Part shown: positions 1 through 64,000 of the stretch, piece by piece
How positions within the stretch are numbered: the first letter of the stretch is position 1
How the letters are laid out: every line of letters starts with the position of its first letter
Virus genome (UHGV): UHGV-1374897
Length of the DNA: 64,000 nt
Source: a virus
Strand: one strand, 5' to 3'
Notes under the pieces: model-generated
Told to the model about the DNA's origin: nothing
Seen by the model: only the letters and a program-made list of their open reading frames with translations
The model's database searches: none
Made by a program: the position numbers and the translations under genes

Positions 1-37
1 TAATTTGATTCTTCATTGTTTTATTTTCCTTTCTTCT

Positions 38-146
38 TTTAGTTTTCGTTTTGTTGTCCGGGGGTTGTCCCCCGTTGATGATTTCAATTTATCAGATTTT
101 CTTACCTTGTCAAATGTTTTTTGTTTTTGTATGACACAATCGTAAG
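38..146. repeat. About 110-bp repeat unit, copy A: T-rich tract, GC hairpin CCGGGGGTTGTCCCCCG, then a sigma70-like promoter TTGTCA(107-112)-N17-TATGAC(130-135)
   Basis: About 85% identical to copy B at 527-650. Both copies sit immediately upstream in + coordinates of a minus-strand gene start. Confidence 0.6.
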
Positions 147-509
147 TTATTCATCCGCAATGTTGAAGGCCTTGCGGGCGGCGTATCCCATGCGGTCTGT
201 CTCCATGATTGTCACTAGTTCCCCGGTGGGATAGATAACGGTGTTATGTGCAACCGGACGGCCCGCCTCGTGCCTCAAAAAGCGGTGGATATCCGCAATG
301 TCATAGTTAACCCCGTCCCACATGTGCACCATGTCCAAATCCTCAAGGGCGGGGGCAACGTCCCAGGGGAAAATGTCAAACACGGCCGCAACAGGGCGGG
401 CATGTGCGATTGTTTCTGCGTACAGGACGAGGGACAAAATGCCCGCGCCGTTTTCGTGCACCGCCCATGTGAGAGTTTCACCGTCTTGTAATTTGATTTG
501 AGTGTTCAT
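147..509 (-). CDS. Hypothetical protein, 120 aa
   Basis: Clean ORF with balanced composition. An AAGGAAA Shine-Dalgarno-like sequence lies upstream of the ATG on the minus strand. Confidence 0.55.
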   Translation of the reverse strand: MNTQIKLQDGETLTWAVHENGAGILSLVLYAETIAHARPVAAVFDIFPWDVAPALEDLDMVHMWDGVNYDIADIHRFLRHEAGRPVAHNTVIYPTGELVTIMETDRMGYAARKAFNIADE

Positions 510-526
510 GATTTAGTTTCCTTTCT

Positions 527-650
527 TGTTAGTGTTTCTATTGTTTCCGGGGTTGCCCCCGTTGATGATTTAACTTTAACCTATTTTATCTTGTTGTCAA
601 ATGTTTTTTGTTTTTGTATGACACAATTATAACACGCAGATAATGAGCGA
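527..650. repeat. About 110-bp repeat unit, copy B: GC hairpin CCGGGGTTGCCCCCG plus promoter TTGTCA(595-600)-N16-TATGAC(617-622) facing gene 772
   Basis: Direct repeat of 38-146. Confidence 0.6.
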
Positions 651-771
651 GTTACAACGCGCCGGAAAGAAAACCACTTGACGCCCCCCGCCAGTATGTT
701 AAATTGCAATCATCCACCGGGGAACAACCCGGAAATGAGAACACTAATTAAATAGATAGGAGATTAAAATC

Positions 772-1155
772 ATGAACAATCAAACTATAAGCAATGACGC
801 CCCCGCACCAAGAGACCGGGAAAATAAGATGAAGCTCGTGAGAGCCGCCGCCGCTAATTTAAGAGACACAATCACCTACGCCCGCCTCGCTATTGTGCCG
901 GATAAGCGGCTCGGAGACGTAGACTATCTTGAGGCGGTGGAAGCTCTCTATTGCGGCCCCCTTGGCACGGATGACGCAGACCCTACAGAGATTTTGCTCT
1001 CTGTCACTTACGGTGCCGGATTGCCCGCCGATAAAGCGGATGATGTTGAGTACGAGCTACGCTTCATTGTTGATTCTCTACCATTCACCCCGGATGACTT
1101 TTTCCGGGGAACAGGAGACGGCACAAAGGAATACGGTGCGGTCTTTACTCTCTAA
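772..1155 (+). CDS. Hypothetical protein, 127 aa
   Basis: ORF preceded by a TAGGAGA ribosome-binding site. It lies downstream of the promoter in repeat copy B. Confidence 0.55.
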   Translation: MNNQTISNDAPAPRDRENKMKLVRAAAANLRDTITYARLAIVPDKRLGDVDYLEAVEALYCGPLGTDDADPTEILLSVTYGAGLPADKADDVEYELRFIVDSLPFTPDDFFRGTGDGTKEYGAVFTL

Positions 1156-2877
1156 AAACCAACGGGTTACGATTGTGTCATACAACTTCCCCGGTATCCA
1201 TTGCACCCCCGGATTCCCCGGCACACTATATATAGAGAGAGAGAGAGACGGCACCCCCGGTTCCTTTGGATTCTTTTGGATTTAAATTGTAAATGTAAAT
1301 GTAAATGTTCCATGTGGAACAATCCGGCAATCGGGCAATCGGGCAATCCGGCAATCGGGATTCCGGATTCCGGGGTTGTGGTGGGATAGCGGGTTCAACG
1401 GGTTCCGTTGTTGCTATCGGGTTCCGGGGGTGCAACAATATGACGTACAAGATATAGGGGTTTTACATTTTTGTAAAACTATTAGTCCAATACTTGACTA
1501 TTAATGAGGGAAGGATACCTATACCCCTATGGGTATGGCTTGTATGTTGTTGATACTTAACCAGTACCAGACCGGACAATTTAAGGGCAAGACCGTGCCC
1601 CTTTTCTGCCTTCTCCAGCGCCTTCAATTTCAATCCCTATCGGAATAGTAGGAAAACCAAAACCCCGATTTTGCATTATATGTATTATGCGAAGTATGGA
1701 AGCGGATTCCTTTGAGCATCAATGAGTTACGCATATCAGGGTGCCAGTGGGAAACAGACTTTGCATCCCCGGATTCCATGGAGACCTACAGACCACTTCA
1801 TACCATAAGTTTCTTATCATCAGACGGTTGCAACAGATTCCGGGGATTCAATGGGTTGCATGCCGTACCGTTCCCGTGACGAGGGCGGGAGCAGTCCATG
1901 GCAGGCGGCATACCGTTTCCGTTGCAATACGGGGACCTATCATACCGATTCCGCTACAGGTGGGGGGATAGGCAGGCCGCTGAAACATACTGATTCCGGT
2001 GCAATCAGGGCAAAAAGGTTCCGTGATGCACCGATTCCGTGGGTATAGGGGGAAACTGGATGCCAAGGAAATCCAAACACCACCACGGTTTCCCAGGCTC
2101 CGGGGTTGCACGCGGCCCATAGTAAATAGTTGGGTCAAATTTTTTCCGTGGGGTACGGGGGAGGGGGTACCCTTCTGGGCATGTCAAGCAAAATCGACAC
2201 GCGGCCGTTCCACGGGCGGGATATACTTCTGGTCTGTTTCAGCCTCATCTGGTCTGCACCTTATCTCCGACTTGTCAAGCAAAATCGACACGCGGCCGTT
2301 CCACGGGGGGACGTATCGACCTAGAAGGCGGGCATACTCTTCGGGCAAATTTACTAGAGTGTGGCGGGGTATAGGTAGCGAGATGGTACATTAGTCATGA
2401 AACAGGAGATAGGGCACTACCATCGACCAAATTTGCGCACGGCGGGCATAATGCGAGGGAGCGGCTCTCACGGATTTGGCGGTAAAGAAAAAGCCCGCAG
2501 GTAGCTTGACGAGACTACCCACGGGCGTAACTATGGAAAATGCCTGTAGAAAGGAGAGTGTTTGGTCCGCTCCTGTGGCGAGCAAGTTCCTTGCTTGGGA
2601 TAGCCAGAAGCATTGAGCTTAGCTGGTTCGGTTGCCGTTCGGAGCGAACAGGTGCAACATATCACATCAGGGGAGAAAGTCAAGAGGAAATCAGCGTGAT
2701 GGACGCGTTTACGAATTTAATCCAGTGTGGCGAGGTAGAAGGAGGGGATGGGGTCCGGGTGGATAGTTGTAGCGGAGGGATGGTTGCGGCGCGTTCTAGG
2801 GTAGGACCCTCGATTAAATTCAGGGGATTTGGGGATTGTCTGTCATGTGCAACCCGTTTGGCCAATATACAAAGTTC

Positions 2878-2905
2878 TTGACATTTGTTTAGGGTGTGCT
2901 ATCCT
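2878..2905 (+). promoter_or_regulatory. Sigma70-like promoter TTGACA-N16-TATCCT inside the non-coding region
   Basis: TTGACA at 2878-2883 and TATCCT at 2900-2905. No protein gene follows before a terminator. Confidence 0.35.
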
Positions 2906-2911
2906 ACGCCA

Positions 2912-3065
2912 GTTCGTAAGCATTGCAGAACGGCAAGAACCACGGCGTTTAATAGGTTCTGCCACCAAGACAATGCACCAATCCCAAGGCGACGGACTAC
3001 ATTTGTTTGTAGGTGTTGATGGAACCCCGGAGGCAGGTTTATCCTGTTTCCGGGGTTTTCTTTTA
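2912..3065 (+). ncRNA. Candidate small non-coding RNA of about 150 nt, bounded by a promoter and a terminator
   Basis: Promoter at 2878-2905. Rho-independent terminator hairpin CCCCGGAGGCAGG...CCTGTTTCCGGGG followed by TTTTCTTTT at 3023-3065. No plausible ORF with a start site lies inside. Confidence 0.3.
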
Positions 3066-3722
3066 CCCAATAGCCTCAAAATCAAGGTAAGCGATTGAGA
3101 ATTAAAATCATAGTAGGAAGACATTAAGGTTAAGGAGCTTGCTCTCCTATAACTGACCTTGAAGGCATTACCAATGTTTAACACAGGTTCGGCTCTTCAT
3201 AAGTCGTTGAGAATCAGTAAAACCCCCTTCGGCTAACAGAGTTTAACAGAGGCCTAACATTGGCTCTGTGATAGTTAAGTGCTTTAGATTGAACCGCTTC
3301 TGAAATCCTAACACTTAACATTGATACCATTGAATATTATATACGTATATAGGGAACCCTATACCCCTTTTCTTATAAAAAAATATTAAAAATAAATATG
3401 TATTATGTTATGTTATTTTAGAAAAAAGGACGCTACTACCGTTTCACTATCAATCACTTATGACCTAACAATAACTAATTGACACCTCTGTTAGCCCCGG
3501 AACCCACGGAACCCAGAATCCACGGAATAACAGAAGCAAGTTCCTCATAATCAATGGACTTCTCAAATCCTAACAGAGGTGTCAAAAACTTATCAATCAG
3601 CCGAAAACTCTGTTAGGGTCTGTGTTAAAACGAGCAACCTCAATAGGTTACAACTACCAAAGAATTGGAACAGAGGGCACCTTTGTCCCAATCCTAACAC
3701 AATAACACAATAACAGACCATC

Positions 3723-4598
3723 ATGACACAGTTTTTGAATTTTCACTTGACAGCCCGCGTCCTGTCTGCTACCGTGCCGTCGATGAATACATCAACACCA
3801 CAAAACACTAGTCGGACCGTCGAGGACCATGTGAACCAGTTTGTGCTGGAGTACATGCTCTATCTGCGGAGTTTCATGGATGAATATCCCATCGCAGGGG
3901 TATCTCCCCGCAACAGTTCATGTTGCGACGCCATCTACCTCGAAAATGATTCCCTCCCAATATATATACAGGGACCGGACAGTCGCCCGCTATCGTCTAC
4001 GCCATTGGTGGCTTTGCTTCAATATTTGGCAGAGCGGCCCTTCGTCCGGTTTACGCTTCCGACATTCTACCAGCTCCTGACCACAATATATGGTTCCCCG
4101 GTAACCGAGACCCCATTCAACCGATTGCTCTGCGCATCCACGGTAGCCCTCGATATCGCGGATTCCGTGGGTTCCGAGGGTGCCATGTTCACGCTCGCGC
4201 CACGGGCTATGGACTTTGTACGGAACCTTCCCAAGAGCAAAGATACGGAGACCATCAAACTGATAGAAGAGAACTTCCATATCCCATGCCCCGTAGCCCA
4301 AGGTCCTGCGTCCAATTCCCACTTCATCTATTGGGAGGTGATGCCACAACTGACCACCGACACCGCGAGGCGATACCTGAAAGTGCTTCACTTCGCACAA
4401 GAAGGGAGACGTAGTCCCGTAGGTATTTTCGCCCTCCATCGTAATGAGGTCTATTCCCTTTCCAGCCTCATGTCCACCTTGCGCGAGATGAACGAGAGGC
4501 AACTTATTCAGTGGCCCAAAGAAGGCGAGAAGGAAAGCGCGGAGGCCCGTATAGAAGAATTTGAACCCGTCTTCGCAACTATTGAACCCAAGAAGTAA
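3723..4598 (+). CDS. Hypothetical protein, 291 aa; first gene of the replication operon
   Basis: Long ORF directly downstream of the ori-like region. Confidence 0.55.
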   Translation: MTQFLNFHLTARVLSATVPSMNTSTPQNTSRTVEDHVNQFVLEYMLYLRSFMDEYPIAGVSPRNSSCCDAIYLENDSLPIYIQGPDSRPLSSTPLVALLQYLAERPFVRFTLPTFYQLLTTIYGSPVTETPFNRLLCASTVALDIADSVGSEGAMFTLAPRAMDFVRNLPKSKDTETIKLIEENFHIPCPVAQGPASNSHFIYWEVMPQLTTDTARRYLKVLHFAQEGRRSPVGIFALHRNEVYSLSSLMSTLREMNERQLIQWPKEGEKESAEARIEEFEPVFATIEPKK

Positions 4599-4603
4599 AC
4601 GCC

Positions 4604-7474
4604 GTGTCTATACCGGAAACAAAACTGACCGCCGTAGGCCTAACCAACGGACAACTCACCTATGATAAGGATAAATTCCCCAATGCCGGGGGATGCAACC
4701 ATCCGAATCAAGTGAACCTTGCGGACGTGGAGAGCTTTTTCTCCGCGCCCGCCGGGGCTAAAATTCAGCCCCAGCTACTGCGTTGGAGGTTCTTCTCAAC
4801 CATGTACGACATGAAGGAAGGGAGGGAGCCGCGAGTTTCTCTCCCCTCCCTCTTCACCCGTACCTATAAGAAGTGGGAAGACCAGGGGTGGCTACCTCTG
4901 GTGAAGCGGGCACTCCCTGCCTTCGTCCCCTCCGTCAAGTTCCTCGGTGCGCCCAAAGAGTTGGACGGCATGTACTTCTCCAATAAGAAGCAAGTCATGA
5001 CCGATTTCTATTCTTGGGAACATACCGGAATATTTGGGATAGATATTGACCGTGGCCATGATGGGAATACGGATGATGCGGATGCTCTCTTCTCCACTGC
5101 CCAATCCATTCTTCCCACTATTCCCGGATTCCTCTTCGCATATACCAGCCCCAGCGGCGGGATTAAGGCGTTGTTCCGTATCTCCGCATCCTATACTCAA
5201 AAGCTCAACAACCCCGGAGCATCCACGGATTCCACGGATAAAACGGCTACCGAGGTTGCGGAGGAACTGCTGGACAAGCGTCTCCTTCTCCATAGTGCCA
5301 TCTACCACTATATCGCGGAGACCGTGGAATCCCGGACGGGACTATTCACGGACCCGCGATGCGATGACCCTGCACGTCTCCAATACATCTATTGGGGCCA
5401 GTACATCGCGCCGTTAGGGGATGAGGCTCCCTACTTTACCTTACCCTCTGACACCGAGGAACTGATTGCCAAGTATGGTAAGAAGAAAGCACCGAGGACC
5501 CGCTCCTGCAACCGTGAACTGCGCGAAGGCGAAGTGTTGCCGCAGGTGTTCCGCGACTTCGCTAACTGGTTGGAAAATAGAGGACACGAGCCGGAGGCGA
5601 CCGCGGTACGTGAGATGCTTAGGACCAGACCGGATGGTAATAACCGTCTCTACAACTACTGCCCCTGTTGTAAGGAAGCATGTACCAATGCTCGCCAGAA
5701 TACGGACCTCATGCTGGAAATCAACTTGGACTTCCCTCTTCAATCGTTCTTCTTCTGTCTTCACGGCTCCTGTCAGGACCGGAAGAAGGTGAAGCTCCCG
5801 ATGCAGAAGTTGTGGAAGATATATACCACGGACCTCGAAGCCAGAGAGAACTACGAAAGCGAATGCGATGACAAGAACCAGTTGGAAGTCTATCCGTGGG
5901 CCAGTTCCCTTCCTCTGATGGAATGCGCACAACGTGGTCTTGACGTTAATAACCGAGGGACTAAAGGACTGCCTGAACGTAGTGAAATTGACTACAACGG
6001 ATTGGCATACCTCCATGTGAAGAAGGATGGAACTCCGCGGATTACGATTGACAACCTCCGCATCATGTTGCAAGGCCTTGGCTACCTTCCCGTGCGCAAC
6101 TTGTTGCGTGATTCCAATGAGTTGCTCGACCTCAATACAGGTAAGTTCTATAACACGGACAAGGACACGCTAGCCACACTCACCGCATGGTGGGAGAGGC
6201 TTACGGATGGAGCACACACTCCGCTCAAGTATTTCTCCGACGCGTTCTATGCGCTCTGCCCTCGTGCCTCCTATCACCCGCTTGCCACTCTCGTTTGTTG
6301 TAACGAATGGGACGGGCAGGACAGGTTGTCCGAGTACTTGAGCCTTCTTCCCATGAATCAGGAGCACCCGGTTCCCCAAGCCCCCGAAGGCATGGAGCCA
6401 TTTACTCCCGACACATGGAGAGATGCAGTTCTCACTACGTGGCTCGTCACCGTATGGCGACGGCTCATCCTCCATATCACCGGACGAGATTCCGAGATTC
6501 CGCAGAACTACATGCCCATCTTTGTCGGACCTCCCGCTACGGGTAAGGACAAGTGGGCAGACAACCTCTTCGGAAATATTAAGGGCTTAATGACAGACGT
6601 GCAGGACATGTCCTCCCAAGGTGTTGACCTCTCCATGCTTCTCTCCCAGTTGGTGGTGCTCAAGTGGTCCGAAGTGGATGACATCCTACAGAACCGCAAA
6701 ATGAGTTCCCGCATTAAGAAGCTTATCACTTCCAACGCTTCTACGGACCGAAGGAAGTATGCGGAGAACCTGTCAGACTTCCAGCACATCGCCAGCTTCA
6801 TTGGCTCTACCAACGATGACCAGCCGCTCATTGACCCCACAGGGAACCGTCGATTCATCCTCCTATATACGGGCTACCCGGAGACGCAGGAACGAGCCTT
6901 CGATGCTACGTGGGAACGAGTGGACCGTATGATGGCTATTGACAAGGTACAGCTTTGGGCGCAGATTAAATACATCTCGGACCATGCGGGTCCCGGTGAA
7001 TTTACATGGAGAAAGCTTACCGACGTGTCGGAAGACTTCAACAAGGAATACGGTGTTGACCTTGGAAGTGAAGAATACCTCGCCAATATGGTTCGTCCGG
7101 TCGATTACAAGTGTGACAAGACGAAGGATGGTTCTGACATTGCTAGGGCCTTCTATGAGCAAGTATCTACACCCAAGGCTCTTCTCCGGTACATTAAGGC
7201 GCAACAACAGGATAGGGCCTTCCTCGACATCAAGGAACCCACGGCATCCGAGACTAAATCGTTTACGAACGCCCTCGGAAGCGTTTACGCTAACTGCAAC
7301 GTGAATGTCAAGTTCACGGATTCAACGCAGATTGTGCGTAAGAACACCTCCTTCCGTCGCATGACCTACTTAATGGTTGAGGACTGGTTGAGGGTTTTGG
7401 ATGCGGAATCTAAGGAACGATGGTACGCAAGATTCCCTGAATGGAAGGAAAGAGACTTACATGTAGAACTGTAA
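4604..7474 (+). CDS. DNA primase/helicase: AEP-type primase-polymerase N-terminal part plus D5/SF3-like helicase C-terminal part
   Basis: GTG start. DxD primase motif FGIDIDRGHDG. Walker A FVGPPATGKDK and Walker B VVLKWSEVDD in the C-terminal half. Size 956 aa. Confidence 0.65.
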   Translation: MSIPETKLTAVGLTNGQLTYDKDKFPNAGGCNHPNQVNLADVESFFSAPAGAKIQPQLLRWRFFSTMYDMKEGREPRVSLPSLFTRTYKKWEDQGWLPLVKRALPAFVPSVKFLGAPKELDGMYFSNKKQVMTDFYSWEHTGIFGIDIDRGHDGNTDDADALFSTAQSILPTIPGFLFAYTSPSGGIKALFRISASYTQKLNNPGASTDSTDKTATEVAEELLDKRLLLHSAIYHYIAETVESRTGLFTDPRCDDPARLQYIYWGQYIAPLGDEAPYFTLPSDTEELIAKYGKKKAPRTRSCNRELREGEVLPQVFRDFANWLENRGHEPEATAVREMLRTRPDGNNRLYNYCPCCKEACTNARQNTDLMLEINLDFPLQSFFFCLHGSCQDRKKVKLPMQKLWKIYTTDLEARENYESECDDKNQLEVYPWASSLPLMECAQRGLDVNNRGTKGLPERSEIDYNGLAYLHVKKDGTPRITIDNLRIMLQGLGYLPVRNLLRDSNELLDLNTGKFYNTDKDTLATLTAWWERLTDGAHTPLKYFSDAFYALCPRASYHPLATLVCCNEWDGQDRLSEYLSLLPMNQEHPVPQAPEGMEPFTPDTWRDAVLTTWLVTVWRRLILHITGRDSEIPQNYMPIFVGPPATGKDKWADNLFGNIKGLMTDVQDMSSQGVDLSMLLSQLVVLKWSEVDDILQNRKMSSRIKKLITSNASTDRRKYAENLSDFQHIASFIGSTNDDQPLIDPTGNRRFILLYTGYPETQERAFDATWERVDRMMAIDKVQLWAQIKYISDHAGPGEFTWRKLTDVSEDFNKEYGVDLGSEEYLANMVRPVDYKCDKTKDGSDIARAFYEQVSTPKALLRYIKAQQQDRAFLDIKEPTASETKSFTNALGSVYANCNVNVKFTDSTQIVRKNTSFRRMTYLMVEDWLRVLDAESKERWYARFPEWKERDLHVEL

Positions 7475-7518
7475 GAGAAGGAGTTACAACTCCCTCAAAA
7501 ATTTCTTCCAAAAACTTC

Positions 7519-7546
7519 TTGACAAAAATCTAATCTTTGATACATT
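7519..7546 (+). promoter_or_regulatory. Sigma70-like promoter TTGACA-N16-TACATT
   Basis: TTGACA at 7519-7524 and TACATT at 7541-7546, upstream of gene 7630. Confidence 0.45.
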
Positions 7547-7629
7547 GGCCTCGTCACCGGGATTCCGGGGCGGGGCCAATCCCGTTCCGCTAATCCCATA
7601 GAATACAACTAAGCAAACAAGCAACAAAC

Positions 7630-8016
7630 ATGACTACGACAACCGACGACAACATGGTCACCGAGTTGAAAGCTCTTGAATCCGAGCTTCGCTCACAGGT
7701 GGAAAAAGCCGAAGCGGAATTGAAGTCCCTTCGCAATAACCACAACCGCATTGTCAAGCTAATCAATCTCCTTGATGGTCTTGGCAACTTGATGAATAAT
7801 ACGCACGTTACCACGGTTGCGGATTCCCCTCGCCCCGGCTATAGCAAGAATGGCAAGAAGCTGGGACGTCCGTCCAATGAACGTCTCGCCAACTTGAAGG
7901 CGCAGAACCAGAACCTCCGCGAACGTTGTGAACTTAGCCAGAAGCGCGACCAGCTGAACAAGGCCATTGACTCCCTTGATTGGATTATCGACTTGCAGGA
8001 AGAAGGTGAATACTAA
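7630..8016 (+). CDS. Hypothetical coiled-coil protein, 128 aa
   Basis: ORF with heptad-like charged sequence. Confidence 0.5.
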   Translation: MTTTTDDNMVTELKALESELRSQVEKAEAELKSLRNNHNRIVKLINLLDGLGNLMNNTHVTTVADSPRPGYSKNGKKLGRPSNERLANLKAQNQNLRERCELSQKRDQLNKAIDSLDWIIDLQEEGEY

Positions 8017-8028
8017 ATCTAACCTCTT

Positions 8029-8349
8029 ATGCCCAAAAGACTTATGACATTGGAAAACATGGACTACTCTCAAAGATTTAGGGATAACCTCGAGGACACG
8101 TTAGAGCAGATGCTTCCGGTTCTCTCATTCATACCCTTTGTCCTTACCCTAGTGGTTAAAGGGTATTCTCCTGAATATTCGTGGATGACGTGCTTCTTAG
8201 CGGTACTCGGCAGTCACGTGCTTCAAATTCTCTTTGTTGTTACGGTGAACTCCATTCCGAAGAAGGATTCTTTCTTTTTCGGGGCGGTCGCCGCCGCTGG
8301 TTTCTACTTAGTCCCTATACTCTGCCTCTATAATGCGATGAAGAGCTAA
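8029..8349 (+). CDS. Small membrane protein, 106 aa
   Basis: Two or three hydrophobic segments. Confidence 0.45.
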   Translation: MPKRLMTLENMDYSQRFRDNLEDTLEQMLPVLSFIPFVLTLVVKGYSPEYSWMTCFLAVLGSHVLQILFVVTVNSIPKKDSFFFGAVAAAGFYLVPILCLYNAMKS

Positions 8350-8351
8350 TC

Positions 8352-8612
8352 ATGAAAGACCTAGCAGAATTATCCCCCTACATGGGCATCTATTACCTCT
8401 CCCTATCTATGGGCTTTCTGGTCAATGGCATGCCCCTACTGAACTCCCTCATCTTCTCGCTCATTCTCGTCCTCATCGTTCTGTGGGTGTGGTCCTTCAT
8501 CTACATCACCATCACGCACCTATTGAAACGGAGTAACCGGGACATGAACGTCAATATCTTTGGCCTCTCCGCAACATTGGTCACCCTCTTCTTCATTATC
8601 ATATCACTCTAA
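8352..8612 (+). CDS. Small membrane protein, 86 aa
   Basis: Hydrophobic segments. Tightly linked to 8029. Confidence 0.45.
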   Translation: MKDLAELSPYMGIYYLSLSMGFLVNGMPLLNSLIFSLILVLIVLWVWSFIYITITHLLKRSNRDMNVNIFGLSATLVTLFFIIISL

Positions 8613-8615
8613 ACT

Positions 8616-8999
8616 ATGTACAACGAAATTGCAATCGCCGCCCAAACAGTTGATTCCCACTTCTCCTATATGGGATTAGAGGAATCAGCCGCTGACCTCC
8701 TGCGCCATCTTCTGTGGGAGATTGAAGAATACCGGGAAGCTGACGCGGAGGACCGCGTAAAGGAGGCAACCGACATCGCCATTCTCGCATTGCGCCTCGT
8801 CGCGGCGACCGGACGGGATGAAGGTTTCACCTTTGAGGATAGCGTACACCTTACAAACGAAAAATGCCGGGAAGTCGTGAACCGCATGAACCGTGCCGTG
8901 AAACTGTACAAGAAGGACAGAACCGCCGGAATTCCTATGAGCACACCTCAAGAATACTACGCGCAAGCGAAGGAACAACTAAATACACCCAAACACTGA
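8616..8999 (+). CDS. MazG-like nucleotide pyrophosphohydrolase (tentative)
   Basis: All-alpha protein with an acidic EIEEYRE...EDRVKEATDIAILALRL pattern resembling MazG EExxE/D motifs. Confidence 0.35.
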   Translation: MYNEIAIAAQTVDSHFSYMGLEESAADLLRHLLWEIEEYREADAEDRVKEATDIAILALRLVAATGRDEGFTFEDSVHLTNEKCREVVNRMNRAVKLYKKDRTAGIPMSTPQEYYAQAKEQLNTPKH

Positions 9000-10918
9000 T
9001 GCACGAAGAATTAGATAAGAACCCTATATCATTTTCACTGCCTCGCATTCCGGGGTATGAAATGGAGATTACAGACGACCAGACCAAACTCACAGGCGAT
9101 ACTCTTGCCGTTGACTTTGAAACATACTACGAGGGGAAATATTCCCTTAAGTTCATGGACCCGCATTCCTACTGTCTGGACCCACGGTTCGACGCATACA
9201 TCATGTCCGTCTATGACGGGAAGTATTGCTGGGTAGGACATCCGAAGGATTTTGACTGGGAGAAAACTACGAAGGACAAAACCCTTGTCGCGTTTAACGC
9301 CAGCTTCGACTATGCCGTTTACCTCTTCGCACTTCACGCGCCGGGGTCCAAGGGCATCCCATGTACTCCCAGTTTCCGGCCGCCCTTCAAGGAGTGGCTC
9401 TGTTCCCGTGCCGCTTCCAACTATCTCGCCATCTATGGCTCTCTTGACAAGATTGTCGCAAAACTTTGGGGAGTAGAGATTAGCAAGGAGGTCCGAGCCA
9501 AGGCCGAAGGCGTTGATTTCCGCAAGATGGAAGTCATCCCAGACGACATGAAGGAATACGTGGCGGGCGATAGTTACTACTGTCTCGCCGTGTGGGACAA
9601 GATGAAGAACTTCTGGCCGGAAGATGAACGGGAATGCTGGCTCAATACCTGCATCATGGGATGGCGCGGAGTTCCTACTTCCCGCCAGTATCTTCTTGAC
9701 GGATTGGAGAAACTCCATCAGGCGCAGGAGGAATACAAGGAAGCTATCCCGCTTGAAAAGAAACTCTCCATTCCCCAACTACGTAGAGCGTGCGAGGAAC
9801 TGAACATCCCGCCGCCGGAGACGACGAGTAAGGCCAGCGAACTATTTACGGACTGGCTGGAAGAGTATGGCCACCTCGTTCCGTGGGTAACTCTTATCGG
9901 GAAGTACAGGAGCGTGAACCGCATGATTAGCATTACCGAGCGTATGCTTTCCCGCGTCTATACTGACCATGAAGGGATAGAACGTCTCCCCTATACGCTG
10001 ACCTACTGTGGCGCAAGTACGGGTCGCTGGACTGCCGGGGGCGACAAGCTCAACCTGCAACAGCTTAACCGTGAAGACGTTCTGGGCTTTAACCAGCGCA
10101 ACGCCATTCAAGCACCCGAAGGGTATAAGCTCGTGGTATGTGACTGGGCCGGGATTGAAGCACGTCTGACCGCTTGGCTCTGCGGGCAGGAGAAAATTCT
10201 TGATACCCTCCGTGCTGGTGAGAAGGACATCTATGCCGCTAACGCGAAAGGTTGGGGCCTCATCCCCGCGGATGTCAAGGACTTCAAACAGTACTGCAAG
10301 GAAACTCCGGGGCAAGCGGACCTTCGTCAGCATGTGAAGGCGGGGGTACTTGCTTGCGGCTTTAGTGCTGGATGGGGGGCTATTCAACGCTCGAACCCCG
10401 GAATGGACAGGGACCAGTGCCAAGCGATTGTGGACATGTACCGCAGTCGTAGCCCAGAAGTGGTAGCATGGTGGAGAGAGTTGGACGCGCTGGCCGCTCG
10501 TGGCTATCGTACCCCCTCTCATAGTTTTGCGCTCTCCCTTCCCTCTGGCCGGAAGCTCTATTATCGTAACTGTTACAAGAAACTCATTCAACCCAAGGAC
10601 GGTCGTCGTCCCTATTTCGTAACCTGCGTCGATTTCGGATACAAGTCCTCCATTGTCAATACTAACCTCCTTAGCAACAATAACATCCAGTCAATCGCAC
10701 GTGACCTCATGGTCCGCACGTTCAATCGCTTGTGCAAGGAATTAGAGGGTGCGCAACCTATCCTTCTCGTGCATGACGAAGCCGTAGTGATGGTTCCGGC
10801 TGACCATGCCGAGGAATACGCCCAGCGCATCGAACAGATAATGGAAGATACTCCCCAGTGGGCTTCTTCCCTTCCGCTCCTTGCCGAACCTGAAATCATG
10901 GACAAGTATCGCAAATGA
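8999..10918 (+). CDS. DNA polymerase, family A, with 3-5 exonuclease domain
   Basis: Exo motifs DFETYY, NASFDYAVY and YVAGDSYY. Pol motif A CDWAGIEARL, motif B KAGVLACGFSAGWG and motif C LVHDEAVV. The start is TGATG-overlapped with the upstream ORF (longer ORF call 8864..10918). Confidence 0.8.
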   Translation: MHEELDKNPISFSLPRIPGYEMEITDDQTKLTGDTLAVDFETYYEGKYSLKFMDPHSYCLDPRFDAYIMSVYDGKYCWVGHPKDFDWEKTTKDKTLVAFNASFDYAVYLFALHAPGSKGIPCTPSFRPPFKEWLCSRAASNYLAIYGSLDKIVAKLWGVEISKEVRAKAEGVDFRKMEVIPDDMKEYVAGDSYYCLAVWDKMKNFWPEDERECWLNTCIMGWRGVPTSRQYLLDGLEKLHQAQEEYKEAIPLEKKLSIPQLRRACEELNIPPPETTSKASELFTDWLEEYGHLVPWVTLIGKYRSVNRMISITERMLSRVYTDHEGIERLPYTLTYCGASTGRWTAGGDKLNLQQLNREDVLGFNQRNAIQAPEGYKLVVCDWAGIEARLTAWLCGQEKILDTLRAGEKDIYAANAKGWGLIPADVKDFKQYCKETPGQADLRQHVKAGVLACGFSAGWGAIQRSNPGMDRDQCQAIVDMYRSRSPEVVAWWRELDALAARGYRTPSHSFALSLPSGRKLYYRNCYKKLIQPKDGRRPYFVTCVDFGYKSSIVNTNLLSNNNIQSIARDLMVRTFNRLCKELEGAQPILLVHDEAVVMVPADHAEEYAQRIEQIMEDTPQWASSLPLLAEPEIMDKYRK

Positions 10919-12270
10919 GCGCACTTACTCCATTCCCGCCCCAAGAGGATTGCATCCATGATATGGTGGACGCGATTACCCGGCACGGCTATGTGATAAA
11001 TAAATCCTGCACGGGTACGGGGAAAACATTGGTTACTATCGAAACCGCGAAGGCTATGGGCAAGAGGCTTCTCGTCGTCTGCCCTGCCATCGTAGTGACC
11101 CAATGGAAGCGAGCGATTGAACAGCAAGGAGCGGACGCGGTGGATGTCCTCTCATGGGAGAAGGTGCGCAGGGGAAGTACCTCCTACTACAAACGCCCTA
11201 CAAAGGTTCCCAAGTCCCGGATAGTCTTCGGGGCTTGGACCCTTCCCGACGATTCCTTGCTGGTCCTTGATGAAAGCCACAAGGCCAAAACCTATGGTAG
11301 CCAAAGCAACATCATGGCATTAACTGCGGCTCATCAAAGGCTTCCAACGATTATGCTTTCTGCTACTCCTTTTATGTCTCCCCTCGATATGAGCGTTCCT
11401 GCAACGTATGCCAAGTGGATTCAAGACCCTCGGCGCGGGTTCTGGCTCTGGGCACGCATGCACGGATGCACTGACAGCTTCTGGGGAGGTATCGAGTTTA
11501 AGCTCAACCCGCGCAATCATGCCATGATGGAGAGCCTGAAACAAAAGCTCTTCACTGCTGGCGTTATGACAGAGATTGACAAGGATAGACTTGACACATT
11601 CTTCCCGGAGAATAGAATCGAATATCTGTCCGTGGACGTAGACATGAAAGGTATGAGAGAGATTAAACAGTTGCAGAAAGCACTTGACAAGCTGGACAAA
11701 TCATGGGACCAGTCCATCGAACGGGCTAACGAGAAGGGAATCGAACTTCCCGCTATCGTTGAACTCCTTCGGCTTCGCCAGCAATCTGAATTGGCTAAGC
11801 TCCCCACGATGGCAGAGAAGGCAGTCGAACTTCTGGATAGTGGATATAGCGTCGCCATCTTCGTGTCTTTCCTCGACAGTCTCTCCACACTCTCGGAACT
11901 CATTAACAATAAATCGGGGAGAACAGTTCCCTACTCCGAGATTAGTGGAGCGGTGACTGGGAAGAACCGACAGGAAGAGGTGGACAAGTTCCAACGGAAT
12001 GGAGTTCCTCTCGCTCTCGTGCAGATTAGTGCAGGAGGAACGGGTGTGTCTCTCCACGATACGGAGGGTGGCCACCCCCGCGCCGCGCTTATCTCGCCCG
12101 ATTTTTCCCTCTCGTCACTCCTGCAAGCTCAAGGACGTATTGCCCGTCTCGGTGCAAAGTCACACACCTTGCAGTACATTGTGACCGCCTCCGGTACGGT
12201 GGAGGAACGAATCATACAATCACTCAACACAAAAGAAATTTGCTTTAACGCATTAACATCAAATGGCTAA
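10915..12270 (+). CDS. SF2 helicase (SNF2/DEAD-like)
   Basis: Walker A-like CTGTGKT, DESH box LVLDESHKAK, and helicase-C motif VI QAQGRIARLG. Confidence 0.6.
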   Translation: MSALTPFPPQEDCIHDMVDAITRHGYVINKSCTGTGKTLVTIETAKAMGKRLLVVCPAIVVTQWKRAIEQQGADAVDVLSWEKVRRGSTSYYKRPTKVPKSRIVFGAWTLPDDSLLVLDESHKAKTYGSQSNIMALTAAHQRLPTIMLSATPFMSPLDMSVPATYAKWIQDPRRGFWLWARMHGCTDSFWGGIEFKLNPRNHAMMESLKQKLFTAGVMTEIDKDRLDTFFPENRIEYLSVDVDMKGMREIKQLQKALDKLDKSWDQSIERANEKGIELPAIVELLRLRQQSELAKLPTMAEKAVELLDSGYSVAIFVSFLDSLSTLSELINNKSGRTVPYSEISGAVTGKNRQEEVDKFQRNGVPLALVQISAGGTGVSLHDTEGGHPRAALISPDFSLSSLLQAQGRIARLGAKSHTLQYIVTASGTVEERIIQSLNTKEICFNALTSNG

Positions 12271-13477
12271 TAACGAAACCAACACTCACAGCAAGTACAG
12301 TCCGAGTAAGATGGCATTGCTCGCTACCTGTCCCGGATATATGCCTCGCCCCATGACTAAAGAGGAAGAAGAGGATGACTTCTCCCCGGCGGCCATTGGG
12401 ACCCGTGTTCACGCGGCCCTCGAAACCAAGAACCCAGAATCCCTTCTTACCAAGCATGAACACATCCTCTACACTGCGGCATCCAACATGGTGGATAGGC
12501 TCATGTCCATCTTCGCAACCGAGGTACAAACGGACAAGGTAGAAGTACTCCCTGAACACAAGTTTGAAGGAATCGTCTTCAACCCAGACGACGAAGCACA
12601 AACCGGAACGGCTGACGTTCTTGTCCGGCATGGCGATACTTCCATGATTATCGACTACAAAATGGGGATGGTCCCTGTCTCTGACCCTGCCGAGAATACC
12701 CAGTTCATCTACTATGGTTTGCTGGAAATGGCAGAACGCCCTGAATGTAAGCGTATTATCCTTGCGGTGGTACAACCCAGCCAGACCGAAAGCATGAAGA
12801 TTGCGGCGTTCTACCGTGATGGTAAGGGGCCGAAGTTCACTACCGACATGTCTGTCGTCCCTATGGATGAAGCTACCGCGAGGGAAAGCATGGGCGCAGT
12901 CATCGCCCGCCATTGCCGTGACGCGGAGAACCCCTATGCCTACTCATCCTCTCCGCACGTCTGCCCCTACTGTTCCCGTCTTGCCCAGTGCAAGAAGGTG
13001 ACCAGCATGGCCCGTAACTTCTCGCTCAAAGTGTTGAAGGACAAGGACCTAGCCGAGGGGATGATTGATAACGTCGGTACGGCGATGGACAACCCGGAAA
13101 CCCTTGGCTCCCTTCTTTCCTTTGCGAACATTATCGCGGAGGCCAACAAGGTGCATAAGGACTATGCCAAGACCCTCTTCGCTTGCGGCATTGATGTTCC
13201 CGGATGGAAGTACGCACGGCGAGGCAATACCGTGAAGGTGGACAATGATGCCTTCCGTGCCTACGTCGAGCAGTACATTTCCCCAGAGGAAATTCTGGAC
13301 AGCATCTCCCGCCTTCCTGTGTCGAAGCTTCTTGACATGGTGGTAGATAAAAACAAAGTTGAAGGAGCCACCCGTGCCGAGATGAAGGAGGCCAAGGAAT
13401 CGTTGCTCGAAGAGCTTCAAGAACTTGGAGTAGTGAAAGAAGTGACGAGCGCGATGGCTTTGCTCAAAATCAAATAA
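12263..13477 (+). CDS. PD-(D/E)xK nuclease, Cas4/RecB-like, with a C-terminal Cys cluster
   Basis: Motifs TADVLV and IIDYKMG. CPYCSRLAQC cysteines are typical of Fe-S Cas4/AddB-type nucleases. Confidence 0.55.
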   Translation: MANNETNTHSKYSPSKMALLATCPGYMPRPMTKEEEEDDFSPAAIGTRVHAALETKNPESLLTKHEHILYTAASNMVDRLMSIFATEVQTDKVEVLPEHKFEGIVFNPDDEAQTGTADVLVRHGDTSMIIDYKMGMVPVSDPAENTQFIYYGLLEMAERPECKRIILAVVQPSQTESMKIAAFYRDGKGPKFTTDMSVVPMDEATARESMGAVIARHCRDAENPYAYSSSPHVCPYCSRLAQCKKVTSMARNFSLKVLKDKDLAEGMIDNVGTAMDNPETLGSLLSFANIIAEANKVHKDYAKTLFACGIDVPGWKYARRGNTVKVDNDAFRAYVEQYISPEEILDSISRLPVSKLLDMVVDKNKVEGATRAEMKEAKESLLEELQELGVVKEVTSAMALLKIK

Positions 13478-13482
13478 AGTTC

Positions 13483-13510
13483 TTGACAAAATCCTGAACT
13501 ATGATACATT
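13483..13510 (+). promoter_or_regulatory. Sigma70-like promoter TTGACA-N16-TACATT
   Basis: TTGACA at 13483-13488 and TACATT at 13505-13510. A 180-nt leader runs to gene 13699. Confidence 0.45.
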
Positions 13511-13698
13511 CAACCACGTACCCACGGGGAGTGGGGAACGGGCAACAAAGCCGACGACCGTGGAGATTCGAGTTCCGCGACGAAGAGGTACTCTCTTTCT
13601 AGCGTAGCGAATCGTTGAAGCGGTAATTATATAAGTACTAAAGAGTTACTTATATAAATCCCAAGCCCTCAACCCAAAACCAAGAATAAACGAATACT

Positions 13699-14466
13699 AT
13701 GGCTACTAAGAAAACAGAACACGAAACCTTGGGAATGGACCCGGAAGACGCATTGGAACTGGGAACTCCCGAACCCAATCAACTCGCAACCGCTACGGAA
13801 TACCACTCCTTCGAGGGCGAGACCGACGCTTCGGACATCCAGATTCCCTACCTCAAACTGTGGCAAGCCTCTTGTGATGAAGCCAAATTGGAAGAACCGA
13901 TTGGCAGTTTGGGCGCGTTCCTTCTCAATGGTCTGGTCGTTGCCGAGCGCAATAATCCTCTTGAATGTATCGTATTGAAGGCTCGTAAGTTCTTCCGCGA
14001 ATACATCCCGTACAACGAACGTCAGCCCGGCGTTTACGCTAAGACGTGGAATACGAAGGAAGAGTATGAAGCAGAAGGATTCGACAAGTCGCAGGTCAAC
14101 CGTGCCCTTGCCATGTGGCTACTGGTTAAGAAGCCGCAGGGTATTAAGGACGCAAGTACCACCGAGGATGACCTTGACGCTCTCTTCACCATTGACTTCA
14201 TGGGCGACCAGTGGACGCTGGCACGATACACCCCGGAAGGTAACCAGTACACGGGCGTTGGTGCTCCCTTCATCCAGTTCATGATGTTGAAGGGTAGTAA
14301 GCTCGGCTCCCTGCCCTTCCGTGTGCAGATTGGTGCACAACGCGCCGTCTCCCGCGACGGGAAGAACAGCTACGCCAAAGCGTATCTCAAGTTCAAACCG
14401 CATCCTGTGGAAGGACAGGTTGAAGCCATCCAAGAGATGGGCCTCCTTTCCGCGGTAACCAAGTAA
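13699..14466 (+). CDS. Hypothetical protein, 255 aa (possible ssDNA-annealing or binding partner of the nuclease)
   Basis: Position between the nuclease and the resolvase. No motif recognised. Confidence 0.4.
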   Translation: MATKKTEHETLGMDPEDALELGTPEPNQLATATEYHSFEGETDASDIQIPYLKLWQASCDEAKLEEPIGSLGAFLLNGLVVAERNNPLECIVLKARKFFREYIPYNERQPGVYAKTWNTKEEYEAEGFDKSQVNRALAMWLLVKKPQGIKDASTTEDDLDALFTIDFMGDQWTLARYTPEGNQYTGVGAPFIQFMMLKGSKLGSLPFRVQIGAQRAVSRDGKNSYAKAYLKFKPHPVEGQVEAIQEMGLLSAVTK

Positions 14467-14611
14467 CCCCCTCCCGGCTCTGACGGGTTTATCCCGTAGC
14501 ACCGCATTGCGGGTAAAAAAGGAGCACGTTCCATTCGGCCATCATAGTACGCTATGGTGGCCGTCTTATTTTTGTGCTTGACCTTCTGGACTTTGTGGGA
14601 TATATTCTCCT

Positions 14612-15127
14612 ATGCAACTAGTAGGAGTTGACCCCGGAACCCACGGTGCCCTTGTACTCGCGGACACCCGGAGCAAGAAAATCTGGATAAAGCACATGCC
14701 AGAGGACGAAAGGGAACTGGAAATCATATTAAACAAACTGCCACGTAGCCGTCATCGTATCATGTACATTGAGAAGATGTCCTATGCCATGAGCGGGGGT
14801 GGCAAGGTGTCCAATCCGAGAAGTAGTGGCGTATTGGGAGAGGCAACCGGGAAGGTCCTCGGTTACGCCGCGGCGGCGGGGTACGCCGTCACAAAGGTTT
14901 CCCCAATCGTATGGATGAGGGCCGTGGGGGCGTATGATACGGGCCTGACCGCCCGTGACCGCACGAAGTGGAAGAACAACCTGAAACGCATCGCGATGGA
15001 GAACTTCCCCGGCGCGAAGGTGACATTGCAGAACGCGGACGCTCTTCTCATTCTACTGTATGCGTACCGGGAACTGAACGACGACCACACACTGACCCTC
15101 GACAACTGGGATATAGAAAGGATATAG
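14612..15127 (+). CDS. RuvC-like Holliday junction resolvase
   Basis: N-terminal GVDPG motif and C-terminal NADALLILLYA, matching the RuvC DxADALAIA pattern. Confidence 0.7.
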   Translation: MQLVGVDPGTHGALVLADTRSKKIWIKHMPEDERELEIILNKLPRSRHRIMYIEKMSYAMSGGGKVSNPRSSGVLGEATGKVLGYAAAAGYAVTKVSPIVWMRAVGAYDTGLTARDRTKWKNNLKRIAMENFPGAKVTLQNADALLILLYAYRELNDDHTLTLDNWDIERI

Positions 15128-15128
15128 C

Positions 15129-16973
15129 ATGGCACGACACTTTACCCGCTACGGACGACAATGGGAGTACGGAGTTTCGGAATTGGACATCGAACTCTGG
15201 TGCTTCAAATACGCATGGCCCGAAGAGAAGGGAGGGCTGGGCAGGTATGGACACGCTAAGAACGCCATCAATCTCCTGTGGAATTACAAGGGCAGTCCTA
15301 CTCCCATTATCTGGACACCGTGGATTGAACGGATGATTGAAACCGCGTGCAAATATGATGTGGTCATCATGGGTGGAGGCTCGTCCTCTGGGAAGTCATT
15401 ATCTATGGCTATCATGGCGACGCTCTTCTATCTGGCTGACCCGGTCGATACCCTTTGCCTAGTCACATCGACTACTATTGAAGGTGCGAAGAAACGTATC
15501 TTCAAGGATATTAAACGGTTGTGGCGCAAGGAATTTCCGGGTAAGCTCGTTGACGGTAAGGGACAGATTAAAGGCGTGAACGAGGACGGGGATATTGATG
15601 ATTCCCGTGGCATCTCCATTATCCCCTGCGCGAACGTCGGCGACCCCAGTAGCCGATTTATCGGTATTAAGGCAAAGAACATGCACGTCTTTTACGACGA
15701 GCTTTCCGAATTGCCGATTGAACTCGTCGAGGTGTGGCGTACCAACCTCATCACCAACAGAGCGGACACGCCGCCTACCCTGATGGCCGCCTCTAACCCC
15801 AAGAGCCGCACCGATGCCTTTGGTGTTATGGCTATGCCCAAGGATGGGTGGAACAGCGTTGACATCTTTGAGGAATACGAGTGGGAGACCAAGGACGGGA
15901 TTTACATCCGCTTCGACAACACCCAGAACCCCCGCATCAAATATGGCCGCGAGGATTGGAGCTTCTACACCCCGTTGGACATCGTTCAGCAAACGATTGA
16001 ACAGTACGGGGAGAATAGTCCGTTCGTGATGCGGTTCCACCGGGCCACCTTTTCAGATGATACGGAAGAAGGTTCACTAATGTCGGAGGCTGAAATTTAC
16101 GGCAGTGGCGCGGATGCCATGCCTGTCTGGGGAGACGGCGAGTTGATTACCATCGCAGGATTGGACCCTGCCTACACCAACGGCGGCGACCAGTCCTGCC
16201 TTAAACTCGCCAAAGTCGGACGAACGGTTGAAGGGCTTTGGGCGTGCGCGGTGTTCCGTACCTATCTGTTGAAGTCTACGTCCGACAAGGAACGGATGAA
16301 GCAAAGGAACTTCGACATCGCCCAGCAAGTTGGAGAGATTCTCCGGGCCAACGGGGTTGAGAGCAAGTACCTTGCCGTAGACGTAACCGGAGGTACTGGT
16401 TTCATCGACATCCTCGCCCAGCATGTCGGCACGGACTTCCAGACGGTCAGCTTCGCGGGTATGGCGAGCAAGGTGCCCATTGGCCTGTTGCAGAATCAAG
16501 AGGCATGTCAGCAATATAGCAACAAGGTCTCCGAGCTTTGGGGGTGCATGAAACTGGCAATCAATGCTCGCCAACTTTATGGCCTTGACCCGACAACTAT
16601 CGTCGAGCTTAAATCCCGGCTCTACACCATGAATGGAACCCGAATTGCCGTGGAACCCAAGGCGGCCATGAAGAAGCGGATTCATAAATCCCCGGACAAC
16701 GCGGACGCACTAGCACTATTGGTGCACGTGTGCCGGGGAATCATGGGACCGGAGTTCGGTAAGATTAGGCTTGACATTCAGAACCATAAGGTGGTAGAAC
16801 ATCAAGAGGTAATCAAATATCGCGAAGACGGAACCGCATATATTGAAGCCGCAGACATTGGCAGGTACCTCGGAGGCTTCGTCGGAGGCAATGCCACCGC
16901 TCCTGCCTCCGCTCCTGCCCGCGACACCTTTGCCTCCGACGTAACCGCCGCAATGAACATGCTATGGACCTAA
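15129..16973 (+). CDS. terL: Terminase large subunit
   Basis: Walker A GGGSSSGKS, Walker B VFYDELSE, and a C-terminal RNaseH-like nuclease motif IAGLDPAYTNGGDQS. Confidence 0.8.
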   Translation: MARHFTRYGRQWEYGVSELDIELWCFKYAWPEEKGGLGRYGHAKNAINLLWNYKGSPTPIIWTPWIERMIETACKYDVVIMGGGSSSGKSLSMAIMATLFYLADPVDTLCLVTSTTIEGAKKRIFKDIKRLWRKEFPGKLVDGKGQIKGVNEDGDIDDSRGISIIPCANVGDPSSRFIGIKAKNMHVFYDELSELPIELVEVWRTNLITNRADTPPTLMAASNPKSRTDAFGVMAMPKDGWNSVDIFEEYEWETKDGIYIRFDNTQNPRIKYGREDWSFYTPLDIVQQTIEQYGENSPFVMRFHRATFSDDTEEGSLMSEAEIYGSGADAMPVWGDGELITIAGLDPAYTNGGDQSCLKLAKVGRTVEGLWACAVFRTYLLKSTSDKERMKQRNFDIAQQVGEILRANGVESKYLAVDVTGGTGFIDILAQHVGTDFQTVSFAGMASKVPIGLLQNQEACQQYSNKVSELWGCMKLAINARQLYGLDPTTIVELKSRLYTMNGTRIAVEPKAAMKKRIHKSPDNADALALLVHVCRGIMGPEFGKIRLDIQNHKVVEHQEVIKYREDGTAYIEAADIGRYLGGFVGGNATAPASAPARDTFASDVTAAMNMLWT

Positions 16974-17623
16974 GAGCCGCTGCAAAGATTTCTACACCCA
17001 AACCGATTTCCAACGAGAACACCGTTATAAGGAAGGCCATTGAGATGTACAAGGCCGGAACTCCCGTGCCCGTCATCTCGGAAGTTACTGGCCTTCCCCG
17101 TGAACGTGTTGATAAGATTGTTGATAGCGTCCAACTCTCGAAGGAGGAACTGGCTATCCGCAATGAACTTCTCAATACGTACACGCAGAACACACAGGCA
17201 CGCATCCTCCAACGCCAAGAGGCGAGGACGAAGATAGAGCTTGACATCGTTGAATCCATGAGTAGTCAGTACAAAGAACTGATGAACAGTGGATTCTCCC
17301 GTGTCGCTTCCTTCATGGCCGACGCAGAGATACAATCAATTAAGGATGTACCTCTCTTCCTCTCTATCATGGAGCGAAGCCACGGCCTGTGGGAGAAGTT
17401 TAACGAAGCGATTGCGAAGCGCGACATGGACCTACTGTCACAGGTTATCCAGCAGTTCGAACTGGAACAGACCGAGATAGTGACGCAGATGGGATTGCAG
17501 GGAGGACCAGTAACTCTGAACAAGGATGGCACTCGCCCTGAACTGGAAGAAGGAAGCGCGGCCCGTACCATCACCTTGAAGCTCAAGAAGAAGGGCGAAA
17601 AGCCCGAAGAAGACACTAAATAA
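16964..17623 (+). CDS. Hypothetical protein, 219 aa, with an N-terminal HTH-like segment (possible small terminase)
   Basis: ORF overlapping the TerL end. Segment VISEVTGLPRERVDKIV looks like a helix-turn-helix. Confidence 0.4.
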   Translation: MDLRAAAKISTPKPISNENTVIRKAIEMYKAGTPVPVISEVTGLPRERVDKIVDSVQLSKEELAIRNELLNTYTQNTQARILQRQEARTKIELDIVESMSSQYKELMNSGFSRVASFMADAEIQSIKDVPLFLSIMERSHGLWEKFNEAIAKRDMDLLSQVIQQFELEQTEIVTQMGLQGGPVTLNKDGTRPELEEGSAARTITLKLKKKGEKPEEDTK

Positions 17624-17625
17624 AC

Positions 17626-17653
17626 TTGACAAGATTCTTTTTTCTTCTATATT
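17626..17653 (+). promoter_or_regulatory. Sigma70-like promoter TTGACA-N16-TATATT, predicted to give a leaderless mRNA for gene 17660
   Basis: The -10 box ends at 17653 and the ATG is at 17660. Confidence 0.45.
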
Positions 17654-17659
17654 GAGGTC

Positions 17660-18424
17660 ATGTCCAAACCCGAAAACATTCAGGAAGTATTCCGTCGTTG
17701 GACCCCGGTAGCTCTCATGAACTTGCCGGAGGAAGTGAAGACCCCAGAAACGTTCCCCGATTATATGGGGACGGATGATGAACCGTTGCCTGTTGGTCAT
17801 AGTCAGGGAATTCTGACGGTCATTGGGTACTCCCATGATGTCCGATACCCCTATGTCGTGCAATGTGCATGTGGGAATGTGGTCACGATGAACCGTCTGC
17901 AATTAACGCGCAAGCAATACCATTGTGGATGCCTGACCCAAATCATGCGCTCATCCTATCTTATCCGCTTGCGGGTAGAAGCTATGCGTTCATGGTGGCA
18001 ACAGGTTCCTCTGTGGCTCGATGACCTTGACAAGCTTCGCGAACACGCGAAGAAGTACAAGAAGGCCGTCAAGAGAACGCGTAAGTACAACGCCAAACTC
18101 TCACATGTCGAGTACGCGGACGACCCGCTGACGTTTGACAGGGAGGTAGAGACCTCCGGTAGCCCTGACGGGGCAGACGCTTTCCTTTCCCTCATCGCAC
18201 CGTCGGAGGAATATAGTCAGTTCCTACGCAGTATTGCCGAGAAGCTGACCAAGGAATATAAACCTTGGCCCGCAATCCCGATGGCGAATACAAGCGCGTA
18301 TGCCAGTTACAAGAACGAACTGCCCGAATTTGACGCGGCTACCTTCATTAACTTCGTCAACTACCTTGCAGACGCACAAGAGAATGAAACCCTGAAACCC
18401 ACCACGGAGTATGGCCATAAGTGA
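17660..18424 (+). CDS. Hypothetical protein, 254 aa
   Basis: ORF. Confidence 0.5.
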   Translation: MSKPENIQEVFRRWTPVALMNLPEEVKTPETFPDYMGTDDEPLPVGHSQGILTVIGYSHDVRYPYVVQCACGNVVTMNRLQLTRKQYHCGCLTQIMRSSYLIRLRVEAMRSWWQQVPLWLDDLDKLREHAKKYKKAVKRTRKYNAKLSHVEYADDPLTFDREVETSGSPDGADAFLSLIAPSEEYSQFLRSIAEKLTKEYKPWPAIPMANTSAYASYKNELPEFDAATFINFVNYLADAQENETLKPTTEYGHK

Positions 18425-18902
18425 GAATGCCGCCGTCTTCCATGAGGTAGCACAGGATAAGGAGGTGTGGGGAAAAGCATGGAGATACCGTGCCTACTAC
18501 CTTGCGTGGGTGAACGGGAAGTCCGCGAGGCTTGCGCCTACACGTGGCGAGGTCATGCACCCCTACCCTGACCGGGCGAACCCTACACACGTGATGGCCT
18601 TTAAGGATGTTGACCCGGTGCATGGAGTGCGTCCTAAATACTTTCGGACAAAGATATTCTCGAATAGTACGGAAACCCCACTCATCAGACCCCTCACGCT
18701 AACTCCGGGCAGTCCTCGAAAGTACCCCTTCTTCTCCTATCTAATGTATGAGCCTCTCGTCGAATCCCAGCTCTACTTCCGCTGGTATCTCTTCCAGCAG
18801 TTGGTAACTGAATGGGCATTCAATATCCTGCCGCCTCAAGCGGACACATCCTTGGGCATACAGGCTGAACGCCGCGCCCTCAAAGCAACTAAAACAAAAT
18901 AA
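18411..18902 (+). CDS. Hypothetical protein, 163 aa
   Basis: ORF. Confidence 0.45.
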   Translation: MAISENAAVFHEVAQDKEVWGKAWRYRAYYLAWVNGKSARLAPTRGEVMHPYPDRANPTHVMAFKDVDPVHGVRPKYFRTKIFSNSTETPLIRPLTLTPGSPRKYPFFSYLMYEPLVESQLYFRWYLFQQLVTEWAFNILPPQADTSLGIQAERRALKATKTK

Positions 18903-18908
18903 ACGACA

Positions 18909-19799
18909 ATGGCTACAATAGCAATCCCTTGTGAACCTCGCGTCCTCATCAACGGCGCGAACATTGCACAGAACCTCATTGACAGCGTTGCGGCTTCCAG
19001 CCGTGGCGACCACGATGTTTGGCTCCTGCTCCCTTACCGGGCCAAGGCCGCCGCTGAACCCATGATTAAAATCTTGAAGAATCAGTTCCGGGACCTTCGC
19101 ACGATTGAGTTGCTGACCCCTGTCACGGATAATTACGCACTCGTTACTCATCTCTTCGCCCGACTGCAACAGGCTCTGGCTTACGAGAACGCGCCGGACG
19201 AACGAGCTATCATTTGGGTTTCCGAACGCGGCAATGAAAAGTTTAAGCCCGGCGCGATTGATACGCTGGATGCAACGTTCTATCGCAAGAAGGCTCCGGT
19301 TATTGCGGGCAAGTATTTTACGATTCCTGCCACCGAGAACTCTTATGAATCCCGCACCGTGGACGGAACCTTCGTCATGTCCAGCCAGCTGGCGAAACTC
19401 TATCCCCAGCGAGTTCCCTACGTCACCATCTCCCAGCATTTCCGTCTCTTCCTTGACAAGGTGCTGACCGAGAAGTGCTTCAACGTGGAGAACTGGGACG
19501 ACCTCATCACCGTTGGTGAAATCCCTGACGCGGACAACTTTAAGCTTCCCCAAGTTCTTGGCGAAGTCACGGTGACGACCCCTGCCGAGGTATCTATCGC
19601 CAGCTTCAAAGCGGAATCTGTCAATATGATGGGACAGTCCGAGCAAGTCGGTGGAGCTACGAAGGCTCGCGAAGACTTAAGGAACGTTGAGGACTTGACA
19701 CCGAGCGTGAAAGTTGCTACACCTTCTCCTGTGAAGTCCAAGACCAAGAAAGCCATGAAGGCTGACGCGGTTACGGGCGAAGAAGAAATAGACAAATAA
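18909..19799 (+). CDS. Hypothetical protein, 296 aa
   Basis: ORF. Confidence 0.5.
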   Translation: MATIAIPCEPRVLINGANIAQNLIDSVAASSRGDHDVWLLLPYRAKAAAEPMIKILKNQFRDLRTIELLTPVTDNYALVTHLFARLQQALAYENAPDERAIIWVSERGNEKFKPGAIDTLDATFYRKKAPVIAGKYFTIPATENSYESRTVDGTFVMSSQLAKLYPQRVPYVTISQHFRLFLDKVLTEKCFNVENWDDLITVGEIPDADNFKLPQVLGEVTVTTPAEVSIASFKAESVNMMGQSEQVGGATKAREDLRNVEDLTPSVKVATPSPVKSKTKKAMKADAVTGEEEIDK

Positions 19800-19804
19800 C
19801 TGAC

Positions 19805-22075
19805 ATGCCGAAACCAGACGCAAATGCTCCCGTAGGTCCGGGGGTTATTGGCGTGGTTGACGAGAACGGAACCCTTCTCAAGCGAAGGGTTCCGACCGCT
19901 GACCAAGCCCGCGCCTTGCTCTACTTCTGCCTCACCGCTGACCAGCTATCCATGCAAGCGAGGACAGAGGCACAGGCAGAGCTGGACGGACAACGCCCGT
20001 ATGACCCAATGGCCCTTTCCGCAGTTGGTCAGAATTATCGAACCAACTACAACTTCCGCACGATGCGGATTGTTCGTGAAAAGGTGGCGGCCAGCCTCCG
20101 TGAAGTGTGGGATAACCCCGAACTTGTTTCGGTGCAAACCACCTTTGGCGATAACGCCCGTCGCCCCATTTATTCAGACATCCTTTCCACCGAAGTAACG
20201 AAGATGGTCAAGTCCATGCCGGGATTCACCTCCATCATGACAGACCTTCTTCACAACTTCTCATTCCACGGCTTCGGCCTTGCTTACTTTGAGGACCCTG
20301 ACACTTGGTACTTCAAGGCAGGTAGTCTGAACGAGTTTGCCTTCGAGCGAAAGGTTAAGCCGGACAGTAGCACCCTTGAGGTTGTGTTTGCTACTCGTAC
20401 CCTTCGTGCCCATGAACTCTACGATTTCATTCGTGACCCGCAGACCGCAAGGGAAGCCGGCTGGGATGTGGAAGAGGTCATGAAGGTGTTGAAGACCTGT
20501 AGTTACAATCAGACGGTACAGCCCCAGCGTATCTCTTGGGAGACCGAGAAGATGCTTAAAAACGGAGACTACACCCTGACCGACGTAATTGGAACCAGTA
20601 TTCCGATTGCCCACATGTGGGTTCGCGAATTCAACGGTACGGTTACTCACTCCATCTTCTTCGTCAACGGAAGCGGCGGCAATGGTCAGGATGTGAAGCG
20701 TGACCAGAACCGCGATGTAGATGACACCAAGTTCCTCTACACCAAGGAAGGAGCCTACAACTCTATGGAAGAAGCCTTCATTCTCTTCCCGCTGGGCAGT
20801 AGCACCAATGGAGATATTCATGCCCTTCGCGGATATGGCAATGACCTTCTGCCTCACACTCGTGTCATTGACAAGTTGATGAACCAAGCGACGGACGCGG
20901 CGTTCCTCGGCATGGCGTTAAACGTCTCTGCCACCAATGAAACCTCCCGTCTCTCCGCAATGGTGAACCCGATGGGGGCCTATACCATTTTGGACCCATC
21001 AACGCAAGTGGTTCCTAATCCCGTACCGAATCTGCAACAAGTTGCTGGAACTCCCCTCGCATTCTTGCAGAACCAAATCCGGGAACGCTTGGGCGAGATT
21101 GACGTGAATGCTGATGGAGGCATGGGCCGCACCCAGCTGGAAGCTGAAATCCGTATGGGCAATGCGAGCAAGGTCAGCAATAACATCATGGATATGCTCT
21201 TGGAGCACATGACCATTCTTCTCCGTGAAATCGTTCGCCGTATCATCCGCAAGGACTACGATGAAGGGATTGGCGGGTTTAAGGAACGTGAACGCATGCT
21301 CCAACGTCTGGACGAAGCAGGTGTGCCAAGGGATGCCTTCTTCGCTATCGACCTTGACAGCGTTACCGCTCTCCCGCCTATCGGTGCGGGCAGTAAGGTT
21401 CGCCGTACAATGGCTCTCCGTCAGTGTCTCAACTACATGCAGTTCATGCCACGAGCTGGGCAGGAACGTCTCATCCGCATGGCTATTGCCAACGAAACGA
21501 ATGGACGCACCGCGCAGTTGTTCATGCCGTTGAAGGATGACCCCAACCCGTCCGAAACCGTGGCCGCCTCTATCGCATCCATCCAGAACAACCAGCTCAT
21601 GGCAGGTCAGGAAGTTCCGGTTATGCCAAACGAGGACCACAGGACACACGCGGAAGTGCATGCCAACTTCATCATGTCCATGCTACCGGACGCACAGCTG
21701 GAACCCGAAGAGATGGCCCAGCTTGCCCAGCCGCTACAGCTTCTGGTCGCCCAGTTGGCAGGACACATGGACTATTTGCAGGCCGCCAAGGAAGTTGTCC
21801 CTGAATTTGAACAGTACGAGAAACTGGTCAAGAGGTGCAACGAGGTTATTACCAACGGCATGCGGGCCTTGGAAGCGATGCAACAGAACGAAGAAGCGGC
21901 TCCCCAAGAAGGACCTACTCCTGAACAGATGAAAGCCGAAGCCGAAATTGAATTGAAGCGCATGAAGACGGAAGCTGAAATCCAGTTGGCTAAGGAAAAG
22001 CAGGATGCCGAGATTACTCGTAACGCCGTAGAAGCCAACGCTAAAGCGGCTCAATCGCTGGGAGGTGCACGATGA
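19805..22075 (+). CDS. Putative portal protein
   Basis: 756 aa, located between TerL and the scaffold/capsid genes. Assigned by size and synteny only. Confidence 0.45.
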   Translation: MPKPDANAPVGPGVIGVVDENGTLLKRRVPTADQARALLYFCLTADQLSMQARTEAQAELDGQRPYDPMALSAVGQNYRTNYNFRTMRIVREKVAASLREVWDNPELVSVQTTFGDNARRPIYSDILSTEVTKMVKSMPGFTSIMTDLLHNFSFHGFGLAYFEDPDTWYFKAGSLNEFAFERKVKPDSSTLEVVFATRTLRAHELYDFIRDPQTAREAGWDVEEVMKVLKTCSYNQTVQPQRISWETEKMLKNGDYTLTDVIGTSIPIAHMWVREFNGTVTHSIFFVNGSGGNGQDVKRDQNRDVDDTKFLYTKEGAYNSMEEAFILFPLGSSTNGDIHALRGYGNDLLPHTRVIDKLMNQATDAAFLGMALNVSATNETSRLSAMVNPMGAYTILDPSTQVVPNPVPNLQQVAGTPLAFLQNQIRERLGEIDVNADGGMGRTQLEAEIRMGNASKVSNNIMDMLLEHMTILLREIVRRIIRKDYDEGIGGFKERERMLQRLDEAGVPRDAFFAIDLDSVTALPPIGAGSKVRRTMALRQCLNYMQFMPRAGQERLIRMAIANETNGRTAQLFMPLKDDPNPSETVAASIASIQNNQLMAGQEVPVMPNEDHRTHAEVHANFIMSMLPDAQLEPEEMAQLAQPLQLLVAQLAGHMDYLQAAKEVVPEFEQYEKLVKRCNEVITNGMRALEAMQQNEEAAPQEGPTPEQMKAEAEIELKRMKTEAEIQLAKEKQDAEITRNAVEANAKAAQSLGGAR

Positions 22076-22389
22076 AACCAGTGCCCACCTACACTGTCGA
22101 AGGGTTCAAAAGCAACAAGGCGGCGACTGGTCGCCTTGCTGAACTCCTGCATGACCCGGTAATGGAAGAAGCTCTCTGCATTGTTCAGTCGAAACTCAAT
22201 GCGACATTACAGCCCACAATGGAAGCCGCCGCATTGAATGGAGCTTTCGCGGCAGGGGCCAAATCCGTCATCGCCGCTCTTTTCAATCTGGCCGAAGAGA
22301 ATGAAGAAACCGAATCCCCGGTAACTATGATGAATCATCCCATGACCGAGCGTAACGCTTGGATTAACTCACTTTCACCCAACAAGTAA
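22072..22389 (+). CDS. Hypothetical protein, 105 aa
   Basis: ORF. Confidence 0.45.
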   Translation: MKPVPTYTVEGFKSNKAATGRLAELLHDPVMEEALCIVQSKLNATLQPTMEAAALNGAFAAGAKSVIAALFNLAEENEETESPVTMMNHPMTERNAWINSLSPNK

Positions 22390-22396
22390 TACATAG

Positions 22397-23626
22397 ATGG
22401 ACAACGTAAATATTCCCGCAGTAGCGGAGGGCATCATAGGTGGTGCCATTCACAACGACGTACATAACATTTTTGAACAGACCCTGTTCGCCCCGGAACC
22501 CACGGATTCCACTCAACCCGTTAATCCCACCAGCCCCACGGCTCCTATTGAATCCCCGGACGGTACGGTAGTCATGCCAGATGCTGGGCCTCGCATCGCT
22601 GATGATGAAGTAGTGAACCCCACGGGAACCGTCCTTGACGAGACACAGAACGACGAGACACAGAACGACGAGACACAGAACGACGAGGAACAGAACAACG
22701 AGGATGAACAGAACAACGAGGATGAACAGAACAACGAGGATGAACAGAACAACGAGGAACAGAACAATGGTCCTAAGGAACAGAAAGCGAGCAAGGCCGC
22801 GAGCAAGGCATTCGCCGAGATGCGCGTCCAGTTGAGGGGCGCGAAGAAAGAAATCGCGGACTTGAAGGCCAAGCTGGAAGAAGCGGGTAAATCCTCTCCC
22901 AACAATGAAGAGCTTGAATCTCTGCGAGAAATTGTACGCGGCTATGCCTTCACCGCAACCGAAGAATACAAGACCAATGTAACTGCCCCGTACAATAAGG
23001 CTAACGCCAAGCTTGCGGAGATTGCCCGCGCGAGTGGAGCCTCCCTCGACATGGACAAGCTGAATGAAGTTGCCCTTAATCCCGACCTCGACGAGTACGA
23101 CCGTGAAGAAGCCTACGAAGCAATCGGAAAAGAGTTGGGCATCAGCGATTCCGCCTTGTTCAAGTTTGTCCGTATGGCTAAGGTTCGTGACGCGGCCATC
23201 GTTGCTCACGGAAATTATCAGGCCGAAGCCGATAAATACGTTGAAGAGTTGAAGGCCAGCCGGGGCGGCAAGCCGGAGGCCGGGACCTACACCGTCAACC
23301 TCGACAACTACACGTTGGAAGCGATGAAGGAACGCGCCAAGGAACTGGGCATGACCACGGAGATTACCGAAGAGAATGTGAAGCACGCACGCCATCTCGC
23401 CCATAAAATAAATAATGGTTCCTTCATGGACGGCGCACTGGCCGAACTCATGGTTAAGGAACTGGCAGATGCTCGCGCGACAATCGAGGCTCTCAACGTG
23501 AAGGTGGCCAAACTCCGCAAGGCCCGCCCCTCCGCTAACGGTGGTAGCCCTGAAGCCCCAGAGACCCGGCCGCCCGCTGGGCCGACCGCAGTCGGGGACA
23601 TTATTGGTAGTGCCTTTGGATTATGA
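22397..23626 (+). CDS. Acidic coiled-coil repeat protein: putative scaffolding protein
   Basis: DETQN x3 and EDEQNN x3 peptide repeats, long helical charged segments, and a position immediately before the putative capsid gene. Confidence 0.45.
   Translation: MDNVNIPAVAEGIIGGAIHNDVHNIFEQTLFAPEPTDSTQPVNPTSPTAPIESPDGTVVMPDAGPRIADDEVVNPTGTVLDETQNDETQNDETQNDEEQNNEDEQNNEDEQNNEDEQNNEEQNNGPKEQKASKAASKAFAEMRVQLRGAKKEIADLKAKLEEAGKSSPNNEELESLREIVRGYAFTATEEYKTNVTAPYNKANAKLAEIARASGASLDMDKLNEVALNPDLDEYDREEAYEAIGKELGISDSALFKFVRMAKVRDAAIVAHGNYQAEADKYVEELKASRGGKPEAGTYTVNLDNYTLEAMKERAKELGMTTEITEENVKHARHLAHKINNGSFMDGALAELMVKELADARATIEALNVKVAKLRKARPSANGGSPEAPETRPPAGPTAVGDIIGSAFGL
22644..22760 (+). repeat. Tandem 15-bp (GAGACACAGAACGAC x3) and 18-bp (GAGGATGAACAGAACAAC x3) coding repeats
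   Basis: Seen directly in the sequence. Confidence 0.8.
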
Positions 23627-23838
23627 TAAATAATCCTTGACATACTGGTAATTTTATGACAAGAATGGGGCATCAAATGCGGTGTCCCATTCTTGCTTTC
23701 CCGCGAGCAAACCAAAACAAACCTTTATGCAGGTGTGAAAATTCTTGGTCCTGACCCTGCCATGACCGCGTAAGACCCCAAAACAAATTCTTCCAAAGAG
23801 TACTAGGCGTTGCAAATTAAACCAAATTTAATTTACAA

Positions 23839-25095
23839 ATGGCTACTACTCCTAACGAAATTCAGGCCCAAGAATTGAAGCTGGTCACGATGACCAACCT
23901 TCTTAACGCCAACATGTTCAGCACCTTTGCTCGTACTTCTCCGTGGAACTCCCAGATGATTATGACGGGAGAATGGACTGACGGTGTTGGTGATTCCGGG
24001 CGTATCGCAACCTTCGGTGCTACGGACCCCCGTCCCGAATGGATGAACATTAACCTCGATTCCACCTCTGACCAGATTCCGATTACGGTAAATGATACGG
24101 GGGCTACGGAATACTCCTACAGCCGCTTCATCACGAGGCTTGCCTCCCAGAAACTGGACGTACTCCGCATGCGTCAGTCTTGGCAAGCTAAGCAACAGGC
24201 CGAGAATGTGGTGAAGCAGTTGGTCCGTGCCGTCGGTAATACTTGGTCTCGCTTCTACCGTGAGAGCTACATCAAAATCGCCAGCTACAAACTCATCCCC
24301 ACGAAGGCGGGTGTTGTCGGTCTCGATGTCGTGAACAACGATATTAACTCCATGCCGGAAGTTAAGCCCGAAGCCGCGCTGAATGATGACCTGATGAACC
24401 AAGCTTGGCAGTTGCTCATCAATGAAGGTGCTGGCGAATCTGCCGCTCTGATGGACCAAGGTTCCCCTGTCTTCTTGGCTTACACGTCTAAGGACACCGT
24501 GGACTTCATCCTGCGTCACAACGAAGTTATCCGCAAGGACTGGAACTTCGCAGAGGCCGCGGAAGGCAAGGATGCTACTCTCCTGCGTCAGCTGGGCGTG
24601 AAGTGGACGTACAAGGGCTTTACCTACATCGTGGACAACATGAACCCCCGCTACACCTTCGACGACAGCAAGCCGACTGGTCAGAAGTGGGTGGAAGTTC
24701 CCCAGTATATCAAGGTGGAAACGACTGTTGGTAACCGCTATGTGCCGAACCCCGCGTACATGAACGCCCCCTACGAAGATACGATTATCTTTGTGAAGGA
24801 CGTGTACAAGTCCCTCGTTCCTCGTCCGGTGTCTGCCTACGGTCAGGCCAAGTGGGACCCTGTGACTTACGCTGGTGAGCTGACTTGGGTGAACAACAAG
24901 GACAACGGCGGTAACTACATGGGTACGCAGGGCCTGTTCATCGCGACACTTTCTGCCGCTCCGATGCCTGTCTTCCCGCGTCACGGTGTAGTCATCCGAC
25001 ACATTCGCACGACCGCTGGCCGCGAACTCGTCGGTGCTGACGGTAAGCCCGTTGGCTCTCTGGTAAGTACCCCTGCAGTAGTATCTGGCCTCTAA
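23839..25095 (+). CDS. Putative major capsid protein
   Basis: 418 aa following the scaffold-like gene. Assigned by synteny and size only. Confidence 0.45.
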   Translation: MATTPNEIQAQELKLVTMTNLLNANMFSTFARTSPWNSQMIMTGEWTDGVGDSGRIATFGATDPRPEWMNINLDSTSDQIPITVNDTGATEYSYSRFITRLASQKLDVLRMRQSWQAKQQAENVVKQLVRAVGNTWSRFYRESYIKIASYKLIPTKAGVVGLDVVNNDINSMPEVKPEAALNDDLMNQAWQLLINEGAGESAALMDQGSPVFLAYTSKDTVDFILRHNEVIRKDWNFAEAAEGKDATLLRQLGVKWTYKGFTYIVDNMNPRYTFDDSKPTGQKWVEVPQYIKVETTVGNRYVPNPAYMNAPYEDTIIFVKDVYKSLVPRPVSAYGQAKWDPVTYAGELTWVNNKDNGGNYMGTQGLFIATLSAAPMPVFPRHGVVIRHIRTTAGRELVGADGKPVGSLVSTPAVVSGL

Positions 25096-25161
25096 GCCTA
25101 AACCTATAACCCTTAAACCGAGGCGGGCGGGATGAACCCGCTCGCCTCAATTTTTATCTAC

Positions 25162-25434
25162 ATGAAGATTACGTATGACCCTGAAAAATTTGGAGACCTT
25201 AAACCGGGGGATGATGTTCAGCTCATGGGAGTTGGCGTTGTTTCAGATGACGGCAAGTCTATTGAGATTGTTTCTATCGAGGACCAAGAAATAGGTGACG
25301 ATGATAGCGACGACGAGGACGAGACCGAAGGAGAAACCGAATCTCCCAAACAGGAAACCGAAACCGAAGAAGCCGAAGAACTGGCAGAAGGAGCCGACAT
25401 TGGTTCTATTATCGCCTCTGGCTTTGGAGCATAA
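25162..25434 (+). CDS. Small highly acidic protein sharing a C-terminal DIIGS.FG tail with the scaffold-like protein
   Basis: Longer ORF call is 25132..25434; the likely start is MKITYDPEKF at 25162. D/E-rich segment DDDSDDEDETEGETE. Confidence 0.45.
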   Translation: MKITYDPEKFGDLKPGDDVQLMGVGVVSDDGKSIEIVSIEDQEIGDDDSDDEDETEGETESPKQETETEEAEELAEGADIGSIIASGFGA

Positions 25435-25448
25435 CCTTTTTAACTAGT

Positions 25449-25958
25449 ATGGAAATCAACGTTCCCACTACAGAACCAGTTGTCCTCGAATCAGGAGTTG
25501 AGAATACGCTCATTCCCAGCAAGGAAGGAGACTTTCTTATTACTATCACCAGTGATAGGGGAGTTCCTGTCGTCAAACTGACGGAGGACGAGAAGACCCT
25601 TGCCGAAGGTTCTTCCCTCGTAAACCGGGAGTTCAAAGCACATCTCAAAGCCGCCGGGAATTTAACTGTTACGGAATCTCTTTCGGGGACCGTATTAACC
25701 CTAGAAGTCCGTGCCGCAACACCTCTGGCGGTGCAAACAATTCCCGTAGCTATGGGAGTTAAGCACTTGGTGTCTATTCCCACTAATCAACCCGAAGTTC
25801 TTTACTTCGGTATTGATGTTGAAAATAGTGTTCAAAGTGTATTAGTGAATGATGGAGATATTATTATCCCTGCGTCGGATACTGCGCACATTCCCGTGAA
25901 TAGGGGAATAACTTTAACTCCCCTTATTCATCAAGCTAAAACAGTAGCAAACTCTTAA
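25449..25958 (+). CDS. Hypothetical structural protein, 169 aa
   Basis: ORF in the head/tail module. Confidence 0.45.
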   Translation: MEINVPTTEPVVLESGVENTLIPSKEGDFLITITSDRGVPVVKLTEDEKTLAEGSSLVNREFKAHLKAAGNLTVTESLSGTVLTLEVRAATPLAVQTIPVAMGVKHLVSIPTNQPEVLYFGIDVENSVQSVLVNDGDIIIPASDTAHIPVNRGITLTPLIHQAKTVANS

Positions 25959-25970
25959 CGAATAATAATT

Positions 25971-26942
25971 ATGGCAGTAGTAAATCTTCCCATTCCCGCA
26001 GAGAATGCAACTATCGCTCGCGGGCAAATCTATCAGCTTACCGGACTGACCGAGGCTACTCGGTATAAGTTTATTGTCACGTCTACCAAGTGCCCGCATG
26101 TGGTCATCGCGAAAGACGAGGCGTTGGAGCAGTTGGAAGCCGAAGGGTATCTTTCTGGCCGTGCTTTCTACTTCGCGACGGAAGGTGGTCAGACTAACGC
26201 TTACCTCCGCATCGATGCCCTTGAGGGCGCGGAGATTACCTTGACTATGAAGGCTGACCAAATTCCGGCTCCCGAAGAAGCAACTCTTCCCGCAGACTTA
26301 TCACCTGACAAGTGGTATAGTATCGGTGATTTAGTCGCAGATACGGGGTACGAATTGAAAGTAAGTGCGGAAGTCCCTGTAACCGTATTTGTCAAGACAG
26401 GAGATACCATTGCAGACGCAATAGAAGAACCTCCGTTTGTAACTGCCGCAGGGACCACTCGTTTCACTTCCACCGGTACGAAAGCGTGGGTATACGTAGA
26501 TGGAGCAGTAAAGGCTAACGTTGACATCGTAGCCGCACAGGGGGTTGAGGGTTTTACCGCTCCCCAGCTTACGACCATTTCGGACACCGTTTCCGACGTA
26601 GCTCTTGTAGGTCCTACCCCTGCCGGATATTACCGCGTGGACTTCGTGACAGAGGCCACCGCGCCTGAATTCCAATACGATGGCAACATCACTATCCAGA
26701 ACCAGAACGTAGTCCTTACCGACGTAGTTGGGGAAGCAGGGGCGCAAGGTCTTCTTCCTCTCACGGCCTCACAGGGTATTGTGACTGGTAAGAACCTTCG
26801 AGGAACTCTTATCTTTTCACAGGGAACCGCTCTTGGTGCGGGACAGCGAGCCGCCGTTGCCTCGTTCCAGATTCCTACGGGCGGTGATGCCAGGACCTTT
26901 AAAGGGACTGCGGTGATTACCTTCGTTGGAAATATCGCATAA
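25971..26942 (+). CDS. Hypothetical structural protein, 323 aa
   Basis: ORF. Confidence 0.5.
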   Translation: MAVVNLPIPAENATIARGQIYQLTGLTEATRYKFIVTSTKCPHVVIAKDEALEQLEAEGYLSGRAFYFATEGGQTNAYLRIDALEGAEITLTMKADQIPAPEEATLPADLSPDKWYSIGDLVADTGYELKVSAEVPVTVFVKTGDTIADAIEEPPFVTAAGTTRFTSTGTKAWVYVDGAVKANVDIVAAQGVEGFTAPQLTTISDTVSDVALVGPTPAGYYRVDFVTEATAPEFQYDGNITIQNQNVVLTDVVGEAGAQGLLPLTASQGIVTGKNLRGTLIFSQGTALGAGQRAAVASFQIPTGGDARTFKGTAVITFVGNIA

Positions 26943-27016
26943 CCAATAATTAAACCTTGACGGGGCTGAACTCATGAGCTAAACTTCTATGGGTTCAGCC
27001 CCAAATTTTTACTATC

Positions 27017-29173
27017 ATGGCACGTAAACGTTCTTCTAAAATCAATATTGAAAACTACGTCAACGGTTCTCCTATTACGCCGGGCGTAACCTATAAGCTG
27101 GGCGATGCCGACACGCACACCGCGTGGCTTCTTGCTTCCAGTTCTCCCTGTCTCTTCAAGCTTTCCGCTACCGCTCCTACTGACGAATTGTGGTCCAACA
27201 TTACGCCGGAACAGTTCATCATCAATGGTTCGGTCGCGGGACAGGTGATTGAGATTGCATCTCCCAACGGTAAGTACTTCGTCGTCCCCACTAACGCACA
27301 GGACAAGAACGCCTCCGTCGAAAGTGCACACGCGACGATTGCACTTCACCCGCTGGGGTTCGACTACAACCAAGAGTATCAGGCCCTCCCGCTGGACGGT
27401 GATGGTCCTGTCTCCGAAGGTTTCTACAAAATCTCCAACCTCGAAAGCGGTAAGCTCTATTCTATCAATGTGCATCCTGACTTGGGCGGCTTGATGGAAA
27501 CGAAGCCTAATCCGGAATTCAGCTATGCGCTCTTTAGTGTAGGAGCCGACAACAATCCTAAGGCCTTCCTCGCTGGCGGCAAGACTACTGCCCAGCTGGT
27601 CTTTGTGGCAACTGAAACTTCCGCAATTCTTTCTATCGGCAGTACGATTGAAGAAGCGGACTACTTTGTCTCCATCAGAAATTTTAGTTTAGGCTCCGGT
27701 GAGGGTGCGGGGTTTGACCCCTCCCTAGACCAGAATATCACCGGGGCATGGAATTTCACCAACACGGCGGGATTGGTTCTCGGAAACGAAGTTCCTTTAG
27801 TTCTCGGACAAGGGGATGACGCGGTGAAAATCCGCGGAAATGGTAACGGAGCCGCAGTCATTGAGGGGACGAACGCTTCCCACATGGACGTTGCGATTCC
27901 TGTCAAGTTCCAAAACCCCACCACTTTTGATGACGGCATTAGCTTCGTTGCCACCACTGGCGAGAAGATGAAGTGCATCCTCTTCGGCAAGGAGAGCGGT
28001 CCTACGCGAGCCATACTTTACGAAGAATCCAATGGGTACCTCTCCGTAACTGACCCCAACAGCATCAATGATAGGTCTATGACCTTTGATGGGGCAGGGA
28101 ACCTGTGGTTTCACAAACAGGAAAACCACCACGGTCCCGCTTTTTTCTATACCGAGGTCAGACTGGAGGGCTTTACTAACGTGACCGGGACTTTTACATT
28201 CAGCAAAACCCCCAATGCCAACGCCGGGATTAACATCCCTCTGACCGTGGGTGCACCGACGGATACGGCGGCGGTTAATCGCTTTTATGCGTTGGGATTG
28301 GCCGGTGCTATGTCGGCGTTGGTTCAGCCTATATACCTTAATTCCAGTTCAATCACAGTCACGGGTTCCATTTCTAAAGCTTCCAACGGTACTCTTGCCG
28401 GGTTGACGCAGCGTTTTTCGGTGGGCGCGGCTTCTGCCGGGTCCAATGCGTACGGGTCAGCGGTTATTCCCCTGATAGGACCTAACGGTCAATTTAATTA
28501 CAGTTCCGTGTGCGGATTTTCCCTTGCGGTCAACGCGACAGCCTTCGCTAAATTTACTTTTGGCATAGGCCGCGGCTCAAAAACCAACAGAACCGGGTTG
28601 ACGATGGATTCTTATTCTATGATTCCGGGGAACGAGCTGGCCGTCAACCATGGGGAAATCATCGATGTTACCATCAATACGCCTTACGATACTGTCCGCA
28701 AGGGGTATGAAATCAGAGTAAGGGAAATCTTTTATGTATCGTCCGTTGGACACTGGCAGGTGAAGACGACAACCGTATTTCTTCCGGTAGGCCATAATGA
28801 GCTGATGCCAAACGGGCTGAACAGGCTTATTTACATGCAGAGCGGGCTGCCGAGTACAGCAGTGCGGGAGGAAAAGGCGGCTCTTTATATGGAGCTGGGA
28901 GGCGGCAGTACCAATACCCTGTTCAAGATAGCTTCTCTCCGCGGCTTCATCGCTTTCGAGGCAGGAACAGGCGTAAGCACCCTGATTATCGACGCGCGCA
29001 ATGAGAAAACATATGCCCTTTCAGCCGACGCGGGCACAGGCACCAGGCACCTTTATTCCAATGGATTGACCAATCCAACCTATCACGCATTGGAAGCAAT
29101 GGCCGTCAATGCCATTGAAACCGAAGAAACGGCGGATTTTGAAGATATTAACATCCCCCTTGAACAGGCATGA
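27017..29173 (+). CDS. Tail fiber or receptor-binding-like protein, 718 aa
   Basis: Size, Gly/Asn/Thr-rich beta-type composition, and position. Confidence 0.4.
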   Translation: MARKRSSKINIENYVNGSPITPGVTYKLGDADTHTAWLLASSSPCLFKLSATAPTDELWSNITPEQFIINGSVAGQVIEIASPNGKYFVVPTNAQDKNASVESAHATIALHPLGFDYNQEYQALPLDGDGPVSEGFYKISNLESGKLYSINVHPDLGGLMETKPNPEFSYALFSVGADNNPKAFLAGGKTTAQLVFVATETSAILSIGSTIEEADYFVSIRNFSLGSGEGAGFDPSLDQNITGAWNFTNTAGLVLGNEVPLVLGQGDDAVKIRGNGNGAAVIEGTNASHMDVAIPVKFQNPTTFDDGISFVATTGEKMKCILFGKESGPTRAILYEESNGYLSVTDPNSINDRSMTFDGAGNLWFHKQENHHGPAFFYTEVRLEGFTNVTGTFTFSKTPNANAGINIPLTVGAPTDTAAVNRFYALGLAGAMSALVQPIYLNSSSITVTGSISKASNGTLAGLTQRFSVGAASAGSNAYGSAVIPLIGPNGQFNYSSVCGFSLAVNATAFAKFTFGIGRGSKTNRTGLTMDSYSMIPGNELAVNHGEIIDVTINTPYDTVRKGYEIRVREIFYVSSVGHWQVKTTTVFLPVGHNELMPNGLNRLIYMQSGLPSTAVREEKAALYMELGGGSTNTLFKIASLRGFIAFEAGTGVSTLIIDARNEKTYALSADAGTGTRHLYSNGLTNPTYHALEAMAVNAIETEETADFEDINIPLEQA

Positions 29174-29562
29174 ACAACGCAGAAATACAAATTCAATTCC
29201 CACAGCCCGGCGACTGGACAAAGCTCATTATGAGCGTAATCTACGCGGACGCACTGGGCTTTACGCACCTTGACCAGTACAATGAGACCACAGTTCCGGA
29301 GGAGCAGATACCTGCAATAGCCAAGGCTATCGAGGCCATTGCCGCTCTTGACGAACAGTGGCAAGCGTGCCAAGTTTGGGCACGATTGGGAGATATTCCA
29401 TCCCCTTCCAGCCCGACGGACAGGGTGCCCGCAGTCCTTCTGACTGTCGAGGCTACCGGGGATTCCGGGGGTACAAAAATATTTACCCCTGACCAATATC
29501 CCCAGTTCGTACTCACTGATAGTGGTACACTATCCTTCTTTAACTTCTTCACAAAAGGATGA
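29170..29562 (+). CDS. Hypothetical protein, 130 aa
   Basis: ORF overlapping the upstream stop. Confidence 0.45.
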   Translation: MNNAEIQIQFPQPGDWTKLIMSVIYADALGFTHLDQYNETTVPEEQIPAIAKAIEAIAALDEQWQACQVWARLGDIPSPSSPTDRVPAVLLTVEATGDSGGTKIFTPDQYPQFVLTDSGTLSFFNFFTKG

Positions 29563-29622
29563 TAATCATGAGCTTACTCGAACTTCTTGACTTACTTGGC
29601 TGGAAGCGCAAGTAGCACATCG

Positions 29623-29655
29623 CCCCGGAGGCTAACCCCTCCGGGGATTTTTATT
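29623..29655 (+). terminator. Rho-independent terminator
   Basis: 9-bp stem CCCCGGAGG / CCTCCGGGG with a 6-nt loop, then ATTTTTATT. Confidence 0.7.
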
Positions 29656-29700
29656 GAAATAATTTCTTGACAAATAATAAAATTATTATATGGTGGTGCC

Positions 29701-30285
29701 ATGTCCAAGACATCAAACACCAAACAGATAACCAAGATTATTATTGACGAGGCCAATGGCTTGACACACGTTTATATGTCAGACCTTAGCCCGAAAATAG
29801 TTAAAGCCAATACCACGGCCCCAACGAACATTCCTACCAAGAGCGAATTCTCTTTTCGCGATGAATCCGAAGAATCGCAAGCAGTAGTTGAGAAGGCCTT
29901 TGATGAGGCATTCCCAGAGGAAGAACAACCTTCCCTGTTCTGTCCTATCTGCGGGGGTCTGCTGGAAGAAAGACGGAAGGGTAACTACGAGTTCATTCAA
30001 TGTGTGAGTTGCTCACTGGCCGTGCAAGGATGTGATAACGATGACCCGGAGACAGCGTATGAAGAGGCATGGAATAATGCTCGATTCTTCATTGACCATT
30101 GTCCTCCGGTTCTGCGTCTTCAACCCGGTGCCGAAATCCAGTACTTCGACGGTATGTTCCGTCGGCATACCGGAATCGTTGCAGGAAGAACCCGCGTCTC
30201 CATGCACATCCTGTTGGAAGACGGACGAAGCATTGAACCCGGCAGGATAGTTGAATGGCCGAGGGGAATGGAGCAAGCCGAGTAA
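29701..30285 (+). CDS. Zinc-ribbon protein, 194 aa
   Basis: CPICGG...CVSC and CDND...C cysteine pairs. Confidence 0.45.
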   Translation: MSKTSNTKQITKIIIDEANGLTHVYMSDLSPKIVKANTTAPTNIPTKSEFSFRDESEESQAVVEKAFDEAFPEEEQPSLFCPICGGLLEERRKGNYEFIQCVSCSLAVQGCDNDDPETAYEEAWNNARFFIDHCPPVLRLQPGAEIQYFDGMFRRHTGIVAGRTRVSMHILLEDGRSIEPGRIVEWPRGMEQAE

Positions 30286-30303
30286 CCATGAAGGAGAACA
30301 ATC

Positions 30304-30765
30304 ATGAACGCATTGCATCTATCAACCACACAATACTTCGCGCTTGCGGGCCTTTTCGCGCTTGCGGGTGTAGCTTTCCGCGGCTTAGGAGGTACTGCCC
30401 TCACCGAGATGGCCAAGAGGCTGAAAGCTCACTTGAAGCTCATTGGCATTGAGACCAATAGCTACCGGACGAGAGGAAGCGAGTATACCCTATATGAGCG
30501 CAAGGAAATGGAGAACATGTACAACCGTATCTTCAATACCTCGGTTCAGTGGGTTATCTTTGGGCTAATCGGACTAACTGTAAGTATCATTGCCGAGTGC
30601 CTCTTCACTCTTCCCGCACCTCCGCTTTATGTCCTCTCTCTTATCTCCGCATGGATTGCCGCATGGTATCTCTTTATTGTTGTATCTAACTACATAACCA
30701 CGGGGGTTTTCATGTGGATGACCCGCTATCGACTTTACCGCGAATACCCAAACATCAAATTCTAA
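30304..30765 (+). CDS. Membrane protein, 153 aa
   Basis: Several hydrophobic helices. Confidence 0.45.
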   Translation: MNALHLSTTQYFALAGLFALAGVAFRGLGGTALTEMAKRLKAHLKLIGIETNSYRTRGSEYTLYERKEMENMYNRIFNTSVQWVIFGLIGLTVSIIAECLFTLPAPPLYVLSLISAWIAAWYLFIVVSNYITTGVFMWMTRYRLYREYPNIKF

Positions 30766-30767
30766 CC

Positions 30768-31175
30768 ATGAAGAACAAAGTAAAACTCGGAATGATTGTC
30801 CGCGTCGACTACGGCCCTTGCGGTCGCGTCGTGGAAATCGACAACGAACGTTCTTCCTACCCGTACAAGGTACGCTATTCGGGAGGATTAGCGGAGTGGG
30901 CCTCTGCTAACCAGATGGAGGAAATTCTAGATGCACCAGAAGAATCTGTCCGCGCTGGTTGCAATAACACCGCCAAACCCCGGCGACCGTTCAAGAGAGG
31001 GGATAGGGTACAATTCGTTCCTCGTGGCTGGGTAAGCTACGATGAAGAGCCTATGCCCTATCAGGAGTACGCGGTTTACGATGATGAAGACAGCGACGGC
31101 TGGGTAGCTATCGATGGAGTGACCACCAACTACTTCAACACCGTTATGTTCTTTGACCTTAAACTAATCGACTAA
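30768..31175 (+). CDS. Hypothetical protein with SH3/KOW-like GDxV segments
   Basis: Longer ORF call is 30714..31175; the likely start is MKNKVKLGMIVRV. Confidence 0.4.
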   Translation: MKNKVKLGMIVRVDYGPCGRVVEIDNERSSYPYKVRYSGGLAEWASANQMEEILDAPEESVRAGCNNTAKPRRPFKRGDRVQFVPRGWVSYDEEPMPYQEYAVYDDEDSDGWVAIDGVTTNYFNTVMFFDLKLID

Positions 31176-31293
31176 CTATGACGATATTTGTTGGTATTAC
31201 TGACATCCTCGCATGGGGTGCTATTGCTCTGTGCGCACTCGCCCTATTCACCCTGTGGGTAATCGAAACCATTAAGAAACACATCAAGAGAAA

Positions 31294-32310
31294 ATGAACG
31301 ACGAACCAAATTGTTGGACCTGCGCATACCGTGACCTCCCTGAAACCGCGGAACCCTGCGCCAGTTGTGACATGTACTTTAGCCACTTTGAATCCAGTGA
31401 ACCCACGGAATCCACGGACACCGCGGCAAGCGAGGATGCACGGAGGTGCTCCCTCTGCAAATTCCGTGATACCTTGCTGGTGCAATCCCCCTGCCAGAAG
31501 TGTGCTCTCACTCCCGGACTTCCCAGCTTCACCTCCGATACCAACAAATTGGTAGAGATGGAGATGATGAAGCGGGAAGAAGCAAAGCAGAAGGAAGCCA
31601 AGATGGCTGGTCCTACCTGTCTGACATGTAAACATAAGGGGGTATCTATCGAAGAGGAACCCTGCATCTCCTGCAACGGCTATCAGAATTATACCCCAGA
31701 TGAATCTGCGCCATGTGCCGAAGGTACGGACGAGAACGATGATGTCATCGAACCGTGCAATACTTGCACTCACCGGGATAACCTCCGTTGCAATCCTCCA
31801 TGCTCTCATTGCCAACAGGAGCGGGGAATTGAGTACCCGGAATATGAAGAAGCGGAAGAGGATGAAGAGGATGTCCTCTCCCCCTGCGCTACCTGTAAGT
31901 ACGGGGACTTGCCCGGAACCACGGGACCCTGTGCTTCCTGTTTCGACGAGGGGCTGGACCATCCATTGAACTACGAGGAAGCCACGGAATCCGGGGACGA
32001 AGGCACCGTGGGTTCCGGAATCAAAGGAATCGTGCCACAGCATATTGTTGATATGTTTACCGAAAGAGTGAAGCAAGCGGCCCTCCGGTTCGTGAACGAA
32101 TGCAATGCCCATCCACGTCCTTGCCCGTACTGCGGAGAAATCCCGGAGGTCGTAGAGGAAGCCATCTACCCCGGAGAGAAACATTGCTACGTCGTCTGCA
32201 ACGGGGCCAAGCTTCTTCCTCATAGCATTTCCATTCATGGCCGCACTCGCGAAGAAGCGGCGGCCCACTGGAATAGCTTCGTATTAACTATGAAGTCCCA
32301 AGAAAAATGA
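31294..32310 (+). CDS. Cys-rich protein with five tandem CxxC-x12/13-CxxC zinc-ribbon-like modules
   Basis: CWTC..CASC, CSLC..CQKC, CLTC..CISC, CNTC..CSHC and CATC..CASC, separated by acidic linkers. Confidence 0.55.
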   Translation: MNDEPNCWTCAYRDLPETAEPCASCDMYFSHFESSEPTESTDTAASEDARRCSLCKFRDTLLVQSPCQKCALTPGLPSFTSDTNKLVEMEMMKREEAKQKEAKMAGPTCLTCKHKGVSIEEEPCISCNGYQNYTPDESAPCAEGTDENDDVIEPCNTCTHRDNLRCNPPCSHCQQERGIEYPEYEEAEEDEEDVLSPCATCKYGDLPGTTGPCASCFDEGLDHPLNYEEATESGDEGTVGSGIKGIVPQHIVDMFTERVKQAALRFVNECNAHPRPCPYCGEIPEVVEEAIYPGEKHCYVVCNGAKLLPHSISIHGRTREEAAAHWNSFVLTMKSQEK

Positions 32311-32407
32311 ACAACCACTGGATAACCATTAGCGGGGGAAGATTCGTCCTCCCCATTAACTCCATACTAATCGCGGAGGGAGACCTCGCCGCATAACATT
32401 TCATCTC

Positions 32408-32638
32408 ATGAACCTTCCATACATTGGACAAATTAAACAACTGCGTAACTTCCTTCTTGGAGAGAAACTCATGTCCCCGGCTCTCCTTGCTATCCTCTCG
32501 GACACAGAGCTTATCGACAAGCTCATCGCGGATGGATTCTCCTTCGTCGTACCATATAACGGTGGATATACGACCGCGGATGAAATTCTCCTAATTCCCA
32601 ATGACGCATTGAACCATGCAACGAAACTCTCACGCTAA
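32408..32638 (+). CDS. Hypothetical protein, 76 aa
   Basis: ORF. Confidence 0.35.
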   Translation: MNLPYIGQIKQLRNFLLGEKLMSPALLAILSDTELIDKLIADGFSFVVPYNGGYTTADEILLIPNDALNHATKLSR

Positions 32639-32728
32639 ACGTATGTACACACTAATCGGATTCCTTCTCGGTATTCTCTTCTACTACATCATCGAGAACA
32701 ATAATAACGACAACGACTTTACCCCTGC

Positions 32729-33205
32729 ATGAGAACCAATAGTAGAGGACTAATCGTCCATCCCGGATTGAAACATCCACGGAGGCCACGGCATAGTACT
32801 CCCCCGGTAAAGAATATACCGAAGGGCTACATTGCCACCGGGGAGATTGCCGATAAAATTGGGAGAAGCTCCGTGTGGGTAATTCACGCCCTGAACCGAT
32901 TGAAGGTCAAACACGTTCGTTGCGGCCACACCATGTACTGGGAAGGGGAAGGAGCCAATGACTATATTCAGATGCAGGTCAAAGGCCTATATGACAGTAT
33001 CCCGGAAGGGTACGTTGATGTAGCTACCGCATTGGAATCTACGGGACTAAAGTCCCCTGCGTATCTGACCACCCTATTCAAGCGGGGCAAAGTTCAACGT
33101 GTACGGTATCGTGATGATAGCGACCCTCGCGGTCGTAGGACACGATTCGCGTACAATCTGGTTGACTTGTTGTCCCATTTAGGTTTAGATAGCTCTGACG
33201 TATGA
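32729..33205 (+). CDS. Hypothetical protein, 158 aa
   Basis: ORF. Confidence 0.4.
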   Translation: MRTNSRGLIVHPGLKHPRRPRHSTPPVKNIPKGYIATGEIADKIGRSSVWVIHALNRLKVKHVRCGHTMYWEGEGANDYIQMQVKGLYDSIPEGYVDVATALESTGLKSPAYLTTLFKRGKVQRVRYRDDSDPRGRRTRFAYNLVDLLSHLGLDSSDV

Positions 33206-33555
33206 GAACGACCTACTCCACAACCAGAACCGTACAGAAGGGCCAGAGCAATCAACAAACCTTGCTCGGTCTCCTTCTGAATATTGACCTCCTTGACCCT
33301 TCGCTCCCTCTCGACTATGTTCGTGTCCTTCTGTACATGCACGCCAATGGCTTCGAGCAGAAACATGAGAATCCGACAATAAGTGAGGGCACTCGCATTC
33401 CCATATCTTCTCTTTACTCTATCCTGCGCAAGCTGGAAGAAAAGGGGTATCTTGAATACGAGGGAGTGAGGGGGTCGAGGAAACAAACTAAAAGTAAACT
33501 AACTCCGAAAGGTATCACTTTCTGTCGTGACATCTTCCGGCCACACACAATCTAA
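33202..33555 (+). CDS. PadR/MarR-like winged-helix transcriptional regulator (tentative)
   Basis: YSILRKLEEKGYLEYEGV...KLTPKG matches a wHTH recognition-helix-plus-wing pattern. Confidence 0.4.
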   Translation: MRTTYSTTRTVQKGQSNQQTLLGLLLNIDLLDPSLPLDYVRVLLYMHANGFEQKHENPTISEGTRIPISSLYSILRKLEEKGYLEYEGVRGSRKQTKSKLTPKGITFCRDIFRPHTI

Positions 33556-33563
33556 TCAACAAC

Positions 33564-33998
33564 ATGGAAAAGAACAATCTCGATGAACAGGCAGAAGTCG
33601 CGGCCAAGCTCTATAGCATGGCTGAACTTCCAACCCCGTGGGACCAGCTCACCGCGGTAAAGAAGAAGCCCTACATGAATATGGCGGGCAAACTAATCAA
33701 GGGAGAGGCTGACATCTTTGCCCAGCTGACGGCGAAGTACTGCGTCGCCCTTGGCGTACCCGGCAAGTACAAGACTATCATCTCCGGGATTATTAGTGCC
33801 GCCCTTGGAGCTTTAGCCATGTTTGGAGCATTGGGGCAGAGTAGTTGCACCTACGCAGATGTGAGTAAGGACCGCGCAGTTATCTGCAATGGAGAATCCT
33901 GTGTAATCGTTAGTCCCGGAAGGTTGACCTTTACGCAGGAACAGCCCAAGACGGATGCAGGTCCGGTAGTAATTCCCTCCAAAGAATACTGCAAATAA
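33564..33998 (+). CDS. Hypothetical protein, 144 aa, with a TM segment
   Basis: ORF. Confidence 0.4.
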   Translation: MEKNNLDEQAEVAAKLYSMAELPTPWDQLTAVKKKPYMNMAGKLIKGEADIFAQLTAKYCVALGVPGKYKTIISGIISAALGALAMFGALGQSSCTYADVSKDRAVICNGESCVIVSPGRLTFTQEQPKTDAGPVVIPSKEYCK

Positions 33999-33999
33999 T

Positions 34000-35031
34000 A
34001 TGGCAGAAGAGTATCAAGAGATTCCACAAGCTCCTGACCTCTTTAATCATCCCGTACCCTCGGTTCCCGTGGGCACGGAGATGTTTAATGAGGCCCCGCC
34101 ATTTGATTCGATGCCGGACCCGATTGCCCCTGTCTATGGGGATAGTGATATAGGGACGTTCCATACTCCGGTATATAATGATGACCCCCTCATGCGCAAC
34201 CGGGAAGAGAGCATGTTCTCCGTCGTGTATGACCCAAAGGATTCCGGGCCTAACGCAAAGGTCATGTACACCTGCGGTGTTGTCATTGATGATAATAAGG
34301 TGCATGAAATTGGTGGTGCGCCGGGGACGTTGAAGGCAGTGGATAGTGGAGAGAAGGCACCATTGGATAAGGATATTATCTGGTACGTAAACGTAAAGAG
34401 TGACCGCAAATCTTCTACGGTAAGTAGCAAGAAAGATACCAGCGCGGACTTCTCCGTCCCCATTGCGAGGATGAGCAAGGGCAGGAACGGATATATCCAG
34501 CAACTTCACCGAGGTGCTATCTTCATTGGAGGTGGCGGCGGTGGCGGCAAGTTCCCATACAAGGTCACGACGACTAAGGAGCAGGACGCAAACAAGAACT
34601 GGCATACCTACGCAGTTATCGAGCCGGGCGGTTTCCGTGATACCGAACGGAAGAAGGTGGAGATTGACGGGTTCAAAGACGGGGCGGCTAAGAAGGAAAT
34701 CGTAACCGATGGTGAACTTCCCGTACTCCTTGAATGGGAATACACTTGGCCCGCCAATACCGTGACGAACGCCAAGCTGGTTGTTGATGATAAGCCGTGG
34801 GATGGTAAGGAGGTAATCACTCCGATTGAGAGTGCCGAGGGAACGGGTAAGAGCAAATGCGCGATTGCCATCCTGACAGTAACGCGAAACCCGCAGGACA
34901 ATAGTCTCGACGCAACCGTGAAATCCCAGCTGGTCAATACTGGACTGGCCGCCGTCTGGTATAGTGGCTACGTGGACGGAGTAAGCGGACATGTTGGGCA
35001 ATATGCAGAAGTAAGTACCGTAGCACCATGA
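34000..35031 (+). CDS. Hypothetical protein, 343 aa
   Basis: ORF. Confidence 0.5.
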   Translation: MAEEYQEIPQAPDLFNHPVPSVPVGTEMFNEAPPFDSMPDPIAPVYGDSDIGTFHTPVYNDDPLMRNREESMFSVVYDPKDSGPNAKVMYTCGVVIDDNKVHEIGGAPGTLKAVDSGEKAPLDKDIIWYVNVKSDRKSSTVSSKKDTSADFSVPIARMSKGRNGYIQQLHRGAIFIGGGGGGGKFPYKVTTTKEQDANKNWHTYAVIEPGGFRDTERKKVEIDGFKDGAAKKEIVTDGELPVLLEWEYTWPANTVTNAKLVVDDKPWDGKEVITPIESAEGTGKSKCAIAILTVTRNPQDNSLDATVKSQLVNTGLAAVWYSGYVDGVSGHVGQYAEVSTVAP

Positions 35032-35840
35032 AGTCTCACCTCTTACTCCCCACGAACTCGTCGAAGGATATTTCGGTTTTAATGAGGAAGAATAATCCTG
35101 ACTACACTGAACAATATAAAAGTAGTTTGTGGTATGGAACCCAAGGACCCACGGTTTCCGGGCTTCCTGTACCTCTAGGTCGAGCCGTAGCTATTTCACC
35201 AAACGCAACGCATAAACCGGGGATTAAGTGCAAGAACCTTGTGGACGCGTGGAAAGTCTTCAACACATTGAAAGGATTTAATTCCATCGCGCTTCCGGCG
35301 AAGTTGCCTAGTCAGAATGGCATTCCCGGAGGCGTCGATGCTCGTACTCAATATCGAGTATACGAGCCAGCACTTTGGTTCGCATGGCAGGGAGTGCCGG
35401 AAGGAACTGAAATTACTCCACATGAAGTCACATTGCAGGAAGCCCGCGATTGGCCCTACTATGACGACGGCTGGCTATACCAAAACAGTATATACGGACC
35501 ACATTATGGAAACGGATTTATGGATAATATGTGGTACATTGAATCAGAAAGTGGAGCAGTTTATCTGGATGTAAGTATCGATTTAAGCTTCAAGTATGAG
35601 AGAAAAACATCCTCTGGTGTATGGCAGACCTTTTCGATACTTGCCTATGTAGGCTACCCCATTAAATATTGGGCGAATGGGAATAAGGCTTCCATGCGAA
35701 CAGTCACATGGAACACCACGATAGGTGGAGTAGAAGTTGACTGCATTGGAAGTTATTACTGTTGGACCCCCTACGTTGCCGCTCCCGAAATCTCCCAAAT
35801 GAATCAATGGTTTAAGGGATTACAGTTCACGACACTTTGA
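35028..35840 (+). CDS. Hypothetical protein, 270 aa
   Basis: ORF. Confidence 0.5.
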   Translation: MKSHLLLPTNSSKDISVLMRKNNPDYTEQYKSSLWYGTQGPTVSGLPVPLGRAVAISPNATHKPGIKCKNLVDAWKVFNTLKGFNSIALPAKLPSQNGIPGGVDARTQYRVYEPALWFAWQGVPEGTEITPHEVTLQEARDWPYYDDGWLYQNSIYGPHYGNGFMDNMWYIESESGAVYLDVSIDLSFKYERKTSSGVWQTFSILAYVGYPIKYWANGNKASMRTVTWNTTIGGVEVDCIGSYYCWTPYVAAPEISQMNQWFKGLQFTTL

Positions 35841-35885
35841 TATAGCAGTACAACTGGCTTATCGATTTCGTACATCGAAATGTCA

Positions 35886-35956
35886 GGACGTTAAACTCCC
35901 ACGGAACCCACGGAACCCACGGCCAAATGGTCACAATGGGTTCCGTGGGTTCTCCG
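35886..35956. promoter_or_regulatory. Inverted repeat built from three tandem ACGGAACCC units and the reverse-complement GGGTTCCGTGGGTT
   Basis: 14-bp perfect arms AACCCACGGAACCC / GGGTTCCGTGGGTT with a loop of about 20 nt. Lies between gene 35028 and promoter 35982. Confidence 0.5.
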
Positions 35957-35981
35957 TTGTGTCATACCAATTAAAAATTTC

Positions 35982-36009
35982 TTGACCAGAATCTTCTTCT
36001 GTGTATGAT
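35982..36009 (+). promoter_or_regulatory. Sigma70-like promoter TTGACC-N16-TATGAT overlapping the first ATG of gene 36005
   Basis: The -10 box at 36004-36009 overlaps the ATG at 36005. The next in-frame ATG is at 36017. Confidence 0.4.
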
Positions 36010-36682
36010 GGCGGGCATGGACAATAACTTCCATTACATCATTAGCGCGTATAACCCCTCCCTTCATTGGCCGGAGAGGGAATCAAACCTAATCCATTAC
36101 ACGGTCAATTATCTTAAATCCCTGCACATCCCCGGCGAGCGCATTACCGTCATGTCCGAGGACCTTGGCGTTCTTTCATGGGCCAAAGCGGAGGGGCTGA
36201 ACGTTGCCCGCGTCCCTGACGCACCCGATGAAGCCATCCTCTCCATCGCCGCAGAGCATGCGGGAATGGACATCATGGTGCTCGATACTCAATGCCCGGT
36301 GCGCGAAGCGGACCTTCTCGACGTTATGGCTAGCCAGATAGCTACCGAGAAGGATGTCATCTTCATCTCCGCATACATGGGAATGAAGCGGGCGGCCATC
36401 GAAGACTTCCCTGCATGGACCAGTATAGTTGACGGTAGTGTGTGGGGGTTCCGGCACGATAGCGACCTGAAAGCCATTAAGAAAATGAGAAGTATCTATT
36501 ATGTCTATCATGACGCGTTCGCCGGACACTTCGGAGTGAGCCTCGACTACCAATACGACAAGGAGGTTCTCGACATCGCCGTGAAACGCGGCTGGGAAAA
36601 GAGCGCAAGCACCGCTCCATGCTCCGCGGATTATCCGCGCCGCGTGCAGATTATGGTTGACAAACCCAAACAGAATATCTAA
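36005..36682 (+). CDS. Hypothetical protein, about 220 aa
   Basis: ORF. The true start is probably 36017. Confidence 0.45.
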   Translation: MMAGMDNNFHYIISAYNPSLHWPERESNLIHYTVNYLKSLHIPGERITVMSEDLGVLSWAKAEGLNVARVPDAPDEAILSIAAEHAGMDIMVLDTQCPVREADLLDVMASQIATEKDVIFISAYMGMKRAAIEDFPAWTSIVDGSVWGFRHDSDLKAIKKMRSIYYVYHDAFAGHFGVSLDYQYDKEVLDIAVKRGWEKSASTAPCSADYPRRVQIMVDKPKQNI

Positions 36683-36696
36683 TCTTCATTCACACC

Positions 36697-37149
36697 ATGA
36701 ACACAAACCAATTATATTTTGACGGAAGCCTCGGACAGTTTATTCGCAAGGCGAACTACGAACAGGTAAGCGTAAATCCCACGTTGGAAGTTCAGCATGG
36801 AATGTCCTCTCTCATCCTCCCTCTCGGTGCAGGATTTAAGGGAGACCTCCGGTTTAATTTCTCCCATGCCTCTGCTCTTCTTGTCAACGTCTCCCCGTCA
36901 AGCCCCTTTGCATGGAAGATTCAGTTAGCCCCGCTCAACGCCGGAGCCTTGCCTGTATGGAAGACAGTCGCGTCTGGCATGACGTCCTCGGTGAAACCCG
37001 GAGGCACTGCTGACACCATTATCCTTCCTACGGACATCTTTGAATTAGACCCTGCCGAATATCCTGTCGGGACCTACTGGATGACTGTTGAGTTCTCCAA
37101 TACGGTTGACTGGACCCGCACCTTCCCCTTCACACTTCAAATCATCTAA
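36697..37149 (+). CDS. Hypothetical protein, 150 aa
   Basis: ORF. Confidence 0.45.
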   Translation: MNTNQLYFDGSLGQFIRKANYEQVSVNPTLEVQHGMSSLILPLGAGFKGDLRFNFSHASALLVNVSPSSPFAWKIQLAPLNAGALPVWKTVASGMTSSVKPGGTADTIILPTDIFELDPAEYPVGTYWMTVEFSNTVDWTRTFPFTLQII

Positions 37150-37151
37150 CC

Positions 37152-37523
37152 ATGCAACTTGATTTATCCCACATCCTGCAACTCTACCCCGTCCTGAAGG
37201 TCCTCCATTACCAGACAAGTAGTGGATTCCATCATGAACGATACGACGATGCGGTAGAAGAATTGGGCGGCATTGCCGACAGTTTCATTGAAACCTATCT
37301 CGGACTACATGGCCGCGACTGGATGGTAAAGCCCATGCTGGTGCGTCCCGTGTTGCCTGATACTTCTACTAATTGCATTATCCTGTACAGAAATGTCATC
37401 CTACATGACATCGTTCCCTACCTCTACACCATTGCCGGGAATGAACCCGCGCTAAGGAAACTGGCAGAGGACTTCGAGCAGAGTGCCCAAAAGATTTACG
37501 GACTACTGAACAATTACGTCTAA
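37152..37523 (+). CDS. Hypothetical protein, 123 aa
   Basis: ORF. Confidence 0.4.
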   Translation: MQLDLSHILQLYPVLKVLHYQTSSGFHHERYDDAVEELGGIADSFIETYLGLHGRDWMVKPMLVRPVLPDTSTNCIILYRNVILHDIVPYLYTIAGNEPALRKLAEDFEQSAQKIYGLLNNYV

Positions 37524-37531
37524 TAGAACCC

Positions 37532-38041
37532 ATGCCTACAACAACTCGCGTCCGAGAATTTTTTCTTTGTTCCGACGGCCCGGAGAGCAACCCCGAAGTA
37601 ATAGCCACGGTACTTCCAAGGCTTGACGGGGTTTGCTCCCGCGCCCGGTCCTTGACATGGGGCGTTATTGCCTATTCCCTCTCTCACTTCAACCTGCCCT
37701 TCGGGGTTGCCTTGGAGAACATGAGGAACGGTTATTGTGCCCGCGTCGTAGGAACGTCTACTGGGGAGGAAACCGAAGATGGGGATGAAGCCGCCGACGT
37801 TACCCCTTGGTTCATCCTGCAATCCTTTAAGACCGAGAGCGGCGAATGGGACTACCGTTTCATGGCGTTGGAACCAATAGAGGCAGGAGCCGCCATTGAT
37901 ATGAAGAGGGATTATCTCCTTCCCGATGGATGGTATAAAGTCGGAGAAGAGGTAACTCTTCGCAACGATTTCATCGCCTCCTTCTGTTGGGAGATTGCCA
38001 TTCCCGGCGACCCTCAAAAAATAGAAACCGCAAACGTATAG
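37532..38041 (+). CDS. Hypothetical protein, 169 aa
   Basis: ORF. Confidence 0.45.
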   Translation: MPTTTRVREFFLCSDGPESNPEVIATVLPRLDGVCSRARSLTWGVIAYSLSHFNLPFGVALENMRNGYCARVVGTSTGEETEDGDEAADVTPWFILQSFKTESGEWDYRFMALEPIEAGAAIDMKRDYLLPDGWYKVGEEVTLRNDFIASFCWEIAIPGDPQKIETANV

Positions 38042-38052
38042 ACGAATAAATC

Positions 38053-38292
38053 ATGAACGACAAAGTAGCTATTTTAGAAGACAAAGGATTTGGATTCTTC
38101 CGAGTAACTCACTGTGGAAGTGTCATTGCAGATTTTCTTTACTGCACTGGCTCTGGTGAACAAGGATATATGACACGAGATTCCGCAAAGAAACTGGCAA
38201 CGAAGATTGCCCGCTACGTAGTTAGCAGAGGGACAGTTTGTACCATCGAGGGAGTATCACTTAACCAAATCTATTTCAACACCGATGACTGA
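38053..38292 (+). CDS. Small paralog 1 of 7 (subfamily A), 79 aa
   Basis: GFFRV...CGSVIADFLYC...GYMTRDSAKKLATKIARYV. Shares 28 nt identically with paralog 6. Confidence 0.6.
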   Translation: MNDKVAILEDKGFGFFRVTHCGSVIADFLYCTGSGEQGYMTRDSAKKLATKIARYVVSRGTVCTIEGVSLNQIYFNTDD

Positions 38293-38521
38293 CACTCTAA
38301 ATATTACCACCGTAGATGACCCCGATATCGGGTTTTTCTGGGTCCTGCTTGAAAACTGTTGCGTTGCCACCTTTTACTATTGCGTGAAAGATGATAGTGG
38401 CTTCTTCACCAAGGAGCAAGCTAAGAAACTGGCCGACAAGCTCTCCCGCAAAATTGAGAAGAGCATGATTATCGAAACCGAAAAGGGAATCAAATTGGAA
38501 AGGAACAACATCAATGAATAA
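38285..38521 (+). CDS. Small paralog 2 of 7 (subfamily B), 78 aa
   Basis: GFFWVLLENCCVATFYYC...GFFTKEQAKKLADKLSRKIEKS. ATGA overlap with its neighbour. Confidence 0.6.
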   Translation: MTDTLNITTVDDPDIGFFWVLLENCCVATFYYCVKDDSGFFTKEQAKKLADKLSRKIEKSMIIETEKGIKLERNNINE

Positions 38522-38750
38522 CGATTCAGATACCCGTGTTTATGACCTCCCTACTAGCGGAATGTTCCGCGTCAGGCACAGAGGAAGTTGCGTCGCCGTT
38601 TTCAACTATTGCGTGGCAGATGAAAGCGGCTTCTTCACCAAGAAGCAAGCTAAGAAACTAGCCATCAAGCTCGCCCGCAAAATTGAGAAGAGCACGGTCA
38701 TAGAAACAAAGATGGGAATCAAACTTAAAAGGAACAATACTAATGACTGA
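38514..38750 (+). CDS. Small paralog 3 of 7 (subfamily B), 78 aa
   Basis: GMFRVRHRGSCVAVFNYC...GFFTKKQAKKLAIKLARKIEKS. Confidence 0.6.
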   Translation: MNNDSDTRVYDLPTSGMFRVRHRGSCVAVFNYCVADESGFFTKKQAKKLAIKLARKIEKSTVIETKMGIKLKRNNTND

Positions 38751-38985
38751 CACTCTAAATATTACCACCGTAGATGACCCCATTGCCGGATTTTTCCGGG
38801 TCATGCTTGAAAACTGTTGCGTTGCCGCCTTTTACTATTGCACGGAAGGCGAGGAAGGACATTTCACCAAGAAGCAAGCCAAGAAGCTGACCGAGAAGCT
38901 AGTCCGCAAAATTGAAAATAGTACGACCATCAAAACCAAAAAAGGATTTAAACTTAAAAGGAACAACAATGACCAACGAGATTAG
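38743..38985 (+). CDS. Small paralog 4 of 7 (subfamily B), 80 aa
   Basis: GFFRVMLENCCVAAFYYC...GHFTKKQAKKLTEKLVRKIENS. The first 36 nt of the coding sequence are identical to paralog 2. Confidence 0.6.
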   Translation: MTDTLNITTVDDPIAGFFRVMLENCCVAAFYYCTEGEEGHFTKKQAKKLTEKLVRKIENSTTIKTKKGFKLKRNNNDQRD

Positions 38986-39217
38986 TATTGTAGATAATAA
39001 GAGAGTAGGAATCCTCAAGGTGAAATATGAGGGAGATACCTTTGCCATCTTTAACTATTGTCAGGAGGGAGACGAGAAGGAACAGTGTTATCCCACGCGC
39101 GAAAGGGCTATAGAAATGGCGAAGATGGTTGCTCGCCATCTCATCCACGCGAATCCCGTTATGACAGAAAGGGGCATTGACCTTTACCCGACAGACTATA
39201 CAATCCAAGACGAATAA
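38969..39217 (+). CDS. Small paralog 5 of 7 (divergent subfamily C), 82 aa
   Basis: GDTFAIFNYCQEG...YPTRERAIEMAKMVARHL. Longer ORF call is 38912..39217. Confidence 0.5.
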   Translation: MTNEISIVDNKRVGILKVKYEGDTFAIFNYCQEGDEKEQCYPTRERAIEMAKMVARHLIHANPVMTERGIDLYPTDYTIQDE

Positions 39218-39220
39218 ATC

Positions 39221-39466
39221 ATGAATGACAAAGTAAGAATTTTCGAGAATAAAATGCTCGGCGGGTTCGAAGTGGAATATGATGGGATTGCCGTTGCCCA
39301 ATTTTTCTACTACACAGAGTGGGACGAACGGGGCTTCATGACGCGAGACGCGGCAAAGAAACTGGCAACGAAGATTGCCCACAAAATTGAGAAGAGCATG
39401 ATTATCGAAACCGAAAAGGGAATCAAACTACTTAAACCGAAAAGGAACAACAATGACCAACGATAA
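39221..39466 (+). CDS. Small paralog 6 of 7 (subfamily A), 81 aa
   Basis: GGFEVEYDGIAVAQFFYY...GFMTRDAAKKLATKIAHKIEKSMIIETEKGIKL. Shares 46 nt identically with paralog 2. Confidence 0.6.
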   Translation: MNDKVRIFENKMLGGFEVEYDGIAVAQFFYYTEWDERGFMTRDAAKKLATKIAHKIEKSMIIETEKGIKLLKPKRNNNDQR

Positions 39467-39710
39467 ATATCTACTGGAAACCTTCTTAATGGAATACCCG
39501 CGAGCAGGAATCATTGCGGTGATTCATCGAAACTACCGTATCGCTATGTTCCCCTATCACAGGAATGAGGATGAGAAGGGACTTCCGACAAGAGACTTCG
39601 CCCTCGAAATGGCAATCGAACTTCGTGACAAGATTAAGAAATGCACGACGGAAGAATCCGACACGGGGATTACCTTCGTCGAAAAGGAACAACCAATCTT
39701 CAATGACTAA
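39453..39710 (+). CDS. Small paralog 7 of 7 (divergent subfamily C), 85 aa
   Basis: IAMFPYHRNEDEKGLPTRDFALEMAIELRDKIKK. Confidence 0.5.
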   Translation: MTNDKYLLETFLMEYPRAGIIAVIHRNYRIAMFPYHRNEDEKGLPTRDFALEMAIELRDKIKKCTTEESDTGITFVEKEQPIFND

Positions 39711-40140
39711 CAAACGCAGATTCAAAAAGGGAGACCTTGTTCGGTTCATCAACACAGGAAGACATCCCGGGAGATGTCTAGGTCTAGTGGAAGGTTCCCT
39801 CATGTATGTTCAAGAGGTTGAGGATAATAACTTCGAAATCCTTGTCAAGGACAGAGACAACGCATGGAGGCGGCTTCCCTTCTACGAGTTTGAGCTAGTG
39901 GAAGAGACCGAACATGAAGTCTTCGTCCGATACACACGGGACGAGGCTATCATCCTCTTCAACTATCAGCCCGTTCTCCGCATACCTACCAGATATAAGC
40001 TGGGCGACCAAGAGGTTGACATGTGCTGTGAGGTAGAGGACTGGGCTAATCAAATCGTTGAGGACCTTAACGAGCATGTCATATTACCAGATATAAACAA
40101 AACCAAAAACGAAAATGAAAGCAGGACCCGGAAAAGTTAA
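39703..40140 (+). CDS. Hypothetical protein with N-terminal SH3/KOW-like KKGDLVRF..TGR domain
   Basis: Longer ORF call is 39565..40140; the likely start is MTNKRRFKKGD. Paralogous N-terminal domain with the next gene. Confidence 0.45.
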   Translation: MTNKRRFKKGDLVRFINTGRHPGRCLGLVEGSLMYVQEVEDNNFEILVKDRDNAWRRLPFYEFELVEETEHEVFVRYTRDEAIILFNYQPVLRIPTRYKLGDQEVDMCCEVEDWANQIVEDLNEHVILPDINKTKNENESRTRKS

Positions 40141-40630
40141 GACCAGATTTAAGTGCGGGGACATCGTTCGCAGAGTAGATACGGGGAGATGCGGGACCTG
40201 CGGGGATAGCATCCCAACAGGGTCTATCCTCCGGGTAATGTCCGACGAGGATGTTGCTGGTGTCGTTCGTGTCCATTACCCTCAAGCGGATAGTGAAGAC
40301 GAAGAGATACAGGATGTCATGTGGTATGAAATCGAACCCGTACCCACGGAAGCCAAGGTAGAAGTAACCTCGGATATAGTTCGAGTTAAGTTGGACACCT
40401 ATGTTGTCGCAGGAATTACCAACGAAATCCCCACCCCGTTGGGCACTCTTCATTTCAAGCAATGGGGTGAAGAGATTGCCCAGTCGATGGCTAACATCAT
40501 TAACCTTCAAATCTCATTGGGGAAGCTAACCCCTGACGGAATCAAAGTAGAAAAAACTAATGACAAGGAAAGACAAGATAAAGGAAATACAGAAGTGGGC
40601 GGGAACTTCACCCGACGGTATCCTTGGTGA
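40115..40630 (+). CDS. Hypothetical protein with N-terminal SH3/KOW-like KCGDIVRRVDTGR domain
   Basis: Shares a GD.VR...TGR...GS...V...ED..W.E.E.V pattern with the 39703 gene. Confidence 0.45.
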   Translation: MKAGPGKVKTRFKCGDIVRRVDTGRCGTCGDSIPTGSILRVMSDEDVAGVVRVHYPQADSEDEEIQDVMWYEIEPVPTEAKVEVTSDIVRVKLDTYVVAGITNEIPTPLGTLHFKQWGEEIAQSMANIINLQISLGKLTPDGIKVEKTNDKERQDKGNTEVGGNFTRRYPW

Positions 40631-41318
40631 TAAGACCATTGATGCTATATGGAAGAAGATACAACCCACGGTTTCCGTGGAACCCGATGAACAACCCAAC
40701 GATTCCCCGGTATCCGCGGCATACGTGTCCCCGGCAGAGCTTGTCCGCAAGGGCATGGCTAAGAAGATTCTCAACATGGAGGATTACAAGATTACCGGGC
40801 CGGAATCTCTGCGCGTAACTCGCCTCCCCTCTGGCGACGGCGGCGGCACGTGGGAGATTGCCGGTATCTGTGATGGGATTGAACCCAAGGAATTCAATCT
40901 AATCAAATCCATGTTGGACCGGGGCGATAGAGAAGCGGCATGGGATGAATGCCTCCGCTATGTTCTCGCTAATACGGAACCACTGGTTGCCAAGGGAGTT
41001 GCAGGATGCTACGCCATTGAGTTCATGCTTCGCGACATGACCTTCAACATGGGTGTGGCGGGAACGACTAAGGTCGTCCAGCGCATGCTCGACATTGGTA
41101 TTGACGGCAAGTGGGGGAAAAATACCCAAGCCAAATGGACACATGCCATTCAATCATGGGATGAAATGGTAGTCCTCGATTTGCTGGACCGTGCTTGTCG
41201 TGCCCGCTATCATTCCATTGTAAGGGCCAATCCGGTGAAGGAAAAGTTCCTTACGGGCTGGATGAACCGATGCGATGCACGACATGCTTACGCCCTAACT
41301 CTGTTGTCAAGGAAATAA
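40560..41318 (+). CDS. Putative endolysin: GH108-like muramidase with peptidoglycan-binding segments
   Basis: GILGDKTIDAIWKKIQ and VQRMLDIGIDGKWGKNTQAKW resemble PG-binding helices. SGDGGGTWEIAGI resembles the GH108 catalytic region. Confidence 0.5.
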   Translation: MTRKDKIKEIQKWAGTSPDGILGDKTIDAIWKKIQPTVSVEPDEQPNDSPVSAAYVSPAELVRKGMAKKILNMEDYKITGPESLRVTRLPSGDGGGTWEIAGICDGIEPKEFNLIKSMLDRGDREAAWDECLRYVLANTEPLVAKGVAGCYAIEFMLRDMTFNMGVAGTTKVVQRMLDIGIDGKWGKNTQAKWTHAIQSWDEMVVLDLLDRACRARYHSIVRANPVKEKFLTGWMNRCDARHAYALTLLSRK

Positions 41319-41330
41319 GTGGGGAATTTT

Positions 41331-41360
41331 CTTGACCCGTTAAACCCCAAATGATAACAT
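41331..41360 (+). promoter_or_regulatory. Sigma70-like promoter TTGACC-N18-TAACAT, followed by hairpin GGCGGCAAGG/CCTTGCCGCC abutting the start codon of gene 41386
   Basis: TTGACC at 41331-41336 and TAACAT at 41355-41360. Confidence 0.35.
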
Positions 41361-41385
41361 GGCGGCAAGGTAATTCCTTGCCGCC

Positions 41386-41808
41386 ATGTTTAAATTCGTC
41401 GCACAGCTTAACACCATTGACGGCAACGTGTGGACTTTGCTTCTCACTCGTATCGTCGATGAAATGTCTCCCGCATATCTCGTATTTGTGGGAGTTATTT
41501 ACGTGGCAGTAAAGCTGGCATATAAGTACCTCTCAAAAAAGATAGAGTTTAGTCTTGACAAGGAGAAGTCCTTTCTCATATTATTGCAAGAAGCTCTAAG
41601 AGTTATATCCGAGTTGGATGATTCTCTAGACCAATTACATGGAAAAATAGACAATCTACGAAGCGACCATGAAGAGATAATCGACCGCGCCTTCTGCGCT
41701 ATCTCGCAACAAGATACACCCCCCTCCGACAGAAATGAAACTATTCAATCTGTTCCGAAAAAGCCCCGAGCAGGAACAACTCGAAAACGAGTTGTCTCGG
41801 AATCTTAG
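41386..41808 (+). CDS. Membrane-anchored protein: holin or spanin candidate
   Basis: N-terminal TM helix LVFVGVIYVAVKLAYKYL followed by a coiled-coil. Adjacent to the endolysin. Confidence 0.4.
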   Translation: MFKFVAQLNTIDGNVWTLLLTRIVDEMSPAYLVFVGVIYVAVKLAYKYLSKKIEFSLDKEKSFLILLQEALRVISELDDSLDQLHGKIDNLRSDHEEIIDRAFCAISQQDTPPSDRNETIQSVPKKPRAGTTRKRVVSES

Positions 41809-42247
41809 TCAGTTGCAAAAACGAATTCGCGCGTGTGGCGAAAAGATTCATGCACGGAATCAATTCTATGCCTCCCTTCCTCTTGGTCGCGAGGGTGAGC
41901 TAAAACTGCCCAGAAACCAATGGGCCTATTTTTTACGAGGGAAAGTAGGAATTCGTTATGACGGCGAGACCCTTACCTCTTCGGTTACACAGGTTAAAAC
42001 TCGTGAAGAAGTTCAACTGCCAAGAATTATTGACGCGGAGAGAAGCCATAAATTACTTGTCATACGAGGATATGTTATTGACAGGAGAACAAACCGCACC
42101 TATTATCGGGGCGAGACAGTAAGTTTTCAGCGGGGAGAACCAATGCAATTAACGTTGAACGGACATGTGCACATGTTGTGGACACCCCCGCTTCCCGGTG
42201 CAATCATGCCGTTCTATCAAACCAATATACATGGCCTTAATTCCTAA
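41735..42247 (+). CDS. Hypothetical protein, 170 aa
   Basis: ORF. Confidence 0.4.
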   Translation: MKLFNLFRKSPEQEQLENELSRNLSQLQKRIRACGEKIHARNQFYASLPLGREGELKLPRNQWAYFLRGKVGIRYDGETLTSSVTQVKTREEVQLPRIIDAERSHKLLVIRGYVIDRRTNRTYYRGETVSFQRGEPMQLTLNGHVHMLWTPPLPGAIMPFYQTNIHGLNS

Positions 42248-45122
42248 CACTCCGGCCTCCAACCCACAGCCTCCGACGATACCCATTGGAACCACGGATT
42301 CCTCGTGGCGCAATGGGTTCAGTCCTGACAGGCCAATGGGTGAGCCGATAATTAACTTTCCCACTCCTGTGGTAAAGAACGTGATGTTCTTCGTTGAGAG
42401 GATTGCCAAGAATCCCAGCGAGATTACCATTGAATTGGGAACTCCGTTCGTACCCACCGCAGGTACGACCTTCCTCCCGTTCATGCGGGATGCAGTTCTC
42501 GTGCATGTCGAACCCGTCAATGAGGCGGCGAGACAGCACGTTTATCGTTTCTACTACATGGTCCCGCCGGAACAGCAGTTCCGATATAACATTCAGGACA
42601 TGAAGAAAATCCGTGACGGCTATACGTTGAAAGATACTGCCGCTACGGGTAAGTTCATGGGTCCGGATGCAGACACGGAAGAGTTGAAGGACTTCTACGA
42701 GATTACACGGGAATGGGTGGAACCCACGGATTCCGCGTATGCCCCGCTCCCTCTTGGCTCGTTTGACCCCAGCAACGAAAAGCTTGACCCTGACTTCTAT
42801 GACCAGCATTTCTACACGGCATACGATGCCCAGCTGGTATATGAAGAAGTAGCCCAGTTCGAAGAGGAACACCTGCGCAAGTACTTTCGTAGGGTCATCC
42901 GTGTGTATAAAACCCTGCCCGGCCCGGTGGTTAAAGAGTTCGTCCCTTATAACATTTGGCAGAAGGGAGATACGGTGTGGGATGAAGGTGGTCCGGGAAC
43001 GTCCCTGCCCGAATCTGAATGGGTGGCGCAGACTGCAATTAAGTTATCGAGAGAGGTCTGGGCCGCGCCGCTTTGGCCCGTCGATGGCGGAGGGAAGGAA
43101 CCGGGACAGGCTCGCATTCCTCACATGCCCCTCCTTGAACTGGACAATAAGCCCGTTAGTGCTGGCTGGGACAAGGGCAGTTATCCGAGTACGCAGATGT
43201 ACACCCTTGTATCTATGTACAAACGGAACAGTAACATTGCGGAGAAAGAGGAACAGAACAGCCTCTCCGGTAATTGTTGTAACCCTGATTCCCGTTTTGT
43301 CCGGTGCATCAATACAACCGTGACGACTAGCCAGTCCGTTGACTGGACAGCGAACGGCAATGTCCCGGCGATTGACCCTCCTGACCCCGGCGAGAACTGT
43401 AGCCAATGGCGTGTAGATTCCTCTGTGGTGGTCCATGAAGGATATAGCCACAAGGAAACGCGAAAGAGTTGCACCACCTACGACCAGATTGATGAATTCT
43501 GGGAATCCTCGTTTGACAGGATAACCAATCAGGTCTATCCTGTACTGCGGAAGATTGTACATAATCCGAGCACTGACTTCGATACCGATTGGCAGAAGGA
43601 AGGATTCACCAAATACACGGATGCCGTGGGCAATACCTACTATGGCCGGAAGCTGGAAACCCCGGAAACCGAGGAAGCCATTACCATCCCCGACACGCCG
43701 TGGACCAAAATCGGATATAACCTTTCTGACTTTACTGCGGTTGAGGATTCGGTCCCGGCCACGGGTATGCTCCATACCATGTCCCTCATCAATGGATGGA
43801 ACGACCCCAGTTACCCCCAGTTCGCGAATACTTTTGCATTGCTCGGCTCGTTTAGTACGGACAACCAGCATGCTGACCGAGGTATGAACGTGGGCATCCG
43901 GTTTAAGGGTATGCGCTGGTGGAACATATATATCCAGAACAGCTATCCCGAAGTCCAATCCCCCGGCACGATTGAAGCAGGATATTATTACAACGCCCCC
44001 AACCCTGACGGTCCGTGGCTGACACAGAACGGCCAGTACAAGATTGGGATGGAAGCGATTATCCGTGATACCCTCTATGCGGAGGGCGTAACGAGCGCAC
44101 CGTGGACGTTCCCACTGGGCGTCATGGATGGTACTGCCATCTACCAGCGAGCCAATGGATATAACCCAGAGATGAAATTCTCCGCGGGCACATTGCCCTC
44201 TGGTATTGGCAACGTATATCTGGATGTGGAGAACGGCCAGCTGAACATGACCGCCATTGTCATTAACCCCAATGGCAATGCCATCAATGGAATCATCCCC
44301 ATCCACATCAACGGGACAGAGGTCTTTAATATTGAGGTAGTCACGACTAGCAATACAGGACAACCCGACCTGCCGGAACCTACGGTCAATACATCGAACG
44401 GCGCGAAGACTAAATACCGTGCCGGGAACTATGTCCTTAACGCCGCAGTTGCCGAGAAGATTACCCTGACCTACGACGGAACGAAGTTCCCCTACTTCCA
44501 GTTCGGTGTCACTATATGCAGTCTCCGAGGCAATACGTTCAAGGTCACGATGAGCGACAAAATTCAGCGCGTCGTCCTGCGCCAATGGGTGAACCCCTGC
44601 TACGCCGTAGATAGTTACATGCAGATTCCGGGAATCGGGTACTACAAAAAATATACTACGACGATGAACTACAGTTTTCCCGCCGTGCTCGGTACAGTTC
44701 GTTGGGTTCCGTGGACTACGAGGCCCGACCTTTCTGGCAAGAATGCTGGACAGTACTTCCCGCAGACCACGATGAAGAGGGACAGCTATTCCGGTCCCTG
44801 CACTGCCGTGGTTGAAGAGGCATTCTCCCCTGACGGTACATGGCCTAAGGGCTGGGGCCTAGGTACTTCACCGCAGTTCACGACGAACAGCGGGTACTTC
44901 TCCACGCCGCTTTGCGATTACCGTATGCCCGCATGTCTCCATGCGCCCATGAATGTCTCCGTAACAATCGGCAATCAGGATGCCAAGTGGCTTCCCGGTG
45001 CGTTCAATACCACGTTCGCCGGAACCTCCGAGACTGACTGGAAACCCGTGACCTCCTATTACGCATCCCCATGGAACGGCGGCATGTTGTGCAAGAAAGT
45101 AACAATCTATCCTCCCAATTAA
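42231..45122 (+). CDS. Large structural (tail or receptor-binding) protein, about 963 aa
   Basis: Longer ORF call is 42165..45122; the probable start is the ATG at 42231. Asn/Gly/Thr/Trp-rich beta-type composition. Confidence 0.5.
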   Translation: MALIPNTPASNPQPPTIPIGTTDSSWRNGFSPDRPMGEPIINFPTPVVKNVMFFVERIAKNPSEITIELGTPFVPTAGTTFLPFMRDAVLVHVEPVNEAARQHVYRFYYMVPPEQQFRYNIQDMKKIRDGYTLKDTAATGKFMGPDADTEELKDFYEITREWVEPTDSAYAPLPLGSFDPSNEKLDPDFYDQHFYTAYDAQLVYEEVAQFEEEHLRKYFRRVIRVYKTLPGPVVKEFVPYNIWQKGDTVWDEGGPGTSLPESEWVAQTAIKLSREVWAAPLWPVDGGGKEPGQARIPHMPLLELDNKPVSAGWDKGSYPSTQMYTLVSMYKRNSNIAEKEEQNSLSGNCCNPDSRFVRCINTTVTTSQSVDWTANGNVPAIDPPDPGENCSQWRVDSSVVVHEGYSHKETRKSCTTYDQIDEFWESSFDRITNQVYPVLRKIVHNPSTDFDTDWQKEGFTKYTDAVGNTYYGRKLETPETEEAITIPDTPWTKIGYNLSDFTAVEDSVPATGMLHTMSLINGWNDPSYPQFANTFALLGSFSTDNQHADRGMNVGIRFKGMRWWNIYIQNSYPEVQSPGTIEAGYYYNAPNPDGPWLTQNGQYKIGMEAIIRDTLYAEGVTSAPWTFPLGVMDGTAIYQRANGYNPEMKFSAGTLPSGIGNVYLDVENGQLNMTAIVINPNGNAINGIIPIHINGTEVFNIEVVTTSNTGQPDLPEPTVNTSNGAKTKYRAGNYVLNAAVAEKITLTYDGTKFPYFQFGVTICSLRGNTFKVTMSDKIQRVVLRQWVNPCYAVDSYMQIPGIGYYKKYTTTMNYSFPAVLGTVRWVPWTTRPDLSGKNAGQYFPQTTMKRDSYSGPCTAVVEEAFSPDGTWPKGWGLGTSPQFTTNSGYFSTPLCDYRMPACLHAPMNVSVTIGNQDAKWLPGAFNTTFAGTSETDWKPVTSYYASPWNGGMLCKKVTIYPPN

Positions 45123-45127
45123 AGCTC

Positions 45128-45871
45128 ATGGCATTTATTACTAAATCCTATTTGACCTATCGCAATGTTTGCGACGAGCTTTGTATGCTCATCACAAACC
45201 AGCCGCCATCCAAGTCCAATGTTGACTTCCGTCGCATATTGAAGGAAGCGCAGAACCTCCTGCTCAATGAGGCCACGGTATCCCCGGATTCCGTGGATAC
45301 CTTGGACTTTGAAGGAATCCCTCGCGGGGGTTCTATCTCCCTGCCCGAAGAGTATGATAGTATTGTCGAGGCATGGTCGCCCAGCGGTAAGAAATACAAC
45401 ATCATCGACCGGGCCATGTTCGAAAGCAACACTTGGTTCCGTTCCGAATATCCGAAGCACGATAGCGGCTATCATGCTATCATGCTGGACATGGGGCTGA
45501 ATGAACAGAACCTCCGCACCTACTCGGTATTGTCTGGCAGTAACGGCATCAACGACAACCCCGCGAGCAACGTCATGACGGTTTCGGCACGGTGCGCATT
45601 GCGCGGCCTGTCTCTTAACATTTATGATGACGCGGCATGGGAGGACAAGGAGGTTCGTATCTACCCCGGATGTCTTCCCGCATTGAAGGCGATGATGCTG
45701 GCCGTGGTCTATAATGAACAGGGCAACACCCAAATGGGGACGGACAGCTACGGCCTTGCCGTCAAATACCTGAATGACCACCTGCGCAAATATCGTCAGG
45801 GAACGTATCAGGCTCCGAACATTATTCAGAATGGCGGCATCATGCAATGCCCCGGACTTAACCTCATGTAA
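45128..45871 (+). CDS. Hypothetical protein, about 247 aa
   Basis: ORF. The start follows the stop of 42231..45122. Confidence 0.45.
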   Translation: MAFITKSYLTYRNVCDELCMLITNQPPSKSNVDFRRILKEAQNLLLNEATVSPDSVDTLDFEGIPRGGSISLPEEYDSIVEAWSPSGKKYNIIDRAMFESNTWFRSEYPKHDSGYHAIMLDMGLNEQNLRTYSVLSGSNGINDNPASNVMTVSARCALRGLSLNIYDDAAWEDKEVRIYPGCLPALKAMMLAVVYNEQGNTQMGTDSYGLAVKYLNDHLRKYRQGTYQAPNIIQNGGIMQCPGLNLM

Positions 45872-45873
45872 TC

Positions 45874-46971
45874 ATGGCTACCAAACGTACAGACATATCG
45901 AGCGAGACGAGCGCGAGCGGGGGCATCCCCGCCGCCAAGTCCATTAAGCAGAAGACGATGGACGAGGTGCTTCCGAAGACGAACCCCGACATCCCCCTCC
46001 GTCCAATGAATAACAACGACCCGAACAAACCCGTCGACGCGAAGGAGATGAACACCATCGCCGCGGCCAATAGTAACCACGGCATCAAGAATCCCCCCGC
46101 ATCCGCGGCTCCCACGGCGGCCCAGTCTCCTAGTCCCTATGGGCGGGGGATTACTGAGGTCGACCCCAACAGCGCGGCCTACGCCGCCCAGCAACGGGCG
46201 ACCTATGCGGCGGGCATGCAACAAGCCGCGGCGGGGAAACTCTCTGCGGAGGACAGGCTTATGCTTCGTGGCGTGGACCAGAACATAAGCCGTGGGCAGA
46301 TGCCTGTCATATCTCCGACTATGCCGACACAAGCGACGGCTTCCACGGGTTCCAAGGGTTCCGCTCCAACCGCTAGCCCCGACACCTCTATGGCTGGGTT
46401 CTATGCGTATGCGGAGAAGAAGCTTGGCCCGGAGAAGTTCCAGATATTCATGAACATGCCGGATGCGGATAGGAACGCGATGTATAGCAAGTTTGTAGAG
46501 AGCCAGACCAAGAACGTGCCCGCCGCGGGAGCTACCGCGGGAACTACTGCCGCCCCCTCTGGCTCTAGGTTCCCCGCCTCTGCTCTCCCCTCCGGCAATT
46601 CCTCCATACCTACGAGCGTCCCGACGACTGCGGGTACTGGCACGGCCGAGAATATGCTACGAACCTTGAGGGATGAAACCGCCAGCCCCGAAGCGAGAGC
46701 ACAGGCGCAAACATACCTCCGCGTCCGAACCATGTACGCCCAGCCGGAAAAGTTTGGTAAGGAGATTAAGACCCTCGAAAAACTGGAACGGGCTAAAATA
46801 CAAGAACTGCGCAACATGTTCAGGAATCGGCACAACATCCGGGACCCCCGCTTCGCTCGGCAATACGCGCAGTATAAAGCCCTACAGAAGAAAGACCCGC
46901 AAGCGAGGCTCGCCCTCTACACTGAACTGATGAAGGGACCGGAGTTCACTCACTTGGACTTCCGAAAATAA
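45874..46971 (+). CDS. Ala/Pro/Thr-rich low-complexity protein, 365 aa
   Basis: ORF with a basic helical C-terminus. Confidence 0.45.
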   Translation: MATKRTDISSETSASGGIPAAKSIKQKTMDEVLPKTNPDIPLRPMNNNDPNKPVDAKEMNTIAAANSNHGIKNPPASAAPTAAQSPSPYGRGITEVDPNSAAYAAQQRATYAAGMQQAAAGKLSAEDRLMLRGVDQNISRGQMPVISPTMPTQATASTGSKGSAPTASPDTSMAGFYAYAEKKLGPEKFQIFMNMPDADRNAMYSKFVESQTKNVPAAGATAGTTAAPSGSRFPASALPSGNSSIPTSVPTTAGTGTAENMLRTLRDETASPEARAQAQTYLRVRTMYAQPEKFGKEIKTLEKLERAKIQELRNMFRNRHNIRDPRFARQYAQYKALQKKDPQARLALYTELMKGPEFTHLDFRK

Positions 46972-46993
46972 TTTGTCATAATTAATATTTCAC

Positions 46994-47048
46994 TTGACCC
47001 TTGCCCCACTCATGATAGGATAGCGAAGACCCACATGAGTGGGGCAAA
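46994..47048 (+). promoter_or_regulatory. Promoter TTGACC-N16-TAGGAT for the giant gene, with a 14-bp perfect inverted repeat clamped around the -10 box
   Basis: TTGACC at 46994-46999 and TAGGAT at 47016-47021. Inverted-repeat arms TTGCCCCACTCATG (47001-47014) and CATGAGTGGGGCAA (47034-47047). Confidence 0.5.
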
Positions 47049-47073
47049 CTTATTATACTAATACTCAACAAAT

Positions 47074-50000
47074 ATGGCCATTGACTTTAGTACCGCCAAT
47101 ATGTCCGACTTCACTCCGAAGTCGGGAAGCAGTATTGCACGTGAACAGCGAGCCGTAGAAAGGCACGCCGCGTGGCAAGAGACGCAAGCGCAGAAACAAG
47201 AAGACAGAAAACAGAAAGCACTGGACCGCGAGCAAAGGCTAGCGGAAAAGAGACAGACCCGTGCGGAGAAAGCCGCAGAAGCCACCGCAGAGTTTGACAC
47301 CTTTATCGTTAAGTCCGTGGATGCCTTTGCGGAGAAACAGAAAAAGGATGCGGAACACGCGAAGAATGTAGAATGGCAAGATAAATCCCGCGCCCATACG
47401 GAACAAGAATGGAAAACCGCCGAGGAAAATAAAGCCCTCGACATCTTGAACAAAGGAAACCGTGGGTACAGCTTTGAGGGAATCGACTACATGAAAGACT
47501 ATGTAGAGCGCGGAGAGGATGCACTGGTTGATTTGACGGCCGCCGCTCGTGGCGATAAGGATGCTATTAAAAAGATTACGAATAATACGGGCATCGTCGC
47601 AGTCCTTTCCTCCGAACTTCCTCCCCAACATTCTGCATTCTTATCCCGCTCTGGCTTCGGAAGTGGAGAGGACGGGAACCCCGTCGTAACGGAAAAGTTC
47701 CTCGCTATTGCCGCGGACAGAAACCGTAACGCAAAGGCGGTGGCCAAATCCATTGCCACCACAATGGAGAAGGCCCGGAAGGATTACCTCAACAAGAATC
47801 TAGATGTTGTGTCTGGTAAACCTACGGCACAAGCCATCGAGACCGCACCTATTGCTTACACCGCAGAAGAAATAGAAAGCGTCATCAATACGATTAGGCG
47901 CGAAGACATTGGCAACTATCGTGCCGCTAAGGCTCTTTACGACAAACACCGCTCTTCTTCGACGGAGGGCGTGCAGAAGAAAACCCCCAGCCAAACGAGC
48001 GTGGGGGAGCTTGGCGTTGGCGAATTCTCTGATTCAGCACCTTCATTTACTGGGAATGTTTTTGCTGAACTCGCCAACCTTTCCAAGTCTCCCAGCAAAA
48101 TGTTCCGACTTGTCCGCGACTACGGGGATTACCTGTCCCGGAGTACGGAAGATATTAAATCCCCGGAAGCCAAGGAATCCGATTCCCTTTCTCCCGCCGC
48201 TAAACGTGCAGGGGAAATGGCAGTAGCGCAGGTTAAAGCCGTGGACAACATTGTCTCGCGGATGGAAGAGAGCTACACCGGATTGGATGCCGTGGGACTA
48301 AGGGATGCTCTCCTTAACCCCGAAGCAGTAGCTTCTGCGGCATTGGCCCTTGCCCCCGGCGTGGACATGGATGCAGTGCGCGAACGAGCAAATACCTTAG
48401 CCACCGAGCGTCATGCCGTGGTAACCTCCGACTACCAGAAAGCAATGGCTGATGCCATGATGGAAGAATTGGCTACAAGGTTTCCGGGGGTTCCGAAGAA
48501 TATATTACTACAGGCCGGGACGACGAAACTGATTCAGGACTATACCACCAAAGCTACACCGAGAGGCACCCTCATGGATGCAGTCAAAGGCGCACTGGCT
48601 AACTACCGAAGCGCGGCAGGACAAGTTGCGGACGTACTTACCTTCCAACCGGGGAATAGTGTGGGCAAGACCACTGACCCAATGAGTACGATGGAATGGA
48701 GGAAGGGAACGAGGCACGGCTCTTGGGAGTATGGTGTAGTGGGAGGCCCTGCCTTTGAAGTAGGTCCCGAACAGTTGAAGGAATACATGGCCCAGTACCA
48801 TATTGAAAGTACTCGCGATGCCCTTAACTCCCTCTCCCATGCCGCACGTATGGGTGACTTGGGCGTAGGTCGTGGCAGTCTCTTTGCGTACAACCCGCAC
48901 ACCAAGGAAGTTGATACGAACGCCACACTCGAACTGAACCCCAATGCTCTCTACAATGATAAGCTGATGGACCAGAGCATAGAGGCTCTCCGTGCTAGTG
49001 GCGCGGACGAAGGTCTCATCAATCGCACCATTGAGAAGTTCCAGAACCTCCGCAAGAAATCCGCACAGGAACTTGTGAAGGACAACATTGCATTGGACGA
49101 GACGCTGGGGACGCTTCGCGATACGTGGCTTGGCTCCGGCTTGCAGTTCAACCCTATCTTGACTGAATCCATGAAGCATCTGGACAAGCACCTTTCCTTC
49201 AAGAATTTTTACAACGAACAGAAGGAAGTGGGCAAGAGTGACGAGGACATCCTCTCCGCATGGCAGGAGAAAGGGCAAGACACCATCAACTCTGTTCTCC
49301 GTGGGTTGCAGATAGGTACACACAAGGCAATCGACCTTGGGACAGGTGCCGCCTATGGTGCTCTTCTCTTTGCACAGAATGCAGTTGGCAGTCGTGCGGC
49401 GATGGAACATACCCGCACCCTCTGGGACCAGCTGAACAAAAAACAGGAAGCGGAAGCTGAACTTGTTCGAGGCAATATCCTTGCGGATTATACTGCGGAA
49501 ATCGCTAACCTCGGCTACCAAATGGTAGCAACCGCGGGGGCTGGTAAAGTTGGCGGCCTCGCTGGGCGTGCACTGGAACGTACCGCGCTATCGCGGTTCG
49601 CGAAGGCAACGGCTAACGTTGTAGCGAAGCGGGCAGAAGCTCTTGTCCCTGCCGCCCGTCCGGGATTGGCGGGACGTTTGAGTGGAACTATTCAGCGCAA
49701 CCTCGACAACCTTGCGGCGTTGAACCTCGAACGGGCAGGAGCTGGAGCCGGGGTAAATCTTAGCATCATCTCGCAGGTTGCACCGAATGCTTACTCCGAC
49801 ATCTTCTATACCATTTATGATAGGGAGATGGAAGGGAAGGAACCGACTGCCGAGAACACGAACAGGGCACAGAGCATTGCCAACATGCGTGCCCTCTTTG
49901 GTGCGGCTCTCGTATCTACTGGTAGTACTCTCATCAACAACCGCGCAGGTATGGATTCCTTCATGCGTAAGATTGTTGGGGCTAAAAACCTTCGCGGTCA

Positions 50001-53000
50001 ATCTCCATTCCAAACTCTTGAACGGAAGATGGCCGGATGGAGAAGCAAGCCATTTAAGGAGATGAACACGAAGAAAAAGACGTTTGCCGTTGCTTCCTAT
50101 CTGTACAGCACGAGCAAGGCCGTAGTGGAAGGAGCCACCGAAGAACTGGCAGACGAATTCCAAGAATGGGCATTTACCGAACTGGTGAAGAACGGAGAAA
50201 TCTCTGAATCTTCTATTGCCACTACCGACCAAGTGATTAGCGGTGCCATAAAGATTGCTTTCCTCGGAGGTATCGGCGGCTACGTTGGTAGCCACTTAGC
50301 TGGTGAAGGGAACATACGTTTCCAAACCGAAGCCGCTCCAACTCTCGATGTAAAGGATGCTACTTCCATGCTACCGGATATTACGAAAGATGCGAGCAAC
50401 ATCATCGAGGAAACGGGCAAAGCCATTACCAAAAACAATGTGCCGGAAAGCTTGGTAGAAACCGGAAAGAAGGTTATCGAGATTGCCGGGGAGAAGGGGG
50501 ATGCCGCGGAAGTTGCCCGCGAATGGGTGGACAAATCCATTGCCCATGAAAGTCTAGTTGTCTCCGACGAAACCCGCAAGGCATGGGTGGATGGCGCAGT
50601 CCGTATGGGTATCAGCAACTTCACCCAGTTCCGCAACCTAGTTGAACGGGCCTCCGAAATACATACCTATGAGGGCAGTGCCGCGGCAAGCTCCTTCATG
50701 GCAGAAGCCATTAACGACTTGCCCAATACCCTGTCATTCCCAAATAAGGAAAACCTCGACACCATGCGAACCATGTTGTCCGAAGCCCTTGATGCTATGG
50801 GAGACCGGGTTCAGGTTATCGAAGTAGACGACGACCTGTCCATCATTACTACAGGGGACGAGGACCTTGATGCCGCCATTAACGTTATTAACGGATTGAC
50901 GGAAGCCGCGGCTACCACGGAATCCCCGGCTACCACGGAATCCCCGGCTACCACGGAACCCAAGGAATCCCCGGTAGCTATTGCCCGGAAGGAGAGGGAC
51001 AATGCTATTGCCCCCATCACTGCTATGGTAGAGACGGGAGTAGTTACCCCCAGTTCCGTGGAAACCGTGGATAACATGGATGCGGCAATCGCCTCGTTCG
51101 ATAGTAATACTGGTGCGTGGCTCTCCTATGGTACGCCATTGGAGCGCGGCGCGAAGCTCGTCTCCTTGAACGAGATGACCGGGATTAACGCCCCCATGAT
51201 TACCAGCAACACGGGAGAAACCATTGTCATCGCTCCGCACGCAAGCATGTACAACACAGGTGAGGGAGGTACCCCCAGCACCAAGTGGGGAGACAAGGTC
51301 TCCGCTCTCAATCTCCCGACGGATGGGACTGGCGCAAATGCCTATGGCATCCTTTCGGACCTTCAAGCTAATGCCTCCCCCGCACAGGCCGCGGCCATTG
51401 ATGGAGTGCTCCGCGCACTGCATGCCGCTGGTTTGGATGTTGCTATCCGAGCCACCAATGCCCCGGCGAACATCTCTTCCCCCGCCAGTATCACCTACAT
51501 GAACGGCACGGACGGGAAGCTTGTCGGCGGTGTCATTGACCTGTACGTGGACCGGGACAATGCGATTGAAAGCGTAACGGGAACGGTACTACACGAAGTC
51601 ATCCACCTCATTGACCGTCATCTTCGTGCCACCAACGCGGACTATTCCCAGCGGATGGATAAGATTAGAAGCGCGATTGCAGAGAACTACAACAATATTG
51701 TTGATAGTCTCTCCGCTATGTATGATGCTAGCGTGGACATCAATGAGATGAACGCCATCGCCGCGCTCGCTTCTGACCTCAACTATGGTCTCCGCGGCCC
51801 GGACGAATTTGCCAGTGTCGCGTTCTCCAATCCTGTCATGAACTTCATGATAGCGGAAGCTAGCGGAGACAATATAACCATCACGGATTTGGCTCGCTAT
51901 GCCGAAGCGGCTGGAGGCAGGAGGCCCATTCATGTGCGCCTCATCGAATGGCTTAAGGATTTGATTAGGGACGTGCAACAAACTGCGGACGCTATGGACG
52001 GAACCACCGCCGCAGAACACGTGGCTGAATGGGATTCCTATGTGGCCCGCATCGCGGACATGACCCCCGGCAAGTGGTTCGACATGCCTCGCACTCCGTC
52101 ATGGAAGGTAGACGATACGGATTATACTATGGGCAACGGGGTAGATTATTTTAACCCGATGGCCTATGAGACTGACATGACCCGAAGACTGTCCTTCGGT
52201 CTGGCCGCAGAAATCATTGGCACGAATGCCGGGAACTGGGTAACCAGTATTAAGAACGGATGGCTGGGTGCAACCAAGAACTGGGACAAGGCTGGCATCA
52301 ATGTTAAGTCCGAGGAACAGAAGCTGGTTGTGCTGGAACAAATGGCCAACGTGAATGCGGCATACGAACGTAGTATTAAACGCATTGACAAAATTGGCGA
52401 TATGCTTCAACGCCGTGCGGATAAGCTGGGCTGGGATGCCGCTACGCGAAAGAAATGGAGCAAGTCCATTCTTGACATGTCGGGGAATATGGACAACGAT
52501 ATTGACCCTGAAACTGTTGCACGCATTAACGCAGAGGCTCAAGCAGAAGTTCGTCAGCATGAACAGACCCGCGACTTCCGTATCGCGTTGGCTAAGAAGA
52601 CCGTCACCGATGCCGTCAATAGGCACGCGGAAGCGGTGCGTCTGGCTAACTCCCTTGCGCTTAATAGTGAAGGGAGATTGGAAATCAACGACATGATGCG
52701 CCGGATTAAAGACATGAGCGTCAAGGGATATGGTGCCATGCTGGACAAGCAGGTAGCTCTCCCCATGCTTTCCCAGCAGATTCACAAATCGCTCTCCGAC
52801 CTTGGCTCTCGTATCTCCGCGACGGGGAATGCCAATCTGGAAACCACCTACTTTGGCCTTGCCCGCGACACACAAAACTATCTCGCGGATATGATTAACG
52901 AGGTGGATAGTCCCTTCTCTATGGATGAACTTCTGGACAGGTGGTCCAACCTTCGCAATGACTTCCTCTATGCGGAGAGTACAAACCATCCCACCATCGT

Positions 53001-56000
53001 CCCTATGATTCAGGACATCGCTAAGACACGGGCCGAAGCTAAACAAATCATCCGGGAAGCCAAGGATGATTTCTACGCCGCAACAAAGCGAGCGGGCGTA
53101 ACTCGCGCTGGCGTAGCTACCCCTGCTGGTTCCGTGTGGCTGAAACGGGACAACGCTATCCTCAATGCACGCCGTCAAAAACAAGCGGAGTATATGGCTA
53201 AGCGGGATGCCGCTGAACAGTGGCTTCTGTCACAGGGGGTTGTAGGTCAACTGGTCCACAATGTCATCGCCAATTCCCGTAAAGAAATTGCCGCAACGCA
53301 AATCTCTATTGCCAAGCTCATTGGAGATAGCCGCATGGCTGACAACGCCGCGGAGATGAATTATCTTCATCGCACCTACATGGCCGTAGGACGCCATGCC
53401 GGAGACTTCACCCGGACGATGAAGGACATCATCGCAAACCCCAACGGAGAACTGGCGCAGAAATACGACGGTCTGACGAAACTGTTGCAGGAAGCCGCAA
53501 TCTCTCATGCCGAAGCGCACCAGAGAGAACTGTCCGAAAACGTAAGCCAAGTGCTGGACAACATGCAGGCATTGGCCGCGCTCCACGACGAGTTGAAACT
53601 TCCGCTGGTGTCAGCTCCCACGGGAGCCTCCGCGAATTATAAACTCCTGTTCGAGGGTGTAGCCAAGAACTACAGGAACAGGGAAATTCTGGACTTCATT
53701 CAGAACAACTTCGGCCAGGTTCAAATGCTTGCAGATTTGAGGGACGGCCACAACATCAGTGCCATATATAATAAGGCCATGAGCATGATAGCACAGGCAG
53801 ACTATCGCACGAAGTCAAAGATGACAGAGGCGAAGGAAACTCTGGACATGAATGCCAGAGATAGTTTCCTCGCTGATGTCTTCTCCAGCCTTCCGGGAAA
53901 AACGATTGCGGACAAAATTGGCAGTCTTCAATCCCCGGCATCCGTGGCTTCCGAAGTGAACAAGGCCATCCCCACTATCCCGACTTCGGCCATTGACCAG
54001 ATATGGAACACGCCCGATATGAATGCCGCAGAACGACTGGACAAGACGCTCAATCTTCTTCGCGGTCAGGCTGGCGTTCTCATGAGGATGAACGGCATGG
54101 GCAACGTCATCTCCGCTACCGACTTGAAAGCGTTGCAATATCCGGAACTCTCCCGCCTCGCAGTGAACGATGCCATGAAGGCCATTGACGAAGTTCTGTC
54201 CAAGAAGAGGACGAATGAAGATGCGCTGGCCCAGCGGAAACGCTTGCCCGAATGGCAGAGGAAAGCTATGTATGAACTTAGCGACCTCACCATTGGGGAT
54301 GCCATTGGGACGTTACAGAATACCCTATCCATGCAGTCGAAGATTGCCGTGAACCAGTTGCTTGCTGACGAGTATGCCTCCGTACTGAAAGCGCAGGGTG
54401 TGGTCGTACCCCCGAATTCCACAAACCGTACCTCGGACATGGTGGAAATCTCCTTGAAGAATACGAAGAATGCGTTGAACGGAATGTACGCCGACAAGGA
54501 TGTAGCCGATGCCATCTACCGCATCTACAGACCGAGCGACGACATCCTGAATAACAGGACGGACGACTATAAGGAGGTGCGCAAGTACTGGCAGAAGTCC
54601 GGCAAGGGGCAAGGATGGTGGAATAAGGCGGGTGGCTTGGCTAACCTTTCTGTCTTAATAGCGAGTCCTAATTCCACGTTACGTAACTTATATGGTACAG
54701 TAGCTCAAATGACCCATGCGGGTGCACTCCCATTCACGGGGAGTAAAGACATCGCAAACCTTGTCGGGGACTGGGTCCAGTTGCGTAAGCTATGGTGGCT
54801 ATCACAGGGCAAGGACCTTGCTTCACAGGCTTCCGCGGATAGACTGCTGGCCGCGGAAGACAGGTACAACGAGAAGATTCGCTACTGGCAAGAGCTTGGT
54901 CTGCTGGACGCAGGTCAAGGGGAGTTCCTGCGCAACGTCTGGAAGTCTGACGAGTTCAGTAAGATGGCAGGAGAATTTGAAGAAGTGAATGAGGATTCCT
55001 TCTTCAAACTGGCCGAAGCTCTGAACGAGAAACAGGAACGGACGAAGGGCGAGGTGGCTAAGGATGCCGCCAAGATGGCGGGCAAAGTCGTAGCATGGCC
55101 CATCAAAACGATGTCCTTCGCCTATGGCTTGCCGGACGCGGCGGCCAAGATTGTTCTCTTCACTAACCAGAGAGCGATTGCCGATACCCAATTAAAGGTA
55201 CAACTGGCGCGGGCGAAGGGCAAGGCCAACCCCAATGCGCGGGACCAGATACTCATTGACGCGAGCCAGACTACCCAGAGTTGGGATGCTTATGTGGACA
55301 GGTATACTGCCCACATGGTGAAGAGCTTGCTCCCCACGGGTTCGCGTACTCCTTCGTGGGTGAAAACCCTGAATATAGTTGCGGCTCCGTTCTTCATGTT
55401 CCAGTACCATACCTTCCAGTCTGTAGCCTACAACCTTGGCCACGCCATAGGTGAAGGGGTAGACGGTGTGTGGGCTATCAATAACGGCATGAAGAAGGAG
55501 GGGGCTTACCTCTTGGGACGCGCTATCCTTCGTACCGCGGGTTCCTTAGTAACTATTTCTGCAACCTCTGCGGTCTCTTCCTGGGTTGCCCGACAGATTA
55601 TCGCCAGTGTCTTGGGAGATGACGATGACCGTAAAATCATTGACGACGCGGAAGTCATGAGGAAGCTGGCAGATAGTGGGCTAATTCCTGACTATGATAA
55701 GTTCGGGGACTTGATTGGCATCATAGATATGAAGCGACATGAGTTCGAGTATTTGAACCTTGAATACATGAACCCGTTCAAGACCATCAGGGTGTTAGCC
55801 AAAACCCTGCCCAGCCTCTTCATGGATATGGATGTGGACAAGTGGGGGATGAACAAGGTTGCCGAACTGAAAAACCTGCTGGAAAATACGGTGCTTGAAG
55901 AATCCCTCCTTCTGAATGCCGCTTCTGAATTGTTTAATGAGGAAGACTTCAATTACAAGCATAGCCTCTCCGGTGATGAAAGCGTCAACGTTCTCCCGGC

Positions 56001-56730
56001 AGTCGGCAACGCAATCCTGTTGGCCGCAGGGCTGAACCCCTCGTTCGGCAGTGGACATACATGGCAAGTCCTTGAACGATTCGCGACGGTTGCCAATAAA
56101 AAGATTCCCTTCTACGGCTGGGCAGTCAAGTCAGGTAAACAATTGTTTAGCGATACACCTGACATGAGTGCCGCGGCATACGGGTTACAGTCCTTGGGTG
56201 CGGGCCTCCGTCGTCCGAAGGATTTGACCGAAGCCCTTGCCGCCGGGTTAAAGAATGCCAACGCGGCAGTCACTAAGTCGAAGCGAATGAGCGTCCTTCG
56301 TCCGGACTTCTACAAGAGAATGGAATCCGGAGTGGATGTGGAATCTATGGAAGCCGTGGAAACCGCGGATGCCGTGAAGAATTTCACCAAGCTAGTCAAT
56401 AGTGTCCGGTTTGTTACGGAAATTACAAACATGCTTGACCCCGCTCTGCGGAAGGAAGTTCTGGCTTCCGCGATTGAGAGTTCCGGTATGAGTGCCAAGA
56501 CCTACGGCGCGGCCATGAAAGGCATCATGCCCTACATCATTAGCCCGCAAGCAGGACGTGAGGCTATCGCGAAGCTCAACCGTGAATTGCAGAAGTCTAA
56601 TACCACGGACGAGGGCAAACGCCTAATCGAAGAGCAGAAGAAACTCATTATCAACCTCATGAGGAAGGGTAGCATTCAGATTGATGGGGCATTGAGTGTG
56701 GAGGAAATTCATAATCGGATGAAACAGTAA
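47074..56730 (+). CDS. Giant 3218-aa protein with zincin-like HExxH motif: candidate virion-associated, ejected or polyvalent protein
   Basis: Single uninterrupted ORF. Extremely charged K/E/R/Q coiled-coil N-terminus. HEVIHLIDRH at nt 51592-51621 (aa about 1507). TTESPA linker repeats at 50913-50966. Confidence 0.7.
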   Translation: MAIDFSTANMSDFTPKSGSSIAREQRAVERHAAWQETQAQKQEDRKQKALDREQRLAEKRQTRAEKAAEATAEFDTFIVKSVDAFAEKQKKDAEHAKNVEWQDKSRAHTEQEWKTAEENKALDILNKGNRGYSFEGIDYMKDYVERGEDALVDLTAAARGDKDAIKKITNNTGIVAVLSSELPPQHSAFLSRSGFGSGEDGNPVVTEKFLAIAADRNRNAKAVAKSIATTMEKARKDYLNKNLDVVSGKPTAQAIETAPIAYTAEEIESVINTIRREDIGNYRAAKALYDKHRSSSTEGVQKKTPSQTSVGELGVGEFSDSAPSFTGNVFAELANLSKSPSKMFRLVRDYGDYLSRSTEDIKSPEAKESDSLSPAAKRAGEMAVAQVKAVDNIVSRMEESYTGLDAVGLRDALLNPEAVASAALALAPGVDMDAVRERANTLATERHAVVTSDYQKAMADAMMEELATRFPGVPKNILLQAGTTKLIQDYTTKATPRGTLMDAVKGALANYRSAAGQVADVLTFQPGNSVGKTTDPMSTMEWRKGTRHGSWEYGVVGGPAFEVGPEQLKEYMAQYHIESTRDALNSLSHAARMGDLGVGRGSLFAYNPHTKEVDTNATLELNPNALYNDKLMDQSIEALRASGADEGLINRTIEKFQNLRKKSAQELVKDNIALDETLGTLRDTWLGSGLQFNPILTESMKHLDKHLSFKNFYNEQKEVGKSDEDILSAWQEKGQDTINSVLRGLQIGTHKAIDLGTGAAYGALLFAQNAVGSRAAMEHTRTLWDQLNKKQEAEAELVRGNILADYTAEIANLGYQMVATAGAGKVGGLAGRALERTALSRFAKATANVVAKRAEALVPAARPGLAGRLSGTIQRNLDNLAALNLERAGAGAGVNLSIISQVAPNAYSDIFYTIYDREMEGKEPTAENTNRAQSIANMRALFGAALVSTGSTLINNRAGMDSFMRKIVGAKNLRGQSPFQTLERKMAGWRSKPFKEMNTKKKTFAVASYLYSTSKAVVEGATEELADEFQEWAFTELVKNGEISESSIATTDQVISGAIKIAFLGGIGGYVGSHLAGEGNIRFQTEAAPTLDVKDATSMLPDITKDASNIIEETGKAITKNNVPESLVETGKKVIEIAGEKGDAAEVAREWVDKSIAHESLVVSDETRKAWVDGAVRMGISNFTQFRNLVERASEIHTYEGSAAASSFMAEAINDLPNTLSFPNKENLDTMRTMLSEALDAMGDRVQVIEVDDDLSIITTGDEDLDAAINVINGLTEAAATTESPATTESPATTEPKESPVAIARKERDNAIAPITAMVETGVVTPSSVETVDNMDAAIASFDSNTGAWLSYGTPLERGAKLVSLNEMTGINAPMITSNTGETIVIAPHASMYNTGEGGTPSTKWGDKVSALNLPTDGTGANAYGILSDLQANASPAQAAAIDGVLRALHAAGLDVAIRATNAPANISSPASITYMNGTDGKLVGGVIDLYVDRDNAIESVTGTVLHEVIHLIDRHLRATNADYSQRMDKIRSAIAENYNNIVDSLSAMYDASVDINEMNAIAALASDLNYGLRGPDEFASVAFSNPVMNFMIAEASGDNITITDLARYAEAAGGRRPIHVRLIEWLKDLIRDVQQTADAMDGTTAAEHVAEWDSYVARIADMTPGKWFDMPRTPSWKVDDTDYTMGNGVDYFNPMAYETDMTRRLSFGLAAEIIGTNAGNWVTSIKNGWLGATKNWDKAGINVKSEEQKLVVLEQMANVNAAYERSIKRIDKIGDMLQRRADKLGWDAATRKKWSKSILDMSGNMDNDIDPETVARINAEAQAEVRQHEQTRDFRIALAKKTVTDAVNRHAEAVRLANSLALNSEGRLEINDMMRRIKDMSVKGYGAMLDKQVALPMLSQQIHKSLSDLGSRISATGNANLETTYFGLARDTQNYLADMINEVDSPFSMDELLDRWSNLRNDFLYAESTNHPTIVPMIQDIAKTRAEAKQIIREAKDDFYAATKRAGVTRAGVATPAGSVWLKRDNAILNARRQKQAEYMAKRDAAEQWLLSQGVVGQLVHNVIANSRKEIAATQISIAKLIGDSRMADNAAEMNYLHRTYMAVGRHAGDFTRTMKDIIANPNGELAQKYDGLTKLLQEAAISHAEAHQRELSENVSQVLDNMQALAALHDELKLPLVSAPTGASANYKLLFEGVAKNYRNREILDFIQNNFGQVQMLADLRDGHNISAIYNKAMSMIAQADYRTKSKMTEAKETLDMNARDSFLADVFSSLPGKTIADKIGSLQSPASVASEVNKAIPTIPTSAIDQIWNTPDMNAAERLDKTLNLLRGQAGVLMRMNGMGNVISATDLKALQYPELSRLAVNDAMKAIDEVLSKKRTNEDALAQRKRLPEWQRKAMYELSDLTIGDAIGTLQNTLSMQSKIAVNQLLADEYASVLKAQGVVVPPNSTNRTSDMVEISLKNTKNALNGMYADKDVADAIYRIYRPSDDILNNRTDDYKEVRKYWQKSGKGQGWWNKAGGLANLSVLIASPNSTLRNLYGTVAQMTHAGALPFTGSKDIANLVGDWVQLRKLWWLSQGKDLASQASADRLLAAEDRYNEKIRYWQELGLLDAGQGEFLRNVWKSDEFSKMAGEFEEVNEDSFFKLAEALNEKQERTKGEVAKDAAKMAGKVVAWPIKTMSFAYGLPDAAAKIVLFTNQRAIADTQLKVQLARAKGKANPNARDQILIDASQTTQSWDAYVDRYTAHMVKSLLPTGSRTPSWVKTLNIVAAPFFMFQYHTFQSVAYNLGHAIGEGVDGVWAINNGMKKEGAYLLGRAILRTAGSLVTISATSAVSSWVARQIIASVLGDDDDRKIIDDAEVMRKLADSGLIPDYDKFGDLIGIIDMKRHEFEYLNLEYMNPFKTIRVLAKTLPSLFMDMDVDKWGMNKVAELKNLLENTVLEESLLLNAASELFNEEDFNYKHSLSGDESVNVLPAVGNAILLAAGLNPSFGSGHTWQVLERFATVANKKIPFYGWAVKSGKQLFSDTPDMSAAAYGLQSLGAGLRRPKDLTEALAAGLKNANAAVTKSKRMSVLRPDFYKRMESGVDVESMEAVETADAVKNFTKLVNSVRFVTEITNMLDPALRKEVLASAIESSGMSAKTYGAAMKGIMPYIISPQAGREAIAKLNRELQKSNTTDEGKRLIEEQKKLIINLMRKGSIQIDGALSVEEIHNRMKQ

Positions 56731-56747
56731 CCCCTCCGTTTATATCC

Positions 56748-56786
56748 TTGACCTTCGGGGGCATGGGAGATATAATTCTCCCATGC
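56748..56786 (+). promoter_or_regulatory. Promoter TTGACC-N17-TATAAT with a 10-bp perfect palindrome GCATGGGAGA / TCTCCCATGC flanking the -10 box. Predicted leaderless start at ATG 56783.
   Basis: TTGACC at 56748-56753 and TATAAT at 56771-56776. Palindrome arms at 56761-56770 and 56777-56786. Confidence 0.5.
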
Positions 56787-57388
56787 CCTCTTTTCGTATA
56801 GTACCCAATCATATTATGGCCACCCCTCCGGGAGGCTGGAAGTTTGTTGTCCCCGAATCCATGAGTGTCAGGCTCAAGGGAACCAAGGTTTCCGCGGGTT
56901 CACTGGAACAACTCCGCAAATCAGTCGCCCGTCTCTTCATGAATAACGGAGAACCCTTTCAGGTTGCGCTCTTTGAATCAGAGCTTTGCGCTTCTCTCCC
57001 TCCCCAGTACTGCACCACCTGCGGTGATAAGGGAATTGAATGGAAGGAGTATGAACCCATGAGTGCCAAGAAGATATTGGCCTTCTTCGGTACTATGGTT
57101 CTCTGGTATCGACGGGGACACAGGTTTGTAGACGAGGCAGAAGCTCGCCGCCGCTATGCTATCTGCGCCTCCTGTCCGTATGCTACCTCTACGCCTCCCC
57201 CGGATTTAGAGAAGCAGGGGTGCGCTACCTGCGGTGCCGAAGGAGCTGGCCGCAAATTCCTCAAGGAAAAAATTTCCGGGCTGGCAGACCTGACTAATGG
57301 GGCGGCCCCTCTCTATTGTACCTTATGTGGTTGCGACCTATCAGTAAAGGCTCACTTCGATATTGAATCTGACTGCTGGCTAAAATAG
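56783..57388 (+). CDS. Cys-rich zinc-binding protein, 201 aa
   Basis: CTTCGDKG, CASCPY...CATCGAEG and CTLCGCD cysteine clusters. Confidence 0.5.
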   Translation: MPSFRIVPNHIMATPPGGWKFVVPESMSVRLKGTKVSAGSLEQLRKSVARLFMNNGEPFQVALFESELCASLPPQYCTTCGDKGIEWKEYEPMSAKKILAFFGTMVLWYRRGHRFVDEAEARRRYAICASCPYATSTPPPDLEKQGCATCGAEGAGRKFLKEKISGLADLTNGAAPLYCTLCGCDLSVKAHFDIESDCWLK

Positions 57389-57407
57389 CTCTTGACATTA
57401 TTTCAAG

Positions 57408-57788
57408 TTGATACATACTTCCCTCCGTATGAACTCAATATTCACAGCAGAAGAAGCTAGCAAGCTCCCCCTGTATAAGGGATGCACGGTGTTCATTAAC
57501 GTACATTGCGGTGGCATGCCCACAGTGAGAGCCGTTGAAGTATCTGATGTCGCCTTCGAATGTTTCGTTTCTCGTGTCAGAATCGAATACATCAACCACC
57601 GATTCAGAACCATAGATAATGGCTATCTCAACCACACTGTCTTCCTCACCTATCAGGACGCGGCCAAGCATGCGTGCCACGATTACGTCGAAGAGATAGA
57701 GAGGCTCGAACAACAACTCGAAACCAAAAAGAAAAAGCTCGCCGAACTGATGGCGAGCATTGAGAAAAACGAAGTTCCTGTCAGTTAG
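57408..57788 (+). CDS. Hypothetical protein with C-terminal coiled coil
   Basis: ORF. The possible true start is MNSIF at 57429, downstream of a TTGACA(57392-57397)...TACATA element. Confidence 0.45.
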   Translation: MIHTSLRMNSIFTAEEASKLPLYKGCTVFINVHCGGMPTVRAVEVSDVAFECFVSRVRIEYINHRFRTIDNGYLNHTVFLTYQDAAKHACHDYVEEIERLEQQLETKKKKLAELMASIEKNEVPVS

Positions 57789-57792
57789 GTAT

Positions 57793-57820
57793 TGACATCA
57801 TAGGTACTGCATGGTATAAA
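57793..57820 (+). promoter_or_regulatory. Sigma70-like promoter TTGACA-N16-TATAAA with no protein gene downstream
   Basis: TTGACA at 57793-57798 and TATAAA at 57815-57820. Confidence 0.45.
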
Positions 57821-57826
57821 GAACCC

Positions 57827-57912
57827 GCAACGACATCATTCTGTTTGGACTGTAAGTTGTTTGGGTTCTAAGCGAAAACCCCGGAAGGAAATATCTTCCG
57901 GGGTTTTTGTTT
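57827..57912 (+). ncRNA. Candidate small RNA of about 85 nt between a promoter and a bidirectional terminator
   Basis: Promoter at 57793-57820, terminator at 57872-57913, and no ATG inside. Confidence 0.3.
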
Positions 57913-57913
57913 T
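57872..57913. terminator. Bidirectional rho-independent terminator
   Basis: A-tract, then stem CCCCGGAAG / CTTCCGGGG with loop GAAATAT, then TTTTTGTTTT. Lies between the convergent + and - gene blocks. Confidence 0.7.
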
Positions 57914-58418
57914 AGTTCTGTTTCGCTTCGAGGGATTCTATTAGCTGGGTAATCTCTCCGATACATCGTTGCAATTCTGATGCGGGGTTTACCTCAACCA
58001 ACTTATCATGCGCCCAGATATAGAAGAGCCGTACCAGAATGGAATCTTCGGGACTACGTTGGTAGCTATGGCTCATCACCGTGCGCCTGAACTGTTCAAG
58101 GATAAGGTAAAGGTCAAACGTTTCGAACACCTTGGACCAGTGCTTAGCGTGGTACTCCAAATACCATCGTGCTTTCTTGAGGTCTTCAATACGGTTCTTC
58201 TTGTACTGTGACCGCATCAAATACTTGACGGCGTTCCCTAATGCGAAGGGAAGCTTGCCAGTAATTTCTATGGTCTCGATTCCGCTGGGGTGGGAGGTGT
58301 AATGCTTCGGGTGGTTGACGGCATCGTTCATGGATTCCTTTCCTTCCGGCAGGTCAGGGAAAGCCTGTGAGTTTACCTTGGTTGAAACGATTGCGTTGAT
58401 TGCTTCGTGAGCGTGCAT
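57912..58418 (-). CDS. DUF3310-like phage protein
   Basis: Pattern NHPKHYTSHPSGIETIEI...GNAVKYLMR...EDLKKARWYLEY. Confidence 0.45.
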   Translation of the reverse strand: MHAHEAINAIVSTKVNSQAFPDLPEGKESMNDAVNHPKHYTSHPSGIETIEITGKLPFALGNAVKYLMRSQYKKNRIEDLKKARWYLEYHAKHWSKVFETFDLYLILEQFRRTVMSHSYQRSPEDSILVRLFYIWAHDKLVEVNPASELQRCIGEITQLIESLEAKQN

Positions 58419-58419
58419 G

Positions 58420-59025
58420 TTATTTGGTGAGGTGCTTGTAAATTTGTTTGTTGATATATTTGCGAATAGACATCTTGGCTATGACGAAGAGGCGGGGAGA
58501 GGGTAGAGTTAAACATCCTTCTTTGACTGTCCACTTCCTTGTAATTCTCCGTGCGAACTTGTACGCCTTCCTGCATATTTCCAGAGCCGCAGAGGAACTT
58601 CCAACAAGAGCCACAGGAACTCTACTGTTGATGAAATAGCCATGAAATTTGAACTGGAAGAAAAAGGAGTTGTCCTCCTTAATCCAGCTAGGGGTTTCAT
58701 CTGGGGTAGTTTCTCCAACTGCACCAGTAGATATTTTATTGGACGCAAGGATGCGACCATAGGTTAGTTGTTCCTCGGTCAGTTGTTTCTTCGACCGGAG
58801 AGAGGCATGGATAAGTTGCTTATGTTCAGGCATGATGCGAGACCGAAGCTTGTTAGCTTTTGTCTCCCTCAAGAACTTCCTTTGCTCCGCGGGGCTATCT
58901 CGATACCAGTAAAATTTGTCTCCATATTTCTTGCACTTGAACTTTCCTCTTCGACGCTTCCCATGAGGGTGTTTCATGTTGGCCGCCATCTGTTCCCGAT
59001 ACTTCTTGAGACTTATTTTGCTCAT
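58420..59025 (-). CDS. Basic hypothetical protein, 201 aa
   Basis: Lys/Arg-rich ORF, possibly DNA-binding. Confidence 0.4.
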   Translation of the reverse strand: MSKISLKKYREQMAANMKHPHGKRRRGKFKCKKYGDKFYWYRDSPAEQRKFLRETKANKLRSRIMPEHKQLIHASLRSKKQLTEEQLTYGRILASNKISTGAVGETTPDETPSWIKEDNSFFFQFKFHGYFINSRVPVALVGSSSAALEICRKAYKFARRITRKWTVKEGCLTLPSPRLFVIAKMSIRKYINKQIYKHLTK

Positions 59026-59684
59026 AGTTCTGGAACGGAATGAAGTCGGTTAGTATCAACTGGGATGTCCTTGAATGCCCATGCGAGGTCATACTTCAAT
59101 TCCATCCTTTGCCGGAGGGCCAGAAGGAGCGCACGGATTTGCGGCTGGGCCGCACCGTCTAGTCGCATACGGAAGATGTGCCTCCACTCGCGGAGGTTAG
59201 CGGTCACGCCAATCACCGTAGCCGTGCAGTTCGGAAGCAACCCCCGCGCCTCTTCGGGAGGCAGTCCTCCTTGGACAAGTTCCACGTACTTCTCCGCAAG
59301 GTTCTGGCAGGTATCCTTAAACTCTTCAATGGTCTTCGGGTCAACCTTCTCGTCGCTAAAGAACTGCGGACGGACGAAGCAAATGATTCCCTTCCGGGAG
59401 TAGTTGACGTACCTCTGGCTCTCCATGCTCACGCTCATGTGACGATGACGGACAAGCTGATGTGTCACCGCTCTATCCGTCGAGAGGACTGCCGGGATGT
59501 TGATGTGCTCGATGACACTTTCGTGTCCGCGATTTATGATACGGGAGAGAAACGCAATGGGGTCGCCCTTCGGTTCGCTTTTATAGCAGATACGACCCAT
59601 TATCTCTGCGGCCTCAACCTGTTTATCTATTACTGATTTAGTTAGCGGAAGTGTGACTTCCTGATTTATCCATAGAACGTTCAT
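59022..59684 (-). CDS. thyX: Flavin-dependent thymidylate synthase
   Basis: ThyX signature RHRHMSVSMESQRY. The probable start is MNVLW at 59684; the longer ORF call is 59022..59840. Confidence 0.75.
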   Translation of the reverse strand: MNVLWINQEVTLPLTKSVIDKQVEAAEIMGRICYKSEPKGDPIAFLSRIINRGHESVIEHINIPAVLSTDRAVTHQLVRHRHMSVSMESQRYVNYSRKGIICFVRPQFFSDEKVDPKTIEEFKDTCQNLAEKYVELVQGGLPPEEARGLLPNCTATVIGVTANLREWRHIFRMRLDGAAQPQIRALLLALRQRMELKYDLAWAFKDIPVDTNRLHSVPEL

Positions 59685-59958
59685 GAATGATATGTTTGGC
59701 TTTGTAGTTTGCGAGTTCAAGAGTGGGGAATGTCCATCCATACTGGCCCCACTCACTGGTGCTGGGGAGGTATTCATCTCCGGCTTTAACCTCGATGAAA
59801 TCATTGTCCGCTTTGTGCTGACGGATGATGACAACCTCATAATTGTTTACCTTCCCGCTTCCTTTATGGGTTAGCTCATAGATGGCAACGCCCGCCTCAC
59901 GGAAAATGAGACGACAGGTGAAGGGGTTGCGTGTAAATTCGTTAGGAATTTTCTTCAT
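59638..59958 (-). CDS. Hypothetical protein, 106 aa
   Basis: ORF between ThyX and the ligase. Confidence 0.4.
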   Translation of the reverse strand: MKKIPNEFTRNPFTCRLIFREAGVAIYELTHKGSGKVNNYEVVIIRQHKADNDFIEVKAGDEYLPSTSEWGQYGWTFPTLELANYKAKHIIHERSMDKSGSHTSAN

Positions 59959-61987
59959 TTGTAATTGAAGGGTTAATCATTTGCATGAATTCTTCTTCTG
60001 TAATTGAAGGAATCTTATGGAGCCTCGCAATCTTTTGCTTGTGCTCCCCCGGTTCCTTACCGACAACAAGGTAGTTGGTCTTCCTTGACACGTTCTCCTT
60101 GACCGTGCCTCCCATGTCCTGAACAAGTAGGTTATATACATGGCGAGGCTGGGACAGGGTTCCCGTGATGACGAAGTTTACTCCCCGCAACGCGGTGCTC
60201 TTGGGAACATTGCCCTCGGCATTGGGAATATCTCCTGTCATAACCATTGCCGTCATCTCGTTCCACGTTGGCACGGTCTCCATGTAATTCAGAATTGCCT
60301 CGGTCATCAGGAGGCCGAACTCCGCATGACGCTTGTTCCTTAAATCTTCGGGGAAGAGAGTGAGGAAAGCGTAGAGATTGGGGTAAGCATAGGAGAGACT
60401 TTCCGCACGGGTGCAACCGACGTGGGGAATCTCCATTGCAGTAATCCATTGGGATAATGTTGCATGGTGCTTCCGTTCCTCCACGATTTCAAGGAATCCT
60501 CTGTACCCTTGAGTTCCGGGGATTCCGCTAATCAAATTGTCCATCATGCCGGACATGAGAAGCAGGAACGGGTGGTGGAGGTAAGCAGTTTCTGCGGTCG
60601 GAGGCTCTACATCATTCTCCCCGGCGAGCAGTTTGTCTGCAATCATGCGTGAGAATACAAGCCCCATGCCATCGATGTCTAGTGCGTTCTTACCGCATGC
60701 GTATTCCAGCTTGGCCGCTACCTTATCCCGGCACAACGGATTGGTACAGAAGATGTTGAGGTCACTAGAGGATAACGTGGAGCCGCAACAGGGACAGGTC
60801 AGAGGGACAACGGAAACCGTATTGTCACAGCCGCGGACCCTACGAACGTAGGGAATAATCTCCCCTGCCTTAACCACCTCCACGGTATCACCAATGTGGA
60901 AGGAGGCCGCATTAGCCACGTTGGAGAGGGTGGCACGGGAAACGTTGGTTCCACCAATCTTCACCGTATCGAAGACAGCAACCGGGGTTAATACCCCTGT
61001 CCTTCCTACTTGCCAAATGACATCGCGAAGGGTAGTTTCAACTCCCTGCGGGTTGAACTTAAAGGCTACAGCATCCTTCGGGTGATGGGCGGTAGCCTCT
61101 CCCGCATGGATTATAGCGTTCTTCTGGTTCAACTTAAACACAATACCATCAGTGGGATAGGCATTGTCTTCCCGCAGGTGCTTGGCCATGTCCCGGATAT
61201 ATTCATCCGTCAGGGCTTCACCATTGGGGTATACATTGGGGAGGGTTGCGAGGTCAAACATTTCCATCAGCCACCCATGCAGTTCCATGCGGGATTCAAC
61301 ACCCTCCGGGAAGGGACTTGCATCGAACGGGATGAAGGTAATGAGCCAGTCAGACCACTTGAGCTTATTGTTGCGGAGTTGACCAACGGCACAGGCGCGG
61401 AGGTTGGAGTACCCCATGCTTTCCACCTGCCCCTCGTTGCTCTTAGCCACAACCACTTCCCCACGGATAGCTCCCGTGTAATTGCCATAACTTGGCGGGG
61501 CCATGTAGAGAACCTTATCAAGGGGGATTACTTCCCCCTCGGTTCCGTCGCCACGGGTAACGGCCTTGACGAGCCGCCCCTTTTCAATGTACAGAACGAG
61601 GGTAAGGCCGTCATACTTCGGTTCAACCACGACGTCACGTCCGGCAATCCAGCCGCGAAGCTGGTCCATACCAATTCCGTCCTTGCCCTCATGAATCTTG
61701 GCGAGAGACAGGACGGGATTGGGATGCCGGAAGGTCTTGGCTCCCCGTTGTACGTCGTCTCCAAGACTATCGAGTTCCTTGGATTCCGGGGAACGGGAAC
61801 GCAGTTCTTCAACCAGAGTATCGTAAACCGTGTCGGGAATGAGGGTCTTCCCCTCATTGTAGTAGGAGCTATTGAAGAATGCAATCGCTTCCTCCAACTC
61901 CTTCACGCTCATGTTTTTAGGATTACCTATCTCCATTGTCGTCTTCCTTTCCGACGTGTATGATACCTTCGCTAATGATTCTGTCAA
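59942..61987 (-). CDS. ligA: NAD-dependent DNA ligase
   Basis: Adenylation motif KYDG (VVEPKYDGL), Cys4 zinc finger CPCCGS...CTNPLC, and C-terminal BRCT-like region KTNYLVVGKEPG. Confidence 0.8.
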   Translation of the reverse strand: MTESLAKVSYTSERKTTMEIGNPKNMSVKELEEAIAFFNSSYYNEGKTLIPDTVYDTLVEELRSRSPESKELDSLGDDVQRGAKTFRHPNPVLSLAKIHEGKDGIGMDQLRGWIAGRDVVVEPKYDGLTLVLYIEKGRLVKAVTRGDGTEGEVIPLDKVLYMAPPSYGNYTGAIRGEVVVAKSNEGQVESMGYSNLRACAVGQLRNNKLKWSDWLITFIPFDASPFPEGVESRMELHGWLMEMFDLATLPNVYPNGEALTDEYIRDMAKHLREDNAYPTDGIVFKLNQKNAIIHAGEATAHHPKDAVAFKFNPQGVETTLRDVIWQVGRTGVLTPVAVFDTVKIGGTNVSRATLSNVANAASFHIGDTVEVVKAGEIIPYVRRVRGCDNTVSVVPLTCPCCGSTLSSSDLNIFCTNPLCRDKVAAKLEYACGKNALDIDGMGLVFSRMIADKLLAGENDVEPPTAETAYLHHPFLLLMSGMMDNLISGIPGTQGYRGFLEIVEERKHHATLSQWITAMEIPHVGCTRAESLSYAYPNLYAFLTLFPEDLRNKRHAEFGLLMTEAILNYMETVPTWNEMTAMVMTGDIPNAEGNVPKSTALRGVNFVITGTLSQPRHVYNLLVQDMGGTVKENVSRKTNYLVVGKEPGEHKQKIARLHKIPSITEEEFMQMINPSITNEENS

Positions 61988-62237
61988 GCTCTTTCTCTAC
62001 TGTTTTTTGACATGTTTCCGGGTAAGGAACCCGAAGTAAAATCATTATCATGTGAAGGTACTCCTTCTTTGTTGGTTCTGCCCTATATATCTCTGCTTGC
62101 CGACATGCGCGATGGCATACACGTTCAAGCAGGGCACGGGCAATTGTACGATAATCTTCCTGTTCGCTAGTCGTTTCCATTGCTTTATGCTTCGTGGGGT
62201 AGGATGATTTTACGGGCGTTGGCTTCCTTCTCGGCAA
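61923..62237 (-). CDS. Hypothetical protein, 104 aa
   Basis: ORF. Confidence 0.35.
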   Translation of the reverse strand: MPRRKPTPVKSSYPTKHKAMETTSEQEDYRTIARALLERVCHRACRQAEIYRAEPTKKEYLHMIMILLRVPYPETCQKTVEKELDRIISEGIIHVGKEDDNGDR

Positions 62238-62784
62238 GCTCCGACTTATCTACGAAGGTAAGAGTAGACTGTTCCATCAGGTTCATGGAAATTACATTGC
62301 TCGCCACGGAGAAGAGACGGAATGCGGAGATGCCTCCCTTCTCTTCATCAATGCGGTCCGGGTCGTTCTGACTGGCATACGCTATCAAGAGGTGAATGGC
62401 CATGAAGAGGACGAGTGCCTTAATCATGACGTGGGAATCTGTAAAGATATTGCACGCCTTGCCGGGGTTCTCAAGCTCCTGCATAAAGGCAATGTATTCC
62501 TTCACAGTGACGAGGTTCTCGGCGACTTCTGCCATGATGAACTGAACTCCCGCCAGCGGCGGGGGTTCAATATCAAAGATGTTGGCGGCGTAGTCCCCCA
62601 GTTCAAGAGCTTTCTCGGCAACCGCATCCGCAGGCGCGTCGATGGGCAGGTTGAAGGCAGGGACTGCATCCCACTCCCGTTGCAGTCTTTCCTTCAACAT
62701 GATAGACTTCGGTTCGGTGAGAATGCGGGCTACCTCTTCCTGAATATTATCAAGGCTCAATTCGTTTGGTTCTGTGGTGTTCAT
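62185..62784 (-). CDS. Hypothetical protein, 199 aa
   Basis: ORF. Confidence 0.45.
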   Translation of the reverse strand: MNTTEPNELSLDNIQEEVARILTEPKSIMLKERLQREWDAVPAFNLPIDAPADAVAEKALELGDYAANIFDIEPPPLAGVQFIMAEVAENLVTVKEYIAFMQELENPGKACNIFTDSHVMIKALVLFMAIHLLIAYASQNDPDRIDEEKGGISAFRLFSVASNVISMNLMEQSTLTFVDKSELAEKEANARKIILPHEA

Positions 62785-62810
62785 GTACGGATAATAGTAT
62801 CTGGGTTTTA

Positions 62811-63347
62811 TTACTTGTCAAGAGAAGTTTCTTCGTTTCTGTCTAATTCATTCAGAAGATTGCAGAGACGTTCCATTTCGGTTGTTCCCTCACATGAAGG
62901 GTTGACACGTAAGGACCGATTCTTCTTGAAGTCCCAAATAGCTCCGTCGATAACTCTGAACCGATAATGCAGGTCGATTGGCCTGATGAGAAGAAGAGAG
63001 GAAGGGGTTACTGCTTTGATAGTCCCTGTACATTTATCCTTAATACCGACAAGAACGGAATCCTTCTCGTCCTCCATTACAGTCCATTTACCTATATGTT
63101 CTCTACAAATTACCTCGTCCCCCTCCTTAAACTTCCGAAGAGGTGTAGGGTAACATTTGATTGCTTCTTCATGACGGACAACCCCCTCACCCAGAGGGAA
63201 AGCATTTAAGACTTTGTATCTGTAGAAGTTCGGGGAAAGTTCGATTACCTGTCCCACGTAATACTCTCCACCCAGTTCTCTGACAATGTAGTCACCGGGG
63301 TTGATGTCCTCGTCGATATATTTTTGATAGTCTTTGGGTTCTAACAT
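62811..63347 (-). CDS. Hypothetical protein, 178 aa
   Basis: ORF. Confidence 0.45.
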   Translation of the reverse strand: MLEPKDYQKYIDEDINPGDYIVRELGGEYYVGQVIELSPNFYRYKVLNAFPLGEGVVRHEEAIKCYPTPLRKFKEGDEVICREHIGKWTVMEDEKDSVLVGIKDKCTGTIKAVTPSSLLLIRPIDLHYRFRVIDGAIWDFKKNRSLRVNPSCEGTTEMERLCNLLNELDRNEETSLDK

Positions 63348-63461
63348 ATTCTTGATAGTAGTGGTTATAACTTTTCGGATTTCGTTCGTATTGTTCTTTT
63401 TGTTCCTGCATTATCTTCCGAGTTAAACGGGAAACCCGAAGGAGTGCAAGAAATTGTCGGG

Positions 63462-64000
63462 TTAAACTCTCAAATTGCATTGGAAGGAACTCTTGTGGAG
63501 CGAGAGGATTTCCTCATTGGTCAGGGTCCCCATGTTCAGCCGCATGTCGTCGGAAGCCATCGTCAAAATCGGAGTGCCTTCGATTGATAGGGGGAAGGCC
63601 ATCTTGGCGGCGAGGACTAGCGAGGGGCGGGCCTTAAACATAGCGTCGTATAGGGTTTCGCTATATCGAACGGCGTGATGTCCTCCGAAATAAACTTCGG
63701 TGGCATACGTGCAATCCTTGCCTCGCCGCGTCTCTGGCGCGTTTAACCGGAGGATGCGCACCGTGTGGTCCTCATACGCCTTCGGGTCATAAAGTGTGCG
63801 GATGATGAAGTGGGTATCTGTCATGATTACCTTGCCGATTCCGAAGGCTTCAATCAGGAACTTAGTCCGCACGGATTGGAGATTGTCAGCCTCTGGATAC
63901 CGGGGAATATAGAGTTCAGATTTAGTCTTGGAGGGAAGGATAATAGTATCCCAAAGTTCCCCGGTGCTTCCCTCATTATTGCTAGTCCAAGAATGAAGGA
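63462..64000 (-). CDS. Hypothetical protein, N-terminally truncated by the window edge
   Basis: The reading frame stays open upstream of the GTG at 63872 all the way to position 64000. Confidence 0.45.
   Translation of the reverse strand, partial: LHSWTSNNEGSTGELWDTIILPSKTKSELYIPRYPEADNLQSVRTKFLIEAFGIGKVIMTDTHFIIRTLYDPKAYEDHTVRILRLNAPETRRGKDCTYATEVYFGGHHAVRYSETLYDAMFKARPSLVLAAKMAFPLSIEGTPILTMASDDMRLNMGTLTNEEILSLHKSSFQCNLRV

Follow-up and report, generated by a model that had tools for sequence, protein, structure and literature searches.

A cysteine-free 3218-residue protein from a human-gut phage carries a predicted homologue of the N4 virion RNA polymerase C1 subdomain and is a candidate ejection protein

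We analysed a 64,000-nucleotide stretch of phage DNA (the window), all but ~6 kb of the genome, which contains one giant ORF on its plus strand (47074..56730). Profile comparisons indicate homology between a HExxH domain of ~200 residues in the 3218-aa product and subdomain C1 of gp50, the virion RNA polymerase (vRNAP) of coliphage N4. On balance, we favour the view that the giant ORF belongs to an uncultured, podovirus-like lineage of human-gut phages with ~70-kb genomes and encodes its largest ejection protein, also called an internal virion or "pilot" protein. It is probably an injected virion protein of a new type, a cousin of N4 gp50 that lacks the RNA polymerase (RNAP). A sequence-only reading of the same DNA had suggested that the protein is packaged in the virion and ejected. 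We likewise infer packaging and ejection, and the idea gains support from the HExxH homology to N4 gp50 C1 and to the corresponding module of phiKMV gp37, and from a shared absence of cysteine.

The giant ORF runs without interruption from an ATG at 47074 to a stop codon at 56730. The start position is supported by the N-terminal sequence MAIDFS, which is common to distant clades of the giant-ORF family. Full-length relatives of 3199–3470 aa were found in ~5 clades of human-gut phage contigs of ~60–73 kb, with identity down to 23%, bearing out the earlier description of a single uninterrupted 3218-aa ORF. In a distant clade the giant protein is 25% identical, as compared with 40–43% for its neighbours, indicating that it evolves faster than they do. 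Near-identical strains differ in the giant ORF by allelic cassettes, and the C-terminus of the protein is among its best-conserved parts. The whole protein had no match in Pfam, PHROGs or NCBIfam, and none among PDB sequences searched with phmmer and with a family profile. Megablast and tblastn searches of 50,697 phage records detected no match to the ORF, and hence no cultured relative among them. A scan of 185,579 species genomes also detected no relative, and therefore no prophage copy and no clue to the host. The TerL and DNA polymerase of the same phage share only ~26% identity with those of any cultured phage.

The giant protein contains exactly one HExxH motif, HEVIH (H1507, E1508 and H1511; aa 1507–1511, 51592..51606, plus strand), with a chance expectation from composition of ~0.04. 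The motif is part of an extended conserved pattern, hhHExxHhhDxHxRxTNPxY, within a zincin-like, C1-type domain spanning aa ~1426–1645 (51349..52008, plus strand). HExxH was retained in 14 of 15 diverse relatives with 23–51% identity. The exception, P0151, has HKAAH in its place, such that E1508 is absent from one representative only; catalysis may therefore be dispensable. Residues H1507, H1511 and D1514 are invariant across clades, as is E1578-F1579...N1586-P1587 (51805..51834, plus strand). This last element would lie on a Glu helix, is a candidate source of the third metal ligand, and aligns with the NEFMAWxLxN motif of N4-like C1 sequences. AlphaFold2 (AF2) modelled three strands followed by the HExxH helix, with pLDDT values of 70–88. 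The uniqueness of the motif, its retention, and the invariance of H1507, H1511 and E1578 all point to a genuine conserved zincin-type signature, as had been proposed for HEVIH at aa ~1507.

We compared the family profile for aa 1380–1700 with a profile of 49 diverse N4-like C1 sequences using hhalign, and observed a match with a probability of 96.3% (E 1.8e-9) over 204 columns; the matching region of N4 gp50 comprises residues 2124–2375, with H2228 and E2229 as the counterparts of H1507 and E1508. The aligned region runs from the backing helix through the strands, HExxH and the (D/N)EF......N motif to the next helix. A second profile comparison of the domain with N4-like C1 gave 95.7% (E 1e-8, 163 columns), the far N4-like set alone gave 96.2%, and two independent halves of the giant-ORF family gave 93.8% and 95.4%. 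The score increased with the depth of the N4-like profile, from 38.7% with five close sequences to 83% with 10 and 96% with 49. None of the controls reproduced the match: a reversed template gave P 0.027, 25 comparisons of genes next to the giant ORF with N4 gp51–55 gave a minimum P of 0.03, the MtfA (M90) family profile matched the domain at 15% over 46 columns only, and a single SprT sequence matched at 8% with hhalign. Scored as a single sequence against the giant-ORF profile, N4 C1 did no better than MtfA; the specificity of the C1 match rests on profile depth and aligned length. An hmmsearch of N4 gp50 with the family HMM detected nothing, such that the similarity is visible only to profile-profile comparison. 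For subdomain C2, comparison with a deeper N4 profile gave P values of 0.06–0.63 (0.26 for the reversed control), and we discarded an early hint of C2 homology (P 0.016–0.025, "PDAAAKI" against "SDFIAKAI") that faded with the deeper profile. The N-terminal domain (NTD) aligned with the membrane-associated NTD of N4 over 33 columns only (P 0.0074), which is no significant similarity, with an N4 NTD profile that is shallow (eight sequences). From these comparisons, C1 appears to be the only domain demonstrably common to the giant protein and N4 gp50. In N4, gp50 is packaged in the capsid and ejected; its C1 subdomain contains a conserved HExxH (PMC13434306), which the 2026 N4 structure paper noted without assigning a function (PMC13434306).

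The same module occurs in the internal virion proteins of phiKMV-type phages. A search of PDB sequences with the N4-like C1 profile matched 9sfn_G, a 1337-aa chain named "Internal virion protein" (E 1.2e-7), which is also the annotation of phiKMV gp37. N4-like C1 matched phiKMV gp37 with a probability of 95–97%, and plain tblastn linked the HExxH region of gp37 to schitovirus vRNAPs (E 2e-7). The giant-ORF family matched a set of five gp37-like sequences at 60% (E 8.6e-5, 137 columns; reversed control 0.1%) and a merged N4 and gp37 profile at 95.3% over 215 columns. T7 gp16 was not among the C1-profile matches in PDB sequences, a library that may lack T7 gp16 chains.

The earlier suggestion that the domain belongs to the SprT or ArdC families was not supported. 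When the HExxH domain alone (eight members) was compared with Pfam, SprT reached an E value of 0.18, and neither ArdC nor MPTase-PolyVal was matched. The sub-threshold Pfam matches were to M90, M91, M78, SprT and DUF6782. Gluzincin-type zincins (MtfA/M90, ImmA-IrrE/M78 and SprT) resemble the domain in having a HExxH helix after a small beta-sheet and, ~70 residues beyond HExxH, a helix that bears an invariant Glu. By contrast, MtfA and SprT align over only 28–49 columns around HExxH, and no family threshold was reached. We similarly rejected the reading of the giant protein as a polyvalent protein. Polyvalent proteins are defined by additional conflict-related domains, two or more per chain (Iyer et al. 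2017, PMC5512222). The giant protein resembles them (PMC5512222) in its very large size, possible delivery with the DNA, and zincin-like domain; however, no methylase, helicase, ArdC-N, ART or MPTase-PolyVal domain was detectable, and searches of Pfam, PHROGs and NCBIfam detected no second conflict domain or other additional enzymatic domain beside the zincin-like one.

Outside the HExxH domain, the giant protein is predicted to consist of helical modules joined by disordered linkers. The N-terminal part includes a charged low-complexity stretch (aa 17–110, 47122..47403, plus strand) that is weakly conserved between clades and whose single Pfam match, Caldesmon, is spurious. The stretch had been described as hyper-charged and "almost entirely" K/E/R/Q/A; the compositional bias is real, but the second description is overstated, since these residues make up only 64% of aa 17–110. 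The stretch could, as suggested earlier, be a DNA mimic or an ejection signal; the analysis gave no support for either role. A Gly/Ala-rich amphipathic segment, AGAGKVGGLAGRA, begins at aa 821, as noted previously (aa 821–833, 49534..49572, plus strand). It lies within a highly conserved block (aa 750–900), and its G824 and G831 are invariant across the family. An invariant acidic motif, EGxxEExxDExxxW (aa 1019–1032, in a block extending to 1048), is followed by VISGAIKIAFLGGIGGYVG (aa 1053–1073), the most hydrophobic segment of the protein (motif and segment together, 50128..50292, plus strand). The TTESPA-type linker noted previously is also present, as a low-complexity T/E/S/P/A stretch (aa 1277–1300, 50902..50973, plus strand) with AF2 pLDDT below 50 and a length that differs between strains. 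N4 gp50 carries a 100-aa low-complexity linker (PMC13434306) that we regard as its analogue.

The C-terminal region of ~1470 aa (52321..56727, plus strand) was modelled by AF2 as all-alpha, with helical-bundle modules, low-confidence linkers and no known fold. It includes a conserved block W..G..L..P..RN..GT..Q (aa 2506–2556, 54589..54741, plus strand) and a block LPTGxRTPxWV...PFFxFxxHTxxSxxY (aa 2752–2794, 55327..55455, plus strand) that, with 17 invariant positions, is the best conserved in the whole giant-ORF family. Across the 2290 aa modelled, which exclude aa 1–929, the protein is alpha-helical except for the zincin sheet. Foldseek searches of the PDB (library ending 2026-04-08) with both AF2 models returned non-specific helical or solenoid matches only (E > 0.04); these negatives carry little weight, since a model of 1200 aa is ill suited to finding a 200-aa domain and the fold library may lack the N4 CTD.

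The giant protein contains no cysteine in 3218 residues. Cysteine makes up 1.37% of the other ORFs of the window, such that 44 would be expected (P about 6e-20). N4 gp50, gp51 and gp52, and phiKMV gp35, gp36 and gp37, are also free of cysteine. Zero cysteine is a cheap extra marker for ejection proteins.

The giant ORF is located in a syntenic block that is retained down to 23% identity, with the order ...985, 247/266, 365, 3218, 201 and 126 aa, followed by the end of the operon. The first gene of the block (42165..45122, plus strand) encodes a conserved 985-aa protein with 15 cysteines, rich in G/P/N/W/Y, that is probably a tail structural protein. It is followed on the plus strand by genes for a conserved 247/266-aa protein with five cysteines (45071..45871) and for a cysteine-free 365-aa protein (45874..46971) with an Ala/Pro/Gln-rich low-complexity N-terminus, a candidate smaller ejection protein that showed no similarity to N4 gp51 or gp52. 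Directly downstream of the giant ORF is a gene for a conserved, cysteine-rich 201-aa protein (11 cysteines; 56783..57388, plus strand). The 201- and 126-aa ORFs are followed by a bidirectional terminator and a convergent minus-strand block. The earlier placement of the giant ORF at the far end of the late operon was therefore correct. The ORF does not sit directly after the lysis cassette, however: the endolysin (40560–41318) and a one-TM ORF (41386–41808) are separated from it by the three conserved genes for the 985-, 247/266- and 365-aa proteins. In N4 the order is ...gp53 (885), gp52 (150), gp51 (644) and gp50 (3500), the last gene; 25 comparisons of the neighbours of the giant ORF with N4 gp51–55 detected no similarity (minimum P 0.03). 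Searches of at least 30 other ORFs of the window against Pfam, PHROG and NCBIfam gave no information on tail type; the families recognised were limited to replication genes, TerL, an HNH endonuclease, the endolysin, ThyX, a ligase, DUF3310 and a PD-(D/E)XK nuclease, and the structural genes downstream of TerL had no Pfam or PHROG match.

Upstream of the giant ORF is a promoter-like sequence, TTGACC-16-TAGGAT (46994..47047, plus strand), bracketed by a perfect 14-bp inverted repeat (arms at 47001–47014 and 47034–47047). This palindrome-clamped promoter had been considered the giant gene's own. The element is present, but it is not special to the giant ORF, since it is one of at least five that recur across the late region; the recurring element looks like a combined terminator and promoter. 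A second site, TTGACC-17-TATAAT (56748..56798, plus strand), overlaps a 12-bp hairpin that holds the -10 hexamer in its loop and runs into a T-tract. Here the giant gene's terminator is predicted to overlap with the next gene's promoter. The hairpin is preserved in other clades through compensatory changes. In both the late and the early regions, the promoter-like sites resemble sigma-70 promoters, which suggests transcription by host RNAP; together with the endolysin, which is of PG_binding_3 type, they also suggest a Gram-negative host.

As an ejection protein, the giant protein would be the counterpart of T7 gp16, phiKMV gp37 and N4 gp50. A few copies would be packaged in the capsid. At infection their modules would pass through the tail one after another, before the DNA or along with it. 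The protein would then help to build or extend a trans-envelope conduit and come to rest at or inside the inner membrane, into which it might insert via conserved Gly/Ala-rich amphipathic segments and the hydrophobic segment VISGAIKIAFLGGIGGYVG. The HExxH...E centre could perform zinc-dependent hydrolysis; candidate substrates are the giant protein itself and a target that it meets in the envelope or host on entry.

We considered whether the giant protein might instead be expressed late without being packaged, as a cytoplasmic or membrane protein such as a scaffold, anti-defence or host-takeover factor, that shares a mobile HExxH domain. Only one domain is common to the giant protein, N4 gp50 and phiKMV gp37, and both its rapid evolution relative to its neighbours and its allelic cassettes, which are frequent in conflict proteins, would fit such a function. 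However, the total absence of cysteine, as in the ejection proteins of two phages, would be hard to explain in a cytoplasmic protein, and the gene lies in the structural/late operon rather than among the early genes. Moreover, in the phage records searched, matches to the HExxH region of gp37 that fall under annotated features, and all the gene contexts then inspected, are in large gp16-type, internal-virion or vRNAP genes; several of the genes holding such matches are annotated only as "hypothetical protein". We regard this alternative as unlikely. A true vRNAP, with a polymerase domain too divergent to be recognised in the N-terminal ~1270 residues, has a slimmer chance still. The region before the linker (aa ~120–1270) is similar in size to the N4 RNAP domain, the AF2 models leave out aa 1–929, and N4 vRNAP is itself hardly recognisable as a T7-like enzyme. 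Nonetheless, hhalign comparison of aa 1–1400 and of the full-length protein with a 17-sequence N4-like RNAP-domain profile gave P values of at least 0.22, equal to those of reversed controls, and we detected no DxDGD motif and no family match, in agreement with the earlier failure to find RNA polymerase motifs. The domain order would also differ from that of N4, whose RNAP directly precedes C1, and the sigma-70-like sites suggest use of the host enzyme. The lack of D.DGD, together with the alpha-helical character of the 2290 aa modelled, led us to reject a crAss-like virion RNAP (double-psi beta-barrel) as well.

A conventional tape-measure or fibre protein, which the sequence-only reading had set against its own proposal, is not what the evidence shows. 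The mostly alpha-helical structure, the Gly/Ala-rich segments and the absence of another ORF above 1000 aa in the window would suit a tape measure protein of a long-tailed phage with an embedded peptidase. However, the giant ORF lies after the endolysin, and only two small ORFs precede the end of the operon, so that there are no distal-tail or baseplate genes downstream. Tape measure proteins usually correspond to ~1.5 Å of tail length per residue, and a 3218-aa helix would thus mean a tail of ~480 nm. AF2 predicts no single long coiled coil but a set of folded bundles with linkers and a globular zincin domain, and the homologous HExxH domain is found in podovirus ejection proteins, making a tape measure function very improbable. 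We give least credence to an external fibre, adhesin or decoration protein. Large size and strain-variable cassettes would be expected of such a protein, but the AF2 models are nearly all alpha-helical, with no beta-rich, Ig-like, collagen or beta-helix regions; Pfam and PHROGs searches detected no carbohydrate-binding or fibre families; and strong conservation of the C-terminus is the opposite of what is seen in receptor-binding proteins.

The ejection-protein reading bears on two open questions in the field: how protein in megadalton amounts passes through a tail channel of ~35 Å, and what the non-polymerase two-thirds of N4 vRNAP does. The giant protein would be a natural "deletion variant", of the same size class and with the HExxH module kept, in which the polymerase was lost or never present. 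Retention of the module without a polymerase argues that the module and the beads-on-a-string body have their own role in genome delivery, separable from transcription. We tentatively propose, as one possibility, that the largest ejected proteins of short-tailed phages (Schitoviridae gp50, phiKMV-type gp37 and that of the gut lineage) share an ancient conserved core, which is the C1 HExxH module and not the RNAP. The giant-ORF family would then be a giant of 3.2 thousand residues that lacks an RNAP. If so, injected proteins would have reached giant size independently of virion transcription; N4 vRNAP would descend from such a protein into which a polymerase was inserted, or else the giant-ORF family arose by losing one; and the C1 module would perform a zinc-dependent step at the start of infection. 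A single domain ties together the Schitoviridae, the phiKMV-type Autographiviridae and an abundant, uncultured human-gut lineage, and provides a sequence handle for ejection proteins, which are notoriously hard to annotate.

Three known proteins serve as points of comparison. T7 gp16, the inner-membrane component of the T7 ejectosome, resembles the giant protein in its proposed role and in its position as the largest, last ejection protein, whereas no sequence relation between the two was found. The phiKMV gp37/gp16-type internal virion proteins of the Autographiviridae (1337–2425 aa) share the HExxH module (gp37 aa ~415–561), and gp37 is likewise Cys-free and the largest among the ejection proteins of its phage. 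By contrast, gp37 is 2.4 times shorter than the giant protein, its similarity is confined to the HExxH module, and annotation assigns gp37-type proteins a lytic transglycosylase or endolysin domain, whereas the giant protein had no match to SLT or lysozyme families in Pfam, NCBIfam or PHROGs. N4 gp50, the vRNAP of the Schitoviridae (PDB 9PNR/9PNQ), differs in containing an RNA polymerase domain that is undetectable in the giant protein, in C2 and NTD regions without detectable homology there, and in its unrelated neighbours gp51–gp55; the rest of the gut phage also differs from schitoviruses, as seen for TerL and DNA polymerase. Ejection is established for gp50 and predicted for the giant protein. 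The two are alike in several respects: each is a giant single chain (3500 and 3218 aa) encoded by a ~70-kb genome, free of cysteine, with a low-complexity linker after the N-terminal part, modules on disordered linkers, and a HExxH domain ahead of more than 1100 alpha-helical residues that match no known fold; and the gp50 gene closes the late operon, as the giant ORF nearly does.

The giant open reading frame of the late region (47074-56730, + strand) encodes 3218 amino acids without interruption and contains a single HExxH motif (HEVIH, aa 1507), confirming these points of the sequence-only reading. Also present are a T/E/S/P/A linker (aa 1277-1300) and, at aa 821, the Gly-rich segment AGAGKVGGLAGRA. 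The N-terminus is charged, K/E/R/Q/A making up 64% of aa 17-110; the earlier suggestion that this N-terminus is a DNA mimic was not supported. In relatives with 93-99% overall identity, two clearly distinct alleles occur at each of two mosaic cassettes, ~48124-48573 (aa 351-500) and ~50374-50673 (aa 1101-1200), and the length of the T/E/S/P/A linker differs. A 29-aa unit near aa 690 is duplicated in one strain.

Metagenomic contigs of 60-73 kb yielded about 400 near-identical full-length relatives. An exhaustive phmmer search of 1.84 billion cluster representatives with aa 1300-2499 added only three further full-length clusters, and the family was then enlarged with members from two further searches. 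The resulting set comprises about five clades (51%, 46%, 29%, 23% and 23% identity), all of whose members are 3199-3470 aa long with 0-3 Cys. IMG/VR loci carrying the family come almost exclusively from human-gut data sets, and a scan of 185,579 species genomes revealed no copy of the giant gene. One contig carrying a 99% identical protein (P0001) is listed at 437,645 bp, as against genomes of ~70 kb, a length that may reflect misassembly, a concatemer or an artefact of the bin.

We observed 178 columns that are invariant across the clades, in five clusters. One surrounds the HExxH motif (H1507, H1511, D1514 and Y1524; consensus hhHExxHhhDxHxRxTNPxY), and another, E1578-F1579...N1586-P1587, lies 67 residues after it. 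An acidic cluster at aa 1019-1032 (EGxxEExxDExxxW) adjoins the most hydrophobic segment of the protein (aa 1053-1073), a fourth cluster lies at aa 2506-2556, and the strongest, LPTGxRTPxWV..PFFxFxxHT..S..Y, at aa 2752-2794. In P0151, a cluster representative of seven member sequences from the 29%-identity clade, the motif reads HKAAH, with Lys in place of the catalytic Glu; relatives 62% identical to P0151 retain HEAAH.

The giant protein matched no family in Pfam, PHROGs or NCBIfam, and neither its sequence nor the family profile matched any PDB sequence. When the HExxH region alone was scanned for eight members, only sub-threshold matches were obtained, to 18 families, six of them zincins (M90, M91, DUF6782, M78, SprT and M13). 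The proposed ArdC and polyvalent labels are thus not supported, and neither is SprT, which aligned just around the HExxH motif. We also built two AF2 models, each from a 20-row alignment. The model of aa 930-2129 had a mean pLDDT of 61.8 and was best at aa ~1409-1659 (pLDDT 70-88), where a helix and three strands are followed by the HExxH-bearing helix, and E1578 opens a later helix; this predicted order of elements is gluzincin-like. The model of aa 2019-3218 (mean pLDDT 59.4) is almost entirely alpha-helical, with confident blocks alternating with stretches of pLDDT < 50.

We compared the family with N4 gp50, the virion RNA polymerase of coliphage N4, which consists of a likely membrane-spanning NTD (residues 1-906), a 100-aa low-complexity linker, an RNAP domain (residues 1007-2101), a C1 domain with a conserved HExxH motif (residues 2124-2375; the motif is at aa 2228) and a mostly alpha-helical C2 domain of about 110 kDa without structural homologue (residues 2376-3500), in a beads-on-a-string architecture that permits tail passage (PMC13434306, 2026). 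For profile-profile comparison, the gp50 sequence was combined with N4-like CTDs from IMG/VR. Family aa 1380-1700 matched 10 N4-like C1 sequences with Prob 83% (P 9e-6) and 49 diverse C1 sequences with Prob 96.3% (E 1.8e-9) over 204 columns; this alignment begins some 60 residues ahead of HExxH and ends at the helix that follows the (D/N)EF......N motif. A separate run gave Prob 50.5% with a shallow C1 profile and 95.7% with a 46-sequence profile (E 1e-8, 163 columns). The match persisted with only 41 "far" C1 sequences (96.2%), and with the window-clade half (93.8%) or the distant-clade half (95.4%) of the family alone.

Control comparisons gave P values of 0.027-0.24 for reversed templates, Prob < 0.5% for the family zincin region against N4 C2 and for the family C-terminal part against N4 C1, and a minimum P of 0.03 for 25 comparisons of neighbouring genes with N4 gp51-55. 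Two generic zincins, MtfA (79-sequence profile) and SprT, reached 8-15% and could be aligned over no more than 28-49 columns around HExxH. At the single-sequence level N4 C1 scored no better than MtfA against the family profile, and the MtfA control profile has little depth, its members being at least 80% identical; hence, the case for a specific C1 match is built on the length of the alignment and on the rise in score as the profile deepens. An N4-like RNAP-domain profile detected no polymerase in aa 1-1400 or the full-length protein (P at least 0.22). The C2 regions did not match significantly (P 0.06), and the NTDs have just one 33-column stretch in common (P 0.0074).

The N4-like C1 profile also matched a PDB entry, 9sfn_G ("Internal virion protein", 1337 aa; E 1.2e-7). 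The gp16-type protein gp37 of phiKMV, likewise 1337 aa, has HExxH at aa 423 and matched N4 C1 with Prob 95%. Using this gp37 region, tblastn identified Pectobacterium schitovirus vRNAPs (E 2e-7) and genes of 1573-2425 aa in phages of Ralstonia, annotated as a DNA-ejectosome component, and of Xanthomonas and Limnohabitans, annotated as hypothetical proteins. Five diverse gp37-like sequences matched N4 C1 at 97.3% and the family at 60% (E 8.6e-5, 137 columns; controls: reversed 0.1%, MtfA 0.7%), and a merged N4 and gp37 profile matched the family at 95.3% over 215 columns. The longest of these genes, in Xanthomonas phage Alcala (locus L318, MW822537, 43.7 kb; CDS 33698-40975), encodes 2425 aa, and the fragment fetched for it is Cys-free and contains HExxH twice. 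In the relatives from Ralstonia and Limnohabitans (L317, L319) the protein is about 1575 aa long, so ejection proteins that differ greatly in size carry the C1-type module.

The giant protein has no Cys, as against 44 expected from the 1.37% Cys of other ORFs in the window (Poisson P about 6e-20). Cys is likewise absent from N4 gp50, gp51 and gp52 (0.69% in other N4 late proteins), from phiKMV gp35, gp36 and gp37, and from all fetched gp37-like fragments. We interpret this as a signature common to proteins that have to unfold and cross an oxidising periplasm. The central proposal of the sequence-only reading, a virion protein that is ejected, carries a zincin motif and lacks a polymerase, gains support from the homology to a domain of proteins whose ejection is established experimentally. 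The most fitting description of the giant protein is that of a new variant, lacking RNAP, of the giant ejection-protein class, one that would be packaged, ejected and catalytically active.

The window is a phage genome with replication genes for a primase-helicase (4604-7474), a family-A DNA polymerase (8864-10918) and a helicase (10915-12270), followed by TerL (15129-16973), an endolysin (PG_binding_3; 40560-41318) and, from 57.9 kb, a convergent minus-strand block with DUF3310, ThyX and NAD-dependent ligase. No cultured phage is close to it, the best identity being about 26% for TerL and DNA polymerase. An HNH-endonuclease-like ORF (17660-18424; PHROG 374, E 1e-5) lies immediately 3' of TerL, and four overlapping tandem paralogous ORFs of 78-80 aa at 38053-38985, with several Cys each, have the common motif GFF(R/W)V...C(V)A.F.YC....G.FTK.QAKKLA.KL.RKIE. 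The early-gene block of a 23%-identity relative (L003) includes an IS605 OrfB/TnpB (Cas12f-like) gene (25580-26791) with no counterpart in the window.

In late intergenic regions (23637-23700, 26957-27010, 41332-41395, 46994-47047 and 56748-56798) and in six other loci (L004, L028, L031, L032, L037 and L038), a TTGAC(C/A/G) -35-like hexamer precedes a perfect inverted repeat of 10-15 bp that brackets a -10-like hexamer. This recurrence argues against a promoter particular to the giant gene. In distant clades the inverted repeat brackets the -35 itself. The hairpin 3' of the giant gene is kept between clades through compensatory changes and is followed by a T-tract. From its sequence, the element looks like a compact terminator-promoter unit.

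The block around the giant gene keeps its order in the 23%-identity clade (endolysin, small ORFs, ~950-985, ~245-266 and ~365-421 aa, giant, ~200 aa, convergent early genes), where the giant protein diverges more than its block neighbours (25% versus 40-43% identity). The 365-aa protein directly upstream (45874-46971), which has no Cys and an Ala/Pro/Gln-rich low-complexity N-terminus, is a candidate for a partner ejection protein; at 25% identity in the distant clade, its divergence is as rapid as that of the giant one. The Cys-rich 201-aa protein directly downstream (56783-57388) has 11 Cys, including CTTCGD, is well conserved in the distant clade, at 40% identity, and matched no family. The late operon of the window ends in genes for 985, 247/266, 365, 3218, 201 and 126 aa that converge with the next genes, as does that of N4, which ends in gp54, gp53 (885 aa), gp52 (150 aa), gp51 (644 aa) and gp50 (3500 aa).

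Follow-up and report, generated by a model that had tools for sequence, protein, structure and literature searches.

A predicted small non-coding RNA gene at the convergent gene junction of a gut phage family infecting Akkermansia

Introduction

What is a promoter doing at a convergent gene junction where nothing coding follows it? In the 64,000-nt stretch of viral DNA analysed here (hereafter the window), a block of plus-strand genes extends from about position 770 to 57788 and is met by a block of minus-strand genes, and the 123-nt gap between the two is filled by an element made up of a promoter, a short body devoid of ATG codons and a terminator hairpin. An earlier note, made from the window alone, had taken this element for a candidate small RNA gene. 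The comparative data presented below (shape of the promoter, predicted +1, body, terminator, absence of a reading frame, autonomy of the unit) support that reading, and a discrete non-coding transcript is probably made from the element. The full statement, namely that the element is a gene in its own right, whose non-coding RNA of some 87 nt acts by base-pairing in trans, is given a probability of roughly 0.55.

Results

The junction

The coordinates of the features discussed are collected in Table 1. The strand switch proposed in the earlier note is real: the last plus-strand ORF stops short of the element and the first minus-strand ORF, encoding a DUF3310 protein, lies at its far end, with its stop codon abutting the hairpin. 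Beyond the DUF3310 gene lie the genes for ThyX and then for an NAD-dependent ligase. Read-through transcripts of the upstream ORF would carry the small-RNA sequence as their 3′ UTR. The structure predicted for the 119-aa product of this ORF was unusable (mean pLDDT 49.5) and confident only in a C-terminal helix. Within the window, ARAGORN found no tRNA or tmRNA and Rfam gave 0 matches at the gathering score, a permissive scan returning only sub-threshold matches driven by the terminator. The element occurs as a single copy in the window (covariance model, 104 bits) and no iterons or repeats were found at it; the contig ends of the ~70-kb assemblies lie elsewhere.

Table 1. Positions in the window of the features at and around the convergent junction
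Feature	Position	Strand	Basis and remarks
Upstream ORF	57429..57788	+	ORF reading; 119 aa from ATG; last gene of the plus block
−35 hexamer TTGACA	57792..57797	+	Direct reading; starts 3 nt past the stop codon of the upstream ORF
Promoter spacer, variable part	57798..57811	+	Full spacer 57798–57814, 17 nt
Extended −10 of the TGn type, TGG + TATAAA	57812..57820	+	TGG 57812–57814, TATAAA 57815–57820
Candidate small RNA, predicted primary transcript of ~87 nt	57827..57913	+	Start geometry, conservation, fold, covariance model
5′ stem-loop (predicted)	57827..57860	+	Imperfect inner stem closed by GCAAC/GUUGU; predicted for most lineages in separate folds
Protospacer inside the RNA gene	57841..57874	−	34/34 match to spacer 20 of the CRISPR array on contig L156
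Most conserved stretch, UGUUUGGGUUCUAAG, proposed seed	57858..57872	+	Mostly single-stranded linker; invariant alignment columns
Terminator hairpin	57870..57912	both	19 bp, GC core 57879–57903; common to both convergent transcription units
U-tract TTTTTGTTTT	57904..57913	+	Follows the hairpin, partly inside it
DUF3310 gene	57912..58418	−	Pfam PF11753, E = 1.5e-15; convergent, last gene of the minus block

The promoter

The promoter reads TTGACA-N17-TGG-TATAAA, the TGG being counted within the 17 nt, and agrees with the consensus at 11 of 12 positions in addition to carrying the TG motif, the last base of the −10 being A and not T. The earlier note had located it at 57793–57820 with a 16-nt spacer; its presence and its end at 57820 stand, whereas the start is at 57792 and the spacer measures 17 nt. 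The pattern TTGACA-N15-19-TATAAW is found once in the 64-kb window, both strands considered, as compared with 0.05 occurrences expected from dinucleotide-preserving shuffles. The site is absent from a generic promoter scan because the latter demands T at the sixth position of the −10. The qualification of this promoter as strong in the earlier note needs tempering: in every lineage the last base of the −10, normally a critical T, is A, and the promoter may consequently be weaker than its score suggests.

Comparison of the relatives described below reveals a promoter-shaped pattern of conservation. The −35 TTGACA is invariant in all nine lineage representatives (alignment A3), and the lineages likewise all share the G of the TG motif and the TA.A.A pattern of the −10, the −10 variants being TATAAA, TATATA and TACAAA. 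The spacer is always 17–18 nt long in lineages A, B, C, E, F and G and its sequence diverges, with identities of 33–67% between most lineages and up to 79% for the close pair E/F; the 6-nt discriminator varies too (GAACCC, ATCCTT, ACCCTT, AATCCC). In most lineages the stop codon of the upstream gene lies 2–4 nt from the −35. Judging by its hexamers, spacing and conservation pattern, the promoter would be of the primary-sigma (sigma-70) type, a reading that is appropriate for the host, since Akkermansia muciniphila is known to use −35/−10 elements.

The predicted transcript

Conservation resumes exactly at G57827, the seventh nucleotide after the −10 and the first base of an invariant GCAACG block, with a pyrimidine at −1 and a purine at +1. 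About a dozen TTGAC(A/C)-N16-18-TAnnnT sites are present in intergenic gaps directly upstream of genes of the phage, and at four of them (14578, 17626, 29667 and 56748) the ATG starts with the sixth or seventh base after the −10, which would yield leaderless mRNAs. The +1 of the element is placed at G57827 because the geometry is the same as that of these leaderless promoters.

The 87-nt RNA extending from 57827 to 57913 folds at −33.4 kcal/mol (z = −4.7), and none of 200 shuffled sequences folds as well. Its body, from +1 to the base of the terminator, is 47–51 nt long and 77–94% identical between lineages, above the 66–80% nucleotide identity of the flanking DUF3310 and Cys-rich genes in the same lineage comparisons. 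The terminator and the promoter spacer are only 33–67% identical in most comparisons, with higher values confined to the related lineages C, E and F. The most conserved stretch of the body (Table 1) reads UGUUUGGGUUCU(A/U)AG, with columns 32–43, 45 and 46 of alignment A2 invariant, and remains unpaired when lineages A, C, E and G are folded to minimum energy. Being invariant and unpaired in most separate folds, it has the properties of a conserved accessible seed.

When the lineages are folded separately, the same organization recurs, that is, a 5′ stem-loop and a long terminator hairpin joined by an unpaired linker of 9–12 nt in which the invariant stretch lies. The loop of the 5′ stem-loop holds an invariant UUGGAC, and 89–90% of the cells of its stem are paired as compared with 11–51% in slid controls. 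Covariation is not significant there, and the 5′ stem-loop is to be considered tentative since it varies too little for significance to be attained. A GGA is found near the loop of the terminator in most lineages. No ATG occurs between the −10 and the hairpin, as the earlier note had stated for the window and as direct reading confirms, nor in any other lineage examined, and no reading frame of the element is conserved across the lineages compared. On this comparative evidence, the transcribed part appears to be under selection as RNA and not as protein.

The terminator hairpin

The hairpin followed by a U-tract, which the earlier note had put at 57872–57913, is confirmed with slightly extended limits (Table 1). 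In its core, CCCCGGAAG (57879–57887) pairs with CTTCCGGGG (57895–57903), and A:U pairs extend the stem to 19 bp. On the reverse strand the same hairpin is followed by UUUUCGCUU, which makes a bidirectional terminator, as originally proposed, plausible in the lineage of the window. The proposal holds for lineages A and B, where the U-tract is good (UUUUUGUUUU on the plus strand, UUUUCGCUU on the minus strand), but not for lineages C, E, F and G, in which a canonical U-tract is absent, only a weak GUGUGCUUAUUU being present on the plus strand and no T-run on the minus strand.

A covariance model was built from the lineage alignment and then used to re-align 26 sequences. Being fitted to the model, the resulting alignment favours pairing; in it, both partners are substituted between lineages in 10 of the 19 terminator pairs. 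The paired fraction of cells is 85%, as compared with 45–62% when the partner strand is slid, and none of 500 shuffles reaches the observed covariation. At least four unrelated stem sequences are used, namely CCCCGGAAGG/UCUUCCGGGG, GGCCUCCGUAGG/CCUACGGAGGCC, AAGCCCAGCAGGG/CCCUGCUGGGCUU and GGCCCCGGUAGGA/UCCUACCGGGGCC, and double changes from C–G to U–A are seen within lineages (in L171, and in L084 versus L085). These substitutions indicate that the GC-rich stem-loop is maintained by selection.

Distribution and autonomy of the element

Searches of IMG/VR, ENA, Logan and human-gut metagenomes yielded some 60 related contigs, up to 72 kb in length. Their gene order is constant: a giant protein of ~3200 aa, a Cys-rich protein of 201–215 aa, a small variable ORF, the element, and then the convergent DUF3310 gene, ThyX and the ligase. 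Lineage A is window-like and has the reference arrangement. In lineage B (L020, L035, L036, L039) the C-terminal half of the upstream ORF is replaced. Amino-acid identity to the window is 72% for DUF3310 and 76% for the Cys-rich protein in lineage C (L044–L048), and the Cys-rich protein is 80% identical in lineage E (L138–L143). In lineage F (L137) the small upstream ORF has been deleted, leaving a remnant of its 3′ end only, and the element persists. In lineage G (L125, L173) the upstream ORF and the element are inverted as a unit and now converge on the Cys-rich gene, the inverted element again ending at a hairpin that faces a convergent gene. The element has retained its own promoter in every lineage. 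Moreover, in at least seven genomes an IS with a 418-aa TnpB-like protein replaces the terminator exactly after ...GGGUUCUAAG, leaving promoter and body intact and followed by the terminal hairpin of the IS.

A covariance search in related phages had been suggested in the earlier note. The element is kept in every close relative of the phage. It is absent from L129 and L130, relatives at 55% protein identity, and from the more distant L131–L136; hairpins are present in the corresponding gap, and the covariance model detected no copy in L129–L136 and no second copy in the window. The element should accordingly be viewed as accessory, since it is missing at 55% protein identity, and the number of independent evolutionary events is small, since all the lineages belong to one phage clade. 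A relaxed promoter-plus-body pattern searched in viral contigs retrieved the same phage family only, in agreement with restriction of the element to this clade; a 19-mer scan match to an unrelated AT-rich phage family was dismissed as due to chance. An exact-pattern scan of bacterial genomes (GTDB species set) with the body pattern returned no match, hence no host-encoded homologue by that route. In the cultured-phage collection, 24 kb of the phage gave no match by megablast and its terminase none by tblastn, the only match being a 95-nt DUF3310 stretch of Burkholderia phage BCSR52.

The host

The metagenome scan with the body pattern also returned a 3988-nt contig, L156, which carries a 36-repeat CRISPR array whose repeat, GTCGCACCCACACGGGTGCGTGAATTGAAAC, has a type I-C appearance. 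Spacer 20 of the array matches the inside of the RNA gene (Table 1), the protospacer having TTT as its PAM-side flank, and 12 or more of the array's 35 spacers have matches in the phage family that are ≥90% identical and extend over almost the whole spacer. The gene adjoining the array encodes a protein identical to one of A. muciniphila (NCBI, UniRef). The exact repeat gave no match in an exact-pattern scan of bacterial genomes. Spacers directed against the phage family, taken together with the exact A. muciniphila neighbour protein, identify A. muciniphila or a close relative as the host.

This assignment accounts for two features of the window, the absence of Shine–Dalgarno sequences, the regions upstream of genes being A/C-rich, and the frequency of leaderless starts. 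Indeed, Cappable-seq of mouse gut microbiota revealed −35 and TATAAT-like elements and a YR rule at −1/+1 for A. muciniphila (PMC4782308), and 10% of the start sites of this bacterium were leaderless in the same study (PMC4782308). The phage itself is about 70 kb in size and probably of the virulent type, no integrase having been noticed. NCBI taxonomy lists recent Akkermansia phage isolates, none of which was detectable in the phage collection searched; our literature search returned no paper describing these isolates or Akkermansia phages of this type, and nothing usable on Hfq in Akkermansia.

Possible targets

The complement of the G/U-rich linker, AGAACCCAAACA, resembles the A/C-rich initiation regions of the phage. 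Target prediction against phage mRNAs, an idea of the earlier note, produced two leads in start regions. The longest perfect complement in the window besides the gene itself is 12 nt, at codons 2–5 of the minus-strand gene 62811–63347 (AUG UUAGAACCCAAA, at 63333–63347). When 60 start regions were compared, the most stable duplex, at −21.4 kcal/mol, was found across the initiation codon of gene 37532 (UAGAACCC-AUG, at 37524–37534 on the plus strand). With 1500 random sense-strand windows as background, these leads stand at the 1.1% and 0.13% quantiles, respectively; they are suggestive but not significant, both being at chance level once the number of start regions (60) is corrected for. In gene 62811–63347, the 5′ UTR and the initial 15 nt remain identical in lineage A and B genomes in which the remainder of the gene falls to 54% identity; the gene was not found in the loci of lineages C, E, F and G, each of which covers part of the genome. 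For gene 37532, the comparison covered relatives from lineages A and B. Host targets would be at least as likely as phage targets.

Discussion

Several alternatives to a trans-acting small RNA have to be considered, the simplest being that nothing is transcribed from the element because a chance promoter-like sequence happens to lie beside an ordinary terminator. Consensus matches alone are weak evidence, the −10 lacks its final T, and a scan of the last 12 kb of the window (52000–64000) finds 17 promoter-like sites where 11 are expected. However, the hexamers are invariant in six lineages while the spacer diverges, the exact pattern is expected only 0.05 times, and around a dozen equivalent promoters lie directly upstream of phage genes, so that this explanation seems to us very improbable. 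The conserved 50 bp might instead be a site acting at the DNA level, for protein binding, replication or packaging. High sequence conservation and the weak structural covariation of the 5′ part would fit such a site; yet the block is bounded by a promoter-shaped pattern upstream and a covarying hairpin downstream, it exists in one copy free of iterons or repeats, and the ~70-kb contigs end elsewhere, which makes a DNA site improbable. That the transcript encodes a tiny protein is barely credible. An eight-codon frame starting with TTG does exist in the window and would specify MDCKLFGF, but ATG codons are lacking, the lineages differ by a 2-nt indel that puts the frame out of register, and the resulting peptides are not conserved (MDCKLFGF, MDCKLCLGS, MDYSVWV...); this micro-ORF was rejected because frame and peptides differ from one lineage to the other.

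Two further explanations accept that the element is transcribed or at least functional, and both are unlikely in our opinion without being far-fetched. The element might work in cis only, as the 3′ UTR and terminator of the upstream operon, with a promoter that blocks or collides with convergent read-through. Its location at a convergent junction, the sharing of the 3′ hairpin with the opposing operon and the distance of 2–4 nt between the upstream stop codon and the −35 in most lineages would all be in keeping with this view. On the other hand, neither collision nor termination needs a body of 47–51 nt conserved above its coding neighbours, the unit is retained where the upstream gene has been lost, and the terminator can change freely in sequence. 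There is no fixed partner in cis either, since the inverted element of L125 and L173 faces a different convergent gene. Alternatively, a real transcript may sequester a host protein, such as an RNA-binding regulator or a defence component, rather than pair with mRNAs. Conservation resides mainly in the primary sequence, including the UUGGAC of the 5′ loop and the GGA near the terminator loop, and no convincing conserved mRNA target was found, as would be expected of a decoy. Against this, nothing indicates a partner protein, the motifs are not repeated like those of known sponge RNAs, the adjacent protein gave no usable structure, and any likeness to the type I-C CRISPR repeat of the host is within chance. 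Indeed, the specific case of an RNA anti-CRISPR mimicking the repeat was rejected, as local alignment with the type I-C-like repeat gave a score of 5–6 at best, the shuffled mean being 5.8.

We return to a base-pairing RNA as the preferred reading. According to this model, host RNA polymerase with the primary sigma factor would start at G57827, as conservation and the published promoter data for the host suggest, and would stop at the GC-rich hairpin and U-tract (57870–57913), the hairpin being backed by covariation. The RNA would then comprise the 5′ stem-loop, followed by UGUUUGGGUUCU, which is invariant, rich in G and U and for the most part single-stranded, and finally the terminator hairpin. 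As a trans-acting riboregulator, it might use the G/U-rich stretch, with UUUGGGUUC as the proposed seed, to pair with A/C-rich initiation regions devoid of Shine–Dalgarno sequences in host mRNAs, phage mRNAs or both. The element doubles as the 3′ UTR of the upstream operon, so that RNA processed from read-through transcripts could enlarge the pool. More tentatively, and with a small though appreciable probability, the RNA could be a factor of host takeover or counter-defence, its seed occluding A/C-rich initiation regions of Akkermansia or the RNA acting as a decoy of a host RNA-binding or defence protein. If so, it would be the first functional regulatory RNA known in a phage–host system of the Verrucomicrobiota.

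No known RNA family fits the element, which would in effect be a new family among phage-encoded small RNAs. Trans-acting members of this group include DicF of prophage Qin, VpdS of Vibrio phage VP882 and PreS (reviewed in PMC12197685). The element resembles them in being a short (here predicted) non-coding phage RNA with an intrinsic-terminator-like hairpin and a conserved unpaired stretch potentially able to pair with mRNAs, but differs in having no sequence or Rfam relationship to them, a verrucomicrobium as the host and a phage that looks virulent. The OOP RNA of lambda, a 77-nt transcript of the dedicated promoter pO that is cis-antisense to cII (PMC12197685), is of similar size and also combines a promoter of its own and a strong terminator with a site at the end of a neighbouring gene. 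However, OOP is antisense to the 3′ end of cII, whereas the element overlaps the DUF3310 gene only at the hairpin and stop codon; moreover, a cis-antisense mechanism would not be conserved, since the facing gene differs in the inverted lineage, and an OOP-type assignment was rejected on these two grounds. Virulent-phage transcriptomes, for example that of Pseudomonas phage PAK_P3 (PMC4933390), contain intergenic small non-coding transcripts, mostly of unknown function. Those RNAs were detected experimentally; the element, which has no sequence relationship to them, is a prediction of comparative genomics alone.

Small RNAs embedded in 3′ UTRs, of the MicL and DapZ type, have their own promoter inside the coding sequence. 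The promoter of the element is similarly placed at the extreme end of the upstream gene, and its terminator is common with that of the upstream mRNA, but the promoter is situated just past the stop codon and the unit persists in the absence of the upstream gene.

A. muciniphila is among the most studied health-associated gut bacteria. To our knowledge, almost nothing is known of its post-transcriptional regulation or of its takeover by phages, and we know of no description of riboregulation in a verrucomicrobium host. The present analysis identifies the host of a widespread 70-kb gut phage family and indicates that the phage depends on promoters of the host type, and many of these would yield leaderless mRNAs. 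The element itself is a compact, conserved and well-delimited candidate with predicted 5′ and 3′ ends and a putative seed, for which nature already supplies variants in the form of genomes devoid of the element, the inverted lineage and the IS-replaced terminators.

Variation at the predicted small-RNA terminator and in a 178-aa gene

In some related phage genomes the terminator hairpin of the predicted small RNA has been exchanged for an insertion sequence (IS), the junction lying exactly after ...GGGTTCTAAG. The element, whose product is a 418-aa TnpB-like protein encoded on the − strand, also changes the last residues of the convergent DUF3310 protein. Since the site lacks ~51 nt that are present where no IS interrupts it, the insertion was not a simple one. 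A guide RNA derived from the right-end flank of the IS would, if made, be antisense to the body of the small RNA.

The loop and top of the same hairpin occur in two mirror orientations inside one lineage, reading GGAAATATC or GATATTTCC in lineage A (window-like genomes); in lineage C (L044–L048) the two forms are GGTTAATTCC and GGAATTAACC. The two orientations are a hairpin-loop inversion polymorphism.

A gene for a 178-aa protein contains a mosaic boundary, directly behind the segment to which the small RNA is complementary. Genomes of lineages A and B do not differ in the 5′ UTR of this gene or in its codons 1–5 (ATG TTAGAACCCAAA); beyond these codons, amino-acid identity among the A/B genomes falls as low as 54%. 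Lineage B is the one in which the C-terminal half of the ORF upstream of the small RNA is replaced.

CRISPR targeting and host

The small-RNA gene is the target of one spacer, matching at 34/34 positions and with TTT on the PAM side of the protospacer, in the CRISPR array of a metagenome contig. This type I-C-like array comprises 36 repeats and 35 spacers; no fewer than 12 of the spacers match the phage family of the window. An Akkermansia muciniphila gene adjoins the array, and the phage is assigned to this host because of that proximity together with the spacers against the family.

Coordinates of the features discussed (window positions unless a locus is named)
Feature	Position	Strand
IS (~1.3 kb) in terminator position	L012 5466–6765, corresponding to window 57873–57923; also L013, L149, L150, L162, L163, L166	
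Loop-orientation polymorphism	57888–57894; equivalent position in L010, L025, L026, L034, L087	
178-aa gene	62811–63347	−
CRISPR array	L156 (ULVV01056554.1) 23–2324	
Protospacer	57841–57874	
Promoters, examples	7519, 13483, 14578, 17626, 29667	+
Promoters, further examples	35982, 41332, 46994, 57392	+
Promoters, examples	62821, 61987	−
Terminator–promoter overlap	56748–56790	
Cys-rich gene ATG	56783	+
121-nt repeats	25–145, 512–632	
38-nt repeats	2182–2219, 2273–2310	
3218-aa ORF	47074–56730	
Low-G+C region	38041–39565	
ORF of 101 aa	38912–39217	

Promoters, leaderless genes and other regions

About a dozen promoters of the form TTGAC(A/C)-N16–18-TAnnnT, often with TGn, occupy intergenic gaps throughout the window. 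Several are followed by an ATG after 5–7 nt, and leaderless mRNAs are therefore expected; no Shine-Dalgarno sequences were seen anywhere in the window, and regions upstream of its genes are A/C-rich. Terminator and promoter overlap compactly after the giant gene, where the loop of a 14-bp hairpin is TATAAT, with TTGACC 17 nt upstream. The ATG of the Cys-rich gene falls within the 3′ arm, 7 nt after the −10 element, and its mRNA would thus be leaderless and start inside the preceding terminator.

At the divergent genome end, a 121-nt sequence occurs as two direct repeats with 74% identity. Both copies have a TTGACA promoter on the − strand and, after it, a conserved hairpin (CAACGGGGG.CAACCCC); a 38-nt repeat pair also contains − strand TTGACA boxes. 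These repeats may be early promoters, leaders or further small transcripts.

The 3218-aa ORF, which ends the structural block, is kept in all lineages, and its homologues have no Pfam domain on record. In a 1.5-kb region the G+C content is lower (0.446), the AT skew is strong, and the coding strand holds a single short ORF.
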